Origin: Nanobdellota archaeon
GTDB lineage: Archaea; Nanobdellota; Nanobdellia; Woesearchaeales; JAGLXL01
Assembly: GCA_042577865.1 (NCBI GenBank)
Contig: JBHPDN010000004.1
Span: 1 to 52,922 of the forward strand
Direction of reading: 5' to 3'
DNA length: 52,922 nucleotides
Positions 1 to 52,922 of this stretch are shown in pieces. A program made the position numbers and the translations under genes. The notes beneath the pieces were generated by a model. That model saw only the letters and a list, made by a program, of their open reading frames with translations. It had not been told where the DNA came from and made no database searches. The first letter of the stretch is position 1. The number at the start of each line of letters is the position of its first letter.

Positions 1-1
1 A

Positions 2-439
2 ATTTTGTTAAGGGAAAAGAATAAGAAAAATCTTGTCAGAAAAATTGACCAAATTAAAAACAAAGGTTTTTTAGTTTTAGTTAAGGCTGGCGAGGATGAT
101 TTGAATCGTTTTGTTTTGGAAAAGACTCGGGCAGATATTATTTTTGATTTGGAATTATTACCAAGAAAAGATGCGATGCATTACCGGCGCAGCGGTCTAG
201 ACCAGGTTAAATGCAAAATCGCAGCTGAGAAAAAGAAGACGATTGGATTTAATTTTTGGTCTCTTGTTCAAGAATCAAAATTTTTAGGCAGACTTAAACA
301 AAACCTGAAGTTTTGCAGTAAATATAATGTGGCTTATCTTTTAGGAAGTTTTGCAGACAAACCTGAATTGATGAGAAGTCCCAACGAACTGCAGTCTTTT
401 TTGAGAAGTTTGAACCAGCCAATAAAGAAAAGTATTTAA
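2..439 (+). CDS. RNase P protein component 3 (Rpp30/Rnp3-like), C-terminal part; the 5' end lies off the window
   Basis: The reading frame is open from the window edge. The translation (ADIIFDLELLPRKDAMHYRRSGLDQVKCKIAAEKKKTIGFNF...KYNVAYLLGSFADKPELMRSPNEL) follows the RNase_P_p30 pattern, ending in S-x-A...ELRSP. Motif recall only. Confidence 0.5.
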   Translation: MLLREKNKKNLVRKIDQIKNKGFLVLVKAGEDDLNRFVLEKTRADIIFDLELLPRKDAMHYRRSGLDQVKCKIAAEKKKTIGFNFWSLVQESKFLGRLKQNLKFCSKYNVAYLLGSFADKPELMRSPNELQSFLRSLNQPIKKSI

Positions 440-475
440 TTGATTATTGTTTAAATTAAGTAAAAAGAGGTGGAG

Positions 476-1414
476 ATGGTTAATCAGCAATTAATTGACT
501 ATATTAGGAGACAATTGGCTCAAGGTTACAATACTCAATCAGTAAGAGCCATGCTTCTGAGATCTGGTTATTTACCAGCTGATATTGCTGTGGCTTTTAA
601 TTATATTTCTGGACCAACTCCCCAACCAAAAAAGAAATTCAATTTTTTGATTATTGGTATTGTTTTAGTGGTTTTAGTGGTGGCAGCTGCTTTGTTTTTA
701 ATTTTCTTTTTCAGCGGCGAAGAAGAAGATTTAGTTAAAGAATTAAGGTTACAAATTACTTTGGATGAAAACCAATTTGAATCTGGTGAAACTATTTCTT
801 TTGACCTTAGAATTACAAATGCAGGCCAGCGCCAAGAATTTGATATAAGATTAGAAAGTGCAATTTTGGATGGGAGTGGAAGAGAACAGCAAATGGTTGA
901 ACAGGATTTGATTTTGAGGGAATCACAAATGACCTTGGCGGCGACTGAAGAGATTGTTATTCCTTCAGATTTATCTTCTGGAACTTATACTTTGAGAAGT
1001 GAAATTTTTTATGACAGCAAATCAGCAGAGAGCAAGAAGAGTTTTTTTATCATTGAAGATGATGTAGTGGTTGTTACTGATGTGGGTGTTGGTGATACAA
1101 CTCCTACTGTTGTAGTGCTTAGCATCACTGAGCTTGATTTGGAAAGAATTGAATCTATCAAAGAGATAGCTCAGTCTGATTGGGTCCAAGCAAAAGAATT
1201 TTGTCTTGCCAGATTAGAAAGTTCAGAGGCTAAAGATAGATGTTTACGAGAAATTGCTTTGGATTTAAACAATGCCCAACCTTGTGTGGACATATCTGAT
1301 GAAGGAGAAAAAGACACCTGTTTTTTTAATGTAGCTCGAGGTTTAGAAGATTATTCTCTTTGTGCTCAAATCAGCAAAACTGATTTAAGAAAAACCTGTG
1401 AAATGTTTGGGTAA
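476..1414 (+). CDS. Single-pass membrane protein with a cytoplasmic N-terminal helical domain and an extracellular domain ending in periodic Cys repeats
   Basis: The ORF is 470..1414. ATG 476 is preferred because the SD-like AGAGGTGG lies at 465-472. TM segment FNFLIIGIVLVVLVVAAALFLIFFF. The C-terminus carries alternating C-x11-C / C-x13-C spacing (CLARLESSEAKDRC, CLREIALDLNNAQPC, CVDISDEGEKDTC, CFFNVARGLEDYSLC, CAQISKTDLRKTC). Confidence 0.7.
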   Translation: MVNQQLIDYIRRQLAQGYNTQSVRAMLLRSGYLPADIAVAFNYISGPTPQPKKKFNFLIIGIVLVVLVVAAALFLIFFFSGEEEDLVKELRLQITLDENQFESGETISFDLRITNAGQRQEFDIRLESAILDGSGREQQMVEQDLILRESQMTLAATEEIVIPSDLSSGTYTLRSEIFYDSKSAESKKSFFIIEDDVVVVTDVGVGDTTPTVVVLSITELDLERIESIKEIAQSDWVQAKEFCLARLESSEAKDRCLREIALDLNNAQPCVDISDEGEKDTCFFNVARGLEDYSLCAQISKTDLRKTCEMFG

Positions 1415-1416
1415 GG

Positions 1417-1425
1417 TTTATAAAT
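1417..1425 (+). promoter_or_regulatory. Archaeal TATA box TTTATAAAT; centre about 29 nt upstream of ATG 1450 (leaderless or near-leaderless)
   Basis: Exact TTTATAAAT. The same 9-mer recurs at 5382, 7892 and 38459. Confidence 0.5.
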
Positions 1426-1449
1426 CAATAGTGGTTAATTAAACTAAAA

Positions 1450-4400
1450 ATGAAAAAGAGGTTGTTGGTGGTTTGGTTAGTAATTTGTTTATTCTTAGCT
1501 GTGGTTCTTGTTCAAGGAATTGATTTACAAGAACAATTAATGTGTGGGGGTCCTTGTCCATCATCAGGAGAGGCTCCAAGCCAAATTGTGGCTCCACCCT
1601 TCCAAGGTAGTTTTATTATTCCAAAACAGTGTAATACAAATTCACCTTCAGAATTACCTTCTTGGGTGGGTTGGACTGATTTGAGTGCCAACCAAACCTT
1701 ATGTGAAGCCTTTAATTTTGATTATGATATTGATATGTTGGGTGACCGGTGCTGTGCTAACCATCAATTAGGTGCTTTGGCCCAGAGAGTTGGGGGAACG
1801 GCCGATGCCTTTCTCTGCTGGTATGATGATGTTGCTGACGAATATGTTTGGTTGAATGCCAGAGACGAACCTTTTGACCCTAAAGAAATAGATTGTTTTG
1901 ACCAGGCTGGCTGGAATTATGGTTATGTTTCTAATACTGAACAATGGTTTAAATGTGATCCAAATGGGATTGGCAATGGAATCAGTTCGGCTGGTTTATT
2001 GAGATTGTATGATAGGGCTCAAGCATCTCAATTTATATGTGCTCAAATGCAAGATTCATATCAGTTTGTGGAGTGCTGTGATGATTCTTTTGGTGATGAA
2101 AGAGCATGTTCATCAAGCGACACCAATCTTCAGAGAAGCCCGGGGGACAGAATTAATTTGGTCTCTGACGGAACTTCCTTTACGATGATGGACATCATAG
2201 ATATTTTTCCAGACCCCCATAATGTTAAACTAATCCAGGCTAAGAATTGGCAAGGTATGTCTGAATTGGAAATTGTTTTTTGGATGGATAAAAGTTATGA
2301 TGTTTATATTAGATTGATGGGTGATGAAGGAATTGCTGGAGAAAGAGAACTTTTGTTCCAAGACAAACTGATTAATTATGTTGACAATGAAATTGGTATT
2401 GACCAACCAAGATGGATGCGAGCCACCATCCCAATTTACGAATGGAGATATGTGGACGGCTTTCAATTTTACTTTGAAACTTTGGATGAAAATCAAACTC
2501 CTAATAATGTTTTTATTGGCAAGGCTTTTTTGAAACCAACCCAACAATCGACGACAGATTTGAAATACTGTTCTGGTACAAGATATCATCCTGGTCGTGT
2601 GCCCAATTTATGGATTGATGATTTAGACAATAATGGTCTAGGCAATGAAGATTATGAACCAGCTGGTCAAGTAGCTTGTGATGAAAATGGTTATGACTGG
2701 ACAGGAACCCAATGTTGTGGAAATGACGGAAAGGAAACAATTATTGATGACAATGGGGCCTGTTTGGATGGTGTTTTTTTAGCTGATGGTGATACTATGG
2801 CTGAGGTCAGTTATTCGCTAGCTTACAATGAAGGTAAAACAGTTATGGCTCCTGAACCTTTGTCATATTCTTTAACTTTGTCCTGGACAGATTTTTATCA
2901 AAAAGAAGATGTGGTTTCTCAACCCAGGTGGAGCGATAAATGTCCATTACCCTTACCGACTTGGAGTAATCCATTCCCATCACCATTATATTGTTATGCT
3001 GGACAATTTCAAGGCGGTCCTTGGACTTTGAGCTGCCCTTCAGACCAACATATCACTGGATTTGATACTGATTTAGCTGGACTTTCCCAAACCAATTCCC
3101 GATGGCAAGCTTGCCTTTATCATGGTAGTGATAATGTGGTTGGTTGTGTTGGAAATGACCCTCCTGAAGGTTGGGTGGGAATGTTGTCTGGAGCAATTTG
3201 GGCTGTCTTTGGTTTCAGCTCCTTTAGTTTTGAAGATATTCAAGATCTCAAAAATCTAAGGTCTGATGATTTCGAATTTTTATTAGACTTATCTGGTGGC
3301 AGAGAGCCAATAGGATGGTTTGAGAGTATAGGTATTGATGTGGAGGGAGGAGTAGAATGGACTGATGATCTTTTAGATCTAATGTTAACTCATTCATCAT
3401 CTCCGAGAGGAGGTTATGTTTCATGGATGAGTTGGAATACGGGCATTTGGTCCTCCACTTCAACTCGCTGGAATGGTGATTTAATATTACATTGTGGAAA
3501 AGATGTATCTCAAACCAAACAAATTTCTGGAACAATTGATTTCACATCTCCAAGAAAGGTTGAAGTAAGCGAAATCATCGGAAGAGACTGGAAAATTGGA
3601 ACTTTAATTACAGTATCCCCTCCTGCTGACCCTAATGTCCAAGTTTATTTTAAAAGTAAGGGGTTGGGACAAGCCGACAGTCTAGAAACTTGGGATTTTA
3701 ATGATACTCTGATTATTAGAACTGATGTGGCAAATGATGAATCTGATACAAGAGAAGAACAAGATAATTTTGTTTTCAAATGTTTTGACAATGAGTGTTG
3801 GTTGCCTTTGGTGGGTGAGCCACCTTACACTGTGGAAAATTTACAACCTGATGATTATGATCTTTATTTTGTTGGCGGAACTGGCGAAGTTTTGATTGAC
3901 CAAAGAAAACAATTTGATGAAAAAGGAATCTTGCAAGCCAGAAGAGTCACTCAAAAATCAATCTATTCTAATGGTTCATTTTATGGATGTCAAATTAATG
4001 ACTCCAACTTAGTTGGTAGGGATTATTGCGATGCAGTGGGTGAAAGATTTTGTTCTTATGATGTGGGCTGGAGCAATGAAGACAGCGGCAGTTCTGTTGC
4101 TGCTGAGAGAAACATGACTAGTTTGGCGTCACCTGGAGCCAATGCTTCAGAAGAAGGTTATGTTGACCGCAATTGCTGTGCTCCTGAGGACTGCTGGAGT
4201 GGTCTTGAATGTGTGGGCAACATGAAATATGATGCTAATTTGCAGCCAATCAATGGTTATGCTTGTATTGATGGCGAATGGGAATTTTCACCTTTGTTGC
4301 ATACTTGGGATTGGTTAGGGACTGGTTATTGCGGCTACCAACAATGTTTAGTCAATGCTAATGGCAATCCTAATTTGAATAGTGACCCACAATCATTTTT

Positions 4401-5361
4401 TACAGAATATCCTGACAGGCCAAGATGTATTGTCAGTGAAGAATCTATTTTAGATAATTATTGTGCCAACGGCACTTGGGAAAGCCGGACCAAACAAGTT
4501 GCTTTAGAATTATTAAAATTAGTCAATAAAACCGGCGATTCAAATGATTATACCTTGCATTGTGATTATTACAATACTTCCTTGCCTTCAAGTATTTGGT
4601 CATCTACTGATTTCTTGAATTATGCAGAAGGAAGATTTGACAGCCAGCAAGGAGATGTTGTCTGTGACGGCCTAAGAGTTGGAGACCATTGCATCAATAA
4701 CTTTTGTGTTATGGCTTACAATCATCAAACTGAAGGAAGAAAAATCTTATTGGCAACTTCATCAAATGTACCAATCAACAGTTCATGGAGCATCTTGAAT
4801 TGGTTGTTCCCTGGTTTGGGCAGACAGAATTATTGTGATAGTCTTTCTGGTGACGGAACTTTCCAAAAATGCAGCAATGATGATAATGTTTGGTATGCTT
4901 TAGGTTTGAATTCGATTGTTTATACACAAGACGGTGTTGATATGGAAGGCCTGTCATTTTTTGATTACATCTTTATTTGGTTGAGAGATCCGATTCAAAA
5001 TATCATTGATTGGATTACTGGAGAAGAAAAACCAAACTATGTCCAAGAGAACTATGACTTTACAGAAAGAGTGGTTAAGTTCAATAGATTCTACAACCAG
5101 GCTAAGCCAGGAAAATACAGGGTGGCAGTAGTAGAAGAAGTAGGATTAAATCAAACAATCTTGGCCAGTTATTATAATTACACTGGTAATGTTTGTGATT
5201 ATGTCGGCAATTTAGCTAATGGTTTGAATATTGTTATGAATACAGCCAACAGCGGTGTCTTTTGCAACCAGACTGGCAATGACTATCGTGTGGTTATCAG
5301 TAATCCAAATGCTTTTGGTTTATGGGCCAGCCTGACCAATTATTTCCCGATTGCTGGTTAA
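1450..5361 (+). CDS. Giant secreted Cys/Trp-rich protein (1303 aa), family not recognised
   Basis: Sec-type signal MKKRLLVVWLVICLFLAVVLVQG and no later hydrophobic anchor. Recurrent CC dipeptides (RCCANH, ECCDD, QCCGNDG, NCCAPEDC) and many N-x-S/T sequons. A TATA at 1417-1425 lies about 29 nt upstream of the ATG. Confidence 0.85.
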   Translation: MKKRLLVVWLVICLFLAVVLVQGIDLQEQLMCGGPCPSSGEAPSQIVAPPFQGSFIIPKQCNTNSPSELPSWVGWTDLSANQTLCEAFNFDYDIDMLGDRCCANHQLGALAQRVGGTADAFLCWYDDVADEYVWLNARDEPFDPKEIDCFDQAGWNYGYVSNTEQWFKCDPNGIGNGISSAGLLRLYDRAQASQFICAQMQDSYQFVECCDDSFGDERACSSSDTNLQRSPGDRINLVSDGTSFTMMDIIDIFPDPHNVKLIQAKNWQGMSELEIVFWMDKSYDVYIRLMGDEGIAGERELLFQDKLINYVDNEIGIDQPRWMRATIPIYEWRYVDGFQFYFETLDENQTPNNVFIGKAFLKPTQQSTTDLKYCSGTRYHPGRVPNLWIDDLDNNGLGNEDYEPAGQVACDENGYDWTGTQCCGNDGKETIIDDNGACLDGVFLADGDTMAEVSYSLAYNEGKTVMAPEPLSYSLTLSWTDFYQKEDVVSQPRWSDKCPLPLPTWSNPFPSPLYCYAGQFQGGPWTLSCPSDQHITGFDTDLAGLSQTNSRWQACLYHGSDNVVGCVGNDPPEGWVGMLSGAIWAVFGFSSFSFEDIQDLKNLRSDDFEFLLDLSGGREPIGWFESIGIDVEGGVEWTDDLLDLMLTHSSSPRGGYVSWMSWNTGIWSSTSTRWNGDLILHCGKDVSQTKQISGTIDFTSPRKVEVSEIIGRDWKIGTLITVSPPADPNVQVYFKSKGLGQADSLETWDFNDTLIIRTDVANDESDTREEQDNFVFKCFDNECWLPLVGEPPYTVENLQPDDYDLYFVGGTGEVLIDQRKQFDEKGILQARRVTQKSIYSNGSFYGCQINDSNLVGRDYCDAVGERFCSYDVGWSNEDSGSSVAAERNMTSLASPGANASEEGYVDRNCCAPEDCWSGLECVGNMKYDANLQPINGYACIDGEWEFSPLLHTWDWLGTGYCGYQQCLVNANGNPNLNSDPQSFFTEYPDRPRCIVSEESILDNYCANGTWESRTKQVALELLKLVNKTGDSNDYTLHCDYYNTSLPSSIWSSTDFLNYAEGRFDSQQGDVVCDGLRVGDHCINNFCVMAYNHQTEGRKILLATSSNVPINSSWSILNWLFPGLGRQNYCDSLSGDGTFQKCSNDDNVWYALGLNSIVYTQDGVDMEGLSFFDYIFIWLRDPIQNIIDWITGEEKPNYVQENYDFTERVVKFNRFYNQAKPGKYRVAVVEEVGLNQTILASYYNYTGNVCDYVGNLANGLNIVMNTANSGVFCNQTGNDYRVVISNPNAFGLWASLTNYFPIAG

Positions 5362-5381
5362 TTAATATATTAACCAAAAAG

Positions 5382-5390
5382 TTTATAAAT
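5382..5390 (+). promoter_or_regulatory. TATA box TTTATAAAT; centre about 30 nt upstream of ATG 5416
   Basis: Exact repeat of the 9-mer in the intergenic region after the 1303-aa gene. Confidence 0.5.
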
Positions 5391-5415
5391 TCTTTTTTGT
5401 TTAATTCATTAACAG

Positions 5416-5664
5416 ATGGTTAAAAACGAGGAATTGGTTTTATTTTGGTATGATTTAACTTCTCTGAAAGCTTCTCAAAAAGTAAGATTTGTTTATACAT
5501 TAAAAGGAAGAAAAGGAGAAATAGGTCTGATAGAAAGGTTTGGTGGAGAATTTTTGGTCAATGGTTGTTTTATGCTGCCAATGGAAAAAGAAAGGGAAAT
5601 GAAAGATGTGTTTAAGTTTTGGAAAGTCAAATTCAAAAGTAAAAAGATTGTAGTTGTAAAATGA
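5416..5664 (+). CDS. Small cytoplasmic protein (82 aa), unknown function; beta-alpha-beta-beta-alpha-beta-like pattern
   Basis: A TATA at 5382-5390 lies about 30 nt upstream of the ATG. The stop overlaps the next start (ATGA at 5661-5664). No signal peptide or TM. The LVLFWYDL...KVRFVYTLKG...GCFMLP pattern is only loosely Cas2/VapD-like. Confidence 0.55.
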   Translation: MVKNEELVLFWYDLTSLKASQKVRFVYTLKGRKGEIGLIERFGGEFLVNGCFMLPMEKEREMKDVFKFWKVKFKSKKIVVVK

Positions 5665-7886
5665 AAAAAAGACACCGATTAAACAAGTTTAATCTGGCCT
5701 TTTATAAAAATAAAGGGGGCCAAATAACAATGTTTATTTTATTAGGAATAGTTGTTTTGATAATCTTTGTTTTCTTATTTTACTTAATCAGTTCTGGAAT
5801 AAGCCAGCGATTGGAAACTCAGAGGCAGCAAACTATAATTACTGCATTGGAAGCCAGTTCGATAGATTATTTGACTGGGGAGTGCGCTGTTGATGCCTTG
5901 AAATCTGGTTTGATTTTGATTGGGCAACAAGGCGGCTGGATTTATGAAGAGCAAGGTGGTTTCGACACACCTTTCTTGACTAATTTTAACGGTTCCAATA
6001 TCAGTTATGATGTGAGCTATAACGAGCAAGATCCTAAGGGAGTTAATTTGGCACCGGTTTATCCTTGTCCGCTGCTTTTTTTAACTGATGAACCACGTTT
6101 TTGTGAGTTCCCTTATTACAGCGGTCGGGTTAATTTTGGAAATAGATGGCTGCCTGATTTAGAAGGGGGAGGGGTTTTGACAATCAAAAGACAGCTTGAA
6201 AATTACATCCAAGATTATGTTCAAGACTGCACTGATTTTGAATCGTTAGTCCAGGAAGAAGGGTTAGCTGGTTATGACATTACTTGGGATGAGCCCCAGG
6301 TTCAGGTAATCTTTGGGTTAGATAATATTAGAGTAATTCTTGATTATCCTATCAATGTTATGATCGGAGATGAAGAACCAATTCACCATTTACTTGGTTT
6401 TAAAGCCAAAGAAGAAATAAATTTCCGAGGCATTTACAATTTAGTAAGAGAAGTTTTGGACAAAGATAATAATCTGGCTGATTTTGATATAAGTCAAAAC
6501 ATTTCCCAAGAAAATCTTTGGCGGGCTGGAGAAATGATTTTTGAAGAACACCGATTTGATAACGGAGATGTTTTTATTTTGGAAGACTCCACCACCCAAA
6601 TTTATGGAAATGATTATATCTTTCAATGGGCCAGACAAAACAGGCCGCCGGTTTTGTATTACATAGCCAATAATGCTTCTGAATTAGATCCTTATGATTT
6701 TTTAGTAATTGAAGGTGAAAAGATTGAGATGATTGCCGAGGGAGCAGACCCTGATGAAGATTTGATTAATTTTAGTTTTGACGGCGGTTCCTTGGGAAGT
6801 TTTGATGGCAATATTTTTGAAAAAAATTCAACCAATCTATCTCAGTGGCCAGCTTATAATGTAACAGTTGAAGTACATGATTGGGTTTGGACTGATGAGC
6901 AAAGAGTAAGACTGTTTGTAGATAGAGTTTTAGAACCAGCCTTTACAATTTACAGTTATCCTGAAATTGGAGATGGTTTTATTTCAGTTGAAGATCCTGT
7001 TTATTTGAATGCCAGTCCAACACTTAAATCCCTAGCGCCAAATACACCACACAGTTATTACTGGGAATATTGGGGGCCAGAGGTTGGAACTGGTTTGTTA
7101 GAATATTTTGAAATCGGGGCTGATTCAGAATGTATGGTGGTGCCTGGATTTGAAAATTGTTCTGTTGGAGATTTTGATATATTGAATATAAGGGGCCAGC
7201 ATTTTAATGAGTCTGGTGACACAACCATGTTTTTGACAGTAACTGCTCATTACAGTGACAGGGTTCAAGAGGTAAAAATCCAGAGAGATGTAACTGTCAA
7301 GGAATGTCTGCCTTTAAGAAGTTCCAGTCCTCCTTATCCATATAATATCACAGATCCGTTTTTGTCAGACCACAGTTGTTGCTTGGGAAATGTGGATCAA
7401 CCTCATACCTGGCAACTGGCCAATTCAAGCACAGTTTGTTACAGCCAGAGTGAAAACTGTACAGCGAATCATCCTAAAACAACCAAAGCCACCAATCGTC
7501 ATTGTGATGGTTTGAGAGGAAATACATGTACTGGTGATTTGGATGTAGTGAGCACTTGTGGTTATAATGATTGGACTAATTGTTTTAACATTAATGATAA
7601 TTGTGAAGGTCTTGGTGCTTACCAATATTCTGATGAAGATGAAGGTTGGTGTTATGGAGCAGAAGGCTGCGGCAGTTTCTGCACTCAAGAAGTTGTAGCT
7701 CCTGTGGGTATGAATGGAACTATTGCTTTGAGCCAATTAAACAGTAGTTTTGAATGTGGTTGTGATGTGGGTAATATGGACCAATATTGTGATGATGATT
7801 ATGATGGTGATTTTGAGAAACAATGTCAAAGGCATGGCGGACCTTTTACTTACTATTATAGTTGTGATGAGGTGAGCCAGAGTTAA
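5661..7886 (+). CDS. Prepilin-like N-terminus fused to a roughly 700-aa sequon-rich ectodomain with a Cys-rich C-terminal module (candidate large pilin-anchored adhesin)
   Basis: N-terminus ...FYKNKGG|QITMFILLGIVVLIIFVFLFYLI (charged, G|Q, hydrophobic helix). The C-terminal roughly 190 aa is packed with Cys (SCCLGN, CTGDLDVVSTCGYNDWTNC, CGCDVGNMDQYCDDDYDGD). There are many N-x-S/T sequons. Confidence 0.8.
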   Translation: MKKRHRLNKFNLAFYKNKGGQITMFILLGIVVLIIFVFLFYLISSGISQRLETQRQQTIITALEASSIDYLTGECAVDALKSGLILIGQQGGWIYEEQGGFDTPFLTNFNGSNISYDVSYNEQDPKGVNLAPVYPCPLLFLTDEPRFCEFPYYSGRVNFGNRWLPDLEGGGVLTIKRQLENYIQDYVQDCTDFESLVQEEGLAGYDITWDEPQVQVIFGLDNIRVILDYPINVMIGDEEPIHHLLGFKAKEEINFRGIYNLVREVLDKDNNLADFDISQNISQENLWRAGEMIFEEHRFDNGDVFILEDSTTQIYGNDYIFQWARQNRPPVLYYIANNASELDPYDFLVIEGEKIEMIAEGADPDEDLINFSFDGGSLGSFDGNIFEKNSTNLSQWPAYNVTVEVHDWVWTDEQRVRLFVDRVLEPAFTIYSYPEIGDGFISVEDPVYLNASPTLKSLAPNTPHSYYWEYWGPEVGTGLLEYFEIGADSECMVVPGFENCSVGDFDILNIRGQHFNESGDTTMFLTVTAHYSDRVQEVKIQRDVTVKECLPLRSSSPPYPYNITDPFLSDHSCCLGNVDQPHTWQLANSSTVCYSQSENCTANHPKTTKATNRHCDGLRGNTCTGDLDVVSTCGYNDWTNCFNINDNCEGLGAYQYSDEDEGWCYGAEGCGSFCTQEVVAPVGMNGTIALSQLNSSFECGCDVGNMDQYCDDDYDGDFEKQCQRHGGPFTYYYSCDEVSQS

Positions 7887-7891
7887 AAACA

Positions 7892-7900
7892 TTTATAAAT
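7892..7900 (+). promoter_or_regulatory. TATA box TTTATAAAT upstream of the giant surface-protein operon
   Basis: Exact 9-mer. It is too close to ATG 7906 (6 nt) and lies 37 nt from ATG 7933. Confidence 0.45.
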
Positions 7901-7932
7901 CAAAAATGGTTTTAAAAGGGAAGTACAAAAAA

Positions 7933-10900
7933 ATGGGAAAAAGAGAGGTGATTTGGTTATTAGTAGGAATATTTTTCTTAGTTTTAGCTAGTTCTGTTTT
8001 GGCCCAACAAGGTTGTTTTACAGAACCAACTTATACTTCTATTTGCACTCAAGTTACTAGAACCAACGCAACAAGCTGGTGCTCTAATTTATGTACAAAT
8101 AACCAAACTTGTTTGAACGATTGTTTAACCAAGTATTTCTTTGAAAATCATGACTGTAGTATCGGCGTCTGTTCAGCTAATGCTGGTTGGTGTACTGATG
8201 TGCCAGCGTGTGCTCAGGTTAATCGTCCAGCTGAATGTGTCGACCGAACCAGTTTTACTAATTCAAGTGTGCCATGTCAGACTGGTTGTTGTATTTTAAC
8301 TTCAGGAACAACTAACCAGTGTGGTTCTCCGGCCTGGCCATTAATGACTTATCAAGAATGTGTCAATAAACAAAACCTTTATTCTGGTTATAGGATTAGT
8401 GTCTTTGATACTTCAGTCACAAGTTCTGCTGCTTGCGCCCAAGTTTGCGGCCAAACAATCGGAGCTCCAGGCAGAATCTCTGGTTATGTGGTCAATTCTT
8501 CTGGAAATGGAATTGGTGGAGCATCTATTGAAGCCTTTTCCATTAAGACGACTTCTTTAGCCAATGGAAGTTATACTTTGACAGCTTTGCCGATTGGTAC
8601 AGCAATTGTCACAGGAACAGCCAATGGATATGGCCAAAGTGTTTCAAGTGTGACAGTTTCTACAGGAGCAACAACTAATCATAATATTACTTTGCCAGCA
8701 GCGAGTTCAGGAAGAATTCATGGTTTTGTAACTTCAGGAGGAAGTCCTCTTGGCGGGGCTTTGGTTTCAGTAAGTGGCGCTGATTATTCTCAAATTTCAA
8801 CTCAAGGTGATGGAAGTTATTCCTTAGATGCTTTGAATTTAGGAAGCTATACGGCCACAGCTTCAGCCAGTGGTTATGGGAGCAGTTCTCAGCAAGTAAG
8901 TTTGACAGATGATGCTATTGAGATTAATTTTAGTTTAAGTTTAAGCCAGCAAGCAACAATCACTGGTTTAATTTTGGATCAGTACAATAGAGCGGTGCCT
9001 TTGGCGACAGTTCGAATTACCGGACCATCGAATTATACTGCTTATACAAATCAAAATGGAGTTTATACCAAAATAGTTTTTGCTAATGATACTTCAACAT
9101 CATATTCTGTTTCTGCCACAAAGGGTGGTTATAACCAAAGTTCAATCCAGACAGTTTCTTTAATTAAAAATGATGTGAAAACGGTCAATCTTAACATGAC
9201 TAAACTGGCATTGGGAGCTTGTGCTGATCCCAATACTTTGCCAGTATCAAATTTCAATGTTAATCATTTACCTGGAGAAAAAGCCCTACAATTGACTTGG
9301 GCAAGCCCATGTCCTGAAGTGACTGGGTATTATATTAACAGAACCAGCGGTGGACAAGAAGTGGCTTTGGCTTATATTCCAGCGACTCAAGCTTTACAAT
9401 TCAAAGATACTGGTGTCAGCTGGAACACCACTTATACATACAAAATCCGGGCTTTTTTTGATGCAGCACCAAGATTCTCTAATACAACTAATACTAATTC
9501 AATCACAACCGGCGATGCTGCCTGTGAAGGTCCATTGAGATATAACAACGGCCAGTATCTTCAGTTTTGCCAAGGGCCATTTAACAGAAGAATTTGTAAT
9601 GCTAATAACAAAGTTGTTGAACCAACAGATGGGACAATAACCAATCCTGTCAACTGTACAGCTTTAGGTAATTTCCGTTTCTGTAGAGGTCCTGATAGTT
9701 TAGGCAAGACTTCCTGCAGTGATGCAACTCATTGTTTAACTAGTCCTGGTCCAGGAGGAGTTTGGGTAACCAGGAACAGTTGTTATGGAAGTAGTAGTGT
9801 GCCTTATCCAAATTACTGTTATTTTGAACCAAGTACGCCTTTTAACTTTTGTTATTCCTGCTCTGCTTTGCCAACTAAGTCTTGTTATGATTATGCTTCC
9901 AGCGATGCCTGCGGAACTAATAACTGTCTACCAGGCAAGAGCTGTACTTGGTGGGTCTCTCCATCAAATGTGGGTTATTGTTATGAGCCTGGTTATGCTG
10001 GAACTGATCAGTGCAGCAGGTGTCAAGTTGGTTGTACGCAAGATGTTTGTGATAAGTTAGGAGACTGTTATGCTAACAGTGCCAATACAGCCTGTTTACG
10101 GTGCAGTCTACCACCTCAGCCATGTGGTTCTTATACCACACCTCAAGAATGTGATGGCGGGCAAGCACCTACTTTTGTCAATGATGTTTTAGTTGCTTCC
10201 CAAGATAGGTGTGGTTATGAAAGGTGTCTTTATCAAAGTGGTTCCTGCGGCAAAGATGGAGATGGAGATGGCAACTTTGAATGCTTAGATCCAAATAAAG
10301 TTTCACCAGCAGAACAAAGTACATGTCAAAGAGACCGGACTCCACCTGTAACTAAGATTCTGCCTTTTGGTTTTATTTCTGTTAATAATGCGACAGGCAA
10401 TATTACTTTCCAAGGAAATGATTCATTTGGTATGCAGAAAGTTGTTTATTGTATTGATAAAACCAACACTTGTTCACCAAGTGCTTCTTTAAATTATCCT
10501 TCTGGTACTGGGGTGAAAACAGTTCAACTTAATTTGGCGACTGATAATCAATTAAGACAAGCACACAGTCAGCACGGTCCAGGAACTTATTATTTGAGAT
10601 TTTATTCCCTTGATAAATATTACAACAGAGAAAATGTTCAAAGCAGAACTCTTAATGTTGATTTGGATGCACCAGTCTTTACTTTGAAAAGCTGTAATGT
10701 TTTAACTAATGCAACTTCTGGTTCAACGATACGCTGCCAGATAGCCACTTCTGAAATGGTGACTTGCAGTGACAGATTAGATACTTATAATGTGGTTTCT
10801 GGATTTACTCCATATGGAGCTTTCCCAAACCAGAGAACTAATTCAGAAATTATTGATTATACTGGCCTGCCAGACGCTCTTTACAAATATGAAATCAATT

Positions 10901-13900
10901 GTACTGATGATTATGGCAATTTAGTAACTTGGGGGCCGCCAGGTATTACAGTCCAAGCTCAAGCAGGAGTCAATAGAGTTTTCCCTCCTAGAGCTTTGAA
11001 TGCCAGCTCATTTAGATTCCAAGTTTATACTCCTCAGATAGCCAGCTGTAGATTAATGAATGGAACAACAGTGATTGAAAGTTTCAGCCCGTCTGCTGGA
11101 AACAATCATACTTCCTCGCAACATACCTTCACTCCTAACTTTTATTATCCAAATTATTGGGCTGATTGCGGCAGTGTGGGGTCTGTTTCATTAGACTTTT
11201 CTGTTGACAGACTTGGTCCGGTGACCAGAGCAAGATTAGTTTCCGGTGGAACACAAGCAATTAAATCAGGAAGCGGTTGGGTGGCAACCTTAACTAATAC
11301 CACTGCTGTAGATTTTGTCTGTACTGACCAACCAACCACTATTTCTGGAGGGTCAGCTGGTTTTGGATGCAATACAACAAAATGGTGTTTAACTAATGGT
11401 AGCAGTTGTACACCTAACAGAATTGATGCAGTGCCATCTGTAACAGCTGATGTAACTCTCTGTTATTACTCTAATGACTCAGGTGGTTATCAGGAAACAT
11501 CAACTAACTGCGGCCAGATACAAATCAGACCAAGTTTTGGCATCAATATAGTCAGTCCAAGTCATGGAGTGAGCAACCAACCAGAATTTGATTTAGAAAT
11601 TAATATTCCAACAGTGGCCACTGATACTTGTAAATGGCAGCCTAATGTCCAGAGTTGGATATTTAATCAGATTACAAATCCCAAATATATATTTACTCCG
11701 GTAACCGGTTCATCATCTAATTACAAGATTGTCAATTTTTCAAGCCAAGTAACTGGCTTCCCTAACAGTTTCAGCAGAGTTCCTGTTTATATTGCCTGTA
11801 ATTCAACAACAGGAATGGTTTCACCAATCGAAAGATTTGAAATTGTTTATGACCCAACCCCTCCAGTGATTACGAGTGCTAGTTTCAACCCAAATCCAAT
11901 TGTCCAAGGCTCTTCAACAACTTTATCTGTGGTGACTGATGATAATACTGTCTGTAAGATTGGCAAAGGAATACCAAGCATCCAGTTTGATGATTATGAC
12001 AGAAACGATTTCAAGACAACTCATACTCATACAATTTACATTTCAGCGCCAGGAGATGATAATAAGACTCATTATTGGAATGTCAGCTGTGAAAATGAAG
12101 CCGGCAACTTTTCATCAATTACCACAGCAGCTTTTGCAGTCGACTTAAGTGCTATGGGGGTGATTGTGTCAACTTCACCAAGCGGAGCTTCCAAAAATAC
12201 TAATATTAATTTGAATGTGATCACCAATAAAGCAGCCACTTGCAGTTACAAACCAAGCAACGCTTATATCCCAATGGCTAATGTAGGAGGGGTGAATCAT
12301 TCCAAGTCTCTGGCCTCTAATTTGAGCCAGGGTCGTTACAGTTATCCGGTTCGCTGTCAATTTGCCCAGCATTATGTTGACAGCTCCATCAACTTTGCTA
12401 TAGACTTAAGTGCACCAAAGATGATTGAAGTTGATGATGGAAATTATTCCTGCGGCTTGGACGAGATTAATCCTAATTTTGAAGCAGAAGATAATATTTC
12501 TTCTGTCGTTGGTTATAATTATCAAATCCTTGAATTAAGCGGCACGACTGTTCTTTACTCTGACAATGTTTCAAGGGCCAATCCAAGAATAGATGATTTG
12601 AATTTAACCCTAAATAAAAATTATTTCCTTAAAGTAAAAGCTAAAGATGAAGTGGGTAACTGGGGTACAGCCAAATCAAGCAATGGGTTCAAGGCTACAG
12701 CTGCCAATTACAGTGGCTGCCGGGAACAAAGAGCTCCAATCATTTCCCTGGTACAAAATGCAACAGCTACAGGTATTAAAGTAACAGTGAAGTGTAATGA
12801 TGATACTGGTTGTATTGGTTTAAGCTATGGTACTTCTGCCTCTTCAATCTGTAATGCTTCTACCAGTTATGTTGGTCCTGTGTTGGTAACGGAAACATCT
12901 TATTTCTGCGCAGAAGCCCGAGATGTTTCAAATAACAAAGGAACCAAACAAGTTCAGGTAATCATTAGTGATACTGATACTGATGGTATTTTAAATCAGT
13001 TTGATCAATGTCCGGGCACTTCTTTAGGTAAGGTGGTGGATGAAAACGGATGTTCAGCATCCCAATTAAATACTGACAGTGATGAAGACGGACTGCCTGA
13101 TGACTGGGAAATTCAATACTCTGCTGAAGATTGTTCTTTTGATCCTCAACAGAATGATACAGATGATGATGGTATCTTGGATGGAGACGAAGATTATGAT
13201 GGTGATGGTTTGTCTAACTATCGTGAGTACCAACAAAATGGAGACCCTTGTTTAGTTAAAGACAGAGATGGAATTCTTGACAGTTGGAGACTGCAGTACT
13301 TTGGCTGCATAGACTGCGCCAATGCAGAAGCAAGCGCTGATCCTGACAATGATGGATTGACTAATCTGCAAGAGTATAATTTAAAGGACACTTATGGATC
13401 AAGTACTCACCCTAATAATCCAGATACTGATGGTGATGGTTATCAAGATAAGGAAGAGGTAGATAATGATTGGGATCCAACTAAATTTAGTATTCCGGGA
13501 GAAGGCACTCCCATCCTGGCTTGGATCTTTTTGATTTTAGGAATATTGATGGTATTGGGTGGTGTGGGTTATGTTTTGATATTGAAAAAAGGAAAGACAC
13601 CTAAACCTCGACCAGTCTATCCAATCAGAGTGGCACCAAGACCAAGACCAGTACCAAGACCTAGGGTTGTGAGGCAGCCAGCGGTTCCTCCAGAAAGAGT
13701 TAAGATTCAAGAGTTGGTGGCCAAAAGAAAAGCAGAACGGGAAAAAGAAAAAAGAACTAAGAGAAGAGAGGCCTTTGAGCCGTTTGTTTCTGGCGACCGT
13801 AAATTGCCCAAAGTCAAAAAGATTATCCAACAAAAAGAAAAACCTGTTTTTGAAAAATTAACAGCAGTGGCCAAACATTATGACGACAAACGTAAGGAAG

Positions 13901-14100
13901 TTTCACCTAAGCTGGCAGCAGGCGAGAAGAAAGTATTTGAGGAATTAACTAAGTTGGTTGGGAATAAAAAGAAAGAAGATGTCAAAAAAGTTTTAGGCAA
14001 GAAAAAGGGAGAGGATATTTTCAATAGATTAGTCAATATTGTGGGCAAAAGAGAAGGAAAAGATGCCTTAAAAGAGTTGAAAAAATATGCTAAAAAATAA
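7933..14100 (+). CDS. Giant multidomain surface protein (about 2055 aa) with a C-terminal TM anchor and a repeat-bearing cytoplasmic tail
   Basis: The ORF is 7906..14100. ATG 7933 is preferred (MGKREVIWLLVGIFFLVLASSVLA|QQG) because the TATA at 7892-7900 ends 6 nt before ATG 7906. By eye it reads as a Cys-rich N-module, 3 carboxypeptidase-regulatory-like repeats and an FN3-like segment (LQLTWASP...YTYKIRA). These are followed by a second Cys-rich module, several Ig-like modules, TSP3-like Ca-binding repeats, a TM at 13513-13584 and a basic tail. I count roughly 40 N-x-S/T sequons by eye. Confidence 0.9.
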   Translation: MGKREVIWLLVGIFFLVLASSVLAQQGCFTEPTYTSICTQVTRTNATSWCSNLCTNNQTCLNDCLTKYFFENHDCSIGVCSANAGWCTDVPACAQVNRPAECVDRTSFTNSSVPCQTGCCILTSGTTNQCGSPAWPLMTYQECVNKQNLYSGYRISVFDTSVTSSAACAQVCGQTIGAPGRISGYVVNSSGNGIGGASIEAFSIKTTSLANGSYTLTALPIGTAIVTGTANGYGQSVSSVTVSTGATTNHNITLPAASSGRIHGFVTSGGSPLGGALVSVSGADYSQISTQGDGSYSLDALNLGSYTATASASGYGSSSQQVSLTDDAIEINFSLSLSQQATITGLILDQYNRAVPLATVRITGPSNYTAYTNQNGVYTKIVFANDTSTSYSVSATKGGYNQSSIQTVSLIKNDVKTVNLNMTKLALGACADPNTLPVSNFNVNHLPGEKALQLTWASPCPEVTGYYINRTSGGQEVALAYIPATQALQFKDTGVSWNTTYTYKIRAFFDAAPRFSNTTNTNSITTGDAACEGPLRYNNGQYLQFCQGPFNRRICNANNKVVEPTDGTITNPVNCTALGNFRFCRGPDSLGKTSCSDATHCLTSPGPGGVWVTRNSCYGSSSVPYPNYCYFEPSTPFNFCYSCSALPTKSCYDYASSDACGTNNCLPGKSCTWWVSPSNVGYCYEPGYAGTDQCSRCQVGCTQDVCDKLGDCYANSANTACLRCSLPPQPCGSYTTPQECDGGQAPTFVNDVLVASQDRCGYERCLYQSGSCGKDGDGDGNFECLDPNKVSPAEQSTCQRDRTPPVTKILPFGFISVNNATGNITFQGNDSFGMQKVVYCIDKTNTCSPSASLNYPSGTGVKTVQLNLATDNQLRQAHSQHGPGTYYLRFYSLDKYYNRENVQSRTLNVDLDAPVFTLKSCNVLTNATSGSTIRCQIATSEMVTCSDRLDTYNVVSGFTPYGAFPNQRTNSEIIDYTGLPDALYKYEINCTDDYGNLVTWGPPGITVQAQAGVNRVFPPRALNASSFRFQVYTPQIASCRLMNGTTVIESFSPSAGNNHTSSQHTFTPNFYYPNYWADCGSVGSVSLDFSVDRLGPVTRARLVSGGTQAIKSGSGWVATLTNTTAVDFVCTDQPTTISGGSAGFGCNTTKWCLTNGSSCTPNRIDAVPSVTADVTLCYYSNDSGGYQETSTNCGQIQIRPSFGINIVSPSHGVSNQPEFDLEINIPTVATDTCKWQPNVQSWIFNQITNPKYIFTPVTGSSSNYKIVNFSSQVTGFPNSFSRVPVYIACNSTTGMVSPIERFEIVYDPTPPVITSASFNPNPIVQGSSTTLSVVTDDNTVCKIGKGIPSIQFDDYDRNDFKTTHTHTIYISAPGDDNKTHYWNVSCENEAGNFSSITTAAFAVDLSAMGVIVSTSPSGASKNTNINLNVITNKAATCSYKPSNAYIPMANVGGVNHSKSLASNLSQGRYSYPVRCQFAQHYVDSSINFAIDLSAPKMIEVDDGNYSCGLDEINPNFEAEDNISSVVGYNYQILELSGTTVLYSDNVSRANPRIDDLNLTLNKNYFLKVKAKDEVGNWGTAKSSNGFKATAANYSGCREQRAPIISLVQNATATGIKVTVKCNDDTGCIGLSYGTSASSICNASTSYVGPVLVTETSYFCAEARDVSNNKGTKQVQVIISDTDTDGILNQFDQCPGTSLGKVVDENGCSASQLNTDSDEDGLPDDWEIQYSAEDCSFDPQQNDTDDDGILDGDEDYDGDGLSNYREYQQNGDPCLVKDRDGILDSWRLQYFGCIDCANAEASADPDNDGLTNLQEYNLKDTYGSSTHPNNPDTDGDGYQDKEEVDNDWDPTKFSIPGEGTPILAWIFLILGILMVLGGVGYVLILKKGKTPKPRPVYPIRVAPRPRPVPRPRVVRQPAVPPERVKIQELVAKRKAEREKEKRTKRREAFEPFVSGDRKLPKVKKIIQQKEKPVFEKLTAVAKHYDDKRKEVSPKLAAGEKKVFEELTKLVGNKKKEDVKKVLGKKKGEDIFNRLVNIVGKREGKDALKELKKYAKK
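8470..9201 (+). repeat. Three tandem carboxypeptidase-regulatory-like (CarboxypepD_reg-type) beta-sandwich domains at protein level
   Basis: GRISGYVVNSSGNGIGGASIEA...NGSYTL..LPIGT..V..TANGYG, then GRIHGFVTSGGSPLGGALVSV...DGSYSLDALNLGSYTATASASGYG, then ATITGLILDQYNRAVPLATVRI...NGVYT...YSVSATKGGYN. Confidence 0.65.
12970..13480 (+). repeat. Thrombospondin type-3-like acidic Ca-binding repeats (D-x-D-x-D-G-x-x-D) at protein level
   Basis: DTDTDGILNQFDQCPG, DSDEDGLPDDWE, DTDDDGILDGDEDYDGDGLSNYREY, DPDNDGLTNLQEY, DTDGDGYQDKEE. Confidence 0.65.
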
Positions 14101-14659
14101 AAAAGCACAAACCATTGGCCAAGTGTTTATTTACATCATGGCAATAATTATTTTTGCCGCTATTCTTATCTTTGGCTATAAAGCGATTAGTGAATTTATT
14201 GACCGGGGCGAAAGTGTTGGTTTCATCACCTTTAAAACTGATTTAGAAAAATCAGTCAAAACAATATATTCTGATTATGGTTCGGTCACTATTTATAATG
14301 TTGAAAATCCTCTTCGAGTACCGGGTAAGTATGAGGAAATCTGTTTTGTTGATTTAAGCAAACCATTGCCTTCTTCTGGCAGTTTTTGTGCCAACCATCC
14401 TATTGCTTGTGATGCCTGGGGGACCGCTTATCAAGCAGGTATCAGCAGTGGAACTGACGGCTGGCAGGAAGGAGAACAAAATGTTTTCTTAAGACCTTTG
14501 GGAGAAATTGCCATTAAAGTGTATAAAATAACAGTTGATAGCAACAGCAATAATGTTGATGATGACAGTGACGGATATCTATGCTTTAATTTGACACAAG
14601 GAAGATTAAACATGCGTATAGAGGGCAAAGGTGACCATGCTTTTATCAGCGCCATCTAA
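14087..14659 (+). CDS. Prepilin-like protein (class III signal peptide), 190 aa
   Basis: MLKNKKA|QTIGQVFIYIMAIIIFAAILIFG. The start overlaps the giant gene stop by 14 nt. Confidence 0.7.
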   Translation: MLKNKKAQTIGQVFIYIMAIIIFAAILIFGYKAISEFIDRGESVGFITFKTDLEKSVKTIYSDYGSVTIYNVENPLRVPGKYEEICFVDLSKPLPSSGSFCANHPIACDAWGTAYQAGISSGTDGWQEGEQNVFLRPLGEIAIKVYKITVDSNSNNVDDDSDGYLCFNLTQGRLNMRIEGKGDHAFISAI

Positions 14660-14660
14660 A

Positions 14661-15734
14661 ATGCGAAAAAAGAAAGGTCAGATTTCAATAGGGTTCCACT
14701 GGATTTATATCTTGATAGCTGGAGCTATTATTTTAATTTTTTTTGTGGGGATTGCATTAAAACAAAAAGATGTTTCTGAACAAAGCATTTCGGCAACAGT
14801 GATACAAAGTTTAGAAAGTATTTTTACCGGAGCTGGTTTGGCGGAGCAGACGATAAATTATATTGAAATCCCGGAACTGGAAATTGCCTTTACCTGTGAT
14901 TTAGAAGGTTATTCTGATTACTCGGTGGGGTCGGTGAAAACAGAAACGCCCTTCCAACCAATTTTTGCTTTGGAAAGGGTCAAGGATAATGTGTTGGTGA
15001 CCTGGACCTTGGAATGGATGATGCCGTTTAAAGTAGACAATTATATGTTTGTGATGACTCCTGACATTAGATATTATTTAATTTATGACACCAGCAGCCG
15101 CCCTTTAGCTTCTGAGATTGAGGCAGCCTTGCCAACTGAGATTTCAGAAAACATTAATTTTGAATCTTTAGATATAAGTGAATATTTTGGGATTATTGAC
15201 AAGAATGATTACAAAGTCAGATTTGTTTTTTTGAGTGATACTGCTTTTGTTTCCAGTATTCCTCTGGAATTGCAGGGAATGGCTGACAGGGATGTGACGG
15301 CGATGGTATTAAGCGGAACTTTAAACGGGGGCACAATCAGTTTTTACAGAAAAGATGGCAGTGGTTGGATGCTGACTGGCAGTTCTCCTTTGATTGGCAG
15401 TTTTACAGATGACAATCCTAATTTTTACGGGGCGGTTTTTTCTGAAGGTAAGGAACAGTATGACTGCAACTTACGCAAGGCATTCAAGCGGCTGAAAATC
15501 AGCAGTGAGATCTATTTAGAAAGAGCTCTGCAATTAGAACCTGCTTCTATACCTGACTGCCATGGCATCTTTTTCCCTGATTATTTTACAAATTCCCAGA
15601 CAGGTTTGATTGCTCGAGCGGAACAATGTTCTGAGAAGATTGAGGTGCAGTGTGATTTGAAACCAAATGTGGGCGATCAAATTTTTGAAAATAACCGGCT
15701 GTTGGGGACAGCAGGATGTTTTGATATTTATTGA
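14661..15734 (+). CDS. Prepilin-like protein, 357 aa
   Basis: The ORF is 14631..15734. ATG 14661 is preferred because it lies 2 nt after the upstream stop and gives MRKKKG|QISIGFHWIYILIAGAIILIFFVG. Confidence 0.7.
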   Translation: MRKKKGQISIGFHWIYILIAGAIILIFFVGIALKQKDVSEQSISATVIQSLESIFTGAGLAEQTINYIEIPELEIAFTCDLEGYSDYSVGSVKTETPFQPIFALERVKDNVLVTWTLEWMMPFKVDNYMFVMTPDIRYYLIYDTSSRPLASEIEAALPTEISENINFESLDISEYFGIIDKNDYKVRFVFLSDTAFVSSIPLELQGMADRDVTAMVLSGTLNGGTISFYRKDGSGWMLTGSSPLIGSFTDDNPNFYGAVFSEGKEQYDCNLRKAFKRLKISSEIYLERALQLEPASIPDCHGIFFPDYFTNSQTGLIARAEQCSEKIEVQCDLKPNVGDQIFENNRLLGTAGCFDIY

Positions 15735-15736
15735 AA

Positions 15737-16216
15737 ATGAAATCAAAAAAAGGACAAATGCGGATGATGGAAACAATGGCCATATTATTTGTTTTTTTTG
15801 TTTTATTACTTTTTGGCATTATCTTTTATTATCAATTCCAAAAAAGCAGCATTGAAGATCAAAGGGCCCAAATTTTATCTGAAAAATCAATTGATATCTC
15901 TCTGCGAGCTTCGTTTTTGCCTGAGTTAATCTGTCCAGGTGTGCCAACTAAGAAAGATTGTATTGACATCACGAAAATGGAAATATTTTCCGAGAAAGCT
16001 CAGGAAGAGTATTTGGACTATTATTATGATATTTTGCAGTCAGCAAGGATCACAGTTGAAGAACTGTATCCTCCATCATCAAGAAGCTGGGTTTTGTATG
16101 ACCAGCAGAAACCAAATGCCACTCGCAGCATTAATACGCCAGTGCCGGTGTCATTATTTGATCCAGAGACTGAAGAACATTCGTTCGGAGTTTTGAAAAT
16201 TGAAGTTTACTCGTAA
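15737..16216 (+). CDS. Prepilin-like protein, 159 aa
   Basis: ATG 15737 gives MKSKKG|QMRMMETMAILFVFFVLLLFGIIFY. The first 18 nt are identical to the starts of the genes at 26979 and 27584. Confidence 0.7.
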   Translation: MKSKKGQMRMMETMAILFVFFVLLLFGIIFYYQFQKSSIEDQRAQILSEKSIDISLRASFLPELICPGVPTKKDCIDITKMEIFSEKAQEEYLDYYYDILQSARITVEELYPPSSRSWVLYDQQKPNATRSINTPVPVSLFDPETEEHSFGVLKIEVYS

Positions 16217-16679
16217 AGGCCAGATGGAAATCATTGGACTAGTAATCATTGTTATTTTAATAGCAGTGGCCATGATCTTTTTTATTCAATTCAGTTTAAC
16301 TAAAGAACCTTCGCAATCAAGGGAGACATTTACACGGAAGTTAATGGCTCGGAGTACTAACAATGCTATTTTTGAATCCATGACGACTTGCGGGGTGGCT
16401 TTCAGTGAATTGTATAAGGATTGTGCATCTGGCGGTGGTTTAGGTTATAATTGCGGCATGGACAACACTTGTGTTTATGTTGAAAAAGAAGTTGCAAGTA
16501 TTTTGAATCAAACTTTGGCTCAATGGAATAACGACTATCAGTTTAAAATTTATGTTGGCGACCAGACAAAAGTTAATATAGTCCAAGGGGATTGTTTAAA
16601 TAGCAAGGATGAAGGGACAAATTATGTTCGTTCACAAGGAAGTTTAGTTTATATTAATTTGAAGGTATGCAAAAAATGA
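16200..16679 (+). CDS. Prepilin-like protein, 159 aa, probable TTG start
   Basis: The TTG at 16200 gives M-KFTRKG|QMEIIGLVIIVILIAVAMIFFIQF. The first ATG (16224) would delete the RKGQ junction. The gene overlaps the upstream gene by 17 nt. Confidence 0.6.
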   Translation: MKFTRKGQMEIIGLVIIVILIAVAMIFFIQFSLTKEPSQSRETFTRKLMARSTNNAIFESMTTCGVAFSELYKDCASGGGLGYNCGMDNTCVYVEKEVASILNQTLAQWNNDYQFKIYVGDQTKVNIVQGDCLNSKDEGTNYVRSQGSLVYINLKVCKK

Positions 16680-16801
16680 ATAAAAAAGGTGATGCTTGGA
16701 TCTTGAATATCGGTTGGTTAAAATTATTGATTTTTGCTATTTTTTTGGCCATCTTGATTTTTGTTGTTTTTTTTGTGGTGTTGCCTAAATTCACAGGTTA
16801 A
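16676..16801 (+). CDS. Mini prepilin-like ORF (41 aa), not in the ORF track
   Basis: Hand translation: MNKKG|DAWILNIGWLKLLIFAIFLAILIFVVFFVVLPKFTG*. ATGA overlap with the upstream stop (16676-16679). The next gene starts 5 nt after its stop. Confidence 0.5.
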   Translation: MNKKGDAWILNIGWLKLLIFAIFLAILIFVVFFVVLPKFTG

Positions 16802-16805
16802 TCAA

Positions 16806-17414
16806 ATGAAAAAAGGAGGGATAAGAACATTTTTGGTGGGAGTAATCATTGTTGCTATTGTGGGAGTGGTTTTAGCCATCTTTTTAGTAAATCTTAGATC
16901 TACCTTTGGAGAAAGCCAGTGGCTGGCCAGCTGTGAAGTGAGTGTCAGGGCTTACAGACAGGTTGGTCCGATGGCTAAAATTTATTGTCCAGTTTTGAGT
17001 TGGGAAGTTAAAGAAGATTTGAATTCTAATGAAGCTAAAGAAGAAGTACTGGAAAAAATGAAAACATGTTATGATTTGTATGTTGAAGAAGAAGCTCTTT
17101 TCGAAGAAGGTTTAAGCTGTGCTCCTTGTTACAATCTGACTTTTAGTGGAAAAGGTGAGATGAATAATCTAAAAGAATTTATCACAAATAGTACCGACAG
17201 TGAAATTTTGGGTTTGAAGCGTTCTGGATTTGGAGAAAATGTTGTTAAATTATCAAGTTTGGACCAGATAGAAAAAAATATTAAAACAGGTAAACAATAT
17301 TATGTAATATATGCCGAAGCTGATGATACTTTAGGAGCAGCTTGGGGGGTTTTTTTGATGGAAAAGGAGAAAGCTAGGAATCTATGCTTTTTTCCAGTGG
17401 AGGGTGCTCAATGA
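16806..17414 (+). CDS. Prepilin-like protein, 202 aa; paralogue of 17544..18398
   Basis: ATG 16806 gives MKKG|GIRTFLVGVIIVAIVGVVLAIFLV. It shares the Cys pattern SC...CP...C...C-x2-C-x3-TF with the 17544 product. Confidence 0.65.
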   Translation: MKKGGIRTFLVGVIIVAIVGVVLAIFLVNLRSTFGESQWLASCEVSVRAYRQVGPMAKIYCPVLSWEVKEDLNSNEAKEEVLEKMKTCYDLYVEEEALFEEGLSCAPCYNLTFSGKGEMNNLKEFITNSTDSEILGLKRSGFGENVVKLSSLDQIEKNIKTGKQYYVIYAEADDTLGAAWGVFLMEKEKARNLCFFPVEGAQ

Positions 17415-25496: not shown

Positions 25497-26345
25497 ATGG
25501 AAAAAAGAGGTCAATTAGCATTAGGATATTTGATAATTTCTGTTTTGTTAATTGGTGTGGCCTTGATTTTCTTTGTGACTTATGCCAAAAATATTAAAGA
25601 AGATACCTTGTTAGAAAAAACCTATTTTTCCCGAGATGTGGCTTTAGTTACTAATGCAGTTTATGCTTCTCCAGGCAATCTTTTTGTCAATTACAGTTCT
25701 TTAGCGATTTATGCTGATTTCTCTGTTCTACCAAATAAAGCATCAGCTGAACTTTTGAATTTTGAATTTGGGAATCAGAAAGTAATAGTTGTTGAAGATG
25801 ACGGAAAACAAAAAATAAGTTATCCCTATGCAGATGATTTTTTTTCTGGAAATTTATCGGGATATTTTGAAAAACCAAGTGATCTGTTTTTTGTCAGCGA
25901 TGGCCCAAACACCATGTTAGTTGAGAAAAAAACTGAGTTGGGAAAATGGAAATACCCTCAGATTGAAACCAAAGATGAAATCTGGCGGACCAGAAATTTT
26001 ATGATTGGACCAGAAGGAAACGACTTGGCTAATTATTTTTTGAATCAAGGGCTGCCATTCAAATCATATTATTCTGAACCAGACATTTATTTATGGATTG
26101 AAGAAGGAGAAAGCAATGAAGTAACGGCAACTATTTCCTATCAAACAGCAGCCAAAAGCAGAAAACTGGCTACTTTGATCATCAATAAAGTTTTAGAAAA
26201 TAAACCTAATGCTTACACTTGGATTAATGTAACTGATTCATCCCAATTAAAGGCTAAAGAAGCAGGAGTGGTTTTAAGAATTGGTTCAGGATTGATTAAA
26301 AAATTAGAATTGGAAGAAATTTTTGAGGAATACTATGAAGAATAA
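25497..26345 (+). CDS. Prepilin-like protein, 282 aa
   Basis: MEKRG|QLALGYLIISVLLIGVALIFFVTY. A TATA-like ATATTTAAATA at 25464-25474 lies about 28 nt upstream. Confidence 0.7.
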   Translation: MEKRGQLALGYLIISVLLIGVALIFFVTYAKNIKEDTLLEKTYFSRDVALVTNAVYASPGNLFVNYSSLAIYADFSVLPNKASAELLNFEFGNQKVIVVEDDGKQKISYPYADDFFSGNLSGYFEKPSDLFFVSDGPNTMLVEKKTELGKWKYPQIETKDEIWRTRNFMIGPEGNDLANYFLNQGLPFKSYYSEPDIYLWIEEGESNEVTATISYQTAAKSRKLATLIINKVLENKPNAYTWINVTDSSQLKAKEAGVVLRIGSGLIKKLELEEIFEEYYEE

Positions 26346-26982
26346 AAAGGGCGATGCTTATCCGCAAATAATCTGGATATTGAGAATTATCTTTTGGATT
26401 ATTGTAATCATTGCTGTTTATGGGATAACATCTTACTTGATTGATGTTAAATTCCAGCCCTGGCAGGCTGAAGCAGATGGTTTTGCTTTGAGGACGCTTT
26501 ATTCACCCAATGGTATAAGTTATTTTGATCCTTTGGCTGGGAAAGTTCAGCCTGGAACCATCGATTTGGCTCGATTTAAGAGTGGGATTTGGGAAGAATC
26601 GGTTTATTATGGTGAGGAACATTTGGCAGCAAAAATGACTTTATGGAATAAAGGAGCAGATGACTGGCAAGCAGTTGCTTTAACAGGAGAAAAACTATTG
26701 GAGAGATATTATCAAAAAGATTTGTTTAACAAATGGGAAGATTTGAGTGATAAAAAGGTTGCCAAATTTACAAGAAAATATTATGTTTTGATTAAAGACG
26801 AAGGAGAACTTGAAATCTTCGAAGGAGAAAAAGATCTGGAGAAAGACATCGAAGATCATGGGGAGAAAGTTTATTTGATAGAAAAATCTAAAGAACATCT
26901 AGAAAAAATCAAAGAAGAAGCTAAAGATGACAATGCCCTGGTACCTGGGCTTTTAGAAATAGAAATAATTATTAAAAAATGA
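26335..26982 (+). CDS. Prepilin-like protein, 215 aa
   Basis: ATG 26335 gives MKNKKG|DAYPQIIWILRIIFWIIVIIAVYG. It overlaps the upstream gene by 11 nt. Confidence 0.65.
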   Translation: MKNKKGDAYPQIIWILRIIFWIIVIIAVYGITSYLIDVKFQPWQAEADGFALRTLYSPNGISYFDPLAGKVQPGTIDLARFKSGIWEESVYYGEEHLAAKMTLWNKGADDWQAVALTGEKLLERYYQKDLFNKWEDLSDKKVAKFTRKYYVLIKDEGELEIFEGEKDLEKDIEDHGEKVYLIEKSKEHLEKIKEEAKDDNALVPGLLEIEIIIKK

Positions 26983-27587
26983 AATCAAAAAAAGGACAAG
27001 GTGGATTTTTCCAGATGCCAAGTGCGGCACCGATGTTTTTAGCTTTTGCTGGTTTTATTTTAATTGTAGTACTTTTTTTGGTCGTAGCCTGGGCTCTTAA
27101 GGAAACTAATTTATCTCTCAGAGGAAATGTGCCAAGTGTAGATTATGAAGAAGCAAGAGCTCAAATGGCCTTGATAAATTTTTTGAAAACTCCTGCCCAA
27201 CCATATATTTTTTTGGAAGGTGGTAGGGCGAATAGAACTGTCGCTGATTTGATAATAAAGGCTATGGAAAGAGAACAATTTGATGAAAAATGTATCATCA
27301 GAGGAGATCCTAGAACAAGAACATTAAGAGATGATTTTGACTCTTGTTCAACAGCCTTGCAATCGGAAGCAGTGAGAGCATTTAATGAACTTTACAGGTT
27401 TGAAGGAGAATTGCTAAATGAATCTTACTGGGGTTTTACTGTTCATTCTGATAACCCCAAACAACCTGTAATTGAAATTACCAGTGGTCAGAGAGAAGGT
27501 ACTCCTTACAGTGTTTCCCAACTTTTGCCAATTCCAGGATCTGATAAGTTAGCTAATGTCACTTTAACGGTGAATGTAAGAAAATGA
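26979..27587 (+). CDS. Prepilin-like protein, 202 aa
   Basis: MKSKKG|QGGFFQMPSAAPMFLAFAGFILIVVLFLVVAWA. ATGA overlap with the upstream stop. Confidence 0.65.
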   Translation: MKSKKGQGGFFQMPSAAPMFLAFAGFILIVVLFLVVAWALKETNLSLRGNVPSVDYEEARAQMALINFLKTPAQPYIFLEGGRANRTVADLIIKAMEREQFDEKCIIRGDPRTRTLRDDFDSCSTALQSEAVRAFNELYRFEGELLNESYWGFTVHSDNPKQPVIEITSGQREGTPYSVSQLLPIPGSDKLANVTLTVNVRK

Positions 27588-27979
27588 AATCAAAAAAAGG
27601 ATATGTATTCAGTGTATTGATGGTGATTATAGCTACAATAGTGCTGGCTGCAATTTTGATGCACATCATCCATAAAGAAGGAGCATTTAACAGGGATTTT
27701 GGTGACAGGGCAAAGGACTTATTCTTAGCTTATCAAGATATTGAGAAAGATATTTTTTATGCTGAACAAGCAGCTAAGTTAGCTAATTGTAATAAAGAAA
27801 ATTTTACCAAGCTTTTGGAAAACCACGATCTTTTGAAGAACCAATCCATCTTTGATTACGAATTGTTGCTGGTGAATAAAACTTGCATTGGTTTGACTCG
27901 TGGGGTGATAGATTATACTTTGGAAAAGACAACCCGTTACGAAATCAGACCAAGTTTTAGTGTCAAATTAAACAAATAA
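27584..27979 (+). CDS. Prepilin-like protein, 131 aa
   Basis: MKSKKG|YVFSVLMVIIATIVLAAILMHII. ATGA overlap with the upstream stop. Confidence 0.65.
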   Translation: MKSKKGYVFSVLMVIIATIVLAAILMHIIHKEGAFNRDFGDRAKDLFLAYQDIEKDIFYAEQAAKLANCNKENFTKLLENHDLLKNQSIFDYELLLVNKTCIGLTRGVIDYTLEKTTRYEIRPSFSVKLNK

Positions 27980-28002
27980 CTATATCTTAAATTATACAAA
28001 TC

Positions 28003-28011
28003 TATTTAAAT
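28003..28011 (+). promoter_or_regulatory. TATA box TATTTAAAT; centre 26 nt upstream of ATG 28033 (RPA)
   Basis: Position and composition. Confidence 0.45.
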
Positions 28012-28032
28012 CATCTACTCTTCTGAAAAGCT

Positions 28033-29019
28033 ATGTTTAAGATTCCTTTGGATGAAGTTAAAACACAAATAAGAAAAGAGGCTCACCTGACAGATGAGGA
28101 GTTGAATTCTCGAATCAAGCAAAAGATGGACCAGCTTTCCGGATTAATCTCTGAAGAGGGAGCAGCCCATATCATTGCCAATGAACTGAAAGTTAATCTG
28201 AATGAAGGAACAGAAGGCAAAATCAAAATCAAAAAAATCTATGTCGGCATGAGAAATGTAGAAACGGTCGGTAAAGTGATGAAGAAATATGAACTGAGAA
28301 CTTTCCAAACTGAAAATAGAAGCGGCCAAGTGGGCAGTTTTATGATTGGTGATGAAACAGGCATGATTAGAATAGTTTTGTGGAATGACCAGGCTGACCA
28401 ATTAAATAATTTTAGTGAAGGAGACGTTGTCAAAATCAAATCAGGTTATGTGCGGGAAAATAGGGGTTTTAAAGAGGTTCATTTGAATGACAAAAGTTCC
28501 TTATCAATTAATCCTGAAGGAGAACAAGTCGGTGAAGTAAAGGAAACCAGAGAAGCAGAAAGAAAACAAATCAAGGATTTGACTGAGAATGACCAAAATG
28601 CAGAACTTCTGGGTACGATTGTCCAGGTATTTGATTTAAGATTTTTTACAGTTTGTCCGGAGTGCGGGAAAAGGGTGTATGAACGTGAAAATACTTTTGA
28701 GTGTGGGGCTCACGGCAAGGTAGCCGCCAGCTATTCTTATGTGATGAATGTTTTTTTGGATGACGGTACTGACAACATTCGAGTTGTCTTTTGGAAAAGC
28801 CAGACAGAAAATTTACTTAAGAAGACCGAAGCAGAAATTCTAACTTACAAAGATGAGCTTCAGAAATTTGAAGAAGTGAAAAATGATTTACTGGGAACAA
28901 TTATCAAAATGGTGGGCAGAGTTAACAAGAATGAAATGTTTGACAGATTAGAGTTCAATGCTCAATTAGTTTTTCCTGAACCAGATCCAGAGGAAGAATT
29001 AAAAAAGCTGGATAATTAG
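28033..29019 (+). CDS. Replication protein A-like single-stranded DNA-binding protein (OB folds + Zn-finger)
   Basis: OB-fold pattern VETVGKVMKKYELRTF...GQVGSFMIGDETGMIRIVLWNDQA. Zn ribbon CPECGKR...CGAHG inside a second OB fold (LLGTIVQVFDL...VMNVFLDDGTDNIRVVFW). A TATA at 28003-28011 lies 26 nt upstream. Confidence 0.75.
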   Translation: MFKIPLDEVKTQIRKEAHLTDEELNSRIKQKMDQLSGLISEEGAAHIIANELKVNLNEGTEGKIKIKKIYVGMRNVETVGKVMKKYELRTFQTENRSGQVGSFMIGDETGMIRIVLWNDQADQLNNFSEGDVVKIKSGYVRENRGFKEVHLNDKSSLSINPEGEQVGEVKETREAERKQIKDLTENDQNAELLGTIVQVFDLRFFTVCPECGKRVYERENTFECGAHGKVAASYSYVMNVFLDDGTDNIRVVFWKSQTENLLKKTEAEILTYKDELQKFEEVKNDLLGTIIKMVGRVNKNEMFDRLEFNAQLVFPEPDPEEELKKLDN

Positions 29020-29041
29020 TTGTTAAAAAAGAGGTTTGAAA

Positions 29042-29503
29042 ATGTTAGCTAGAACACATTTAGCATTTGGATTTTTAGCTGGATTGGTATTTCTACCATT
29101 TTACAGTCATAATGTGATTCTTTATTTTGTTCTGGTTTTGATTGGCGCTTTGCTGCCAGATATTGACCATGAAGGTTCTAAGATTAATTCCATTTTTCCA
29201 ATTACAAAATGGTTAGGTCGATTGTTTAAACACCGTGGGTTTTTTCATTCTATTTTTCCACCATTAATCATCTTTGGAGTATTGTGGTATTTTGGCTGGA
29301 GTTATATTGGAGTGGCTTTGGGTGTTGGTTTTGTTTCTCATTTGTTTTCTGACAGTCTGACTAAAATGGGCATTAATTATCTGCATCCAATCACTAACTT
29401 ACATATGAATGGTTTTATAGAAACAGGCAAGATTGGCGAGCATATTGCTTTGTTTGTGGTGGTGGTTTTGTCAGTTGTTAAGATTGTTTCTCTTATAATT
29501 TAA
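29042..29503 (+). CDS. YdjM/DUF457-like membrane-bound metal-dependent hydrolase
   Basis: ARTHLAFGFLAG...LLPDIDHEGSK...HRGFFHS...SHLFSDSLT, with 4-5 hydrophobic segments. ATG 29042 follows the SD-like AGAGGT. Confidence 0.6.
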   Translation: MLARTHLAFGFLAGLVFLPFYSHNVILYFVLVLIGALLPDIDHEGSKINSIFPITKWLGRLFKHRGFFHSIFPPLIIFGVLWYFGWSYIGVALGVGFVSHLFSDSLTKMGINYLHPITNLHMNGFIETGKIGEHIALFVVVVLSVVKIVSLII

Positions 29504-29653
29504 CATAAAACGCACTGGACAACCTCACAAATCATATATAAATGAGTTCTGATTTACTATTGATTGTAGTTGATCTTTGTGATCAGCTATGCCTCGCTGT
29601 AACCCAAGGTTGCAGTTTGAAATAAAAGGCGAATAGCAAACGAGGTGAATAAA

Positions 29654-29935
29654 ATGGAAAATAAAGTAGCTGGCAATATGCCGGAAAAGAAGTTTAGAGC
29701 TGGTGCAATCAGCGCCACGGTTTGGGGCAACAAAACCCAAAACAAAGAAGGAGAAGTGGTCTCCTACAAAACTGTTTCTTTGGAACGGAGTTACAAAGAT
29801 AAAGAAGGTGCTTGGCAAACCACCAATAACATGAGAATCAATGACCTGCCAAAGGCCTGGACTGTTCTGATGGAAGCGTACAAACACATTGTCTTTAAGG
29901 AACAAGACTTATTTAACGGAGGTATGAACAAATGA
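29654..29935 (+). CDS. Small PC4/YdbC-like putative ssDNA-binding protein (93 aa)
   Basis: ATG 29654 follows the SD GAGGTG (29642-29647). KTVSLERSYKDKEGAWQTTNNMRINDLPKAWTVLMEAY parallels the PC4 core pattern (..IDIREYW.D.EGE....kGIsL...qw..L...). The stop overlaps the radA start (ATGA at 29932-29935). Confidence 0.45.
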   Translation: MENKVAGNMPEKKFRAGAISATVWGNKTQNKEGEVVSYKTVSLERSYKDKEGAWQTTNNMRINDLPKAWTVLMEAYKHIVFKEQDLFNGGMNK

Positions 29936-30969
29936 AAAGTGACTTGAATGATCCTAAGATAGAAGAAGATACTAAAAATCCACCCCTTGTTGAAGATTCT
30001 TTGCCAATAGAAGAAGTTGTCAAAAAAGAAGAAAATAAACCAACAATTAGAGACTTACCTGGTGTGGGAGCAGCCACAGCAGAAAAACTAGAATCAAGCG
30101 GTTATAGGGATTTAATGGCGGTTGCTGTTGCTTCACCAGGAGAATTAGTGGAAGTAGCTGGTGTAACTGAATCAGCAGGCAGAAAAATGATTAATGCGGC
30201 TAGAGACTCATTGGAAATGGGTTTTGAAAGTGGTGAGGCTTTATTGGCTAAAAGAGAAACTATTCGTAAAATCAAATGTGGTAGTTCGGCCGTTGACGCG
30301 TTATTGGGTGGGGGTTTTGAATCCTCGGCCATTACAGAATGTTATGGTGAATTTGGTTCTGGAAAAACCCAGATCGGACACGTTCTAGCAGTTAATGTTA
30401 TCAAAGAAGATCCAGAAGCAAATGTGGTTTACATTGATACTGAAAATACCTTCAGGCCAGAAAGAATTATAGAACTGGCTAAGGGTGCTGAGTTGGATCC
30501 AGATAAAGTTTTGAAGAAAATAATGGTAGCCAAAGCTTATAATTCCGACCACCAAATGTTAATGGCAGAAAAAGTTGAAGACCTTATCAAAAAACAAGGT
30601 CTGAAAGTTAAATTGCTAGTTGTGGATTCTCTCATGGCACATTTTAGAGCAGAATTTATTGGCAGAGGTACCCTATCCGAAAGACAACAGAAACTGAATA
30701 AACATATGCACACTTTGCTAAGGTTGGCAGATACCAATAATGTTTGTGTTTATGTGACAAACCAAGTTATGTCTAAACCAGATGTCTTTTTTGGAGATCC
30801 AACTAAAGCAGTTGGCGGACATATTGTAGCTCACGCTTCAACTTTTCGAATCTATTTAAGAAAAGGGAAGAAGGGTTCAAGAGTAGCTAAATTAGTTGAC
30901 TCACCAAATCTGCCCGAAGGAGAAGCACCGTTCTTTGTCAAGACTGAAGGTTTGATAGATTTTGCTTAA
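29932..30969 (+). CDS. radA: DNA repair and recombination protein RadA
   Basis: HhH segment LPGVGAATAEKLESSGY, Walker A GEFGSGKTQ, YIDTENTFRPERI, VVDSLMAHFRAEF and NQVMSKPD...GGHIVAHAS. An oligo-T tract follows the stop. Confidence 0.95.
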   Translation: MKSDLNDPKIEEDTKNPPLVEDSLPIEEVVKKEENKPTIRDLPGVGAATAEKLESSGYRDLMAVAVASPGELVEVAGVTESAGRKMINAARDSLEMGFESGEALLAKRETIRKIKCGSSAVDALLGGGFESSAITECYGEFGSGKTQIGHVLAVNVIKEDPEANVVYIDTENTFRPERIIELAKGAELDPDKVLKKIMVAKAYNSDHQMLMAEKVEDLIKKQGLKVKLLVVDSLMAHFRAEFIGRGTLSERQQKLNKHMHTLLRLADTNNVCVYVTNQVMSKPDVFFGDPTKAVGGHIVAHASTFRIYLRKGKKGSRVAKLVDSPNLPEGEAPFFVKTEGLIDFA

Positions 30970-30992
30970 TTTCTTTTTTTCTTCTTTTCTTT
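30970..30992 (+). terminator. Oligo-T-rich tract after radA
   Basis: TTTCTTTTTTTCTTCTTTTCTTT directly after the stop. Confidence 0.45.
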
Positions 30993-31126
30993 GAAAATTT
31001 TTAATTTTCTAAGCCTTTCTCATTTTATTCGAAAGTTTTTACAGAAACATTTTTAAACCAGCACTCTATAAAATGTCCTAAATCAGGAAATATCTTGATA
31101 TTAAATAATAGGGTGAATTAAACAAA

Positions 31127-31453
31127 ATGAATGGAAGAGATAATCAAGCTCCAGTTAATGAAGGGGATGAATTAGAAGTAACAATAGAAGCTGTCGGTGA
31201 AAAAGGAGATGGTATTGCAAAGGTTGATGGTTTTGTTTTATTTGTACCTCAGGCTAAGCAAGGTGAAAGAATAAAAATTAGAGTGACTAAGGTTTTGAAG
31301 AATGTTGGTTTTGCTGAAAAAATTGGTGCAGCAGAAACTTCAGCTGAAGAACCTACTGCAGAAGCTCCAATGGAAGAAGAACCTGCTGAAGAACCAGCCA
31401 GAGAATCTTACGAAGATACTGAAGATTTTGGTGAAGAACCAAAAGAAGAATAA
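31127..31453 (+). CDS. TRAM-domain protein with an acidic C-terminal tail
   Basis: GDELEVTIEAVGEKGDGIAKVDGFVLFVPQAKQGERIKIRVTKVLKNVGFAE is the typical stand-alone archaeal TRAM pattern. It is followed by an E/P/A-rich tail. Confidence 0.75.
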   Translation: MNGRDNQAPVNEGDELEVTIEAVGEKGDGIAKVDGFVLFVPQAKQGERIKIRVTKVLKNVGFAEKIGAAETSAEEPTAEAPMEEEPAEEPARESYEDTEDFGEEPKEE

Positions 31454-31460
31454 AAACTCG

Positions 31461-31477
31461 TTCTTTTTATTTTTTTA
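31461..31477 (+). terminator. Oligo-T tract after the TRAM gene
   Basis: TTCTTTTTATTTTTTTA lies 8 nt after the stop. Confidence 0.45.
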
Positions 31478-31553
31478 TGAGATGTCCTGTAGAATAAACA
31501 CTAAAAAACGTAAACCAACGAAAATCAGGATTTTCTGGGGTTTCTACGAAACC

Positions 31554-31561
31554 TTTATAAA
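31554..31561 (+). promoter_or_regulatory. TATA TTTATAAA roughly 120 nt upstream of the uS2 ATG; implies a roughly 95-nt leader
   Basis: This is the only canonical TATA in the 227-bp TRAM-uS2 spacer. Confidence 0.35.
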
Positions 31562-31591
31562 CAACTAACTTAAAATAAACTTAAAAGCCGA

Positions 31592-31622
31592 GTTAACAGG
31601 AAAGCCAAAAGGGACTGTTAAC
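31592..31622 (+). promoter_or_regulatory. Perfect 8-bp stem hairpin (GTTAACAG / CTGTTAAC, 15-nt loop) in the putative uS2 leader
   Basis: Inverted repeat read directly at 31592-31599 and 31615-31622. Confidence 0.35.
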
Positions 31623-31680
31623 ATTACTGCACGGCGATAAAACGCAGTTTTAGATGTTCTAGAACTGTTGGAGGAATAAA

Positions 31681-32283
31681 ATGCCAGAAAAAGAAAACTT
31701 TTTGTTACCAACAGCCCAGTATTTGAAGAGTGGAATCCATATCGGAACCAAATTCAAGACCGCTTACATGAAGAAATTTATCTACAAAACCAGACCAGAT
31801 GGTTTGTCAGTTTTGAATTTACAGCAGATTGATGAAAGAATCAGAATCGCAGTTAATCTCCTGGCCCAATATGAACCAGAAGATATTTTAGTAGTGAGTA
31901 GAAGAGAAAACGGCTGGACACCAGTTAAAATGCTTAAGAAATTCACAGATATGAAAATAGTGGTGGGCAGATATCCGCCAGGAATGTTAACTAACCCAAA
32001 TCTGGAAATTTTTATTGAACCAAAGATAGTCTTAGTAACTGATGCTTGGCCAGACAGAAACGCTATCAATGATGCCAATGCGATTGGAATTCCAGTAATT
32101 GCTTTGTGTGATACCAATAACCAATCAAATTACATTGATTTAGTGGTGCCATGCAATAATAAAGGTAAAAAAGCTTTGGGATTATTATTCTACTTGTTAA
32201 CAGTAGGATATCTTAAGAAACGGGGACAAATCAAGAAAAACGAAGACCTCAAAGCAACCATTGAAGACTTTACTGAAAAATAA
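31681..32283 (+). CDS. rps2: 30S ribosomal protein uS2
   Basis: LLPTAQYLKSGIHIGTKFKT..M..FIYKTRPDGLSVLNLQQ...VVSRRENG...GRYPPGMLTNP...LVTDAWPDRNAINDANAIGIPVIALCDTNN. Confidence 0.9.
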   Translation: MPEKENFLLPTAQYLKSGIHIGTKFKTAYMKKFIYKTRPDGLSVLNLQQIDERIRIAVNLLAQYEPEDILVVSRRENGWTPVKMLKKFTDMKIVVGRYPPGMLTNPNLEIFIEPKIVLVTDAWPDRNAINDANAIGIPVIALCDTNNQSNYIDLVVPCNNKGKKALGLLFYLLTVGYLKKRGQIKKNEDLKATIEDFTEK

Positions 32284-32288
32284 ATTTT

Positions 32289-32957
32289 TTATTTAATTCC
32301 TTTTTCTATTATTTTAAATCTTACAACTCTTTCTGGCAGTGAACGATGTTTTTTGAGAATAGCTTCCCTAAAACCATGTTTAAAAGATTTGAGTTCAATA
32401 AGACATTTGCTACCATTTTTGAGAAGATCGCCACCAACCATATTGACTTTATCCCTTTCTTTAAAGTCAGCATAGACTTGATTGGCAACAAGAACAGCGA
32501 TGTCAAATTTTCTGGCCAAACTGATTAAAGTTGAGATTTGAGAACCTAAAGCAGCATTAGTTTCGTAGACCTCTTTTGTTTGACCCAGAGCCAGGCGATA
32601 AAGCATAGAAATAGTATCAACAACAATAAGGCCTACTTTTGAGCTGACTAATTTTTTTAACTGATCAAAAACCTTTTTTTGTTCAGTAAATGAAGTTGGT
32701 TTGAAAAAAATAACTTGGTCAAGAACTTTTCTGTAATGTTGAGTGATTTGTTTAGTTCTCTCAACTGAGAAATTGCCTTCAGTATCCACGTAAATAATCT
32801 TCTGTCCAGTGCCAGCCATTCGAATCAAAGGCAGAAGACAAAGGTTGGTTTTGCCACTGCCTGAAGGGCCATAAATAGTAGTAACAACACCTTTTTCATA
32901 ACCTCCAGCTAAGAATTTATCTAAAATCCTACTACCGGAAGAAACCTTGTTTTCCAT
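32289..32957 (-). CDS. radB: RadB (RadA paralogue, KaiC/RecA-superfamily ATPase)
   Basis: LDKFLAGGYEKGVVTTIYGPSGSGKTNLCL, IYVDTEGNFSVER, GLIVVDTISMLYR, VLVANQVYAD...GGDLL, and 222 aa length with no HhH N-domain. Confidence 0.8.
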   Translation of the reverse strand: MENKVSSGSRILDKFLAGGYEKGVVTTIYGPSGSGKTNLCLLPLIRMAGTGQKIIYVDTEGNFSVERTKQITQHYRKVLDQVIFFKPTSFTEQKKVFDQLKKLVSSKVGLIVVDTISMLYRLALGQTKEVYETNAALGSQISTLISLARKFDIAVLVANQVYADFKERDKVNMVGGDLLKNGSKCLIELKSFKHGFREAILKKHRSLPERVVRFKIIEKGIK

Positions 32958-32977
32958 AAAATAACCAAGGATTTCAA

Positions 32978-32988
32978 TTTTTAAATAG
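32978..32988 (-). promoter_or_regulatory. TATA (CTATTTAAAAA on the minus strand); about 26 nt upstream of the radB ATG at 32957
   Basis: Divergent pair with 33000-33007. Confidence 0.4.
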
Positions 32989-32999
32989 TTTTCGCAGAC

Positions 33000-33007
33000 T
33001 TTAAATA
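33000..33007 (+). promoter_or_regulatory. TATA TTTAAATA; centre 27 nt upstream of ATG 33031
   Basis: Position and composition. Confidence 0.4.
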
Positions 33008-33030
33008 GTCAGTTTAATTTTTATAATAAA

Positions 33031-34536
33031 ATGAAAATTAAGAAGGAAATAGTTATTTTGCTGGTCATATTCTTATTAACTTTTGGAACAAGATTATTCC
33101 TTGTTTTACCGGCTGAAAACTTTTCTGCCAACGCTTATTTTGATCTGAGACAAGTTGAACATATTAAAGAAACAGGACTGCCTTTATATCAAGATGAGTT
33201 ATCTTACGGGGGAAGGACCTTACTATTTCCACCTTTTTTCCATTACTCTTTAGCTTTATTTAATATTTTTTTACCGTTAGAATTAGTGGGAAAGGTTATT
33301 CCCAACCTAATGATATCCTGCTTGGTTTTTGTTGTTTATTTAATTGCTAAAAAATTAACTAAACAAAAAGAAGCAGCTTTGTTCACAGCATTTATCTCTG
33401 GATTTGTTCCAGTGATCTTTGCCAAAACTATCTTTTCGGTTTCTATCTATTGTTTGATTTTACCTCTGATGTTTTTAGGACTTTATTCTTTGATGAATAT
33501 AGATAAAAAAAAATATGTTTATCTTTCAATTTTAATCATTGTTGTTCTATCTTTGACTAGTTCGATGGCAGTCTTGTTGATTTTAGGTCTGCTGGTTTAT
33601 TTGGTTTTTTCCGAGGTAGAAATCTTAAAGAGGAATAGAAGTGAAACTGAGCTGATTATCTTTGCTACGTTTGTGTTTTTCTGGATACAATTTTTGTTTT
33701 ATAAAAATGCTTTTTTAAGCCACGGTTTAGCTTTAGTGTGGCGTAATATTCCCGATCAGTTATTGGCCCAACAGTTTTCCAGTATCTCTATCTTTTCAGC
33801 GTTGATTCAAATTGGCTTTATCCCCTTTATTTGCGGGATTTTTATAATATATAAGTATGTGCTTAAGGAAAAAAATAAGTATATTTATATGTATGTGTCA
33901 TTGGCCATGGTGGTGACGCTTTTGTTATGGTTAAGGTTAATAGATCCAGTTATGGGTTTGATGTTTTTAGGACTAAGTCTGACAATTTTATTTGCTCAGT
34001 TTTTCAAAATGTTTTTTGATTATCTTAAGAGAACAAAATTCAACCGATTTAAAACAGGAATAATTGTGGTGATGGTTGGGATATTTGTTTTAACTTCAGT
34101 CTGGCCTTCATTTTCTTATGCTTCTGATGAACGGGATAATCTGGTTTCTGATGAGCTAATCCAAGCGTTACAGTGGTTATCCAAAGAAACACCAAAAGAT
34201 TCAACTATCTTAGGTAATTTACGGGAAGGTTATTTGATAACAGCAGTAGCCCAAAGAAAAAATGTGATGGATACCAATTTCTTGTTAATTGGAGATTCCA
34301 ATGAGATTTTTGATGATGTTGAGTTAATTTACTCAACTACTCACCAAATACAGGCAGTGGATTTGCTTAATAAGTATGATGTTGATTACATTATAATTTC
34401 AAATTACACAAAAAACTTTTATGATATTGAATCTTTAGATTATGAAGAAGAATCTTGTATCAAAATAGCTTACAAAACTTCAAAAATTAAAATCTTTAAA
34501 ACCACCTGTAAAATTGAGGAGAATGTATTCGGATGA
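33031..34536 (+). CDS. STT3/AglB-like GT-C membrane protein with a degenerate catalytic motif (WWDxG replaced by GNLREG)
   Basis: About 11 TM segments plus a C-terminal soluble domain. EL1-like AYFDLRQVEHIKETG...YQDELSYGGR. LQWLSKETPKDSTILGNLREGYLITAVAQRKNVMD parallels the STT3 segment WL..NTP.D..V.SWWDYGY.IT..A.R....D. Confidence 0.55.
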   Translation: MKIKKEIVILLVIFLLTFGTRLFLVLPAENFSANAYFDLRQVEHIKETGLPLYQDELSYGGRTLLFPPFFHYSLALFNIFLPLELVGKVIPNLMISCLVFVVYLIAKKLTKQKEAALFTAFISGFVPVIFAKTIFSVSIYCLILPLMFLGLYSLMNIDKKKYVYLSILIIVVLSLTSSMAVLLILGLLVYLVFSEVEILKRNRSETELIIFATFVFFWIQFLFYKNAFLSHGLALVWRNIPDQLLAQQFSSISIFSALIQIGFIPFICGIFIIYKYVLKEKNKYIYMYVSLAMVVTLLLWLRLIDPVMGLMFLGLSLTILFAQFFKMFFDYLKRTKFNRFKTGIIVVMVGIFVLTSVWPSFSYASDERDNLVSDELIQALQWLSKETPKDSTILGNLREGYLITAVAQRKNVMDTNFLLIGDSNEIFDDVELIYSTTHQIQAVDLLNKYDVDYIIISNYTKNFYDIESLDYEEESCIKIAYKTSKIKIFKTTCKIEENVFG

Positions 34537-35903
34537 AACTAACCAATAAAAAGTCAATTTTAATTTTATTTGTATTAACACTTGGGGTTTTGTTATTGCC
34601 TCAAATAATCAGGTTTTTAATGGGAAATCAGCTGTTGATAGGCCACACACCTTATTCTTTTTTGTATTTAATAAAGAATGGGCTTTATTGGCAATCTTCT
34701 TTTTTTCATCCAAGTATTCTGGTGATGACAGGGATTAATTATCTTTCTGATCAATTTTACTGGCAGTTAATTCCAACTCTATTGTTTGGTTTGGGATCCG
34801 TCTTTTTATTCTATAATTTGTTAAGGAAAAGTAAGCTGGAAATTGAACTGCAGTTAGCAGTAGCAGCTTTGTTAATTTTATCCCCTATTTTTATTTTTAC
34901 TTTTGCCACTCTTAACCACTATTCTGCTTTGATATTCTTAATCTTATTGGGTTTTAATTTTTTGATAACTAAAAAATGTAAATACTTGGCCTTGCCTGTT
35001 TTTTTAATTATTCCTTTTTTTGATGTTTTTACAACATTTTTTGTTTTGATTTTACTTTTGATGTATCTTTTCATTTCAAAAGAAAAATTTGTTTACTATA
35101 TATTTGGGTCTTTTTTACTTTTGACAATAATCCTGCAATTTGTTTACCCTCAAATTTTCTATCTGCAGCCAATTTTTCTTGAAAGAAATATTTCGTTTGA
35201 GTTTTTCTCTGATTTAGGAGGATTTCTTGGCTTTGGCTTTTTTCCTTTGCTATTGTCCTTCTTAGGATTGATTATAACTTGGAAACAAAAGAAAATTAAT
35301 TACTTGATTTATTTGTTGATAGTTTTTTTAATTGCCTCCTTTTTTATCCTAGGAGATTATGTTAATATATATTTGAATTTCTTTTTAGTACTTTTAGCCG
35401 GCCAAGGTTTTATCTGGCTATGGAAAAGATCATGGAAGTTTGATTTTTTGAAAAAAATCTCTGTTTTGATCTTAATCTTTGGTATTGTTTTTTCCACTGT
35501 GTCTTATGTTAACCGCCTATCGGTCGAGCCGTTAAATCCTTCGATCGAGGAAAGCATGATTTGGCTCAAAGACCGTACAAGTCCCGGAGGTTTTGTTTTG
35601 TCTCATCCAGAAAAAAGTTTTTGGATTGAAGCTATAGCTGAAAGAAAACCTTTTTTAGATATTTATGGCGATGATTACCAGCAAAGGCTGGAGACTGCAG
35701 AATTAATCTTTTATTCTAGAGATTGGAAATTAACAACTCAATTACTGGAAGAAAACAAAATTAAGTATATTTGGATTGATTCAGAAATGTTAAACGGTCA
35801 GGTTTGGAATGAGGAAGAGGAGGGTTTGTTGTTTTTGTTAAGAGACCCGAGATACAGAAGAATTTACCGTCAGGAAGGAATAGAAATCTGGAGATTTGAA
35901 TAA
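34533..35903 (+). CDS. Second GT-C/STT3-like polytopic membrane protein lacking WWDxG
   Basis: Multi-TM protein. MIWLKDRTSPGGFVLSHPEKSFWIEAIAERKPFLD aligns by eye to the same STT3 segment. ATGA overlap with the upstream gene. Confidence 0.45.
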   Translation: MKLTNKKSILILFVLTLGVLLLPQIIRFLMGNQLLIGHTPYSFLYLIKNGLYWQSSFFHPSILVMTGINYLSDQFYWQLIPTLLFGLGSVFLFYNLLRKSKLEIELQLAVAALLILSPIFIFTFATLNHYSALIFLILLGFNFLITKKCKYLALPVFLIIPFFDVFTTFFVLILLLMYLFISKEKFVYYIFGSFLLLTIILQFVYPQIFYLQPIFLERNISFEFFSDLGGFLGFGFFPLLLSFLGLIITWKQKKINYLIYLLIVFLIASFFILGDYVNIYLNFFLVLLAGQGFIWLWKRSWKFDFLKKISVLILIFGIVFSTVSYVNRLSVEPLNPSIEESMIWLKDRTSPGGFVLSHPEKSFWIEAIAERKPFLDIYGDDYQQRLETAELIFYSRDWKLTTQLLEENKIKYIWIDSEMLNGQVWNEEEEGLLFLLRDPRYRRIYRQEGIEIWRFE

Positions 35904-35904
35904 G

Positions 35905-37158
35905 ATGCAATTGATTATGTATGTGCTTTGGGTAACTTACTTCTTCTCATTATTTTTTGCTGTTTTTTGGCTAATGACTTTTTTAACTGAAGGTGTGGGA
36001 AGCAAACATAAGAAACTCAAGAGATACCCTTTAGTTTCTGTAGTTATGCCGGCTTATAATGAAGAGGAAAGTATTTTGGAGAGCATTAAATCTGTTCTAC
36101 AATTAGATTACCCAAGGAACAAATTAGAAATGGTGGTTGTTAATGACGGCAGCCAAGATAAAACCAGACAAAAAGTTGAAGATTTTATCCAAACTGTTAA
36201 AGATTTTAACATTAAATTGATTAACAAGAAGAATGGGGGAAAAGGTTCAGCCTTAAATGCTGGTTTAAGAAAAATAAAAGGAGAATATTTTGTTTGTTTG
36301 GACGCTGATTCTTTTGTTCAATCTAACGCTTTGAAGAAATTATTGCCTCATTTTGACAGAGAAGATGTAGCAGCTGTTTTGCCTGCTTTGAAAGTTTCAA
36401 AGAAGAAAAGTAACTTACTGCAAAAGATGCAGCATTATGAGTATGTTATCAATATGTTTTACAAAGAACTGATGAGTAAGCTTGATTGTATCAGAGTAAC
36501 TCCTGGTCCGTTTTCTGTTTACAAAGCATCTATTTTAAAGAAGATGGGGGGGTTTGATGAAGACCGTAACCTGACTGAGGATTTGGAAATGGCTTTACGA
36601 TTACAAAGTCATCATTACAAATTGGTTCAGGTTTTAAACACCCATGTTTCAACCATAGCACCAAGAACTTTTAAGGGTGTTTACAAGCAACGAAATAGAT
36701 GGTACAAAGGGTCTGTTTTGAATACTCTGAAATATAAAAAAATGTTATTAAATAAAAAATATGGTGATTTTGGATTGATGGAAATGCCCACTACGCTGAT
36801 TTCCGGAGCCATAGCTTTAGTTCTACTCTTTTCTTTAGTTTATTACACAGCTAAACCAATTATCAAGAATTTTTATCATTTAAGTTTGGTTAATTTTGAT
36901 ATTCTTACTTTTATCAAAAATTGGGCGTTGAAATTTCATATATTGGATTTGAATTACAGTCTGATTGTAGTGGGAGTGATTATGCTTTTAATCACATTGT
37001 ATGTTTTAAGAAAATCCCATATAATCAATAAGGAGAAGGTGTTTAGATTTGGTTTTATCCCTTTGATCTTTTATTTATTGATGTATTTTGTTATCTTAAG
37101 CTTAGTTTGGCTGGGAATTGCCTTTGACTTTGTTTTGGCCAGAAGACAGAAGTGGTGA
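35905..37158 (+). CDS. Processive family-2 glycosyltransferase (cellulose/chitin/PNAG-synthase-like, D,D,D,QxxRW)
   Basis: VVMPAYNEE, VVVNDGSQDKT, GGKGSALNAG, VCLDADS, TEDLEMALRL and QRNRWYKG, with TM helices at the N- and C-termini. ATG 35905 is preferred over the TTG at 35896. Confidence 0.8.
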   Translation: MQLIMYVLWVTYFFSLFFAVFWLMTFLTEGVGSKHKKLKRYPLVSVVMPAYNEEESILESIKSVLQLDYPRNKLEMVVVNDGSQDKTRQKVEDFIQTVKDFNIKLINKKNGGKGSALNAGLRKIKGEYFVCLDADSFVQSNALKKLLPHFDREDVAAVLPALKVSKKKSNLLQKMQHYEYVINMFYKELMSKLDCIRVTPGPFSVYKASILKKMGGFDEDRNLTEDLEMALRLQSHHYKLVQVLNTHVSTIAPRTFKGVYKQRNRWYKGSVLNTLKYKKMLLNKKYGDFGLMEMPTTLISGAIALVLLFSLVYYTAKPIIKNFYHLSLVNFDILTFIKNWALKFHILDLNYSLIVVGVIMLLITLYVLRKSHIINKEKVFRFGFIPLIFYLLMYFVILSLVWLGIAFDFVLARRQKW

Positions 37159-37205
37159 GTGGAGTTTAATAAATAATATAAAGCAGGTTATTAGGTGATG
37201 ATTTT

Positions 37206-37910
37206 ATGGTAGTGAGGAAAGTCAGCAAAGAAAAATATCTAATCGCCTTTTTAGTAACTTTGGGAATTTTTGGTTTAGGCTTATTATTGGGGTTGGTGAT
37301 TGATGGTAAAAGAGTAGAATATGTCCAATTCCAGGACAAAGTTCAAACATTAGACTTTTCTTCTTTACAGTTGCAGTATCAATTCATTGATGAATTTAAG
37401 GAAAAAAATAATTGTCAGGCCTTAGCTAAAACATTTGATGACAACATTCAAAATTTGGAATTGATACGATCAAAAATTGAAAGTTATCAACAAGATTCAA
37501 CCTTAAGTTATGATGAGTTTGACTTATTGAAACGTGAATATGTTTTAGCTCAAATCAGATATTGGATGCTTTCCAAGAAGACAAAAGAAGTTTGTGGTTT
37601 AGATCATTCCACAATTCTTTACTTTTTTGGACCGGCAAAAGACTGCTCTGATTGTGATAAACAGTCCTTTCTTTTGACTTATTTGAAACAGAAATTTGGT
37701 ATGAATCTCTTAAACTTTGTTTTTGATGGTACTTTTGAGGATGAACCATTAATAGTTCTTTTAAAGAAAACATATGGTGTTGAGATCTACCCCACACTAG
37801 TTATCAACGAAGAAAAATTCGAAGGTTACACTGAAATTAAAACTATCCTTTTAGAAATTTGTGAATCAAGTGGGGAAGAAGTAGATATTTGCGAGAATTA
37901 TATTGAATAA
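37206..37910 (+). CDS. Membrane-anchored thioredoxin-fold-like protein with a CxxC motif (predicted extracytoplasmic)
   Basis: N-in signal anchor KVSKEKYLIAFLVTLGIFGLGLLLGLVI. ILYFFGPAKDCSDCDKQ (CSDC at 37644-37655) followed by ...YGVEIYPTLVINEEKFEGY resembles a Trx/DsbA-type layout. Confidence 0.5.
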   Translation: MVVRKVSKEKYLIAFLVTLGIFGLGLLLGLVIDGKRVEYVQFQDKVQTLDFSSLQLQYQFIDEFKEKNNCQALAKTFDDNIQNLELIRSKIESYQQDSTLSYDEFDLLKREYVLAQIRYWMLSKKTKEVCGLDHSTILYFFGPAKDCSDCDKQSFLLTYLKQKFGMNLLNFVFDGTFEDEPLIVLLKKTYGVEIYPTLVINEEKFEGYTEIKTILLEICESSGEEVDICENYIE

Positions 37911-37912
37911 CT

Positions 37913-38368
37913 TTACTTTGATTTCATCAAGTCCCCAATAGTAAATCCTTCTGAGCTTCCTTTGGGCAAGGGGATCTTTTTTTCTTCTGTCTTTTGAATT
38001 AACTTGATGCCCAGCAGTTTTTCTAATTTTTTAGCCAAGACCAGACTGGGCTCAAAGGAACCAACCTCCATTTTGTGGAGAAGACTTTCTTTTTCATTTA
38101 TTTTTTTAGCAAAGTCTTCTTGACTAAGGCCCATTTTTTCCCTGGCTTGCCTGATTTTTTGAGCATAATCTGAAATGATTGTTTCAGCAGTTTCCAGGGC
38201 AGGTTCTTTTCTCTCTCTTTTAGAGAATTGATGGACTTTTTTAGCTGGTTTTTCTAAAGGCTCTTTTAACTGGCCAAATGAAGCACAATTTTTACAAACC
38301 ATCATCTCAGTACCTTCTACTTCGGCCTTAAAAAGTTTAGTTTCTTTACCACAAAGATCGCAGTTCAT
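37913..38368 (-). CDS. mbf1: Archaeal multiprotein-bridging factor 1 (Zn-ribbon + HTH)
   Basis: N-terminal Zn ribbon CDLCGK...CKNC. C-terminal HTH_3 pattern IRQAREKMGLSQEDFAKKINEKESLLHKMEVG...P....AKKLEKLLGIKL. Confidence 0.8.
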   Translation of the reverse strand: MNCDLCGKETKLFKAEVEGTEMMVCKNCASFGQLKEPLEKPAKKVHQFSKRERKEPALETAETIISDYAQKIRQAREKMGLSQEDFAKKINEKESLLHKMEVGSFEPSLVLAKKLEKLLGIKLIQKTEEKKIPLPKGSSEGFTIGDLMKSK

Positions 38369-38503
38369 TTTAACCTATAGTAATGTTATTTTGTATAATA
38401 ATTTTTCTTTTTTAAGAGAACAAATCTGCTTTTTTAATAAGAAATTAAATACGTAACATTTATAAATAATCTACCTTTTAAAGTAGTAAATTTAATTTTC
38501 GGG

Positions 38504-41500
38504 GTGGAAATTTTGTCGGAGGATGAAGAAATAACCAGAGACACCAGTTCTAAAGAAGAATCTAAAGATAAATTTGACGAGAAAGAAGAAAAGAAGCCTC
38601 AAGAAGAGCTATCTAAAGAGATTGATGGTATTGAAGTAAAAAAGAAAGACAAGATTTTTGTGGTTGAAAAGGAAAAATCTGAAGAAACTGATTCTGACGA
38701 TGATTTGTCATTTGATTTTTCTAAAATTAAAGGGATTTTTAAGAGAAAGAAAAAAGATAAAGAAAAAAAAGAAATTTTTGAAGAAAAGTCTGATGAAGAT
38801 TTGTCTTTGAATTTCAAAGGGATTTTGGGTTTTTTCAATAAAAATAAGAAGTGGTTGATTCCAATATTTTTTATTTTAATTGCGATGTTCTTTGCTGTTT
38901 ATATTAGGGCACAGCCAGCCTGGCTTCCAGTAACTGATAGTTGGGCTGAAGACTCTGTTTATGGCTTTTACAAAGATCAGATTAGGGGCAGTATCAATCA
39001 ACAATATCCTAATCTGCCAGAACAAAATAAACAAACTTTGATTGACCAGGAGTTCCAGAAATTTTTAAAAGATAATAAAGGAATGATGGAGCAGCAAATT
39101 GAAGCTACTTCTGAGAACTTTAAACAACAGTTGAAAGATGATGATGGACAGACTTATTTAATAGCAATAGATCCTTATTACTACCTTAGACATGCCCAAC
39201 ATTATTTAGATCATGGTTATGCTGGAACTGAATATGCTGGAGGCACTACTGCCCAAAAACTAATGTACCCTCATATTGATTTTTCTAAACAAGTTAGTTG
39301 GGATGGTCAAAGAATGGCTCCTGTTGGAGGATTGGCCAAAATGAGTTTTCATACTTATGTAATCAGTTATTTATATAAATTTTTGAGTATCTTTACTGAC
39401 ATCTCCTTGATGGGGGCTGCATTTTGGGTGCCTGTCTTAATTTCGGCTTTGTCTGTTATTCCTGCTTTTTTTATTGGTAGAAGACTTGGTGGTAATATAG
39501 GTGGTTTGTTTGCCGCAGTGATGCTAGCAGTTCATTTAGCTTTTGTTAATAGGACTGTTGCAGGTTTCTCTGACACAGACGCTTATAATGTTTTTTTCCC
39601 TCTTTTGACTGTTTGGTTTTTATTTGAAGCATTTGCAACTAAAGATCTGAAGAAAAGAATTGGTTTGATATTTTTGTCTAGTTTTTCGCTGGGAATTTTT
39701 GCTTATACTTGGAATGGTTGGTGGTATATTTTTAATTTTATCTTGGGTGCGATTGTTGTTTACCTTATTTATTTAATTGCAATCAAAATTAAAAATATCA
39801 AAGAAATATGGAAAGATCAGTCTTTTAAGAAAGCTCTTTTTGTTTTCCTACTATTCGTTTTGATTTCTGGGGTTTTTGTTTCTTTTTTTGCCGGCTTTAA
39901 TACGTTTATTGATGGTTTTTTTCAATCTGGTTTAAGAGCTGTGTTTGGTCTTAAATCTGTGGCTGTATCAACTTTGTGGCCTAATATTAGAACAACAGTA
40001 GCAGAATTAAATGAAGCCTCTTTAAAGACCATCATCAATCAAATTGGGGGAATGTTTTTATTTCTAATAGCTGTAATTGGTGTTTTGTTAACTGTTGTTA
40101 AAAAAGATGAAGAAGGGAAAAGAGATGTTAAATATGCTATTCTTTTGATCATCTGGTTTTTCGGAACTATTTATGCTACGATGAGTGGTATTAGATTTAT
40201 CTTGCTTTTAGTCCCTGCCTTTGCCCTTGGTTTTGGAGCTTTTTGTGGAATCGTTTATACTTATGTTTCAAAATGGATTTCTAACGAACTAAAAGTGCCA
40301 AAGTGGATAACTCAAGTAGTTATTATTGTTTTATTAGCAGTTTTGTTAATATCTCCAATAAAAGCTAGTTATAATCAAGCTGTCAATGGAGAAATTCCTA
40401 GCATGAATGATGCTTGGTATTCCACTTTAACTAAAATAAAAGAAGAGAGCCAACCTGATGCAATTATTAACAGTTGGTGGGACTTTGGCCACTGGTTTAT
40501 CACTTTGGCCGACCGATCAGCTACGTTTGATGGAGCTGGCCAAGATAAACATATGGCTCATTGGATAGGGAAAAGTTTATTGACTAAAGATGAGAAAACA
40601 ACGATTGGCATATTACGAATGGTCGACTGTGGCAATAACAACGCTTTTTGGACTTTGGACAAAATTTTTGATGACACCCCTAAAACAATTGATGTTTTGA
40701 ATGAAATTGTTGTTGAGGATAAGGAAGAAGCAATGACAGTTCTTAATGGATATGGTTTGGATGCTGAACAAATTGCTTCTGTGCTTAAATATACACATTG
40801 CCAGCCCCCAGAAGATTATTACATCACTTCTGATGATATGGTTGGTAAGGCTGGTGTTTGGGGTCACTTTGGCAGTTGGGACTTCCATAGGGCAGAAATG
40901 TACCAACAAACAAACAGTTTAGATCCGATTGAAGCAAGCTCCCTTTTAATGGAAAATTACAATCTTTCTGAAGAAGAAGCTGATAACATTTACTACCAAA
41001 TACAAAACACCGAAGCTAATCGTTGGATTAGCCCTTGGCCTGGTTATATGGGAACTGATCTTTGTAGAAAGGAAAATAATGAACTTACCTGTAACTTTAA
41101 TATTCAAGATCAAGAAATAATTATGGGTATTGATTTAAATACGTTAAATACTACAGTAAAAAATACCCAAGATCTCGCCTATCCTAATTCATTGGTTTAT
41201 GTGACTGAAGATTCTATTGCAGAGAAAGAGTTTTCTGGAAACCTTGCTGGTTTTTCTTTGGTTTTGGTTCCTGAAGGAAATAATTTTAGGGCAGTAATGG
41301 CTGATCCCTTACAATCTAAAAGCATGTTTGCCCAACTTTTCTTTTTTAGAGGCCATGGATTAGAGTGTTTTGATTTATTTGATGAACAGAGACAAGTGAC
41401 TGGAGGGATGATTTATGTTTGGAAAGTTGATTGGAGCTGCTCTTCTGAAAATAATATTTTTTTCCAAGAGCCGGAAGAAATAGTTGAAGAGGAAATTAGG

Positions 41501-41785
41501 GCCAGCCATATCTTGATTAGTACTGATGATAAGACTGACGAAGAAGCTTTGGAATTGATTCAAGAGATTAAAGACCAAATAAATGAAACTAATTTTGCTG
41601 AATTGGCTGAACAGTATTCAGAAGGCCCTTCTGCAGTTAATGGTGGTGATTTGGGTTGGTTTGGTAAGGGGATGATGGTTAAGGAATTTGAAGAAGCTGC
41701 TTTTAGTTTGGAAATAGGAGAAGTTTCTGAGCCGGTGAAAACTCAGTTTGGCTGGCATTTGATTGTGGTGGTTGATAGGAGGTAA
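38504..41785 (+). CDS. aglB: Oligosaccharyltransferase AglB/STT3 with a charged N-terminal extension and a C-terminal parvulin-type PPIase domain
   Basis: GTG start (no in-frame ATG before the first TM). EL1 motif IDPYYYLRHA. WWDFGHW at 40475-40489. About 13 TM segments. The last roughly 95 aa read as a PpiC/parvulin domain. Confidence 0.9.
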   Translation: MEILSEDEEITRDTSSKEESKDKFDEKEEKKPQEELSKEIDGIEVKKKDKIFVVEKEKSEETDSDDDLSFDFSKIKGIFKRKKKDKEKKEIFEEKSDEDLSLNFKGILGFFNKNKKWLIPIFFILIAMFFAVYIRAQPAWLPVTDSWAEDSVYGFYKDQIRGSINQQYPNLPEQNKQTLIDQEFQKFLKDNKGMMEQQIEATSENFKQQLKDDDGQTYLIAIDPYYYLRHAQHYLDHGYAGTEYAGGTTAQKLMYPHIDFSKQVSWDGQRMAPVGGLAKMSFHTYVISYLYKFLSIFTDISLMGAAFWVPVLISALSVIPAFFIGRRLGGNIGGLFAAVMLAVHLAFVNRTVAGFSDTDAYNVFFPLLTVWFLFEAFATKDLKKRIGLIFLSSFSLGIFAYTWNGWWYIFNFILGAIVVYLIYLIAIKIKNIKEIWKDQSFKKALFVFLLFVLISGVFVSFFAGFNTFIDGFFQSGLRAVFGLKSVAVSTLWPNIRTTVAELNEASLKTIINQIGGMFLFLIAVIGVLLTVVKKDEEGKRDVKYAILLIIWFFGTIYATMSGIRFILLLVPAFALGFGAFCGIVYTYVSKWISNELKVPKWITQVVIIVLLAVLLISPIKASYNQAVNGEIPSMNDAWYSTLTKIKEESQPDAIINSWWDFGHWFITLADRSATFDGAGQDKHMAHWIGKSLLTKDEKTTIGILRMVDCGNNNAFWTLDKIFDDTPKTIDVLNEIVVEDKEEAMTVLNGYGLDAEQIASVLKYTHCQPPEDYYITSDDMVGKAGVWGHFGSWDFHRAEMYQQTNSLDPIEASSLLMENYNLSEEEADNIYYQIQNTEANRWISPWPGYMGTDLCRKENNELTCNFNIQDQEIIMGIDLNTLNTTVKNTQDLAYPNSLVYVTEDSIAEKEFSGNLAGFSLVLVPEGNNFRAVMADPLQSKSMFAQLFFFRGHGLECFDLFDEQRQVTGGMIYVWKVDWSCSSENNIFFQEPEEIVEEEIRASHILISTDDKTDEEALELIQEIKDQINETNFAELAEQYSEGPSAVNGGDLGWFGKGMMVKEFEEAAFSLEIGEVSEPVKTQFGWHLIVVVDRR
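41486..41782 (+). other. Parvulin (PpiC-type) peptidyl-prolyl isomerase domain fused to the AglB C-terminus
   Basis: IRASHILISTDD...ALELIQEIKDQI....FAELAEQYSEGPSAVNGGDLGWFGKGMMVKEFEEAAFSLEIGEVSEPVKTQFGWHLIVV is the canonical parvulin pattern (H-I-L ... S.....GG.LG.F..G.M...F....F.L..G..S..V.T..G.H.I). Confidence 0.8.
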
Positions 41786-41789
41786 TAAA

Positions 41790-42719
41790 ATGGATTTATC
41801 TATAGTGATTCCAACTTATAATGAAAGAGAAAATGTTTTTTTGTTGTATCAACACATAAAAAAAGCTCTTGATCAAATTACTAATTCTTATGAAGTAATC
41901 TTTGTTGATGATGGCAGCAGAGACGGGACGTTTAGAGAACTTGAAAACATACATAAAAAAGATAAGAAAATTAAAATTATTAAATTTAGAAAAAATTTTG
42001 GGCAAACAGCAGCGATGGATGCTGGTTTTAAACAGGCAAAAGGTAGAGTTATTATTCCTTTAGACGCTGATTTGCAGAATGATCCCAAAGATATCCCTCG
42101 GTTATTAGAGAAGATAAATGAAGGTTATGATGTGGTGTGTGGTTGGAGGAAAAACCGAAAAGATACATTAATGAAACATTTGGTTTCAAGAGGAGCCAAT
42201 CTTTTAAGGAAAATTATTCTTGATGACAAAATTCACGATTCAGGCTGTACTTTGAAAGCATATAAAAAGGAATGTTTTGAAGATTTAGATTTACATGGAG
42301 AAATGCATAGGTTTATTCCAGCTTTATTGATGTGGAAAGGTTTCAAAGTTACTGAAGTTCCAGTAAAGCACCATAAAAGGAGATTTGGCCAAACAAAATA
42401 TGGGATTAAAAGAACTGTGAAAGGTTTTTTGGATATGTTAATAATCCGTTTTTGGAAACAGTATTCGGCCAGACCAATCCATTTGTTTGGGAGTTTAGGA
42501 ATGTTATCTATCTTTTTGGGATTTTTAATCGGACTTTACTTGACTATTTTAAAAATATTTTTTGGTCAAGGAATTGGCAATAGGCCTTTACTCCTTTTAT
42601 CAATTTTATTAATCATTGTGGGTGTTCAATTTTTTATGTTTGGCATCATGACCGATATTATGGTTAAGAGCTACTATCAGAAGGAAAAACCATATAAAAT
42701 AGAGAAAATATCACTATGA
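41790..42719 (+). CDS. Polyprenyl/dolichyl-phosphate glycosyltransferase (GT2, GtrB/ArnC/DPM1-like, two C-terminal TM helices)
   Basis: ATG 41790 follows the SD AGGAGGT (41777-41783). LSIVIPTYNEREN, FVDDGSRDGT, PLDADLQNDP, and C-terminal TM helices IHLFGSLGMLSIFLGFLIGLY and LLLLSILLIIVGVQFFMFGIM. Confidence 0.85.
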   Translation: MDLSIVIPTYNERENVFLLYQHIKKALDQITNSYEVIFVDDGSRDGTFRELENIHKKDKKIKIIKFRKNFGQTAAMDAGFKQAKGRVIIPLDADLQNDPKDIPRLLEKINEGYDVVCGWRKNRKDTLMKHLVSRGANLLRKIILDDKIHDSGCTLKAYKKECFEDLDLHGEMHRFIPALLMWKGFKVTEVPVKHHKRRFGQTKYGIKRTVKGFLDMLIIRFWKQYSARPIHLFGSLGMLSIFLGFLIGLYLTILKIFFGQGIGNRPLLLLSILLIIVGVQFFMFGIMTDIMVKSYYQKEKPYKIEKISL

Positions 42720-42928
42720 AAAGACTAATTCAAAATCAAATGAGGAAAAGGAAGAGCTTCATAATTTATGGGTATGTGGGATTATTAATAACTGTCTTAA
42801 ACATTTTTTTGATTTGGTTGTTAATAGACATTTTTCAAATTTCAACAATCTTGAGTAGCACTGTTGTTGTTGGGAGTTTATTTTTATTTAAGTTTTATTT
42901 GTATAAGTTAACAGGATTTACTAAATAA
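42716..42928 (+). CDS. Small 2-TM membrane protein, possibly half-size GtrA-like
   Basis: ATGA overlap with the GtrB-like gene. IIYGYVGLLITVLNIFLIWLLID...SSTVVVGSLFLFKFYLYK resembles the GtrA-family N-half. It is short (70 aa). Confidence 0.35.
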   Translation: MKRLIQNQMRKRKSFIIYGYVGLLITVLNIFLIWLLIDIFQISTILSSTVVVGSLFLFKFYLYKLTGFTK

Positions 42929-42949
42929 ATAGTTTATAAAATAATAAAA

Positions 42950-43561
42950 ATGGATAAATTTGATTTTAATAAGAAAAAATTTGAAAATTATGTCGTAGCC
43001 CATTCTTACTTTATGAAACGGAAGTCCATTTCAATAAAAAGATTACTGAAGAATTGTAAATACCGAGGAGGAATCGGTTTAGATATTGGTTGTGGTTCTG
43101 GAGAAATGGAAAGATTGATTTTCAAAAATTTCAAAAATTTAATTGGAGTTGATCCAGCTCTCAATCAAATAAAGAAAGCCACAGCCAAAAAAATTCCAAA
43201 TTGTAAATTCTTAGTTGGAGATAGTATAACTAATAATTTTCCAAGTAAATTTTTTGATTTGGTAATTATTGTTAATGTGCTCCACCATATTAACAATAAA
43301 TCAAATCAAATAAACTTAATCAAAAATTGTCATCGCATCCTTAAGGATAATGGAACTATGTTAATTTATGAACATAATCCATTAAACCCCCTTGTTTGGC
43401 TAAAATTTTATTATTATTCAAAAGTTGATCAAGGTTGTACAATGATTGATCCATTTACTATCAAAAAAACAAACAAACGTTTAGGTTTTTCTAAGAACAA
43501 ATTATCTTTTCTTTTTTCTGAAGGTTTTGGTGAATATGTCTTGATTTCTAAAAAACTTTAA
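42950..43561 (+). CDS. Class I SAM-dependent methyltransferase
   Basis: Motif I GLDIGCGSGEM. Post-I LIGVDPA. Motif II/III FDLVIIVNVLHHI...LKDNGTMLIYEHN. Confidence 0.75.
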   Translation: MDKFDFNKKKFENYVVAHSYFMKRKSISIKRLLKNCKYRGGIGLDIGCGSGEMERLIFKNFKNLIGVDPALNQIKKATAKKIPNCKFLVGDSITNNFPSKFFDLVIIVNVLHHINNKSNQINLIKNCHRILKDNGTMLIYEHNPLNPLVWLKFYYYSKVDQGCTMIDPFTIKKTNKRLGFSKNKLSFLFSEGFGEYVLISKKL

Positions 43562-45204
43562 ATATTAATATAATGCATTTTTTGATGTCCTCTACTAAAC
43601 TCATATGTCTTTTCGTTTAGGGGTTTATCTTTTATTACTTCGGGGATGGTTGTTTCATTGAATGTTCCTCCTTTTTTCAACAACAAGTATATTAATTGCT
43701 GCTCATTCCCACTTACTTGAAAAGCTATTTGTTCAAGCCCATAATTATTTTGGATATAATCCCAAACTTCTTTGTTTTGAGTTATTTTTGGAATACCCCA
43801 TTGGTACATAAAAATCCAGTTTGCTCCCCTTTTTTCCAATTTCTTTAAAACACTTAAGTTGGTTGGTGGGTTTTCTCCTTTTCTATCTGCATGCCAAACA
43901 ACTCCAAATGATTGATGCCTCGAATGGATGACTCTATCATTTATTTCTGAATTTTGTTTTATGTATTCTCCAGCTACGTCTAGTCCGATGAATTGTGTAT
44001 CAAATTGCCTTTGCCACGCTGTTTTGGCCGGGAAAAAAATTATTATAAGAAAAATTATTATCAGCCCTGTTTTTATGAACTTTTTATACTTATTGTTTAT
44101 TAATGAACTGGCTGAACCAGAAATTACAACAATTGTAAGGGAAATCAAAAAAGCAATGAGTGGTAAAAGTGGATATTGGTGATAGCTATGTCCCTTCAAT
44201 TTGCTTGCCATGATTGGAATCCATATCAGTGCACCAATAACATAGCCCATAAAGAATTTTGAGCCTATTTTATTTTTCTTTCTTAGAAAAATGAGTAAAA
44301 TAATCCCCATTAAAGCAAGAATTATGCCCATGTAAGTATAGTTATCGGCAACGAATGATTTTACTGGTGTCCAAAATTCTGTTTTGAATAATAAGTTTAT
44401 TTGAGATGATCCAAAAAATCCACCTTGGTCAGAATAACCATCTAACTGATCAGATATTTTTGAATTATACACCATCCAGGTTGGAATCAGTAGGATAATT
44501 AAAATGACAATAATCATTTGTTTAGAATATTTTTTTACGTTTTCTTTTTTGAAAATCTTTTTAAATGGAAAAATCACCAACATAGGAATAATTATCAGAG
44601 CAAATGAATATTTGGTTATTGTCGCTAACATAATTCCTATGGAAAACAACAAAGAGTACCTTATTAAATTTTTTTTAATCCAAACCAAGTAAAAATAGCT
44701 TCCAAAAAGCATGAAAAAAATTGCCGGATTAATCAGCTGGGTTTGTCTACCAAAGAAAACAAATAAAGGAAGAATGGAAAGTACGGTGGCTGCTGTTAAA
44801 GCTAAATCTTCCCTTTTGAAAATTTTTTTGATTAATAAATAAAAGAAGAAAATACTCCCCAAAGAAAATAAGATATTGATTAATCTAGCTACCCAGATTT
44901 GATCCCCCAATATCTTGAAAAATAATCCATCAATTATTGAAATTGTAGGGAAAGTATCTTTGTGAATACCATTTGGATTTGAGTCATAATAAGGAATATC
45001 TGAATGGGGCATAAACAACCCATCATCAAAAAATCCATCTCTAGCAAAATTCCTTGCTTCAGTGAGGTAATGAACTTCTTTCCAGTTATGATATCCTACA
45101 ACTGGATAGTCAAGATGATATGCTCTGAGATTAAAACCTAAGATTAAAATCAGAATTAAAACAATCCAATTCCAATTTTTTTTAACCAAATCCAAACCCT
45201 TCAT
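43558..45204 (-). CDS. ArnT/PMT-like GT-C (family 39-like) membrane glycosyltransferase
   Basis: About 12 TM segments. N-terminal loop LRAYHLDYPVVGYHNWKEVHYLTEARNFARDGFF is typical of COG1807-type GT-C enzymes. It has a C-terminal soluble domain. A minus-strand TATA at 45228-45236 lies 28 nt upstream. Confidence 0.7.
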   Translation of the reverse strand: MKGLDLVKKNWNWIVLILILILGFNLRAYHLDYPVVGYHNWKEVHYLTEARNFARDGFFDDGLFMPHSDIPYYDSNPNGIHKDTFPTISIIDGLFFKILGDQIWVARLINILFSLGSIFFFYLLIKKIFKREDLALTAATVLSILPLFVFFGRQTQLINPAIFFMLFGSYFYLVWIKKNLIRYSLLFSIGIMLATITKYSFALIIIPMLVIFPFKKIFKKENVKKYSKQMIIVILIILLIPTWMVYNSKISDQLDGYSDQGGFFGSSQINLLFKTEFWTPVKSFVADNYTYMGIILALMGIILLIFLRKKNKIGSKFFMGYVIGALIWIPIMASKLKGHSYHQYPLLPLIAFLISLTIVVISGSASSLINNKYKKFIKTGLIIIFLIIIFFPAKTAWQRQFDTQFIGLDVAGEYIKQNSEINDRVIHSRHQSFGVVWHADRKGENPPTNLSVLKKLEKRGANWIFMYQWGIPKITQNKEVWDYIQNNYGLEQIAFQVSGNEQQLIYLLLKKGGTFNETTIPEVIKDKPLNEKTYEFSRGHQKMHYINI

Positions 45205-45227
45205 CTAGACATTAAAATTCATAAGAC

Positions 45228-45236
45228 TTATATAAA
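45228..45236 (-). promoter_or_regulatory. TATA (TTTATATAA on the minus strand); centre 28 nt upstream of minus-strand ATG 45204
   Basis: Divergent pair with 45266-45274 in a 94-bp intergenic region. Confidence 0.4.
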
Positions 45237-45265
45237 TATTGCTAGCTTTTAGTGGTGATAAGCAA

Positions 45266-45274
45266 ATTTATAAC
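45266..45274 (+). promoter_or_regulatory. TATA ATTTATAAC; centre 29 nt upstream of ATG 45299
   Basis: Position and composition. Confidence 0.4.
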
Positions 45275-45298
45275 TTGAACTGACGAAGAAGCAGCGAA

Positions 45299-45973
45299 AT
45301 GATGAAATTATGGGTGGTTATTCCGGCGTATAATGAAGAGAAATTAATAGTTCAAGTACTTCAAAATTTAAAGAAACATAACTTCCAAAACATTGTAGTA
45401 GTGGATGATGGAAGCGAAGATAATACTTTTAAGTTAGCCAGTAAACAAAAAGTTAAAGTTCTGAGACATATCATTAATTTGGGTCAAGGGGCGGCTTTAA
45501 GAACAGGAATTGATCATAGTTTAGATAATGGTGCCCAAATCATTGTTACTTTTGATTCTGATGGCCAACATTTAGCTCATGATATTCCCAATCTTATTAA
45601 ACCACTATTCAACGGCTATGACGTGGCCTTAGGAAGCCGTTTTTTAAATAATAAGTCTAAGGTTCCTTTTGTTCGAAAAATGTTCTTGAAAGGAGGCATG
45701 GTGTTATTTAAATTGTTGTACGGAGCTAAAGTAACTGATTCTCACAATGGATTGAGAGCTTTTTCAAGAAAAGCGGCTGAAAAGATAAATTTAACATCGA
45801 ATGGCATGGAACATGCTTCAGAAATCATTGAGGAAATTTGTAAGAAAAAACTGAAATACAAAGAAGTTCCTGTAACAATCAAATACACAGATTATTCCTT
45901 AAAACATGGCCAAAATTCTTTTAATGGTTTTAGAATTTTATTGAAAATGTTTCTTAGAAAACTGATGAGGTAA
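45299..45973 (+). CDS. Family-2 glycosyltransferase (soluble, DPM/DPG-synthase-like)
   Basis: WVVIPAYNEEKLI, VVVDDGSEDNT, TFDSDGQH. Confidence 0.8.
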   Translation: MMKLWVVIPAYNEEKLIVQVLQNLKKHNFQNIVVVDDGSEDNTFKLASKQKVKVLRHIINLGQGAALRTGIDHSLDNGAQIIVTFDSDGQHLAHDIPNLIKPLFNGYDVALGSRFLNNKSKVPFVRKMFLKGGMVLFKLLYGAKVTDSHNGLRAFSRKAAEKINLTSNGMEHASEIIEEICKKKLKYKEVPVTIKYTDYSLKHGQNSFNGFRILLKMFLRKLMR

Positions 45974-45979
45974 TTAAAA

Positions 45980-46309
45980 ATGGAACCAATTCAAATACCG
46001 ATATTAATATTTGCTCTTTTTGCTTTTTCCAGAGGTGTTTTAAGAGCACGAGATAAATCAATTACCAAGAACGAATTTTTGTTTTGGAGTGTTATTTGGA
46101 TTTTGATTATTGTTGTTACCTTAATCCCCAAGGTAGCAGATGTCTTTGCCCAAATTTTTGGTATTGGTCGAGGTTTGGATTTGGCTCTTTATGGGGGTAT
46201 GATTATACTATTTTATTTGGTTTTCAGGTTATATGTTAAATTAGAAGGAACGGAACAAAATATCACTAAGATTGTAAGAGAGATTGCAATTGAGAGAGAA
46301 AGAAAATAA
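45980..46309 (+). CDS. DUF2304-like small membrane protein (usual partner of GT2 genes)
   Basis: 109 aa with 3-4 TM segments. It has an R-x-R loop after TM1 (RGVLRARDKSITKNEF), VADVFAQIFGIGRGLDL, and a charged tail. It lies immediately downstream of the GT2 gene. Confidence 0.55.
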   Translation: MEPIQIPILIFALFAFSRGVLRARDKSITKNEFLFWSVIWILIIVVTLIPKVADVFAQIFGIGRGLDLALYGGMIILFYLVFRLYVKLEGTEQNITKIVREIAIERERK

Positions 46310-46374
46310 GGTAGAACTTAGTTCCATAAATGATTTTAATAGAATCTTGAGTTAACTGATTAATTTGAGGCAAT

Positions 46375-47370
46375 ATGATAAATTACCCTTTTGTATCTTT
46401 TTTAATTCCTGTCTGGAATGAAGAAAAAAACATTAAAAGATGTTTAGATAGTCTGCTTAATCAAGACTATCCTAAAAATAAATTTGAAATACTTTTGGCA
46501 GATGGAAATTCTTCTGATAATACTGTTGGAATAATTAAAAAATTTATACAAAAAAATAAAAATATAAAATTATTAAAGAATCCTCGCCGAAACACCGCAA
46601 TTGGTCGAAATATTTGTTTACGCGAAGCCAAAGGCGAAATAGTGATTAATTACTCAGGTCATGTTTTTGCTAAAAATAATTTGATTCGGGCACTAGCTTT
46701 GCGTTTGTCCCAGTTGAAGATGGAGGTTGGAGCAGTAGGTTGTTCTAATTTCTCACCTCATGACCAATCTTTTATAGGCAACTCAGTAGGCATCATTTTT
46801 AGAAGTATTTTTGGAGGTGTAAAGTCGGTTGATCAAAATAAAAGATATAATAAAGAAAAATATGTCAAGAGCGTTGCCTTCACTGCTTATAGAAAAGAAC
46901 TGATTGAAATGATTGGTGGTTTTGACCCTAAATTTTGGGTAGGTCAAGATGGAGAACTTAATTTAAGATTGAGAAAAACAGGTTACAAAATTCTTTATAC
47001 CCCTAAAACTGCAGTTTTTCATTATAAAAGAAATTCAATCAAAAAATTCTTTAGACAAATGTATAGATATGGGATTGCCAGATTGATGGTAATTAAAAAA
47101 CATCCTGATACATTTAAAATTGTTTATCTGTTACCTTCATTTTTTTTGATCTCAATTATTATTGTTTTAGTCTTAAGTTTTTTGAAAATAATCCCTTTTT
47201 TATTTCTGTTGGGTGGGGTCATCCTTTATTCACTAGTAGGAATATTTTTTTCTAGTTTAGTTTCTAAAAAAATCCTACCAATAATAGTAAGCCCTTTTTT
47301 TTATTTTTTAGAACATTTAAGTTATGGATTGGGGTTTTTGGGGGGAATATTTTTCAAAGGATTTAAATAA
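46375..47370 (+). CDS. Family-2 glycosyltransferase with C-terminal TM helices
   Basis: VSFLIPVWNEEKNI, LLADGNSSDNT, FDPKFWVGQDGELNLRL, and a hydrophobic C-terminal roughly 90 aa. Confidence 0.75.
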   Translation: MINYPFVSFLIPVWNEEKNIKRCLDSLLNQDYPKNKFEILLADGNSSDNTVGIIKKFIQKNKNIKLLKNPRRNTAIGRNICLREAKGEIVINYSGHVFAKNNLIRALALRLSQLKMEVGAVGCSNFSPHDQSFIGNSVGIIFRSIFGGVKSVDQNKRYNKEKYVKSVAFTAYRKELIEMIGGFDPKFWVGQDGELNLRLRKTGYKILYTPKTAVFHYKRNSIKKFFRQMYRYGIARLMVIKKHPDTFKIVYLLPSFFLISIIIVLVLSFLKIIPFLFLLGGVILYSLVGIFFSSLVSKKILPIIVSPFFYFLEHLSYGLGFLGGIFFKGFK

Positions 47371-47398
47371 GTTCATATAAATCAAAGGTGAAAATAAA

Positions 47399-48361
47399 AT
47401 GGTCAAAATTGGAATAATTGGTGGTGGTAAGTGGGGAATGAATCACTTACGGGTTTTTTCAGAGATAGATTGTGATTTGGTAGGATTGGCAGATAAGGAC
47501 GAATCAAAAAAAGAATTGGCAGAGAAATACAACACCAATTTTTTTACTGATTTTCAAAAGATGTTACCTTTAGTCGATGCTGTAACTGTGGTTGTACCAA
47601 CTAATTTACATTATAACATTGTCAAGACCTGTTTGGAGGCGGGTAAACACGTTTTAGTTGAAAAACCAATCACTCTGAATTCTGAAGAAGCAAAAGAACT
47701 AGTTGATTTAGCCGAACAAAAAAAGTTAATTTTGTCGGTGGGCTATTTGTTTAGATTTAATGCCGCAGTTAAGGAGCTTAAGAAAATACTCGAGACGGCG
47801 GGCGAAGTCCAGTATATAACTGGGAGATATATACACTCAACAAAACCACCCAGAACTGATTCTGGAGCCATTTTTAATTTGACAATTCATTTAATTGATG
47901 TATTGAATTTTATTTTAAAAGAAAAACCAAAAAAGGTTTATTGTAAAAAAGGAAATTATCTCTCTGAAAAATTTGAAGATTCGGCGGTTATGATTCTTGA
48001 CTATGGAAAATTCTTGGCTAATCTTGAAGTGAGTTGTTGCCATCCATTGAAAAAAAGAGATTTATGGATTATCGCAGCCAAAGAAAAAATTTATGTGGAT
48101 CTTCTTGACCAGATTTTGATTCGGTATCCCTTGACAGTTACCTATGAACAAGTGGAAGCAAAGAAAGAAATTAATGTAGAAATTAACAAAAATGAGCCAT
48201 TGAAAGATGAATTAAGACATTTTTGTGAGGTGGTGGAAAAATATGATGAGGATTCTTATAATAATGTAATCAACATTGGAAAGGAGGAATATTATACAAC
48301 TAAGCTATGCGAATTAGCTTTAAAATCAGCAGAGTTTAATCGGGATCTAGATTTGAGGTAA
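47399..48361 (+). CDS. Gfo/Idh/MocA-family NAD-dependent sugar oxidoreductase (WbpB-like)
   Basis: Rossmann N-terminus [12 protein letters not shown] and [19 protein letters not shown] upstream. Confidence 0.75.
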
Positions 48362-48362
48362 A

Positions 48363-48830
48363 ATGAATAATATACAAATATGTGATTCGGCTAAAGTAAA
48401 AGATTCTGAGATAGGTGACAGGACAAAAATATGGGAGTTTGTCAATATATATGGTTGTGAAATTGGAATTAATTGTAATGTTGGTTCTTATGTAGAGATC
48501 CAAAAAGATGTTAAAATAGGTAATAATGTAAATATTTCTTCTCATTCTTTTATTTGTTCTTTAGTGACGATAGAAGATGATGTTTTTATGGGACATGGTG
48601 TCATGACTATCAATGATATCCATCCTCCTTCGAGAAAAAGAACAGGAATTGCTGATTGGAAAAAGACTTTAATTAAAAAAGGAGCAGTGATAGGTAGCAA
48701 TGCAACATTATTCCCAGTGGTGATTGGTGAGAATGCAGTAATCGGAGCAGGGGCGGTTGTAACTAAAGATGTTCCTGATAATTGTGTGGTTGTCGGAAAT
48801 CCTGCTAAGATTGTTGGGAAGAAAGAATAA
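48363..48830 (+). CDS. Hexapeptide-repeat (left-handed beta-helix) sugar N-acetyltransferase (WbpD/WlbB-like)
   Basis: Hexapeptide periodicity in [42 protein letters not shown] and [45 protein letters not shown]. Confidence 0.75.
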
Positions 48831-48846
48831 TTATTTTTGTTGGATC

Positions 48847-48874
48847 AAATCCAAAAAACCATATGGATTTTTTA
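48847..48874 (+). terminator. Hairpin (AAATCCA / TGGATTT) followed by a T run after the acetyltransferase gene
   Basis: A 7-bp inverted repeat at 48847-48853 and 48864-48870, followed by TTTT. Confidence 0.3.
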
Positions 48875-49050
48875 GAAAATAGTTCTTGGGGGCCTACAAC
48901 CTCATAAGTTAAGAAAATCATTAGTATTGTGTTTTGGATGGAATTTGTTGGGATTTTAACCAAATTTTAATGAAAAAATATTCGAAATGTTGATGAAAAT
49001 TAATTTAAAATACATAAAATATATTAACACTTATTTTCTATCAAAAAAAG

Positions 49051-50148
49051 ATGAAAATTCCTTTAGTTGACCTAAAAGTTCAATATTTGAACATTAAACC
49101 AGAAATTGATGTAGCTATTCAAGAAGTTCTTGACAATACTAGTTTTATTATGGGTTCTCCAGTCAAGAATTTTGAAGAAAACTTAGCTAAATTCTGTGGA
49201 TGTGGATATGGTATTGGTGTCAGCAGCGGATCAGCTGCTCTTTTTTTAGCACTAAAAGCTTATGGGATCAAAGAGGGAGATGAAGTTATAACTGTTCCAA
49301 ATAGTTTTATAGCCACTGTAGAAGCAATAGTTCAATGTGGAGCAACTCCCGTATTTGTTGATGTCGAAGAAGAAACTATGTTGATGGATACGAAAAAAAT
49401 AGAAGAAAAAATTACATCTAAGACAAAAGCAATAATTCCAGTCCATTTATATGGGCAAATCTGCGATATGGATTCTATAATTAGAATCGCAAGAAAATAT
49501 GATTTATTTATTGTTGAAGATGCAGCTCAGGCTATTGATGCAGAATATAAGAATAAAAAACTACCCATATCAGATACAGCAATATTCAGTTTCTTTCCAG
49601 CTAAAAATCTTGGTTGTTATGGTGATGGTGGAGCGATAATTACAAATAATAAGGAAATTGCTGAAAAAACATCTAAATTAAGAGATCATGGAAGAATCAG
49701 CAAATATGAAAGTGATATAATTGGTTATGGAGAAAGGCTTGATGCATTACAGGCCGCAGTACTTAATGTCAAACTAAAACATCTTGAGGAATGGACAAAA
49801 AAAAGAAGAGAAAATTCTTACATTTATAATGAACTGCTTGAGAGAGTTAAGGGTGTTAAAACTCCTTTTGAAGAAAAACATTCGAAACACGTCTATTATA
49901 TGTACATAATAAAAATAAATAAAAGAAACGAATTAATGAATTTCTTAAAGACAAATGAAATATCTACGGGAATCCATTACCCAATACCTCTGCACTTGCA
50001 ACCATCATTAAAATTTTTAGGATATAAGAAAGGGGACTTCCCAATTGCGGAACAATGCACAAAACAAATACTGTCATTACCTATGTACCCCGAGTTAACT
50101 AAAGAAAAAATTAGAATGGTTGTTAATTTTATAAAAAAATTAGTTTAA
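49051..50148 (+). CDS. DegT/DnrJ/EryC1/StrS-family PLP-dependent sugar aminotransferase (WbpE-like)
   Basis: IPLVDLKVQY..IK.EI..A...VL....FI.G..V..FE...A.F.G, and FSFFPAKNLGCYGDGGAI with the catalytic Lys context. Confidence 0.85.
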   Translation: MKIPLVDLKVQYLNIKPEIDVAIQEVLDNTSFIMGSPVKNFEENLAKFCGCGYGIGVSSGSAALFLALKAYGIKEGDEVITVPNSFIATVEAIVQCGATPVFVDVEEETMLMDTKKIEEKITSKTKAIIPVHLYGQICDMDSIIRIARKYDLFIVEDAAQAIDAEYKNKKLPISDTAIFSFFPAKNLGCYGDGGAIITNNKEIAEKTSKLRDHGRISKYESDIIGYGERLDALQAAVLNVKLKHLEEWTKKRRENSYIYNELLERVKGVKTPFEEKHSKHVYYMYIIKINKRNELMNFLKTNEISTGIHYPIPLHLQPSLKFLGYKKGDFPIAEQCTKQILSLPMYPELTKEKIRMVVNFIKKLV

Positions 50149-50241
50149 TTAATTTGTAATCAAAGAAGGAGATTGATTGGGGGCGGTTAATCCTACCTGA
50201 ACTTTTAAGCCAAATAGATAGTTCAATATTAATTTAAAAAA

Positions 50242-52110
50242 ATGGAAAAAATATTAATTTATATTAAGGAAAAGATAAATTTAAAAGATATTGCCAGACA
50301 TTTTAATGTTAAAAATCTTTTAGTCATACACAACTTAAATAATGTTCCTCTTTTTTTAAAAGATATCCCTTGTAAACATGTTGATGCTTATCAAATATCC
50401 CCCACCATAAACAAAGATACTTTATTATGGCTTCAGAACTGGGCCAACAAGAAAGTAATTAATGGTAAATCTTTTAAGGATTTTCTAAAATTCGAAAATT
50501 CAAGTTTGTATTATTTGATGGAATCTGGACTTTATAGGAATTCTTTTAAAAATTGTTATTCTATTAGAGATGTTTTAATTTCTCTTGAATCTGTTTTGAA
50601 TATATTAAAACAAGAACGTCCGTCATTTGTATTGGTGATGGATGATGGGGATCTTATAAGCAAGGCATTCGTTATGGTTTGTAAATCCAAGGGAATCCCT
50701 TTTAAAGTAAAAAAACAAAACAATCAACACTTTCCCAAGTTTTTATTTTATAAACTATCATTATTCTTAAAATTAAAAGAAAAAGTTCGTAAGTTTCTTA
50801 GCTTATTAGATGGGCCTTCTTATAAATATATGAATCACCCCGTTCTTTTCTTAACTTCTACTCAGAGCTTATACCAAAAAACCAAACCATATGATAAAAT
50901 TTTAAGTCCAATCATCACTGACTTAAATAAATGTGATCATTATTTGTTAGAGGTCGAGTATATCTCTAAGTTCAATTTAAAAAAACTACTATACAGGTTG
51001 ATTAATAAAAAACCAAATCAGAATCTCATTGAATATTTTTTAACACCAACTATTTTTAGAAAACTTAGATTGTATAAAAAACAATTAAAACAAAAATGGT
51101 ATTGGATTAAGGATAATGATAGTTTCAAAAATTCATTTAATTATAAAGAAGTCTTATTTTGGGATGTGATTAAAAATCAGTTTGATTTGTTTTTTAATGT
51201 TCTTTTAATAGAGTTAGCTAAACAACCACTACACATGTTGGAGATTTTAAGAAAAGTTAAACCTTCTTTAGTTGTAATGGTTGATGAAGGCAGTGTTTTT
51301 GGAAGGGCTATGAGTGTTGTAGCAAAAGAAAACAAAGTTCCTACGTTGGCTATTCAACATGGTATTATTCATCCTTCACACCCTTCTTATATAATCCCAA
51401 GTGATTATCCTCGGCCTAGTTTAACTTGTGTGAATGGCGTTTATGATAAGAAAGTTTTGACAAAAATTAGTTCTTTTAAGAACAAAGAGGTTGTTATTAC
51501 AGGACAATCCCATTATGATGTGATGAAAAATTTTAATTTGAATACTCTTAAACCAAAACTCTGTAAAAAGTTTGGTATTAACCCGGATAAGAAGATAATC
51601 CTTTGGGCTACCCAATCACACGGACTTTCTTTAAAAGAGAATATGAAAACAGTTTCAGCTGTTTACAATGCTGTAAGGGCCTCTAAAGATGTACAATTAG
51701 TTGTTAAATTACACCCCCAGGAGGATCAAAAAGCATCTCTGTATAAAGGAAATAAGGGTTATTTTCCAATAATTATTAAGGGCGAAGAAAGCATTTTACC
51801 TTTGATATTTATATGTGATTTAATTATCACTAAAAATTCTACTTCTGCCATTGAGGCTTCTTTGATGGATAAACCAGTTTTGGTTTTAAACCTCGGTGGG
51901 CAGAAGGACGTTATGGATTTTGTTGAAAAGGGAATTGCTCTTGGAGTTTATAAGGACGAGGACCTAGCACAATCTATCAAAAAGATATTGTTGAGCAGCA
52001 AAATTAGAGAACGATTAAGAAAGAAAAGATCTAAATATAATCTAGAGCATAATTACCTTAACGATAGTAAGGCTACAGAGAGAATAACCAATATAATAAA
52101 TACTTTTTAA
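50242..52110 (+). CDS. Large GT-B-fold-like glycosyl-/glycerophospho-transferase-like protein (family uncertain)
   Basis: 622 aa. The C-terminal half (VVMVDEGSVFGRA...AIQHG...KIILWATQ...VVKLHPQED...CDLIITKNSTSAIEASLMDKPVLVLN) has the layout of TagF/KpsS-type or surface-carbohydrate GT-B enzymes. Confidence 0.35.
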   Translation: MEKILIYIKEKINLKDIARHFNVKNLLVIHNLNNVPLFLKDIPCKHVDAYQISPTINKDTLLWLQNWANKKVINGKSFKDFLKFENSSLYYLMESGLYRNSFKNCYSIRDVLISLESVLNILKQERPSFVLVMDDGDLISKAFVMVCKSKGIPFKVKKQNNQHFPKFLFYKLSLFLKLKEKVRKFLSLLDGPSYKYMNHPVLFLTSTQSLYQKTKPYDKILSPIITDLNKCDHYLLEVEYISKFNLKKLLYRLINKKPNQNLIEYFLTPTIFRKLRLYKKQLKQKWYWIKDNDSFKNSFNYKEVLFWDVIKNQFDLFFNVLLIELAKQPLHMLEILRKVKPSLVVMVDEGSVFGRAMSVVAKENKVPTLAIQHGIIHPSHPSYIIPSDYPRPSLTCVNGVYDKKVLTKISSFKNKEVVITGQSHYDVMKNFNLNTLKPKLCKKFGINPDKKIILWATQSHGLSLKENMKTVSAVYNAVRASKDVQLVVKLHPQEDQKASLYKGNKGYFPIIIKGEESILPLIFICDLIITKNSTSAIEASLMDKPVLVLNLGGQKDVMDFVEKGIALGVYKDEDLAQSIKKILLSSKIRERLRKKRSKYNLEHNYLNDSKATERITNIINTF

Positions 52111-52166
52111 AGATCAAACGAAAACTTTATTAACTAGCTTTTTTGGTTCATTAAGAGGGTTACGAA

Positions 52167-52922
52167 ATGAATAAAAAAATAGTGCTTATTTATCCTAATT
52201 TCAGTCCCCCGGTGATTTATAGTAAATCAAAAGAAGGCATAAGAGTTAATCCTAGCGTTCCTAGCGGACTAATAGCGTTGGGCAGTTTCTTGGATAAATG
52301 TGGCTATAAAATAGAAATTATTGACAGGCGGGTTGAGGGAAATTGCATTAATAAAATATTAGCTGCTTCTAAAGATGCCTTGCTTGTTGGCATGTCCATC
52401 ATGACCCCACAAATAGAAGATAGTATAAAGATAGCCAAAGCATTAAAAGAACACTATCCAAAATTACCTGTGGTTGTTGGAGATTCACACCCCACTTTAT
52501 TTCCAATACAAACTTGTGAAGATGAACTTATTGATTTTGTTGTTTATGGAGAAGGCGAAGAAACATTATTAGAGTTAGTAAGGAAAATCGAAGCAAAAAC
52601 CCAGGCCTTCTCAAAAATTAAAGGATTGTGTTGGAAGAGGGATGGTAAGGTAATAGCTAATGAGAAAAGACCATTCTTGGATGTTGATACTTTACCATCT
52701 TATAATTTTGATTTAGTTGATATGGATTTTTATATAAAAGGTTACTCACAATATGACAACAGACCCATAAAAAAAGCTTCTATTGAATTCAGTAGGGGAT
52801 GTCCACACAGATGTGGGTTTTGTATTAATGCCATAAAAGGCAGATTTTGGAGATGCAAAAATCCCGAGAAGGTTGTACAAGAAATAAAAGATCTTGTTGA
52901 AAAGTATAGCATTAATCATATT
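52167..52922 (+). CDS. B12-binding-domain radical SAM protein, N-terminal part (continues past the window end)
   Basis: ATG 52167. The frame stays open to the window edge, so it is absent from the ORF track. N-terminal B12-binding-like KIVLIYPNF...GLIALGSFL...VVGDSHPT. Radical SAM motif RGCPHRCGFC (C-x3-C-x2-C). Confidence 0.7.
   Translation, partial: MNKKIVLIYPNFSPPVIYSKSKEGIRVNPSVPSGLIALGSFLDKCGYKIEIIDRRVEGNCINKILAASKDALLVGMSIMTPQIEDSIKIAKALKEHYPKLPVVVGDSHPTLFPIQTCEDELIDFVVYGEGEETLLELVRKIEAKTQAFSKIKGLCWKRDGKVIANEKRPFLDVDTLPSYNFDLVDMDFYIKGYSQYDNRPIKKASIEFSRGCPHRCGFCINAIKGRFWRCKNPEKVVQEIKDLVEKYSINHI

What the first reader, a model, noticed from the sequence alone, without database searches (positions are those of the whole stretch)
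7933..14100. About 2055-aa mosaic surface protein heading a 12.4-kb operon with nine prepilin-like genes
From outside to inside the protein reads as follows. Two Cys-rich modules, three CarboxypepD_reg-like repeats (8470-9201) and an FN3-like segment come first. A run of Ig-like modules follows, each opening with an L/D-x-x-P-V/P boundary (TPPVTKILPF, LDAPVFTLKS, DRLGPVTRARL, DPTPPVITSASF, VDLSAMGVIVSTS, IDLSAPKMIEV). Then come a TSP3-like Ca-binding array (12970-13480), one TM helix (13513-13584) and a roughly 170-aa cytoplasmic tail. I count roughly 40 N-x-S/T sequons by eye. The stop is overlapped by the first of nine tightly coupled prepilin-like genes, which suggests co-translation and stoichiometric assembly with them. 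A giant adhesin that is both membrane-anchored and genetically fused into a pilin operon is unusual.
Basis: partly seen in the sequence, partly recalled or inferred. Interest (0 to 1): 0.75.

Follow-up and report, generated by a model that had tools for sequence, protein, structure and literature searches.

The report
Giant surface protein with pilin-like operon
A DPANN (Woesearchaeota-like) archaeon encodes a 2,055-residue membrane-anchored surface protein that, here and in dozens of relatives, always sits directly upstream of a fixed set of pilin-like genes, so it is probably part of a conserved but unstudied cell-surface or attachment apparatus rather than a one-off oddity.

Summary
ORF 7933-14100 (+) encodes a 2,055-aa type I membrane protein. 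Its parts, in order:
- signal peptide and a Cys-rich module
- three CarboxypepD_reg repeats, which pass Pfam's threshold
- an FN3-like domain and a second Cys-rich module
- about nine Ig-like beta-sandwiches (AlphaFold pLDDT 85; Foldseek hits to tandem Ig/FN3 proteins)
- a TSP3 calcium-binding array that passes Pfam's threshold
- one TM helix and a 171-aa Lys-rich tail

It carries 42 sequons and 82 cysteines.

Nine genes follow with gaps of at most 4 nt. Two of them are mini-ORFs of 41 and 43 aa. The first gene overlaps the giant's stop by 14 nt, and eight of the nine have class III (prepilin-like) N-termini.

The protein is not an orphan. Exhaustive HMMER finds 449 clusters of collinear proteins, mostly about 2,000 aa. 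In 44 of 46 metagenomic loci seeded with downstream gene B, a giant-family ORF ends directly upstream. Gene C follows B in 63/63 loci and D in 50/52.

My reading is a conserved surface apparatus related to type IV filaments: a membrane-anchored "S-layer-like"/adhesin protein plus minor-pilin-like partners. Large C-terminally anchored, Cys-rich proteins in archaeal pilin loci were already described (Makarova 2016). So "unusual" is overstated, and this is a new, uncharacterised variant of a known theme. Function is inferred, not shown.

The parts
5661..7886 (+). Upstream 741-aa protein with a class III-like N-terminus (NKGGQ plus a hydrophobic helix) and a Cys-rich C-terminal part. It is a conserved upstream partner of the giant gene.
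   Evidence: Translation. No Pfam or NCBIfam hit. A homologue lies upstream of the giant in 14/16 metagenomic loci with enough sequence, and also in L002 and L166.
7892..7899 (+). Consensus archaeal TATA-like box TTTATAAA in the 19-nt spacer (measured to the alternative ATG at 7906) before the giant gene.
   Evidence: The same octamer precedes the 1450 and 5416 genes and the giant genes of L002/L003 and L004. There is no exact copy between 7900 and 23232. The promoter role is inferred.
7933..14100 (+). Giant type I membrane surface protein, 2,055 aa (alternative ATG at 7906 gives 2,064 aa).
   Evidence: Family of 449 clusters at E<=1e-3, collinear and mostly about 2,000-2,300 aa.
7933..8007 (+). 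Signal peptide (MGKREVIWLLVGIFFLVLASSVLA|QQGC; Sec-type cleavage site inferred).
   Evidence: Hydropathy peak; N-terminal helix in the model. 62/85 family members have [KR][KR]G before the hydrophobic region.
8008..8466 (+). Distal Cys-rich alpha/beta module 1 (aa 35-187, 18 Cys).
   Evidence: Cys counts. No Pfam hit. Conserved Cys columns. Modelled at pLDDT about 70-95.
8467..9210 (+). Three CarboxypepD_reg (transthyretin-like beta-sandwich) repeats.
   Evidence: Pfam PF13620 at 108.6 bits against 32.3, 3 stretches. Foldseek hits to TIE and SlaB-type sandwiches.
9211..9522 (+). FN3-like beta-sandwich.
   Evidence: fn3 at 17.9 bits, below the cut-off of 25. All-beta in the model; FN3 tandems among the Foldseek hits.
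9523..10338 (+). Cys-rich module 2 (aa 540-811, about 38 Cys). It is the most conserved ectodomain segment apart from TSP3.
   Evidence: no Pfam hit; many invariant Cys; 39% mean pairwise identity.
10339..12966 (+). Array of about nine Ig-like beta-sandwich modules with family-invariant D-x-x-x-P boundaries.
   Evidence: AlphaFold2 pLDDT 85. Foldseek hits to GhpA, titin-like thick-filament proteins, contactin, leptin receptor and alpha-2-macroglobulin. Invariant D/P pairs. No Pfam hit.
12967..13509 (+). Membrane-proximal TSP3-type calcium-binding repeat array.
   Evidence: Pfam TSP3_bac at 36 bits against 25, 3 stretches. Invariant D-x-D-x-D columns. Highest conservation, 43%.
13510..13587 (+). 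Single transmembrane helix.
   Evidence: Hydropathy. Helix 1059-1085 of the model. Present in nearly all full-length relatives.
13588..14097 (+). 171-aa cytoplasmic tail: a Pro/Arg-rich stretch followed by a Lys/Glu-rich stretch with repeated F-x-x-[LF] motifs.
   Evidence: Family consensus FxxF ... FxKL ... FEKL ... DIFxxL. Tail of about 85-320 aa in relatives. No Pfam hit.
14087..14659 (+). Gene A, 190 aa, pilin-like (MLKNKKAQ plus a hydrophobic helix). It overlaps the giant's stop by 14 nt.
   Evidence: Present between giant and B in 33/44 loci.
14661..15734 (+). Gene B, 357 aa, pilin-like (MRKKKGQ plus a helix). It is the largest member of the conserved set.
   Evidence: 369 relatives in metagenomes.
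15737..16216 (+). Gene C, 159 aa, pilin-like (KKGQ....ET plus a helix; Q and E invariant).
   Evidence: Follows B in 63/63 loci.
16200..16679 (+). Gene D, 159 aa, pilin-like (RKGQxE plus a helix; Q and E invariant; C-terminal Cys pair). TTG start overlaps C by 17 nt.
   Evidence: Follows C in 50/52 loci.
16676..16801 (+). Mini-ORF of 41 aa (MNKKG plus one TM helix). Its ATG overlaps D's stop as ATGA.
   Evidence: Similar 42-53-aa ORFs occur in relatives.
16806..17414 (+). Gene E, 202 aa (MKKGG plus a helix); lineage-specific.
   Evidence: No homologue in the 80 loci.
17411..17542 (+). Mini-ORF of 43 aa (MKKYGQ plus a TM helix). Its ATG overlaps E's stop as ATGA.
   Evidence: L001 9535-9681 shares the motif AWYSGLGEQ / AYYLGLGEK.
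17544..18398 (+). Gene F, 284 aa, with an N-terminal TM helix. The class III motif is degenerate here, but relatives have MNKKAQ or KKGQ.
18401..20302 (+). Gene G, 633 aa (MINKKG plus a helix), with one TPR and a Cys-rich C-terminus. It is the last gene of the run, and its stop abuts a convergent gene.
24288..25016 (+). Two small pilins, 133 and 84 aa (KRGQG plus a helix). They are major-pilin candidates and sit directly after gene D in relatives.
   Evidence: Homologues follow D in 26-28 loci. A TATA box TTTATATA lies at 24240.
24998..27979 (+). Five further genes with pilin-like N-termini (the rest of the second cluster).
   Evidence: p4 and p5 have sparse homologues.

Best explanation
Statement. 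The locus encodes a conserved cell-surface apparatus of a Woesearchaeota-like DPANN archaeon, related to type IV filaments.

Shown:
- The giant is a Sec-exported, Cys-rich type I membrane protein with 42 N-x-S/T sequons; glycosylation itself is inferred from these and the AglB gene in the window.
- Its N-terminal Cys-rich and CarboxypepD_reg modules lie farthest from the membrane.
- A stalk of Ig-like domains and a TSP3 calcium-binding array lead down to one TM helix and a conserved basic cytoplasmic tail.
- It is followed by genes whose products carry class III (prepilin-type) N-termini.
- Genes B, C and D (plus A in most lineages) are an invariant set. Small major-pilin candidates follow them in relatives.

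Inferred:
- A prepilin peptidase and a type IV pilus ATPase/platform encoded elsewhere process and assemble A-D into a short pilus base, tip or pseudopilus.
- This structure works together with, and probably contacts, the membrane-proximal Ig/TSP3/TM part of the giant. That part is the only portion retained in all variants.
- The giant is the anchored 'S-layer-like'/adhesin component, extending on the order of 50 nm from the cell.
- The ensemble serves attachment to a surface or host cell.
- Overlapping stop/start codons give translational coupling.
For: Architecture and topology.

Archaeal, DPANN-type context: (RadA, RPA, RNase P p30). Relatives named Woesearchaeota.

Family size and collinearity.

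Class III-like N-termini with an invariant Q after K/R-G/A, an invariant E and about 20 hydrophobic residues. The four families share only this N-terminal segment, as pilins do.

Linkage:
- Giant-A-B-C-D in L001-L006, L051 and L166.
- In 44/46 metagenomic loci; C follows B in 63/63 and D in 50/52.
- Short giants of 967-1,488 aa keep only the part equivalent to window aa ~1160-2009 yet keep the partners.
- Small pilins follow D in relatives.

Coupling: junctions of at most 4 nt, or overlaps.

Glycosylation capacity: an AglB/STT3 gene and glycosyltransferases lie in the same window.

Precedent: C-terminally anchored Cys-rich large proteins plus minor pilins in archaeal T4P loci, and Ig-rich adhesin-like proteins in TFF loci.
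Against: - No pilus ATPase, platform protein or prepilin peptidase is present in the window or within +/-10 kb in four relatives.
- None of the pilin-like proteins hits a curated pilin or class III model in Pfam or NCBIfam, or any PDB sequence. The pilin call rests on N-terminal features only.
- A C-terminal TM anchor plus cytoplasmic tail is incompatible with the giant riding on a pilus tip.
- Physical contact between the giant and A-D is not tested.
- Gene A is absent in 11 of the 44 linked loci, and stop/start overlap is seen in only about half.
- There is no expression, processing or imaging data.
Confidence: 0.55

Rival explanations
1. The giant is the main envelope (S-layer or surface-coat) glycoprotein of this lineage. 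The neighbouring pilin-like genes are a co-located but functionally separate pilus gene set, or envelope accessory proteins.
For: - It has type I anchoring, a signal peptide, many sequons, an AglB gene nearby, Ig-like domain composition and calcium sites, as in archaeal S-layer glycoproteins.
- Conservation is uniform along the whole length, without a variable tip.
- The family is widespread, in a conserved genomic position near RPA.
- SlaB is among the Foldseek hits for the N-terminal part.
- Makarova 2016 calls such proteins 'S-layer-like'.
Against: - The near-invariant adjacency and frequent stop/start overlap with genes A-D over 27-40% sequence divergence argue for functional coupling rather than mere co-location.
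- Short and very long (5,376 aa) variants exist with the same partners. That is odd for a lattice-forming protein.
- A conserved cytoplasmic tail of about 85-320 aa (171 aa here) is not a usual S-layer feature (my own knowledge).
Confidence: 0.22
2. The downstream proteins are not pilins. They are ordinary N-terminally signal-anchored membrane proteins that form a membrane complex (chaperone, maturation or anchoring) with the giant, independent of any type IV filament machinery.
For: - No curated pilin model or solved pilin matches them.
- No assembly machinery lies nearby.
- Mini-ORFs of 41-43 aa are little more than a TM helix.
- A basic residue followed by G and then a hydrophobic segment also fits a plain signal anchor. 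The giant family itself often has KKRG before what looks like a Sec signal.
Against: - There are family-invariant Q and E residues at fixed positions right after the K/R-G/A site, as expected for prepilin peptidase substrates and pilin helices.
- About 18 such N-termini occur in 28 kb, including small pilin-sized proteins of 84-133 aa with strongly conserved N-termini.
- Stand-alone pilin loci away from the ATPase are common in archaea.
Confidence: 0.15
3. The locus is a variable self/non-self recognition or polymorphic-toxin-like module built around a large Ig protein, analogous to VARTIG of Thermococcales.
For: A large Ig-domain protein is followed by several small genes, five of which are lineage-specific.
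Against: - There is no hypervariable Ig region. All segments show 22-43% identity.
- The immediately downstream genes are the conserved ones, in fixed order.
- No toxin or immunity domains were found.
Confidence: 0.03

Closest known systems
'S-layer-like' large proteins and adhesins predicted in archaeal type IV pilus loci (Makarova, Koonin & Albers 2016, PMC4858521; e.g. arCOG05471 and the large C-terminally anchored proteins of Pyrobaculum/Thermoproteus clade 4 loci)
   Same: Both are large secreted proteins with a single C-terminal TM helix and many conserved cysteines. Both are encoded beside several small class III signal-peptide proteins read as minor pilins.
   Different: - This one is in a different lineage (DPANN/Woesearchaeota-like).
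- It has no detectable sequence-family annotation for about 75% of its length.
- It has a fixed domain order with CarboxypepD_reg, FN3, two Cys-rich modules, an Ig stalk and TSP3.
- It has a conserved Lys-rich cytoplasmic tail.
- No ATPase or platform gene lies in the locus.
- Homology to those arCOGs was not tested (no arCOG library was available).
Bacterial type IVa pilus minor pilins FimU-PilVWX with the PilY1 adhesin, and the T2SS GspH-I-J-K pseudopilin tip (my own knowledge; Nguyen et al. 2015 as cited in PMC4858521)
   Same: A set of about four non-homologous pilin-like proteins share only the N-terminal helix, are encoded together with a large surface protein, and are translationally coupled. 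One member is much larger than the rest (B, 357 aa).
   Different: - PilY1 is not membrane-anchored and has a beta-propeller. No DUF2341 or PilY1 domain is found here.
- The giant has a TM anchor and a cytoplasmic tail, so it cannot sit on a pilus tip.
- The organism is an archaeon, the resemblance is an analogy only, and no structure for A-D is available.
Methanococcus maripaludis Epd pilus locus / archaeal TFF 'system 1' (bioRxiv 10.64898/2026.04.22.720090)
   Same: - It is a multi-gene operon of diverse pilins plus adhesin-like accessory proteins.
- System 1 is reported in methanogens and some DPANN.
- K/R-G-Q cleavage-type N-termini resemble EppA substrates (my own knowledge of Szabo et al. 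2007; not verified here).
   Different: The Epd locus carries its own ATPase, two platform genes and the EppA peptidase. None is present here. No sequence similarity was established.
Aureispira grappling-hook protein GhpA (PDB 9fly)
   Same: It is the best Foldseek match for aa 812-1900 (E 3.6e-23). Both are giant surface proteins built from tandem Ig-like sandwiches. The 2026 preprint makes the same comparison for archaeal TFF-associated proteins.
   Different: TM-scores are about 0.1 and identity is 11%, so the likeness is generic tandem-Ig. GhpA is a bacterial protein with no TM anchor or pilin partners (my own knowledge).
Archaeal S-layer glycoproteins with a C-terminal anchor (e.g. Haloferax volcanii SLG; Sulfolobus SlaB, PDB 8qox_B)
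   Same: These have a signal peptide, N-glycosylation sequons, Ig-like or beta-sandwich domains and a C-terminal membrane anchor. SlaB is among the Foldseek hits for the N-terminal part.
   Different: There is no sequence relationship. The long conserved cytoplasmic tail, the two Cys-rich modules and the obligate linkage to pilin-like genes are not S-layer hallmarks.

Membership tests
Archaeal type IV pilin-like proteins (class III signal peptide) - the nine downstream genes | Short basic leader ending in K/R-G/A(S) within about the first 15 residues, followed directly by about 20 hydrophobic residues | tested here: met
   Met for 8 of 9: A KKAQ, B KKGQ, C KKGQ, D RKGQ, mini-ORF NKKG, E KKGG, mini-ORF KYGQ, G NKKG. 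F is degenerate here, but its relatives have KKAQ or KKGQ.
Archaeal type IV pilin-like proteins (class III signal peptide) - the nine downstream genes | Conservation of the processing-site region across homologues | tested here: met
   Q after G/A is invariant in C and D. E is invariant at +3 (D) and +6 (C). An invariant Q occurs in the helix of A. K/R-G/A/S is near-universal in B.
Archaeal type IV pilin-like proteins (class III signal peptide) - the nine downstream genes | Match to a curated pilin, archaellin or class III signal model, or to a solved pilin | tested here: not met
   No such hit in Pfam or NCBIfam at E<=1. No PDB sequence relatives.
Archaeal type IV pilin-like proteins (class III signal peptide) - the nine downstream genes | Cleavage by a prepilin peptidase (PibD/FlaK/EppA) and incorporation into a filament | not testable with these tools
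   Needs proteomics, a heterologous cleavage assay or cryo-EM.
Archaeal type IV pilin-like proteins (class III signal peptide) - the nine downstream genes | Assembly ATPase, TadC/FlaJ-type platform and peptidase encoded in the same locus | tested here: not met
   None is present in the 52.9-kb window or within +/-10 kb in relatives. This is not disqualifying, because stand-alone pilin loci are common.
CarboxypepD_reg (PF13620) repeats | Score above Pfam's gathering threshold | tested here: met
   108.6 bits against 32.3, three stretches, aa 191-430.
Bacterial TSP3 repeat (PF18884) calcium-binding array | Score above Pfam's gathering threshold; D-x-D-x-D-G motifs | tested here: met
   36 bits against 25, 3 stretches, when aa 1666-1868 is scanned alone. 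Not listed in the whole-protein scan. Seven D.D.DG motifs; invariant Asp columns.
Fibronectin type III (PF00041) | Score above Pfam's gathering threshold | tested here: inconclusive
   17.9 bits against 25, E 0.0036. The fold-level model is a beta-sandwich, and FN3 tandems are among the Foldseek hits.
Tandem Ig-like beta-sandwich stalk | Beta-sandwich fold in successive modules of about 80-110 aa | tested here: met
   AlphaFold2 pLDDT 85, all-beta. 420 PDB matches at E<=1e-3, led by tandem Ig/FN3 proteins. No Pfam Ig family is matched, so membership of any named Ig family is not claimed.
'S-layer-like' proteins of archaeal T4P loci (Makarova 2016) | Large, signal peptide, single C-terminal TM helix, multiple conserved Cys, encoded beside minor pilins | tested here: met
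   This is a descriptive class, not a homology family.
'S-layer-like' proteins of archaeal T4P loci (Makarova 2016) | Sequence homology to arCOG05471 or the related arCOGs | not tested
PilY1-like pilus tip adhesins | DUF2341 or PilY1 C-terminal beta-propeller domain; no membrane anchor | tested here: not met
   No such Pfam hit. The protein has a C-terminal TM helix and a cytoplasmic tail.
VARTIG-type hypervariable Ig modules (PMC8416519) | Hypervariable C-terminal Ig region and variable downstream genes | tested here: not met
   Uniform 22-43% identity per segment. The immediately downstream genes are conserved and in fixed order.

The most novel reading that the evidence does not exclude
The giant, the 741-aa pilin-like protein upstream, the A-D set and the small pilins together form a dedicated host-attachment organelle of Woesearchaeota-like DPANN archaea. 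In this reading a type IV-like filament or pseudopilus is mechanically and perhaps signal-coupled, through the giant's TM helix and its conserved F-x-x-F / F-E-K-L tail, to the cytoplasm. That would be a kind of anchored pilus-stalk complex with no characterised counterpart. A more radical form notes that the K-K-R-G motif precedes the hydrophobic N-terminus in 62/85 family members. If that is a real class III site, the giant itself would be a pilin-like subunit tethered at both ends.
Probability: 0.12. Interest if true: 0.8.

Novelty: new variant of a known kind. Interest (0 to 1): 0.45.

Why it matters
No Woesearchaeota-type archaeon has been characterised at the cell-surface level in any paper I found. 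How DPANN cells attach to partners is an open question.

This locus is one of the largest and most conserved surface-protein gene sets in these small genomes:
- 449 protein clusters for the giant
- 369 metagenomic relatives of gene B
- fixed gene order over 27-40% sequence divergence

Most of it has no annotation in Pfam or NCBIfam.

It offers concrete, testable targets for metaproteomics, cryo-ET labelling and heterologous processing assays: the giant, a three- to four-member minor-pilin-like set, candidate major pilins, and a co-located AglB glycosylation cluster. If the coupling between a membrane-anchored stalk protein and a pilin set is physical, it would extend the known repertoire of type IV filament accessories in archaea.

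Tried and rejected
- Word-indexed homology searches. The full-length giant and aa 540-1700 returned only CarboxypepD_reg repeat proteins or one partial relative. This wrongly suggested an orphan, and the exhaustive HMMER search corrected it.
- Exact look-up of the window's own protein found no contig on record.
It was then dominated by TSP3 repeats of Verrucomicrobiota and others. Only L006, L007 and L051 were informative.
- Pfam scans of each Ig-like and Cys-rich segment, the tail and the mini-ORFs gave nothing significant.
- NCBIfam scans of the pilin-like proteins gave nothing.
- PDB sequence and profile searches with A, C, D and small pilin p1 gave nothing.
- hhalign among A-D found only the N-terminal helix in common, so the four are not recent paralogues.
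- I considered that the 126- and 129-nt 'gaps' break the operon. I rejected this after finding the two ATGA-coupled mini-ORFs.
- I considered horizontal acquisition, because GC is 0.40 and GC skew about 0 in 8-12 kb against 0.36 and 0.2-0.3 in the flanks. I did not pursue it. I attribute the shift to the unusual amino-acid composition, and the synteny with housekeeping genes in relatives also argues against it.
- The sigma-70 promoter scanner was not used, because it does not apply to archaea.
- Szabo et al. 2007 could not be read. The EppA/+1 Gln parallel is therefore from memory only.
- Literature searches found no paper describing this family.

Full report
**1. What is in the sequence**

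The window is an archaeal contig with 30-40% GC. It carries RadA (29932-30969), an RPA-type ssDNA-binding protein (28033-29019), RNase P p30 and ribosomal protein S2. ORF 7906..14100 on the + strand is open for 2,064 codons.
- It is the public gene call (P0001, 2,055 aa).
- Its Met and Lys-3 align with invariant or near-invariant columns of the family.
- A consensus archaeal TATA-like octamer TTTATAAA at 7892-7899 is only 6 nt from 7906 but about 33 nt from 7933.

**2. Domain architecture of the giant**

- Signal peptide and TM helix. Hydropathy gives exactly two hydrophobic segments, one N-terminal and one at aa ~1869-1893. A 171-aa tail with 23% Lys follows.
- CarboxypepD_reg. Pfam finds three repeats at aa 191-430 (108.6 bits against a cut-off of 32.3).
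- TSP3. Scanned alone, aa 1666-1868 passes the TSP3_bac threshold (36 against 25 bits, three stretches).
- FN3. The FN3-like segment is sub-threshold (17.9 against 25 bits).
- Other segments. The two Cys-rich modules and all proposed Ig-like modules have no Pfam match.
- Structure models. AlphaFold2 with a 30-sequence family alignment gave confident models: aa 812-1900 at pLDDT 85.0, and aa 10-811 at pLDDT 85.7.
  - The C-terminal part is a string of all-beta domains, then a loop-rich Asp-rich region, then one long helix.
  - Foldseek against the PDB returns tandem Ig/FN3 proteins. Top hits are the base of the Aureispira grappling-hook protein GhpA (E 3.6e-23), thick-filament proteins, contactin, leptin receptor and alpha-2-macroglobulins.
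  - The N-terminal part matches transthyretin-like and FN3 tandems, including the B. anthracis TIE protein and Sulfolobus SlaB.
  - TM-scores are low (about 0.1-0.2), as expected for flexible multi-domain chains, so only the fold class is established.
- Module boundaries.
- Sequons and cysteines. The protein has 42 N-x-S/T sequons, all extracellular, against 28.5 +/- 4.6 in shuffles. It has 82 Cys, none in the tail.

**3. The nine downstream genes**

At a 60-aa cut-off only seven ORFs follow, with two apparent gaps of 126 and 129 nt. Both gaps hold a mini-ORF whose ATG overlaps the preceding stop as ATGA:
- 16676-16801, 41 aa, MNKKGDAW... plus one TM helix
- 17411-17542, 43 aa, MKKYGQVRPW... 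plus one TM helix

Counting these, there are nine genes from 14087 to 20302. Every junction is an overlap (14, 17, 4 and 4 nt) or a gap of 1-4 nt. The run ends where a convergent gene (20303-22435, -) abuts it. So 'nine tightly coupled genes' is right.

Eight of the nine begin with a short basic leader ending in K/R-G/A, followed by about 20 hydrophobic residues. Gene F is degenerate here, but its relatives begin MNKKAQ or NKKGQ.

No curated pilin model and no solved structure matches any of them. The pilin assignment therefore rests on N-terminal features and their conservation:
- In alignments of seven orthologues each, the Gln after G/A is invariant in C and D.
- A Glu is invariant at +6 in C and at +3 in D.
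- Cys pairs are conserved in the globular parts.
- B shows the same pattern in 15 sequences.
- Profile-profile comparison shows that the families share only this N-terminal segment. That is typical of pilins.

**4. The protein is not an orphan**

Two word-indexed searches were swamped by CarboxypepD_reg proteins and suggested a singleton. The exhaustive HMMER search with aa 540-1700 found 449 clusters (50% identity) at E<=1e-3 and 164 at E<=1e-30. Most are 1,900-2,300 aa and collinear with the query.

About 90 full-length members share these features:
- an N-terminal signal
- a strikingly constant Cys count (mostly 72-90, with 78 the commonest value)
- one C-terminal TM helix
- a Lys-rich tail of about 85-320 aa

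Sequon counts vary from 4 to 43, so the high count here is a lineage trait, not a family trait.

Per-segment conservation is uniform at 22-43% pairwise identity. Cys-rich module 2, TSP3 and the TM helix are the most conserved, and there is no hypervariable tip.

**5. Linkage in relatives**

Gene B (357 aa) has relatives annotated as Candidatus Woesearchaeota.

In every longer contig carrying a B relative, a giant Ig-rich ORF lies directly upstream. It is followed by A-, B-, C- and D-like genes in the same order, at 27-42% identity. It is a CarboxypepD_reg giant of about 2,100-2,300 aa in the JGI 152-kb contig, L002/L003 and L004 (L001's is cut by the contig end). It is a shorter or split Big-domain form in L005, L006 and L051.

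A metagenome scan seeded with the B alignment found 369 relatives. A BLASTP census of the 80 best loci gave:
- Of 46 loci with at least 1.4 kb upstream of B, 44 have a giant-family ORF ending directly upstream. A 45th, L101, also does by eye.
- A lies between giant and B in 33 of these and is absent in 11. All 11 have short giants of about 1,370-1,490 aa.
- The giant's stop and A's start overlap in 17 of 33.
- C follows B in 63/63 loci and D follows in 50/52.
- A homologue of the upstream 741-aa pilin-like protein precedes the giant in 14/16.
- Homologues of the window's small pilins (24288, 24762) follow D directly in 26-28 loci.
- RPA lies about 8 kb downstream in 11 loci.

The reciprocal check from the giant side (P0040 contig; L006) agrees.

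Complete upstream partners range from 967-991 aa through 1,368-1,488 aa to 1,885-2,141 aa. In one MAG a 5,376-aa protein is followed by a 967-aa protein. All retain the part equivalent to window aa ~1160-2009, meaning the last Ig modules, TSP3, the TM helix and the tail.

Window genes E and G, the convergent PD40 gene, the 560-aa TPR protein and several of the second-cluster genes have no or rare homologues. In this genome they separate the conserved A-D set from the small pilins.

**6. Transcription**

I have no transcript data. The exact octamer TTTATAAA occurs in the spacers before the 1450, 5416 and giant genes, and before the giant genes of L002/L003 and L004. There is no exact copy between 7900 and 23232. 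This fits a unit starting at the giant. Weaker TATA-like strings inside the run (for example 16542-16655) mean internal promoters cannot be excluded.

**7. Interpretation**

Shown: a conserved, exported, Cys-rich, calcium-binding type I membrane protein with an Ig-like stalk, obligately linked to three or four proteins with conserved prepilin-type N-termini.

Inferred: these proteins are processed and assembled by type IV filament machinery encoded elsewhere. None is in the window or within +/-10 kb in relatives. I also infer that they act with the membrane-proximal part of the giant, and that the ensemble serves surface or host attachment.

The C-terminal anchor excludes a PilY1-like tip position. 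The uniform conservation and the size variants do not fit either a pure diversifying adhesin or a classical S-layer lattice.

An AglB/STT3 gene (fused to a parvulin PPIase domain) and several glycosyltransferases lie in the same window. N-glycosylation of the sequons is therefore plausible but untested.

**8. Comparison with what is known**

Makarova et al. 2016 already describe archaeal T4P loci that encode large proteins with a single C-terminal TM helix and conserved cysteines ('S-layer-like'). These loci also encode adhesins and sets of minor pilins. A 2026 preprint notes large Ig-rich adhesin-like proteins in several archaeal TFF subsystems, compares them to GhpA, and places 'system 1' in some DPANN.

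I found no paper describing this particular family or its fixed partner set. This holds only for the library searched.

I therefore rate it a new variant of a known kind. The theme is known and predicted. This DPANN family is not: its domain plan, conserved cytoplasmic tail, invariant B-C-D(-A) partners and coupled mini-ORFs are undescribed.

**9. Verdict**

Interest is moderate at 0.45. It is a well-defined, widespread, unannotated surface system in an uncultured lineage, but it conforms to an existing concept and its mechanism is inferred.

Noticed in passing
window 38504-41785 (+): A 1,093-aa AglB/STT3 oligosaccharyltransferase carries a C-terminal parvulin-type PPIase (Rotamase) domain. 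It is flanked by GT2 glycosyltransferases (35896, 41763, 45299, 46375), a PMT_2 protein (43558-45204, -), and DegT aminotransferase, hexapeptide transferase and GFO/IDH/MocA oxidoreductase genes. Together these form an N-glycosylation and sugar-modification island. The AglB-PPIase fusion looked unusual to me.
   Followed up: no
giant-family proteins P0037-P0185 (N-termini); window 7933-8007: 62 of 85 full-length family members have [KR][KR]G immediately before the hydrophobic N-terminal segment (typically M..KKRG-LFLVVL...). That also fits a class III (prepilin) site. The window's own protein has KRE instead. It is unclear whether this is a Sec n-region habit of the lineage or a real prepilin-type site.
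   Followed up: partly
window 16676-16801 and 17411-17542 (+); L001 9377-9681; L002 13758-13913: Conserved mini-ORFs of 41-53 aa consist of a class III-like leader plus a single TM helix ('helix-only pilins'). They are ATGA-coupled to the preceding gene. Standard ORF cut-offs miss them.
   Followed up: partly
L004 1917-2429 (GCA_964460195.1): A free-standing 170-aa ORF just upstream of that genome's giant gene resembles the giant's Lys-rich cytoplasmic tail (26% identity over 159 aa, E 5e-4). This may be a soluble paralogue of the tail, or low-complexity similarity.
   Followed up: no
L005 1-9510 (GCA_043823195.1): In this relative the partner of the A-D set is a 967-aa short giant, preceded with a 4-nt overlap by a Big-domain protein of more than 5,376 aa. 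The distal part of the system appears to be encoded as a separate, even larger protein.
   Followed up: partly
window 20302/20303: The last gene of the run (18401-20302, +) and a convergent 710-aa PD40 beta-propeller protein with an N-terminal TM helix (20303-22435, -) end back to back with no intergenic base.
   Followed up: no
window 5416-5664 (+): An 82-aa basic cytoplasmic-looking protein has no family hit. Its own TTTATAAA box lies at 5382, and it overlaps the start of the 741-aa pilin-like gene by 4 nt. A 66-aa ORF occupies a similar position in the JGI 152-kb relative. It may be a small regulator.
   Followed up: no
window 1450-5361 (+): A 1,303-aa secreted, Cys-rich protein has no Pfam hit and no C-terminal TM helix. 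Homologues were seen in only 3 of 80 related loci.
   Followed up: partly
L006 (CAYMBN010000004.1) and L007: Contigs carrying this Woesearchaeota-type locus are labelled 'uncultured Methanosarcinales archaeon' in their records. This may reflect mis-binning or automated mislabelling.
   Followed up: no
window 8001-12000: The giant gene has higher GC (0.40 against about 0.36) and near-zero GC skew (0.01-0.04 against 0.2-0.3) compared with its flanks. I attribute this to its Ser/Thr/Asn/Gly/Cys-rich, Lys/Glu-poor composition.
   Followed up: no

Follow-up and report, generated by a model that had tools for sequence, protein, structure and literature searches.

The locus studied here, from a tiny DPANN archaeon of Woesearchaeota type, raises the question of why an archaeal oligosaccharyltransferase (OST) should end in a peptidyl-prolyl isomerase (PPIase) domain, and what such a domain might do there. 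N-glycosylation requires an unfolded acceptor, and thus glycosylation and folding compete. Eukaryotes handle this competition via accessory subunits of the OST, Ost3/6-MagT1 and, at OST-A, FKBP11-CCDC134. To our knowledge, no comparable folding device has been described for the single-subunit OSTs of prokaryotes, and we know of no AglB, PglB, or STT3 that carries a PPIase domain. A first-pass annotation of the window, by which we mean the whole 52,922-nucleotide stretch of DNA analyzed, had proposed an OST-PPIase fusion and regarded it as undescribed; the literature we searched likewise contained no description of AglB, PglB, or STT3 fused to a PPIase.

Architecture of the AglB-parvulin protein

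AglB and parvulin lie in one chain, encoded by a single ORF in which the Pfam domains of both are found (Table 1). STT3 (PF02516) matches residues 210-616 (E 2.7e-46; 159 bits, cut-off 24.5), and the end of the protein matches both Rotamase_3 (PF13616; residues 995-1092; E 4.5e-30; 105 bits) and Rotamase (PF00639; residues 1002-1089; E 1.3e-27; 97 bits). The AF2 model has a mean pLDDT of 88.7 and a pTM of 0.83, with pLDDT below 50 at residues 1-70 and 81-99 of the N-terminal extension, in which a motif, IDFSxxKxKxKxxFK, is conserved among homologs. The external globular domain has six conserved cysteines (709, 766, 854, 863, 955, and 979). The linker that follows it is between 4 and 41 residues long among relatives, the longest examples (at least 40 residues) consisting of low-complexity sequence.

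Table 1. Positions in the window of the aglB-parvulin gene, its domains and key residues, and the adjoining gene
Feature	Residues	Coordinates	Strand	Remarks
Whole aglB-parvulin ORF	1-1093	38504..41785	+	1093 aa plus stop; GTG start; no internal stop
K/E/D-rich N-terminal extension	1-117	38504..38854	+	Cytosolic, predicted disordered
STT3/AglB transmembrane core	118-620	38855..40363	+	Final TM helix ~601-619
EL1 motif DPYYYLR	from 223	39170..39190	+	D223 invariant in 116 homologs
D357-T-D359	357-359	39572..39580	+	Aligns with PglB D154-x-D156; invariant in 116 homologs
EL5 motif TVAE	includes E501	39995..40006	+	Aligns with PglB TIxE; invariant in 116 homologs
AglB external C-terminal globular domain	621-975	40364..41428	+	AF2, Foldseek, conservation
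WWDFG (WWDYG-type motif)	658-662	40475..40489	+	Aligns with PglB WWDYG; invariant in 116 homologs
Linker (...DWSCSSENNIFFQEPEEIVEEE...)	976-996	41429..41491	+	~20 residues; lower pLDDT (71-77)
Parvulin (PpiC-type) domain	997-1092	41492..41779	+	Pfam, PDB matches, AF2, Foldseek
Tetrad H1002	1002	41507..41509	+	Invariant in 113 relatives
Tetrad position G1041	1041	41624..41626	+	Normally Cys/Asp; loop SEGPSA
Tetrad T1080	1080	41741..41743	+	T or S in 113 relatives
Tetrad H1085	1085	41756..41758	+	Invariant in 113 relatives
GT2 glycosyltransferase		41790..42719	+	Polyprenyl-phosphate sugar synthase type; immediately downstream

The first-pass annotation had seen a canonical STT3 core, with DPYYYLR in EL1 and WWDFG at nucleotides 40475-40489. 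Both motifs are present, WWDFG exactly at the nucleotides given, and the PF02516 match together with the invariance of the catalytic motifs in 116 homologs bears out the assignment. Judged from the alignments, all of the catalytic acidic residues of an OST are present: the EL1 Asp, the DxD, and the EL5 Glu. There was no exact match in this protein to the DK (DxxKxxx[MI]) or MI motif, through which OSTs contact the +2 Ser/Thr; a DK-like block, S776 to W792, is strongly conserved, and within it S776-D-D-M-V-G-K782-A-G-V-W786 sits at the expected DK position with one extra residue. Foldseek matched the AglB core of the model to PglB (TM 0.70) and also to AglB and STT3, and a PF02516 profile search indicated that this is the only STT3/OST gene of the genome. 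The protein therefore has the membrane core, the EL1 Asp, DxD, TIxE, and WWDYG-type motifs, and the external C-terminal domain of the known GT-C enzymes of family GT66 (C. lari PglB, 3RCE/6GXC; A. fulgidus AglB, 3WAJ/7E9S). It differs from them in its extra C-terminal parvulin, in its 117-residue disordered cytosolic N-terminal extension, and in a putative one-residue insertion in the DK-like motif (D778-x3-K782).

Hydropathy gave no TM segment after TM13 (beyond residue 619, the maximum KD19 is 0.89). Since no hydrophobic segment follows TM13, the parvulin is expected on the same side as WWDFG, outside the cell. From homology to AglB and PglB and from hydropathy, then, the parvulin must be extracytoplasmic, as had been claimed.

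An assembly or gene-calling artifact that joined two neighboring genes could in principle give such an ORF, but we consider the chance of this negligible. A survey of AglB architectures, suggested in the first-pass annotation, recovered the same in-frame fusion in over 110 independent clusters of proteins (45-57% identity), drawn from assemblies made separately (JGI, ENA, NCBI, and Logan). Such conservation rules out the missed stop or frameshift that the annotation had named as grounds for refutation, and does so with more force than mapped reads could. The fusion was found in 28 of 80 species-representative genomes, none of which had a separate neighboring parvulin; across the phylum, 23 of the 355 AglB-bearing genomes that were sampled have it. 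A split-gene search of the 52 unfused relatives found no parvulin as a separate gene within 4 kb on either side. We therefore rejected gene fission as the source of the unfused state, which is rather one of loss or absence.

The parvulin module, its tetrad, and its likely origin

In the PDB, the last 100 residues match best, by sequence, to the parvulin domains of PrsA and SurA (E ~1e-20), and identity to the parvulin domain of Bacillus PrsA is 42-49%. The C terminus of the AF2 model superimposes on the PrsA parvulin fragment 6XD8 (Foldseek; TM 0.83, rmsd 2.4 Å), and the order of its secondary-structure elements agrees with the parvulin fold. A complete parvulin domain had been claimed from nucleotide 41486 (residue 995). 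This holds for the fold, which is complete, but not for the catalytic tetrad, in which the Cys/Asp member is G1041; the tetrad here reads G-H-H-T, compared with the canonical C/D-H-H-T/S. At the equivalent position, 79 of 113 relatives have Asp, 9 have Cys, and 25 have Gly, and the SEGPSA loop corresponds in relatives to SECPSS, of the same length, or to SEDPGS. M1058, F1062, and F1082 are invariant among relatives, and E1040, the neighbor of G1041, is kept in 23 of the 25 Gly-type relatives, more strictly than elsewhere. Of all parts of the protein, the parvulin is conserved best (mean pairwise identity, 60% versus 48% and 42%), and the module is under purifying selection.

With the two His residues and the Thr present and the Cys/Asp absent, we do not class this copy, on its sequence, among the canonical active parvulins. 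Its classical PPIase turnover could be low, by analogy with NmPin, in which D42A, the equivalent of the Gly here, leaves 0.7% activity (PMC4922055). NmPin, an archaeal parvulin, sits on the outside of the membrane, where surface-layer proteins are its proposed clients (PMC4922055). The fused domain appears to share its outer-face location and C/D-H-H-T/S tetrad framework with NmPin and CsPinA, the single-domain thaumarchaeal parvulins; NmPin, however, is a free 91-aa protein that attaches to the membrane through a lysine patch and carries Asp in its tetrad, while the domain here is fused to AglB and has Gly (PMC4922055). In the published picture, Nanoarchaeota are without parvulins (PMC8530231), and the fused parvulin corrects this picture.

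Like PrsA in Gram-positive bacteria and SurA and PpiD in Gram-negative bacteria, the module is predicted to be extracytoplasmic and membrane tethered, with newly exported unfolded proteins as presumed clients. Here, though, there is no SurA_N/PrsA chaperone domain, an enzyme takes the place of the lipid or single-TM anchor, and Gly replaces the tetrad Cys/Asp. By its sequence, AglB-parvulin is not a member of the PrsA/SurA family; what they have in common is the parvulin module and the location. Every free parvulin of the order has a TM anchor, as TM-SurA_N-parvulin foldases (SurA_N, PF13624, E ~5e-17), and they share a 4+3-residue insertion with the fused parvulin, whereas SurA_N had no Pfam match in the fusion. 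On the basis of this shared insertion, the fused parvulin likely descends from membrane-anchored foldases of PrsA/SurA type that belong to the lineage itself; the parvulin domain alone would have been transferred, without SurA_N. Gly at the C/D position of the tetrad also occurs in free PrsA-like homologs. The parvulin-domain tree supported an origin weakly (bootstrap 50), and we dropped it as proof.

No second parvulin and no cyclophilin was found in this genome, and its only two FKBPs are without a TM segment, making the fused parvulin the genome's only candidate external PPIase. We also asked whether fused and free long-type parvulins exclude each other, but the overlap (0, compared to 1.6 expected) was not significantly low.

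Loss and exchange of PPIase modules in the order

The fusion noted in the first-pass annotation proved to be one instance of a wider pattern. At the same position of AglB, 37-40 other genomes of the order have an FKBP, a PPIase of unrelated fold; it is at the AglB C terminus in 120 of the 120 top clusters, with an equally short linker (median, 6-7 aa). The AglB-FKBP of sister Woesearchaeales (L122/P0121) thus has the same AglB family, C-terminal attachment point, short linker, and external PPIase, but with the FKBP_C fold (PF00254). Such fusions are mostly in other families of the order, but in the AglB tree some FKBP subclades are nested within the parvulin-fused clade, a topology that indicates module swapping.

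Losses and swaps of the PPIase module number at least 21 on the AglB tree, and this speaks for selection favoring a PPIase at the OST. Given that PPIases of two unrelated folds have repeatedly and convergently been fused to the OST in one archaeal order, the glycosylation of exported proteins appears to be physically coupled to their folding. At the same time, the parvulin module was lost at least 11 to 13 times among close relatives and is absent from the nearest relatives of this protein (L047 and L050, 56% identity), and so it is dispensable. Fusions of AglB to a cyclophilin were not found in 401 genomes, where cyclophilins are free proteins of 150-280 aa with one exception, fused in one relative to a different GT-C-like membrane protein. 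Nor was a fusion of AglB to VKOR seen in 381 genomes of the order, in which all VKOR frames are of 506 aa or less.

Possible roles at the site of glycan transfer

We think it probable, if by no wide measure, that the tethered parvulin is a PrsA-derived foldase or holdase for newly exported glycoproteins, stationed at the cell's single OST. The architecture is certain; its enzymatic or holdase activity, its clients, and any kinetic coupling with glycosylation are what we infer. In this scheme, the AglB core would move the lipid-linked glycan to Asn in N-x-S/T sequons while the chains, still unfolded, come out of the membrane, and the short linker would keep the parvulin within a few nanometers of the transfer site. 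The parvulin would bind stretches of these newly exported chains that contain proline, meeting them immediately after, or in competition with, glycosylation, and would speed, or at least chaperone, folding limited by prolyl cis/trans isomerization. Clients could be S-layer, pilin, and large Cys-rich surface proteins. The surface proteins encoded upstream had been described as sequon and proline rich. Sequons are enriched (1.1-2.2 per 100 aa, compared to 0.7-1.3 expected), but at 4.5-5.6% Pro these proteins are not notably proline rich; they are Cys rich (3.2-4.0%). In 52 of 80 related loci, the next gene downstream, on the same strand, is a GT2 gene, and in the unfused P0119 and P0109 a DXP synthase and a GT2 are downstream.

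Ost3p/Ost6p and TUSC3/MagT1 are thioredoxin-like subunits of the OST (PMC4137057), and FKBP11, at the human OST-A translocon, appears to serve as an adaptor whose active site is buried (PMC12804085; PDB 9N9J). As is proposed for AglB-parvulin, a fold of folding catalysts stands beside the STT3 active site and works on, or close to, chains that are undergoing glycosylation, and FKBP11 resembles the external module here in being a membrane-anchored PPIase-family protein. The eukaryotic factors, on the other hand, are separate, noncovalent subunits with other folds and chemistries, whereas the module here is built covalently into the catalytic subunit. We draw the likeness as an analogy, with no claim of common descent.

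Might the parvulin fold be kept as a noncatalytic module, either a holdase or peptide-binding arm that raises sequon occupancy by holding acceptor chains near the OST in an unfolded state or an adaptor that recruits a surface factor? PrsA and SurA work in vivo largely independently of PPIase activity, which would fit such a role. The Gly found here, in 25 of 113 relatives, and in free PrsA-like homologs points the same way, as do the residual activity of NmPin D42A (PMC4922055) and the adaptor role proposed for FKBP11 (PMC12804085). We nevertheless consider a noncatalytic role unlikely, although it is the alternative to be taken most seriously. The great majority of relatives have Asp or Cys at this position, the remaining residues of the pocket and the tetrad do not vary even among Gly-type relatives, and the retained E1040 could compensate. 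Moreover, SurA_N, the holdase domain of PrsA and SurA, was not cotransferred, and what the two recruited folds have in common is prolyl isomerase activity.

It is less likely still that the fusion is solely a membrane anchor for an external foldase in a tiny cell without a wall, where such a foldase has to be tethered and AglB would serve just as an abundant membrane protein at hand, with no coupling to glycosylation. That all free parvulins of the order are TM anchored, that a cyclophilin is joined to another membrane protein in one relative, and that the module is easily lost would all be in keeping with this. However, the free foldases already have a single-TM anchor of their own and would not need a new one; two PPIase families have repeatedly been joined, by an equally short linker, to one and the same end of this enzyme; and the sole other host found is itself a GT-C-type, glycosyltransferase-like protein. 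Action in cis, for instance isomerization of an AglB proline, either of EL5 or of the C-terminal domain, as a state switch, strikes us as very improbable. The short linker and high pTM are compatible with a docked domain, but some relatives have linkers of at least 40 low-complexity residues, many close relatives without the module have unchanged AglB cores, and no conserved target proline was identified in AglB.

Beyond a foldase or holdase at the OST, one can envision a more general role. Woesearchaeal AglB would be a modular "glycosylate-and-fold" platform in one polypeptide, its external C terminus docking interchangeable parvulin or FKBP modules that have been acquired, swapped, and lost many times and that act on the chain segment leaving the translocon and the OST. 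It would then correspond, among prokaryotes, to the eukaryotic OST and the accessory subunits that serve folding there (Ost3/6-MagT1 and FKBP11). We offer this only tentatively, as a reading more likely wrong than right. If true, it would offer a simple and genetically compact system for the competition between folding catalysis and sequon occupancy. In any case, one polypeptide with natural variants with and without the module, at ~56% identity, provides a minimal test system for the effect of a foldase on site occupancy or folding yield, and there may be interest for glyco-engineering, for example in PglB- or AglB-foldase chimeras.

The fusions also bear on database annotation. Hundreds of entries named just "peptidylprolyl isomerase" are actually the OST of the organism, and the 1077-aa AglB-FKBP is named "FKBP-type peptidyl-prolyl cis-trans isomerase" at NCBI. 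Matches labeled "Methanosarcinales," "Firmicutes," and "Dojkabacteria" look like mislabeled or misbinned Woesearchaeal contigs.

A single frame for an oligosaccharyltransferase and a parvulin

The aglB-parvulin gene is one uninterrupted ORF with a GTG start. Pfam places two domains in it, STT3 at residues 210-616 (PF02516, E = 2.7e-46) and a PpiC-type rotamase at residues 995-1092 (PF13616, E = 4.5e-30; PF00639, E = 1.3e-27), the pair that the first-pass annotation had put forward for this search; the motif positions it gave were also exact (DPYYYLR from residue 223; WWDFG at 658-662). In NCBIfam and PDB sequence searches, the core matched PglB/STT3 and the C terminus matched the parvulin domains of PrsA and SurA (E of about 1e-20 to 1e-22). 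HMMER alignment to C. lari PglB pairs D357-T-D359 with D154-x-D156, T498-V-A-E501 with the EL5 TIxE motif, and WWDFG with WWDYG. None of D223, D357, D359, E501, or WWDFG varies among 116 homologs, and the oligosaccharyltransferase (OST) part is, judged by its sequence, intact. The expected DK-motif site holds a conserved block, S776-DDMVGKAGVW-W792, with a D-to-K spacing one residue longer. A confident AlphaFold2 model (91 homologs; mean pLDDT 88.7, pTM 0.83) has disorder limited to residues 1-100 and a drop to pLDDT 71-77 in the linker (976-996). Foldseek matched its core to PglB (TM 0.70), A. fulgidus AglB, and eukaryotic STT3, and its C terminus to PrsA parvulin fragments (TM 0.83, rmsd 2.4 A, 49% identity). 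The core is a true AglB.

The last TM helix spans about residues 601-619, and beyond it every 19-residue window has a Kyte-Doolittle mean of at most 0.89. Because no hydrophobic segment follows that helix, WWDFG through the C terminus should lie on a single side of the membrane. To our knowledge, the WWDxG side is extracytoplasmic in all solved OSTs, and the fold matches of the core to known OSTs agree with this placement of the C-terminal part. Hydropathy and homology thus bear out the earlier proposal that the parvulin is extracytoplasmic; six cysteines conserved in the globular domain of the homolog alignment are compatible with an external location. The N-terminal 117 residues, rich in K, E, and D with a Lys-rich stretch just ahead of TM1, are cytosolic. 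In their disordered part, the 91-sequence consensus keeps the motif IDFSxxKxKxKxxFK among relatives amid low complexity.

Features discussed in the text, by sequence
Sequence	Feature	Coordinates	Strand	Length (aa)
Window	Large protein with N-terminal anchor	1450-5361	+	1303
Window	Large protein with N-terminal anchor	5661-7886	+	741
Window	Large protein with N-terminal anchor	7906-14100	+	2064
Window	Tandem polytopic membrane proteins	33031-35903	+	501, 456
Window	Membrane-anchored CSDC protein	37206-37910	+	
Window	Zinc-ribbon + HTH_3 regulator	37913-38368	-	
Window	aglB-parvulin	38504-41785	+	1093
Window	Disordered AglB extension	38504-38854	+	
Window	WWDFG	40475-40489	+	
L122	AglB-FKBP fusion	3539-6868	+	
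L124 (genome G332)	Polytopic protein with cyclophilin	2303-4549	-	749

Recurrence of the fusion and FKBP at the same site

When residues 640-1093 were used as a cluster-search query, more than 110 of the 120 clusters listed combined STT3 and rotamase domains at 45-57% identity and full coverage. They stem from independent JGI, ENA, NCBI, and Logan assemblies; where a name is given, it is "peptidylprolyl isomerase" or "STT3 domain-containing protein," with Nanoarchaeota or Woesearchaeota as the organism. In a sample of 401 genomes across the phylum, 355 had STT3, and 23 of these carried a parvulin in the same frame (937-1218 aa); these 23 span at least nine families, every one of them in the window's order. 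Of the 80 species-representative genomes closest to it, 28 were fused and 52 were scored as having no parvulin within 4 kb, one of which (L087) is actually fused and ends at a contig edge; in none of the 80 was the parvulin a separate adjacent gene. The fusion is not an artefact, and the architecture survey suggested by the first-pass annotation has found it well beyond this contig. The annotation knew of no OST-PPIase fusion; full-text searches of the freely accessible literature likewise turned up no description of AglB, STT3, or OST joined to a parvulin or FKBP, including in Woesearchaeota/DPANN. A survey of archaeal PPIases in 196 genomes reported only long-type FKBP in Nanoarchaeota and restricted parvulins to Euryarchaeota and Thaumarchaeota, with no mention of STT3 (PMC8530231).

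The parvulin is one of two PPIase folds found at this terminus. L122, a related locus scored as unfused, has FKBP_C (PF00254, E = 7e-18) at the parvulin's position, and its junction, used as a query, returned STT3 plus FKBP_C in 120 of the 120 clusters listed (P0121-P0240; 39-100% identity). The 401-genome sample held 37 full-length AglB-FKBP proteins and about three ending at contig edges, all in the window's order. FKBP pocket residues are conserved in these fusions, and the median linker equals that of the parvulin fusions (6-7 residues past the AglB core profile). A PPIase is thus tethered to AglB in about 60 of the 355 AglB-bearing genomes (about 17%). A VKOR-type module at this terminus was absent from the 381 genomes sampled.

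The tree of 281 AglB cores explains the three labels with no fewer than 21 changes. It has a single large clade for FKBP and another for parvulin, with losses scattered about, and FKBP subclades sit inside the parvulin clade with strong local support. In an IQ-TREE analysis of 81 cores, the fused/unfused label requires at least 13 changes, 11-12 of them forced by well-supported branches. Tree proteins were picked for their likeness to fused queries, so the 281-core tree has too few unfused forms; the genome sample gives the unbiased frequencies. Such frequent loss shows a module that is useful but not indispensable.

Several observations concern the relatives themselves. L047, L048, L051, L053, and about 25 other loci are TPA co-assembly records titled "uncultured Methanosarcinales archaeon" that encode Woesearchaeales-type AglB (40-53% identity to the window's protein); these labels seem wrong, as do "Firmicutes," "Dojkabacteria," and "bacterium" on P0134, P0145, and P0157. 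An acidic low-complexity tail follows the parvulin in P0007, P0010, P0062, P0079, P0112, and P0115 and likewise ends the unfused L065, L047, and L050. In many AglB relatives such tails finish with a recurring short motif (FEIKI, VEIEI, FEIEI, or IEIQ), possibly a tag for sorting or interaction. The L124 protein matches PMT_2 (GT-C-like) weakly and carries, besides a K/E/D/Q-rich linker, a strongly matching cyclophilin at its C terminus (PF00160, E = 2e-55); it has neither an AglB core match nor WWDxG. Here a third PPIase family is joined to a GT-C-like membrane protein.

The parvulin module and its possible role

Of the catalytic tetrad (C/D-H-H-T/S), H1002 and H1085 are unchanged and position 1080 is T or S in 113 of 113 fused relatives. 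The fourth member is Gly in the window's protein (loop SEGPSA). Relatives with same-length SECPSS loops and one-residue-longer SEDPGS loops, the latter like PrsA, fix the Gly site, and so the alignment is secure. Among the 113, this position is Asp in 79, Cys in 9, and Gly in 25, with the three states intermixed on the AglB tree. Free membrane-anchored parvulins of the order can have Gly here too, but Cys is retained in every small cytosolic one. NmPin D42A retains 0.7% activity and D42C full activity (PMC4922055); by analogy, classical turnover of the window's Gly-type copy may be low. By homology the domain belongs to the parvulin family, but this copy is not a canonical catalytic parvulin.

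Nevertheless, Gly-type modules, on their residue patterns, are clearly maintained: H1002, H1085, T1080, M1058, F1062, and F1082 are each present in 25 of 25. E1040, beside the Gly, is kept in 23 of 25, more strictly than in the Asp type, and we infer that it may offset the absent Cys/Asp. Mean pairwise identity is highest in the parvulin (60%, versus 48% in the external AglB domain and 42% in the membrane domain), and the module is under strong purifying selection.

The phylum's parvulins fall into three groups: small proteins (91-94 aa) that lack a TM segment; proteins of PrsA/SurA architecture, 330-520 aa long, with a single TM helix at the N terminus, SurA_N (PF13624, E of about 5e-17), and a parvulin; and the AglB fusions. 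A 4+3-residue insertion is common to the fused domain and one PrsA-like subtype, and in the domain tree the fused domain clusters with PrsA-like proteins at weak support (bootstrap 50). P0047, P0116, P0118, L107, and L087 are fused to short parvulins with no insertion, which suggests more than one acquisition. PrsA and SurA have SurA_N; the window's protein does not, and hence is not a member of that family. One SurA_N-parvulin, the membrane-anchored 519-aa L013 protein (genome G398), ends in a thioredoxin-like CxxC domain (PF13462, E = 1.6e-5) and would put a thiol-disulfide module and a prolyl isomerase into a single external protein.

What, then, does the module do? Two unrelated folds at one terminus, their swapping, and purifying selection argue that a PPIase at the external OST face is selected for. 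We consider it reasonably probable that the protein is a bifunctional OST, whose tethered foldase would act on newly exported chains beside the glycosylation site. The nearest functional analogues are the eukaryotic accessory folding factors Ost3/6-MagT1, thioredoxin-like proteins that improve glycosylation of Cys-proximal sites (PMC4137057), and FKBP11, which sits near human OST-A and for which an adaptor role with a buried site has been argued (PMC12804085); these are separate subunits, whereas the foldase here is a covalent domain of the OST. The FKBP11 case and the Gly variant both speak for a noncatalytic holdase or adaptor, which we nonetheless regard as unlikely. The property common to parvulin and FKBP, both repeatedly joined to AglB's C terminus, is prolyl isomerisation; furthermore, the parvulin domain moved to AglB alone, and that SurA_N did not move with it tilts the balance slightly towards a proline-directed role and away from general chaperoning. 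A fusion serving membrane anchoring alone, with no functional coupling, is quite improbable.

Genome context

The window is an entire contig of a 0.87-Mb genome that is 88% complete. This genome has one STT3 and one parvulin, both within the aglB ORF, and no cyclophilin or VKOR in the 88% represented. Its two FKBPs (148 and 259 aa) lack a hydrophobic segment and so are cytosolic. With no other candidate, the fused parvulin is the only PPIase domain possible outside the membrane, barring the missing 12% of the genome. Profile searches lend no support to an STT3-like reading of the tandem polytopic proteins upstream of aglB: neither matches any Pfam family at E<=1e-3, and aglB is the sole hit when the genome is searched for STT3.

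Upstream surface proteins had been described as rich in both sequons and proline. The three large proteins have 1.1-2.2 sequons per 100 aa versus 0.7-1.3 expected from composition, up to 3 times expectation, so the first part stands; at 4.5-5.6% Pro, the second does not. They are also Cys-rich (3.2-4.0%). They are likely the major surface glycoproteins and plausible clients of AglB-parvulin.

A GT2 gene of the polyprenyl-phosphate sugar synthase type lies 3' of aglB on the same strand, as also in 52 of 80 related loci. The CSDC protein, encoded two genes 5' of aglB, has a weak thioredoxin-fold (TraF) match (E = 8.5e-4) and could act as an external disulfide catalyst for Cys-rich exported proteins; 6 of the 80 related loci also have a homolog 5' of aglB on the same strand. 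The regulator divergent from aglB is MBF1/HVO_2718-like; the unfused P0109 and P0119 have the same pairing, as do 12-13 of the 80 related loci.
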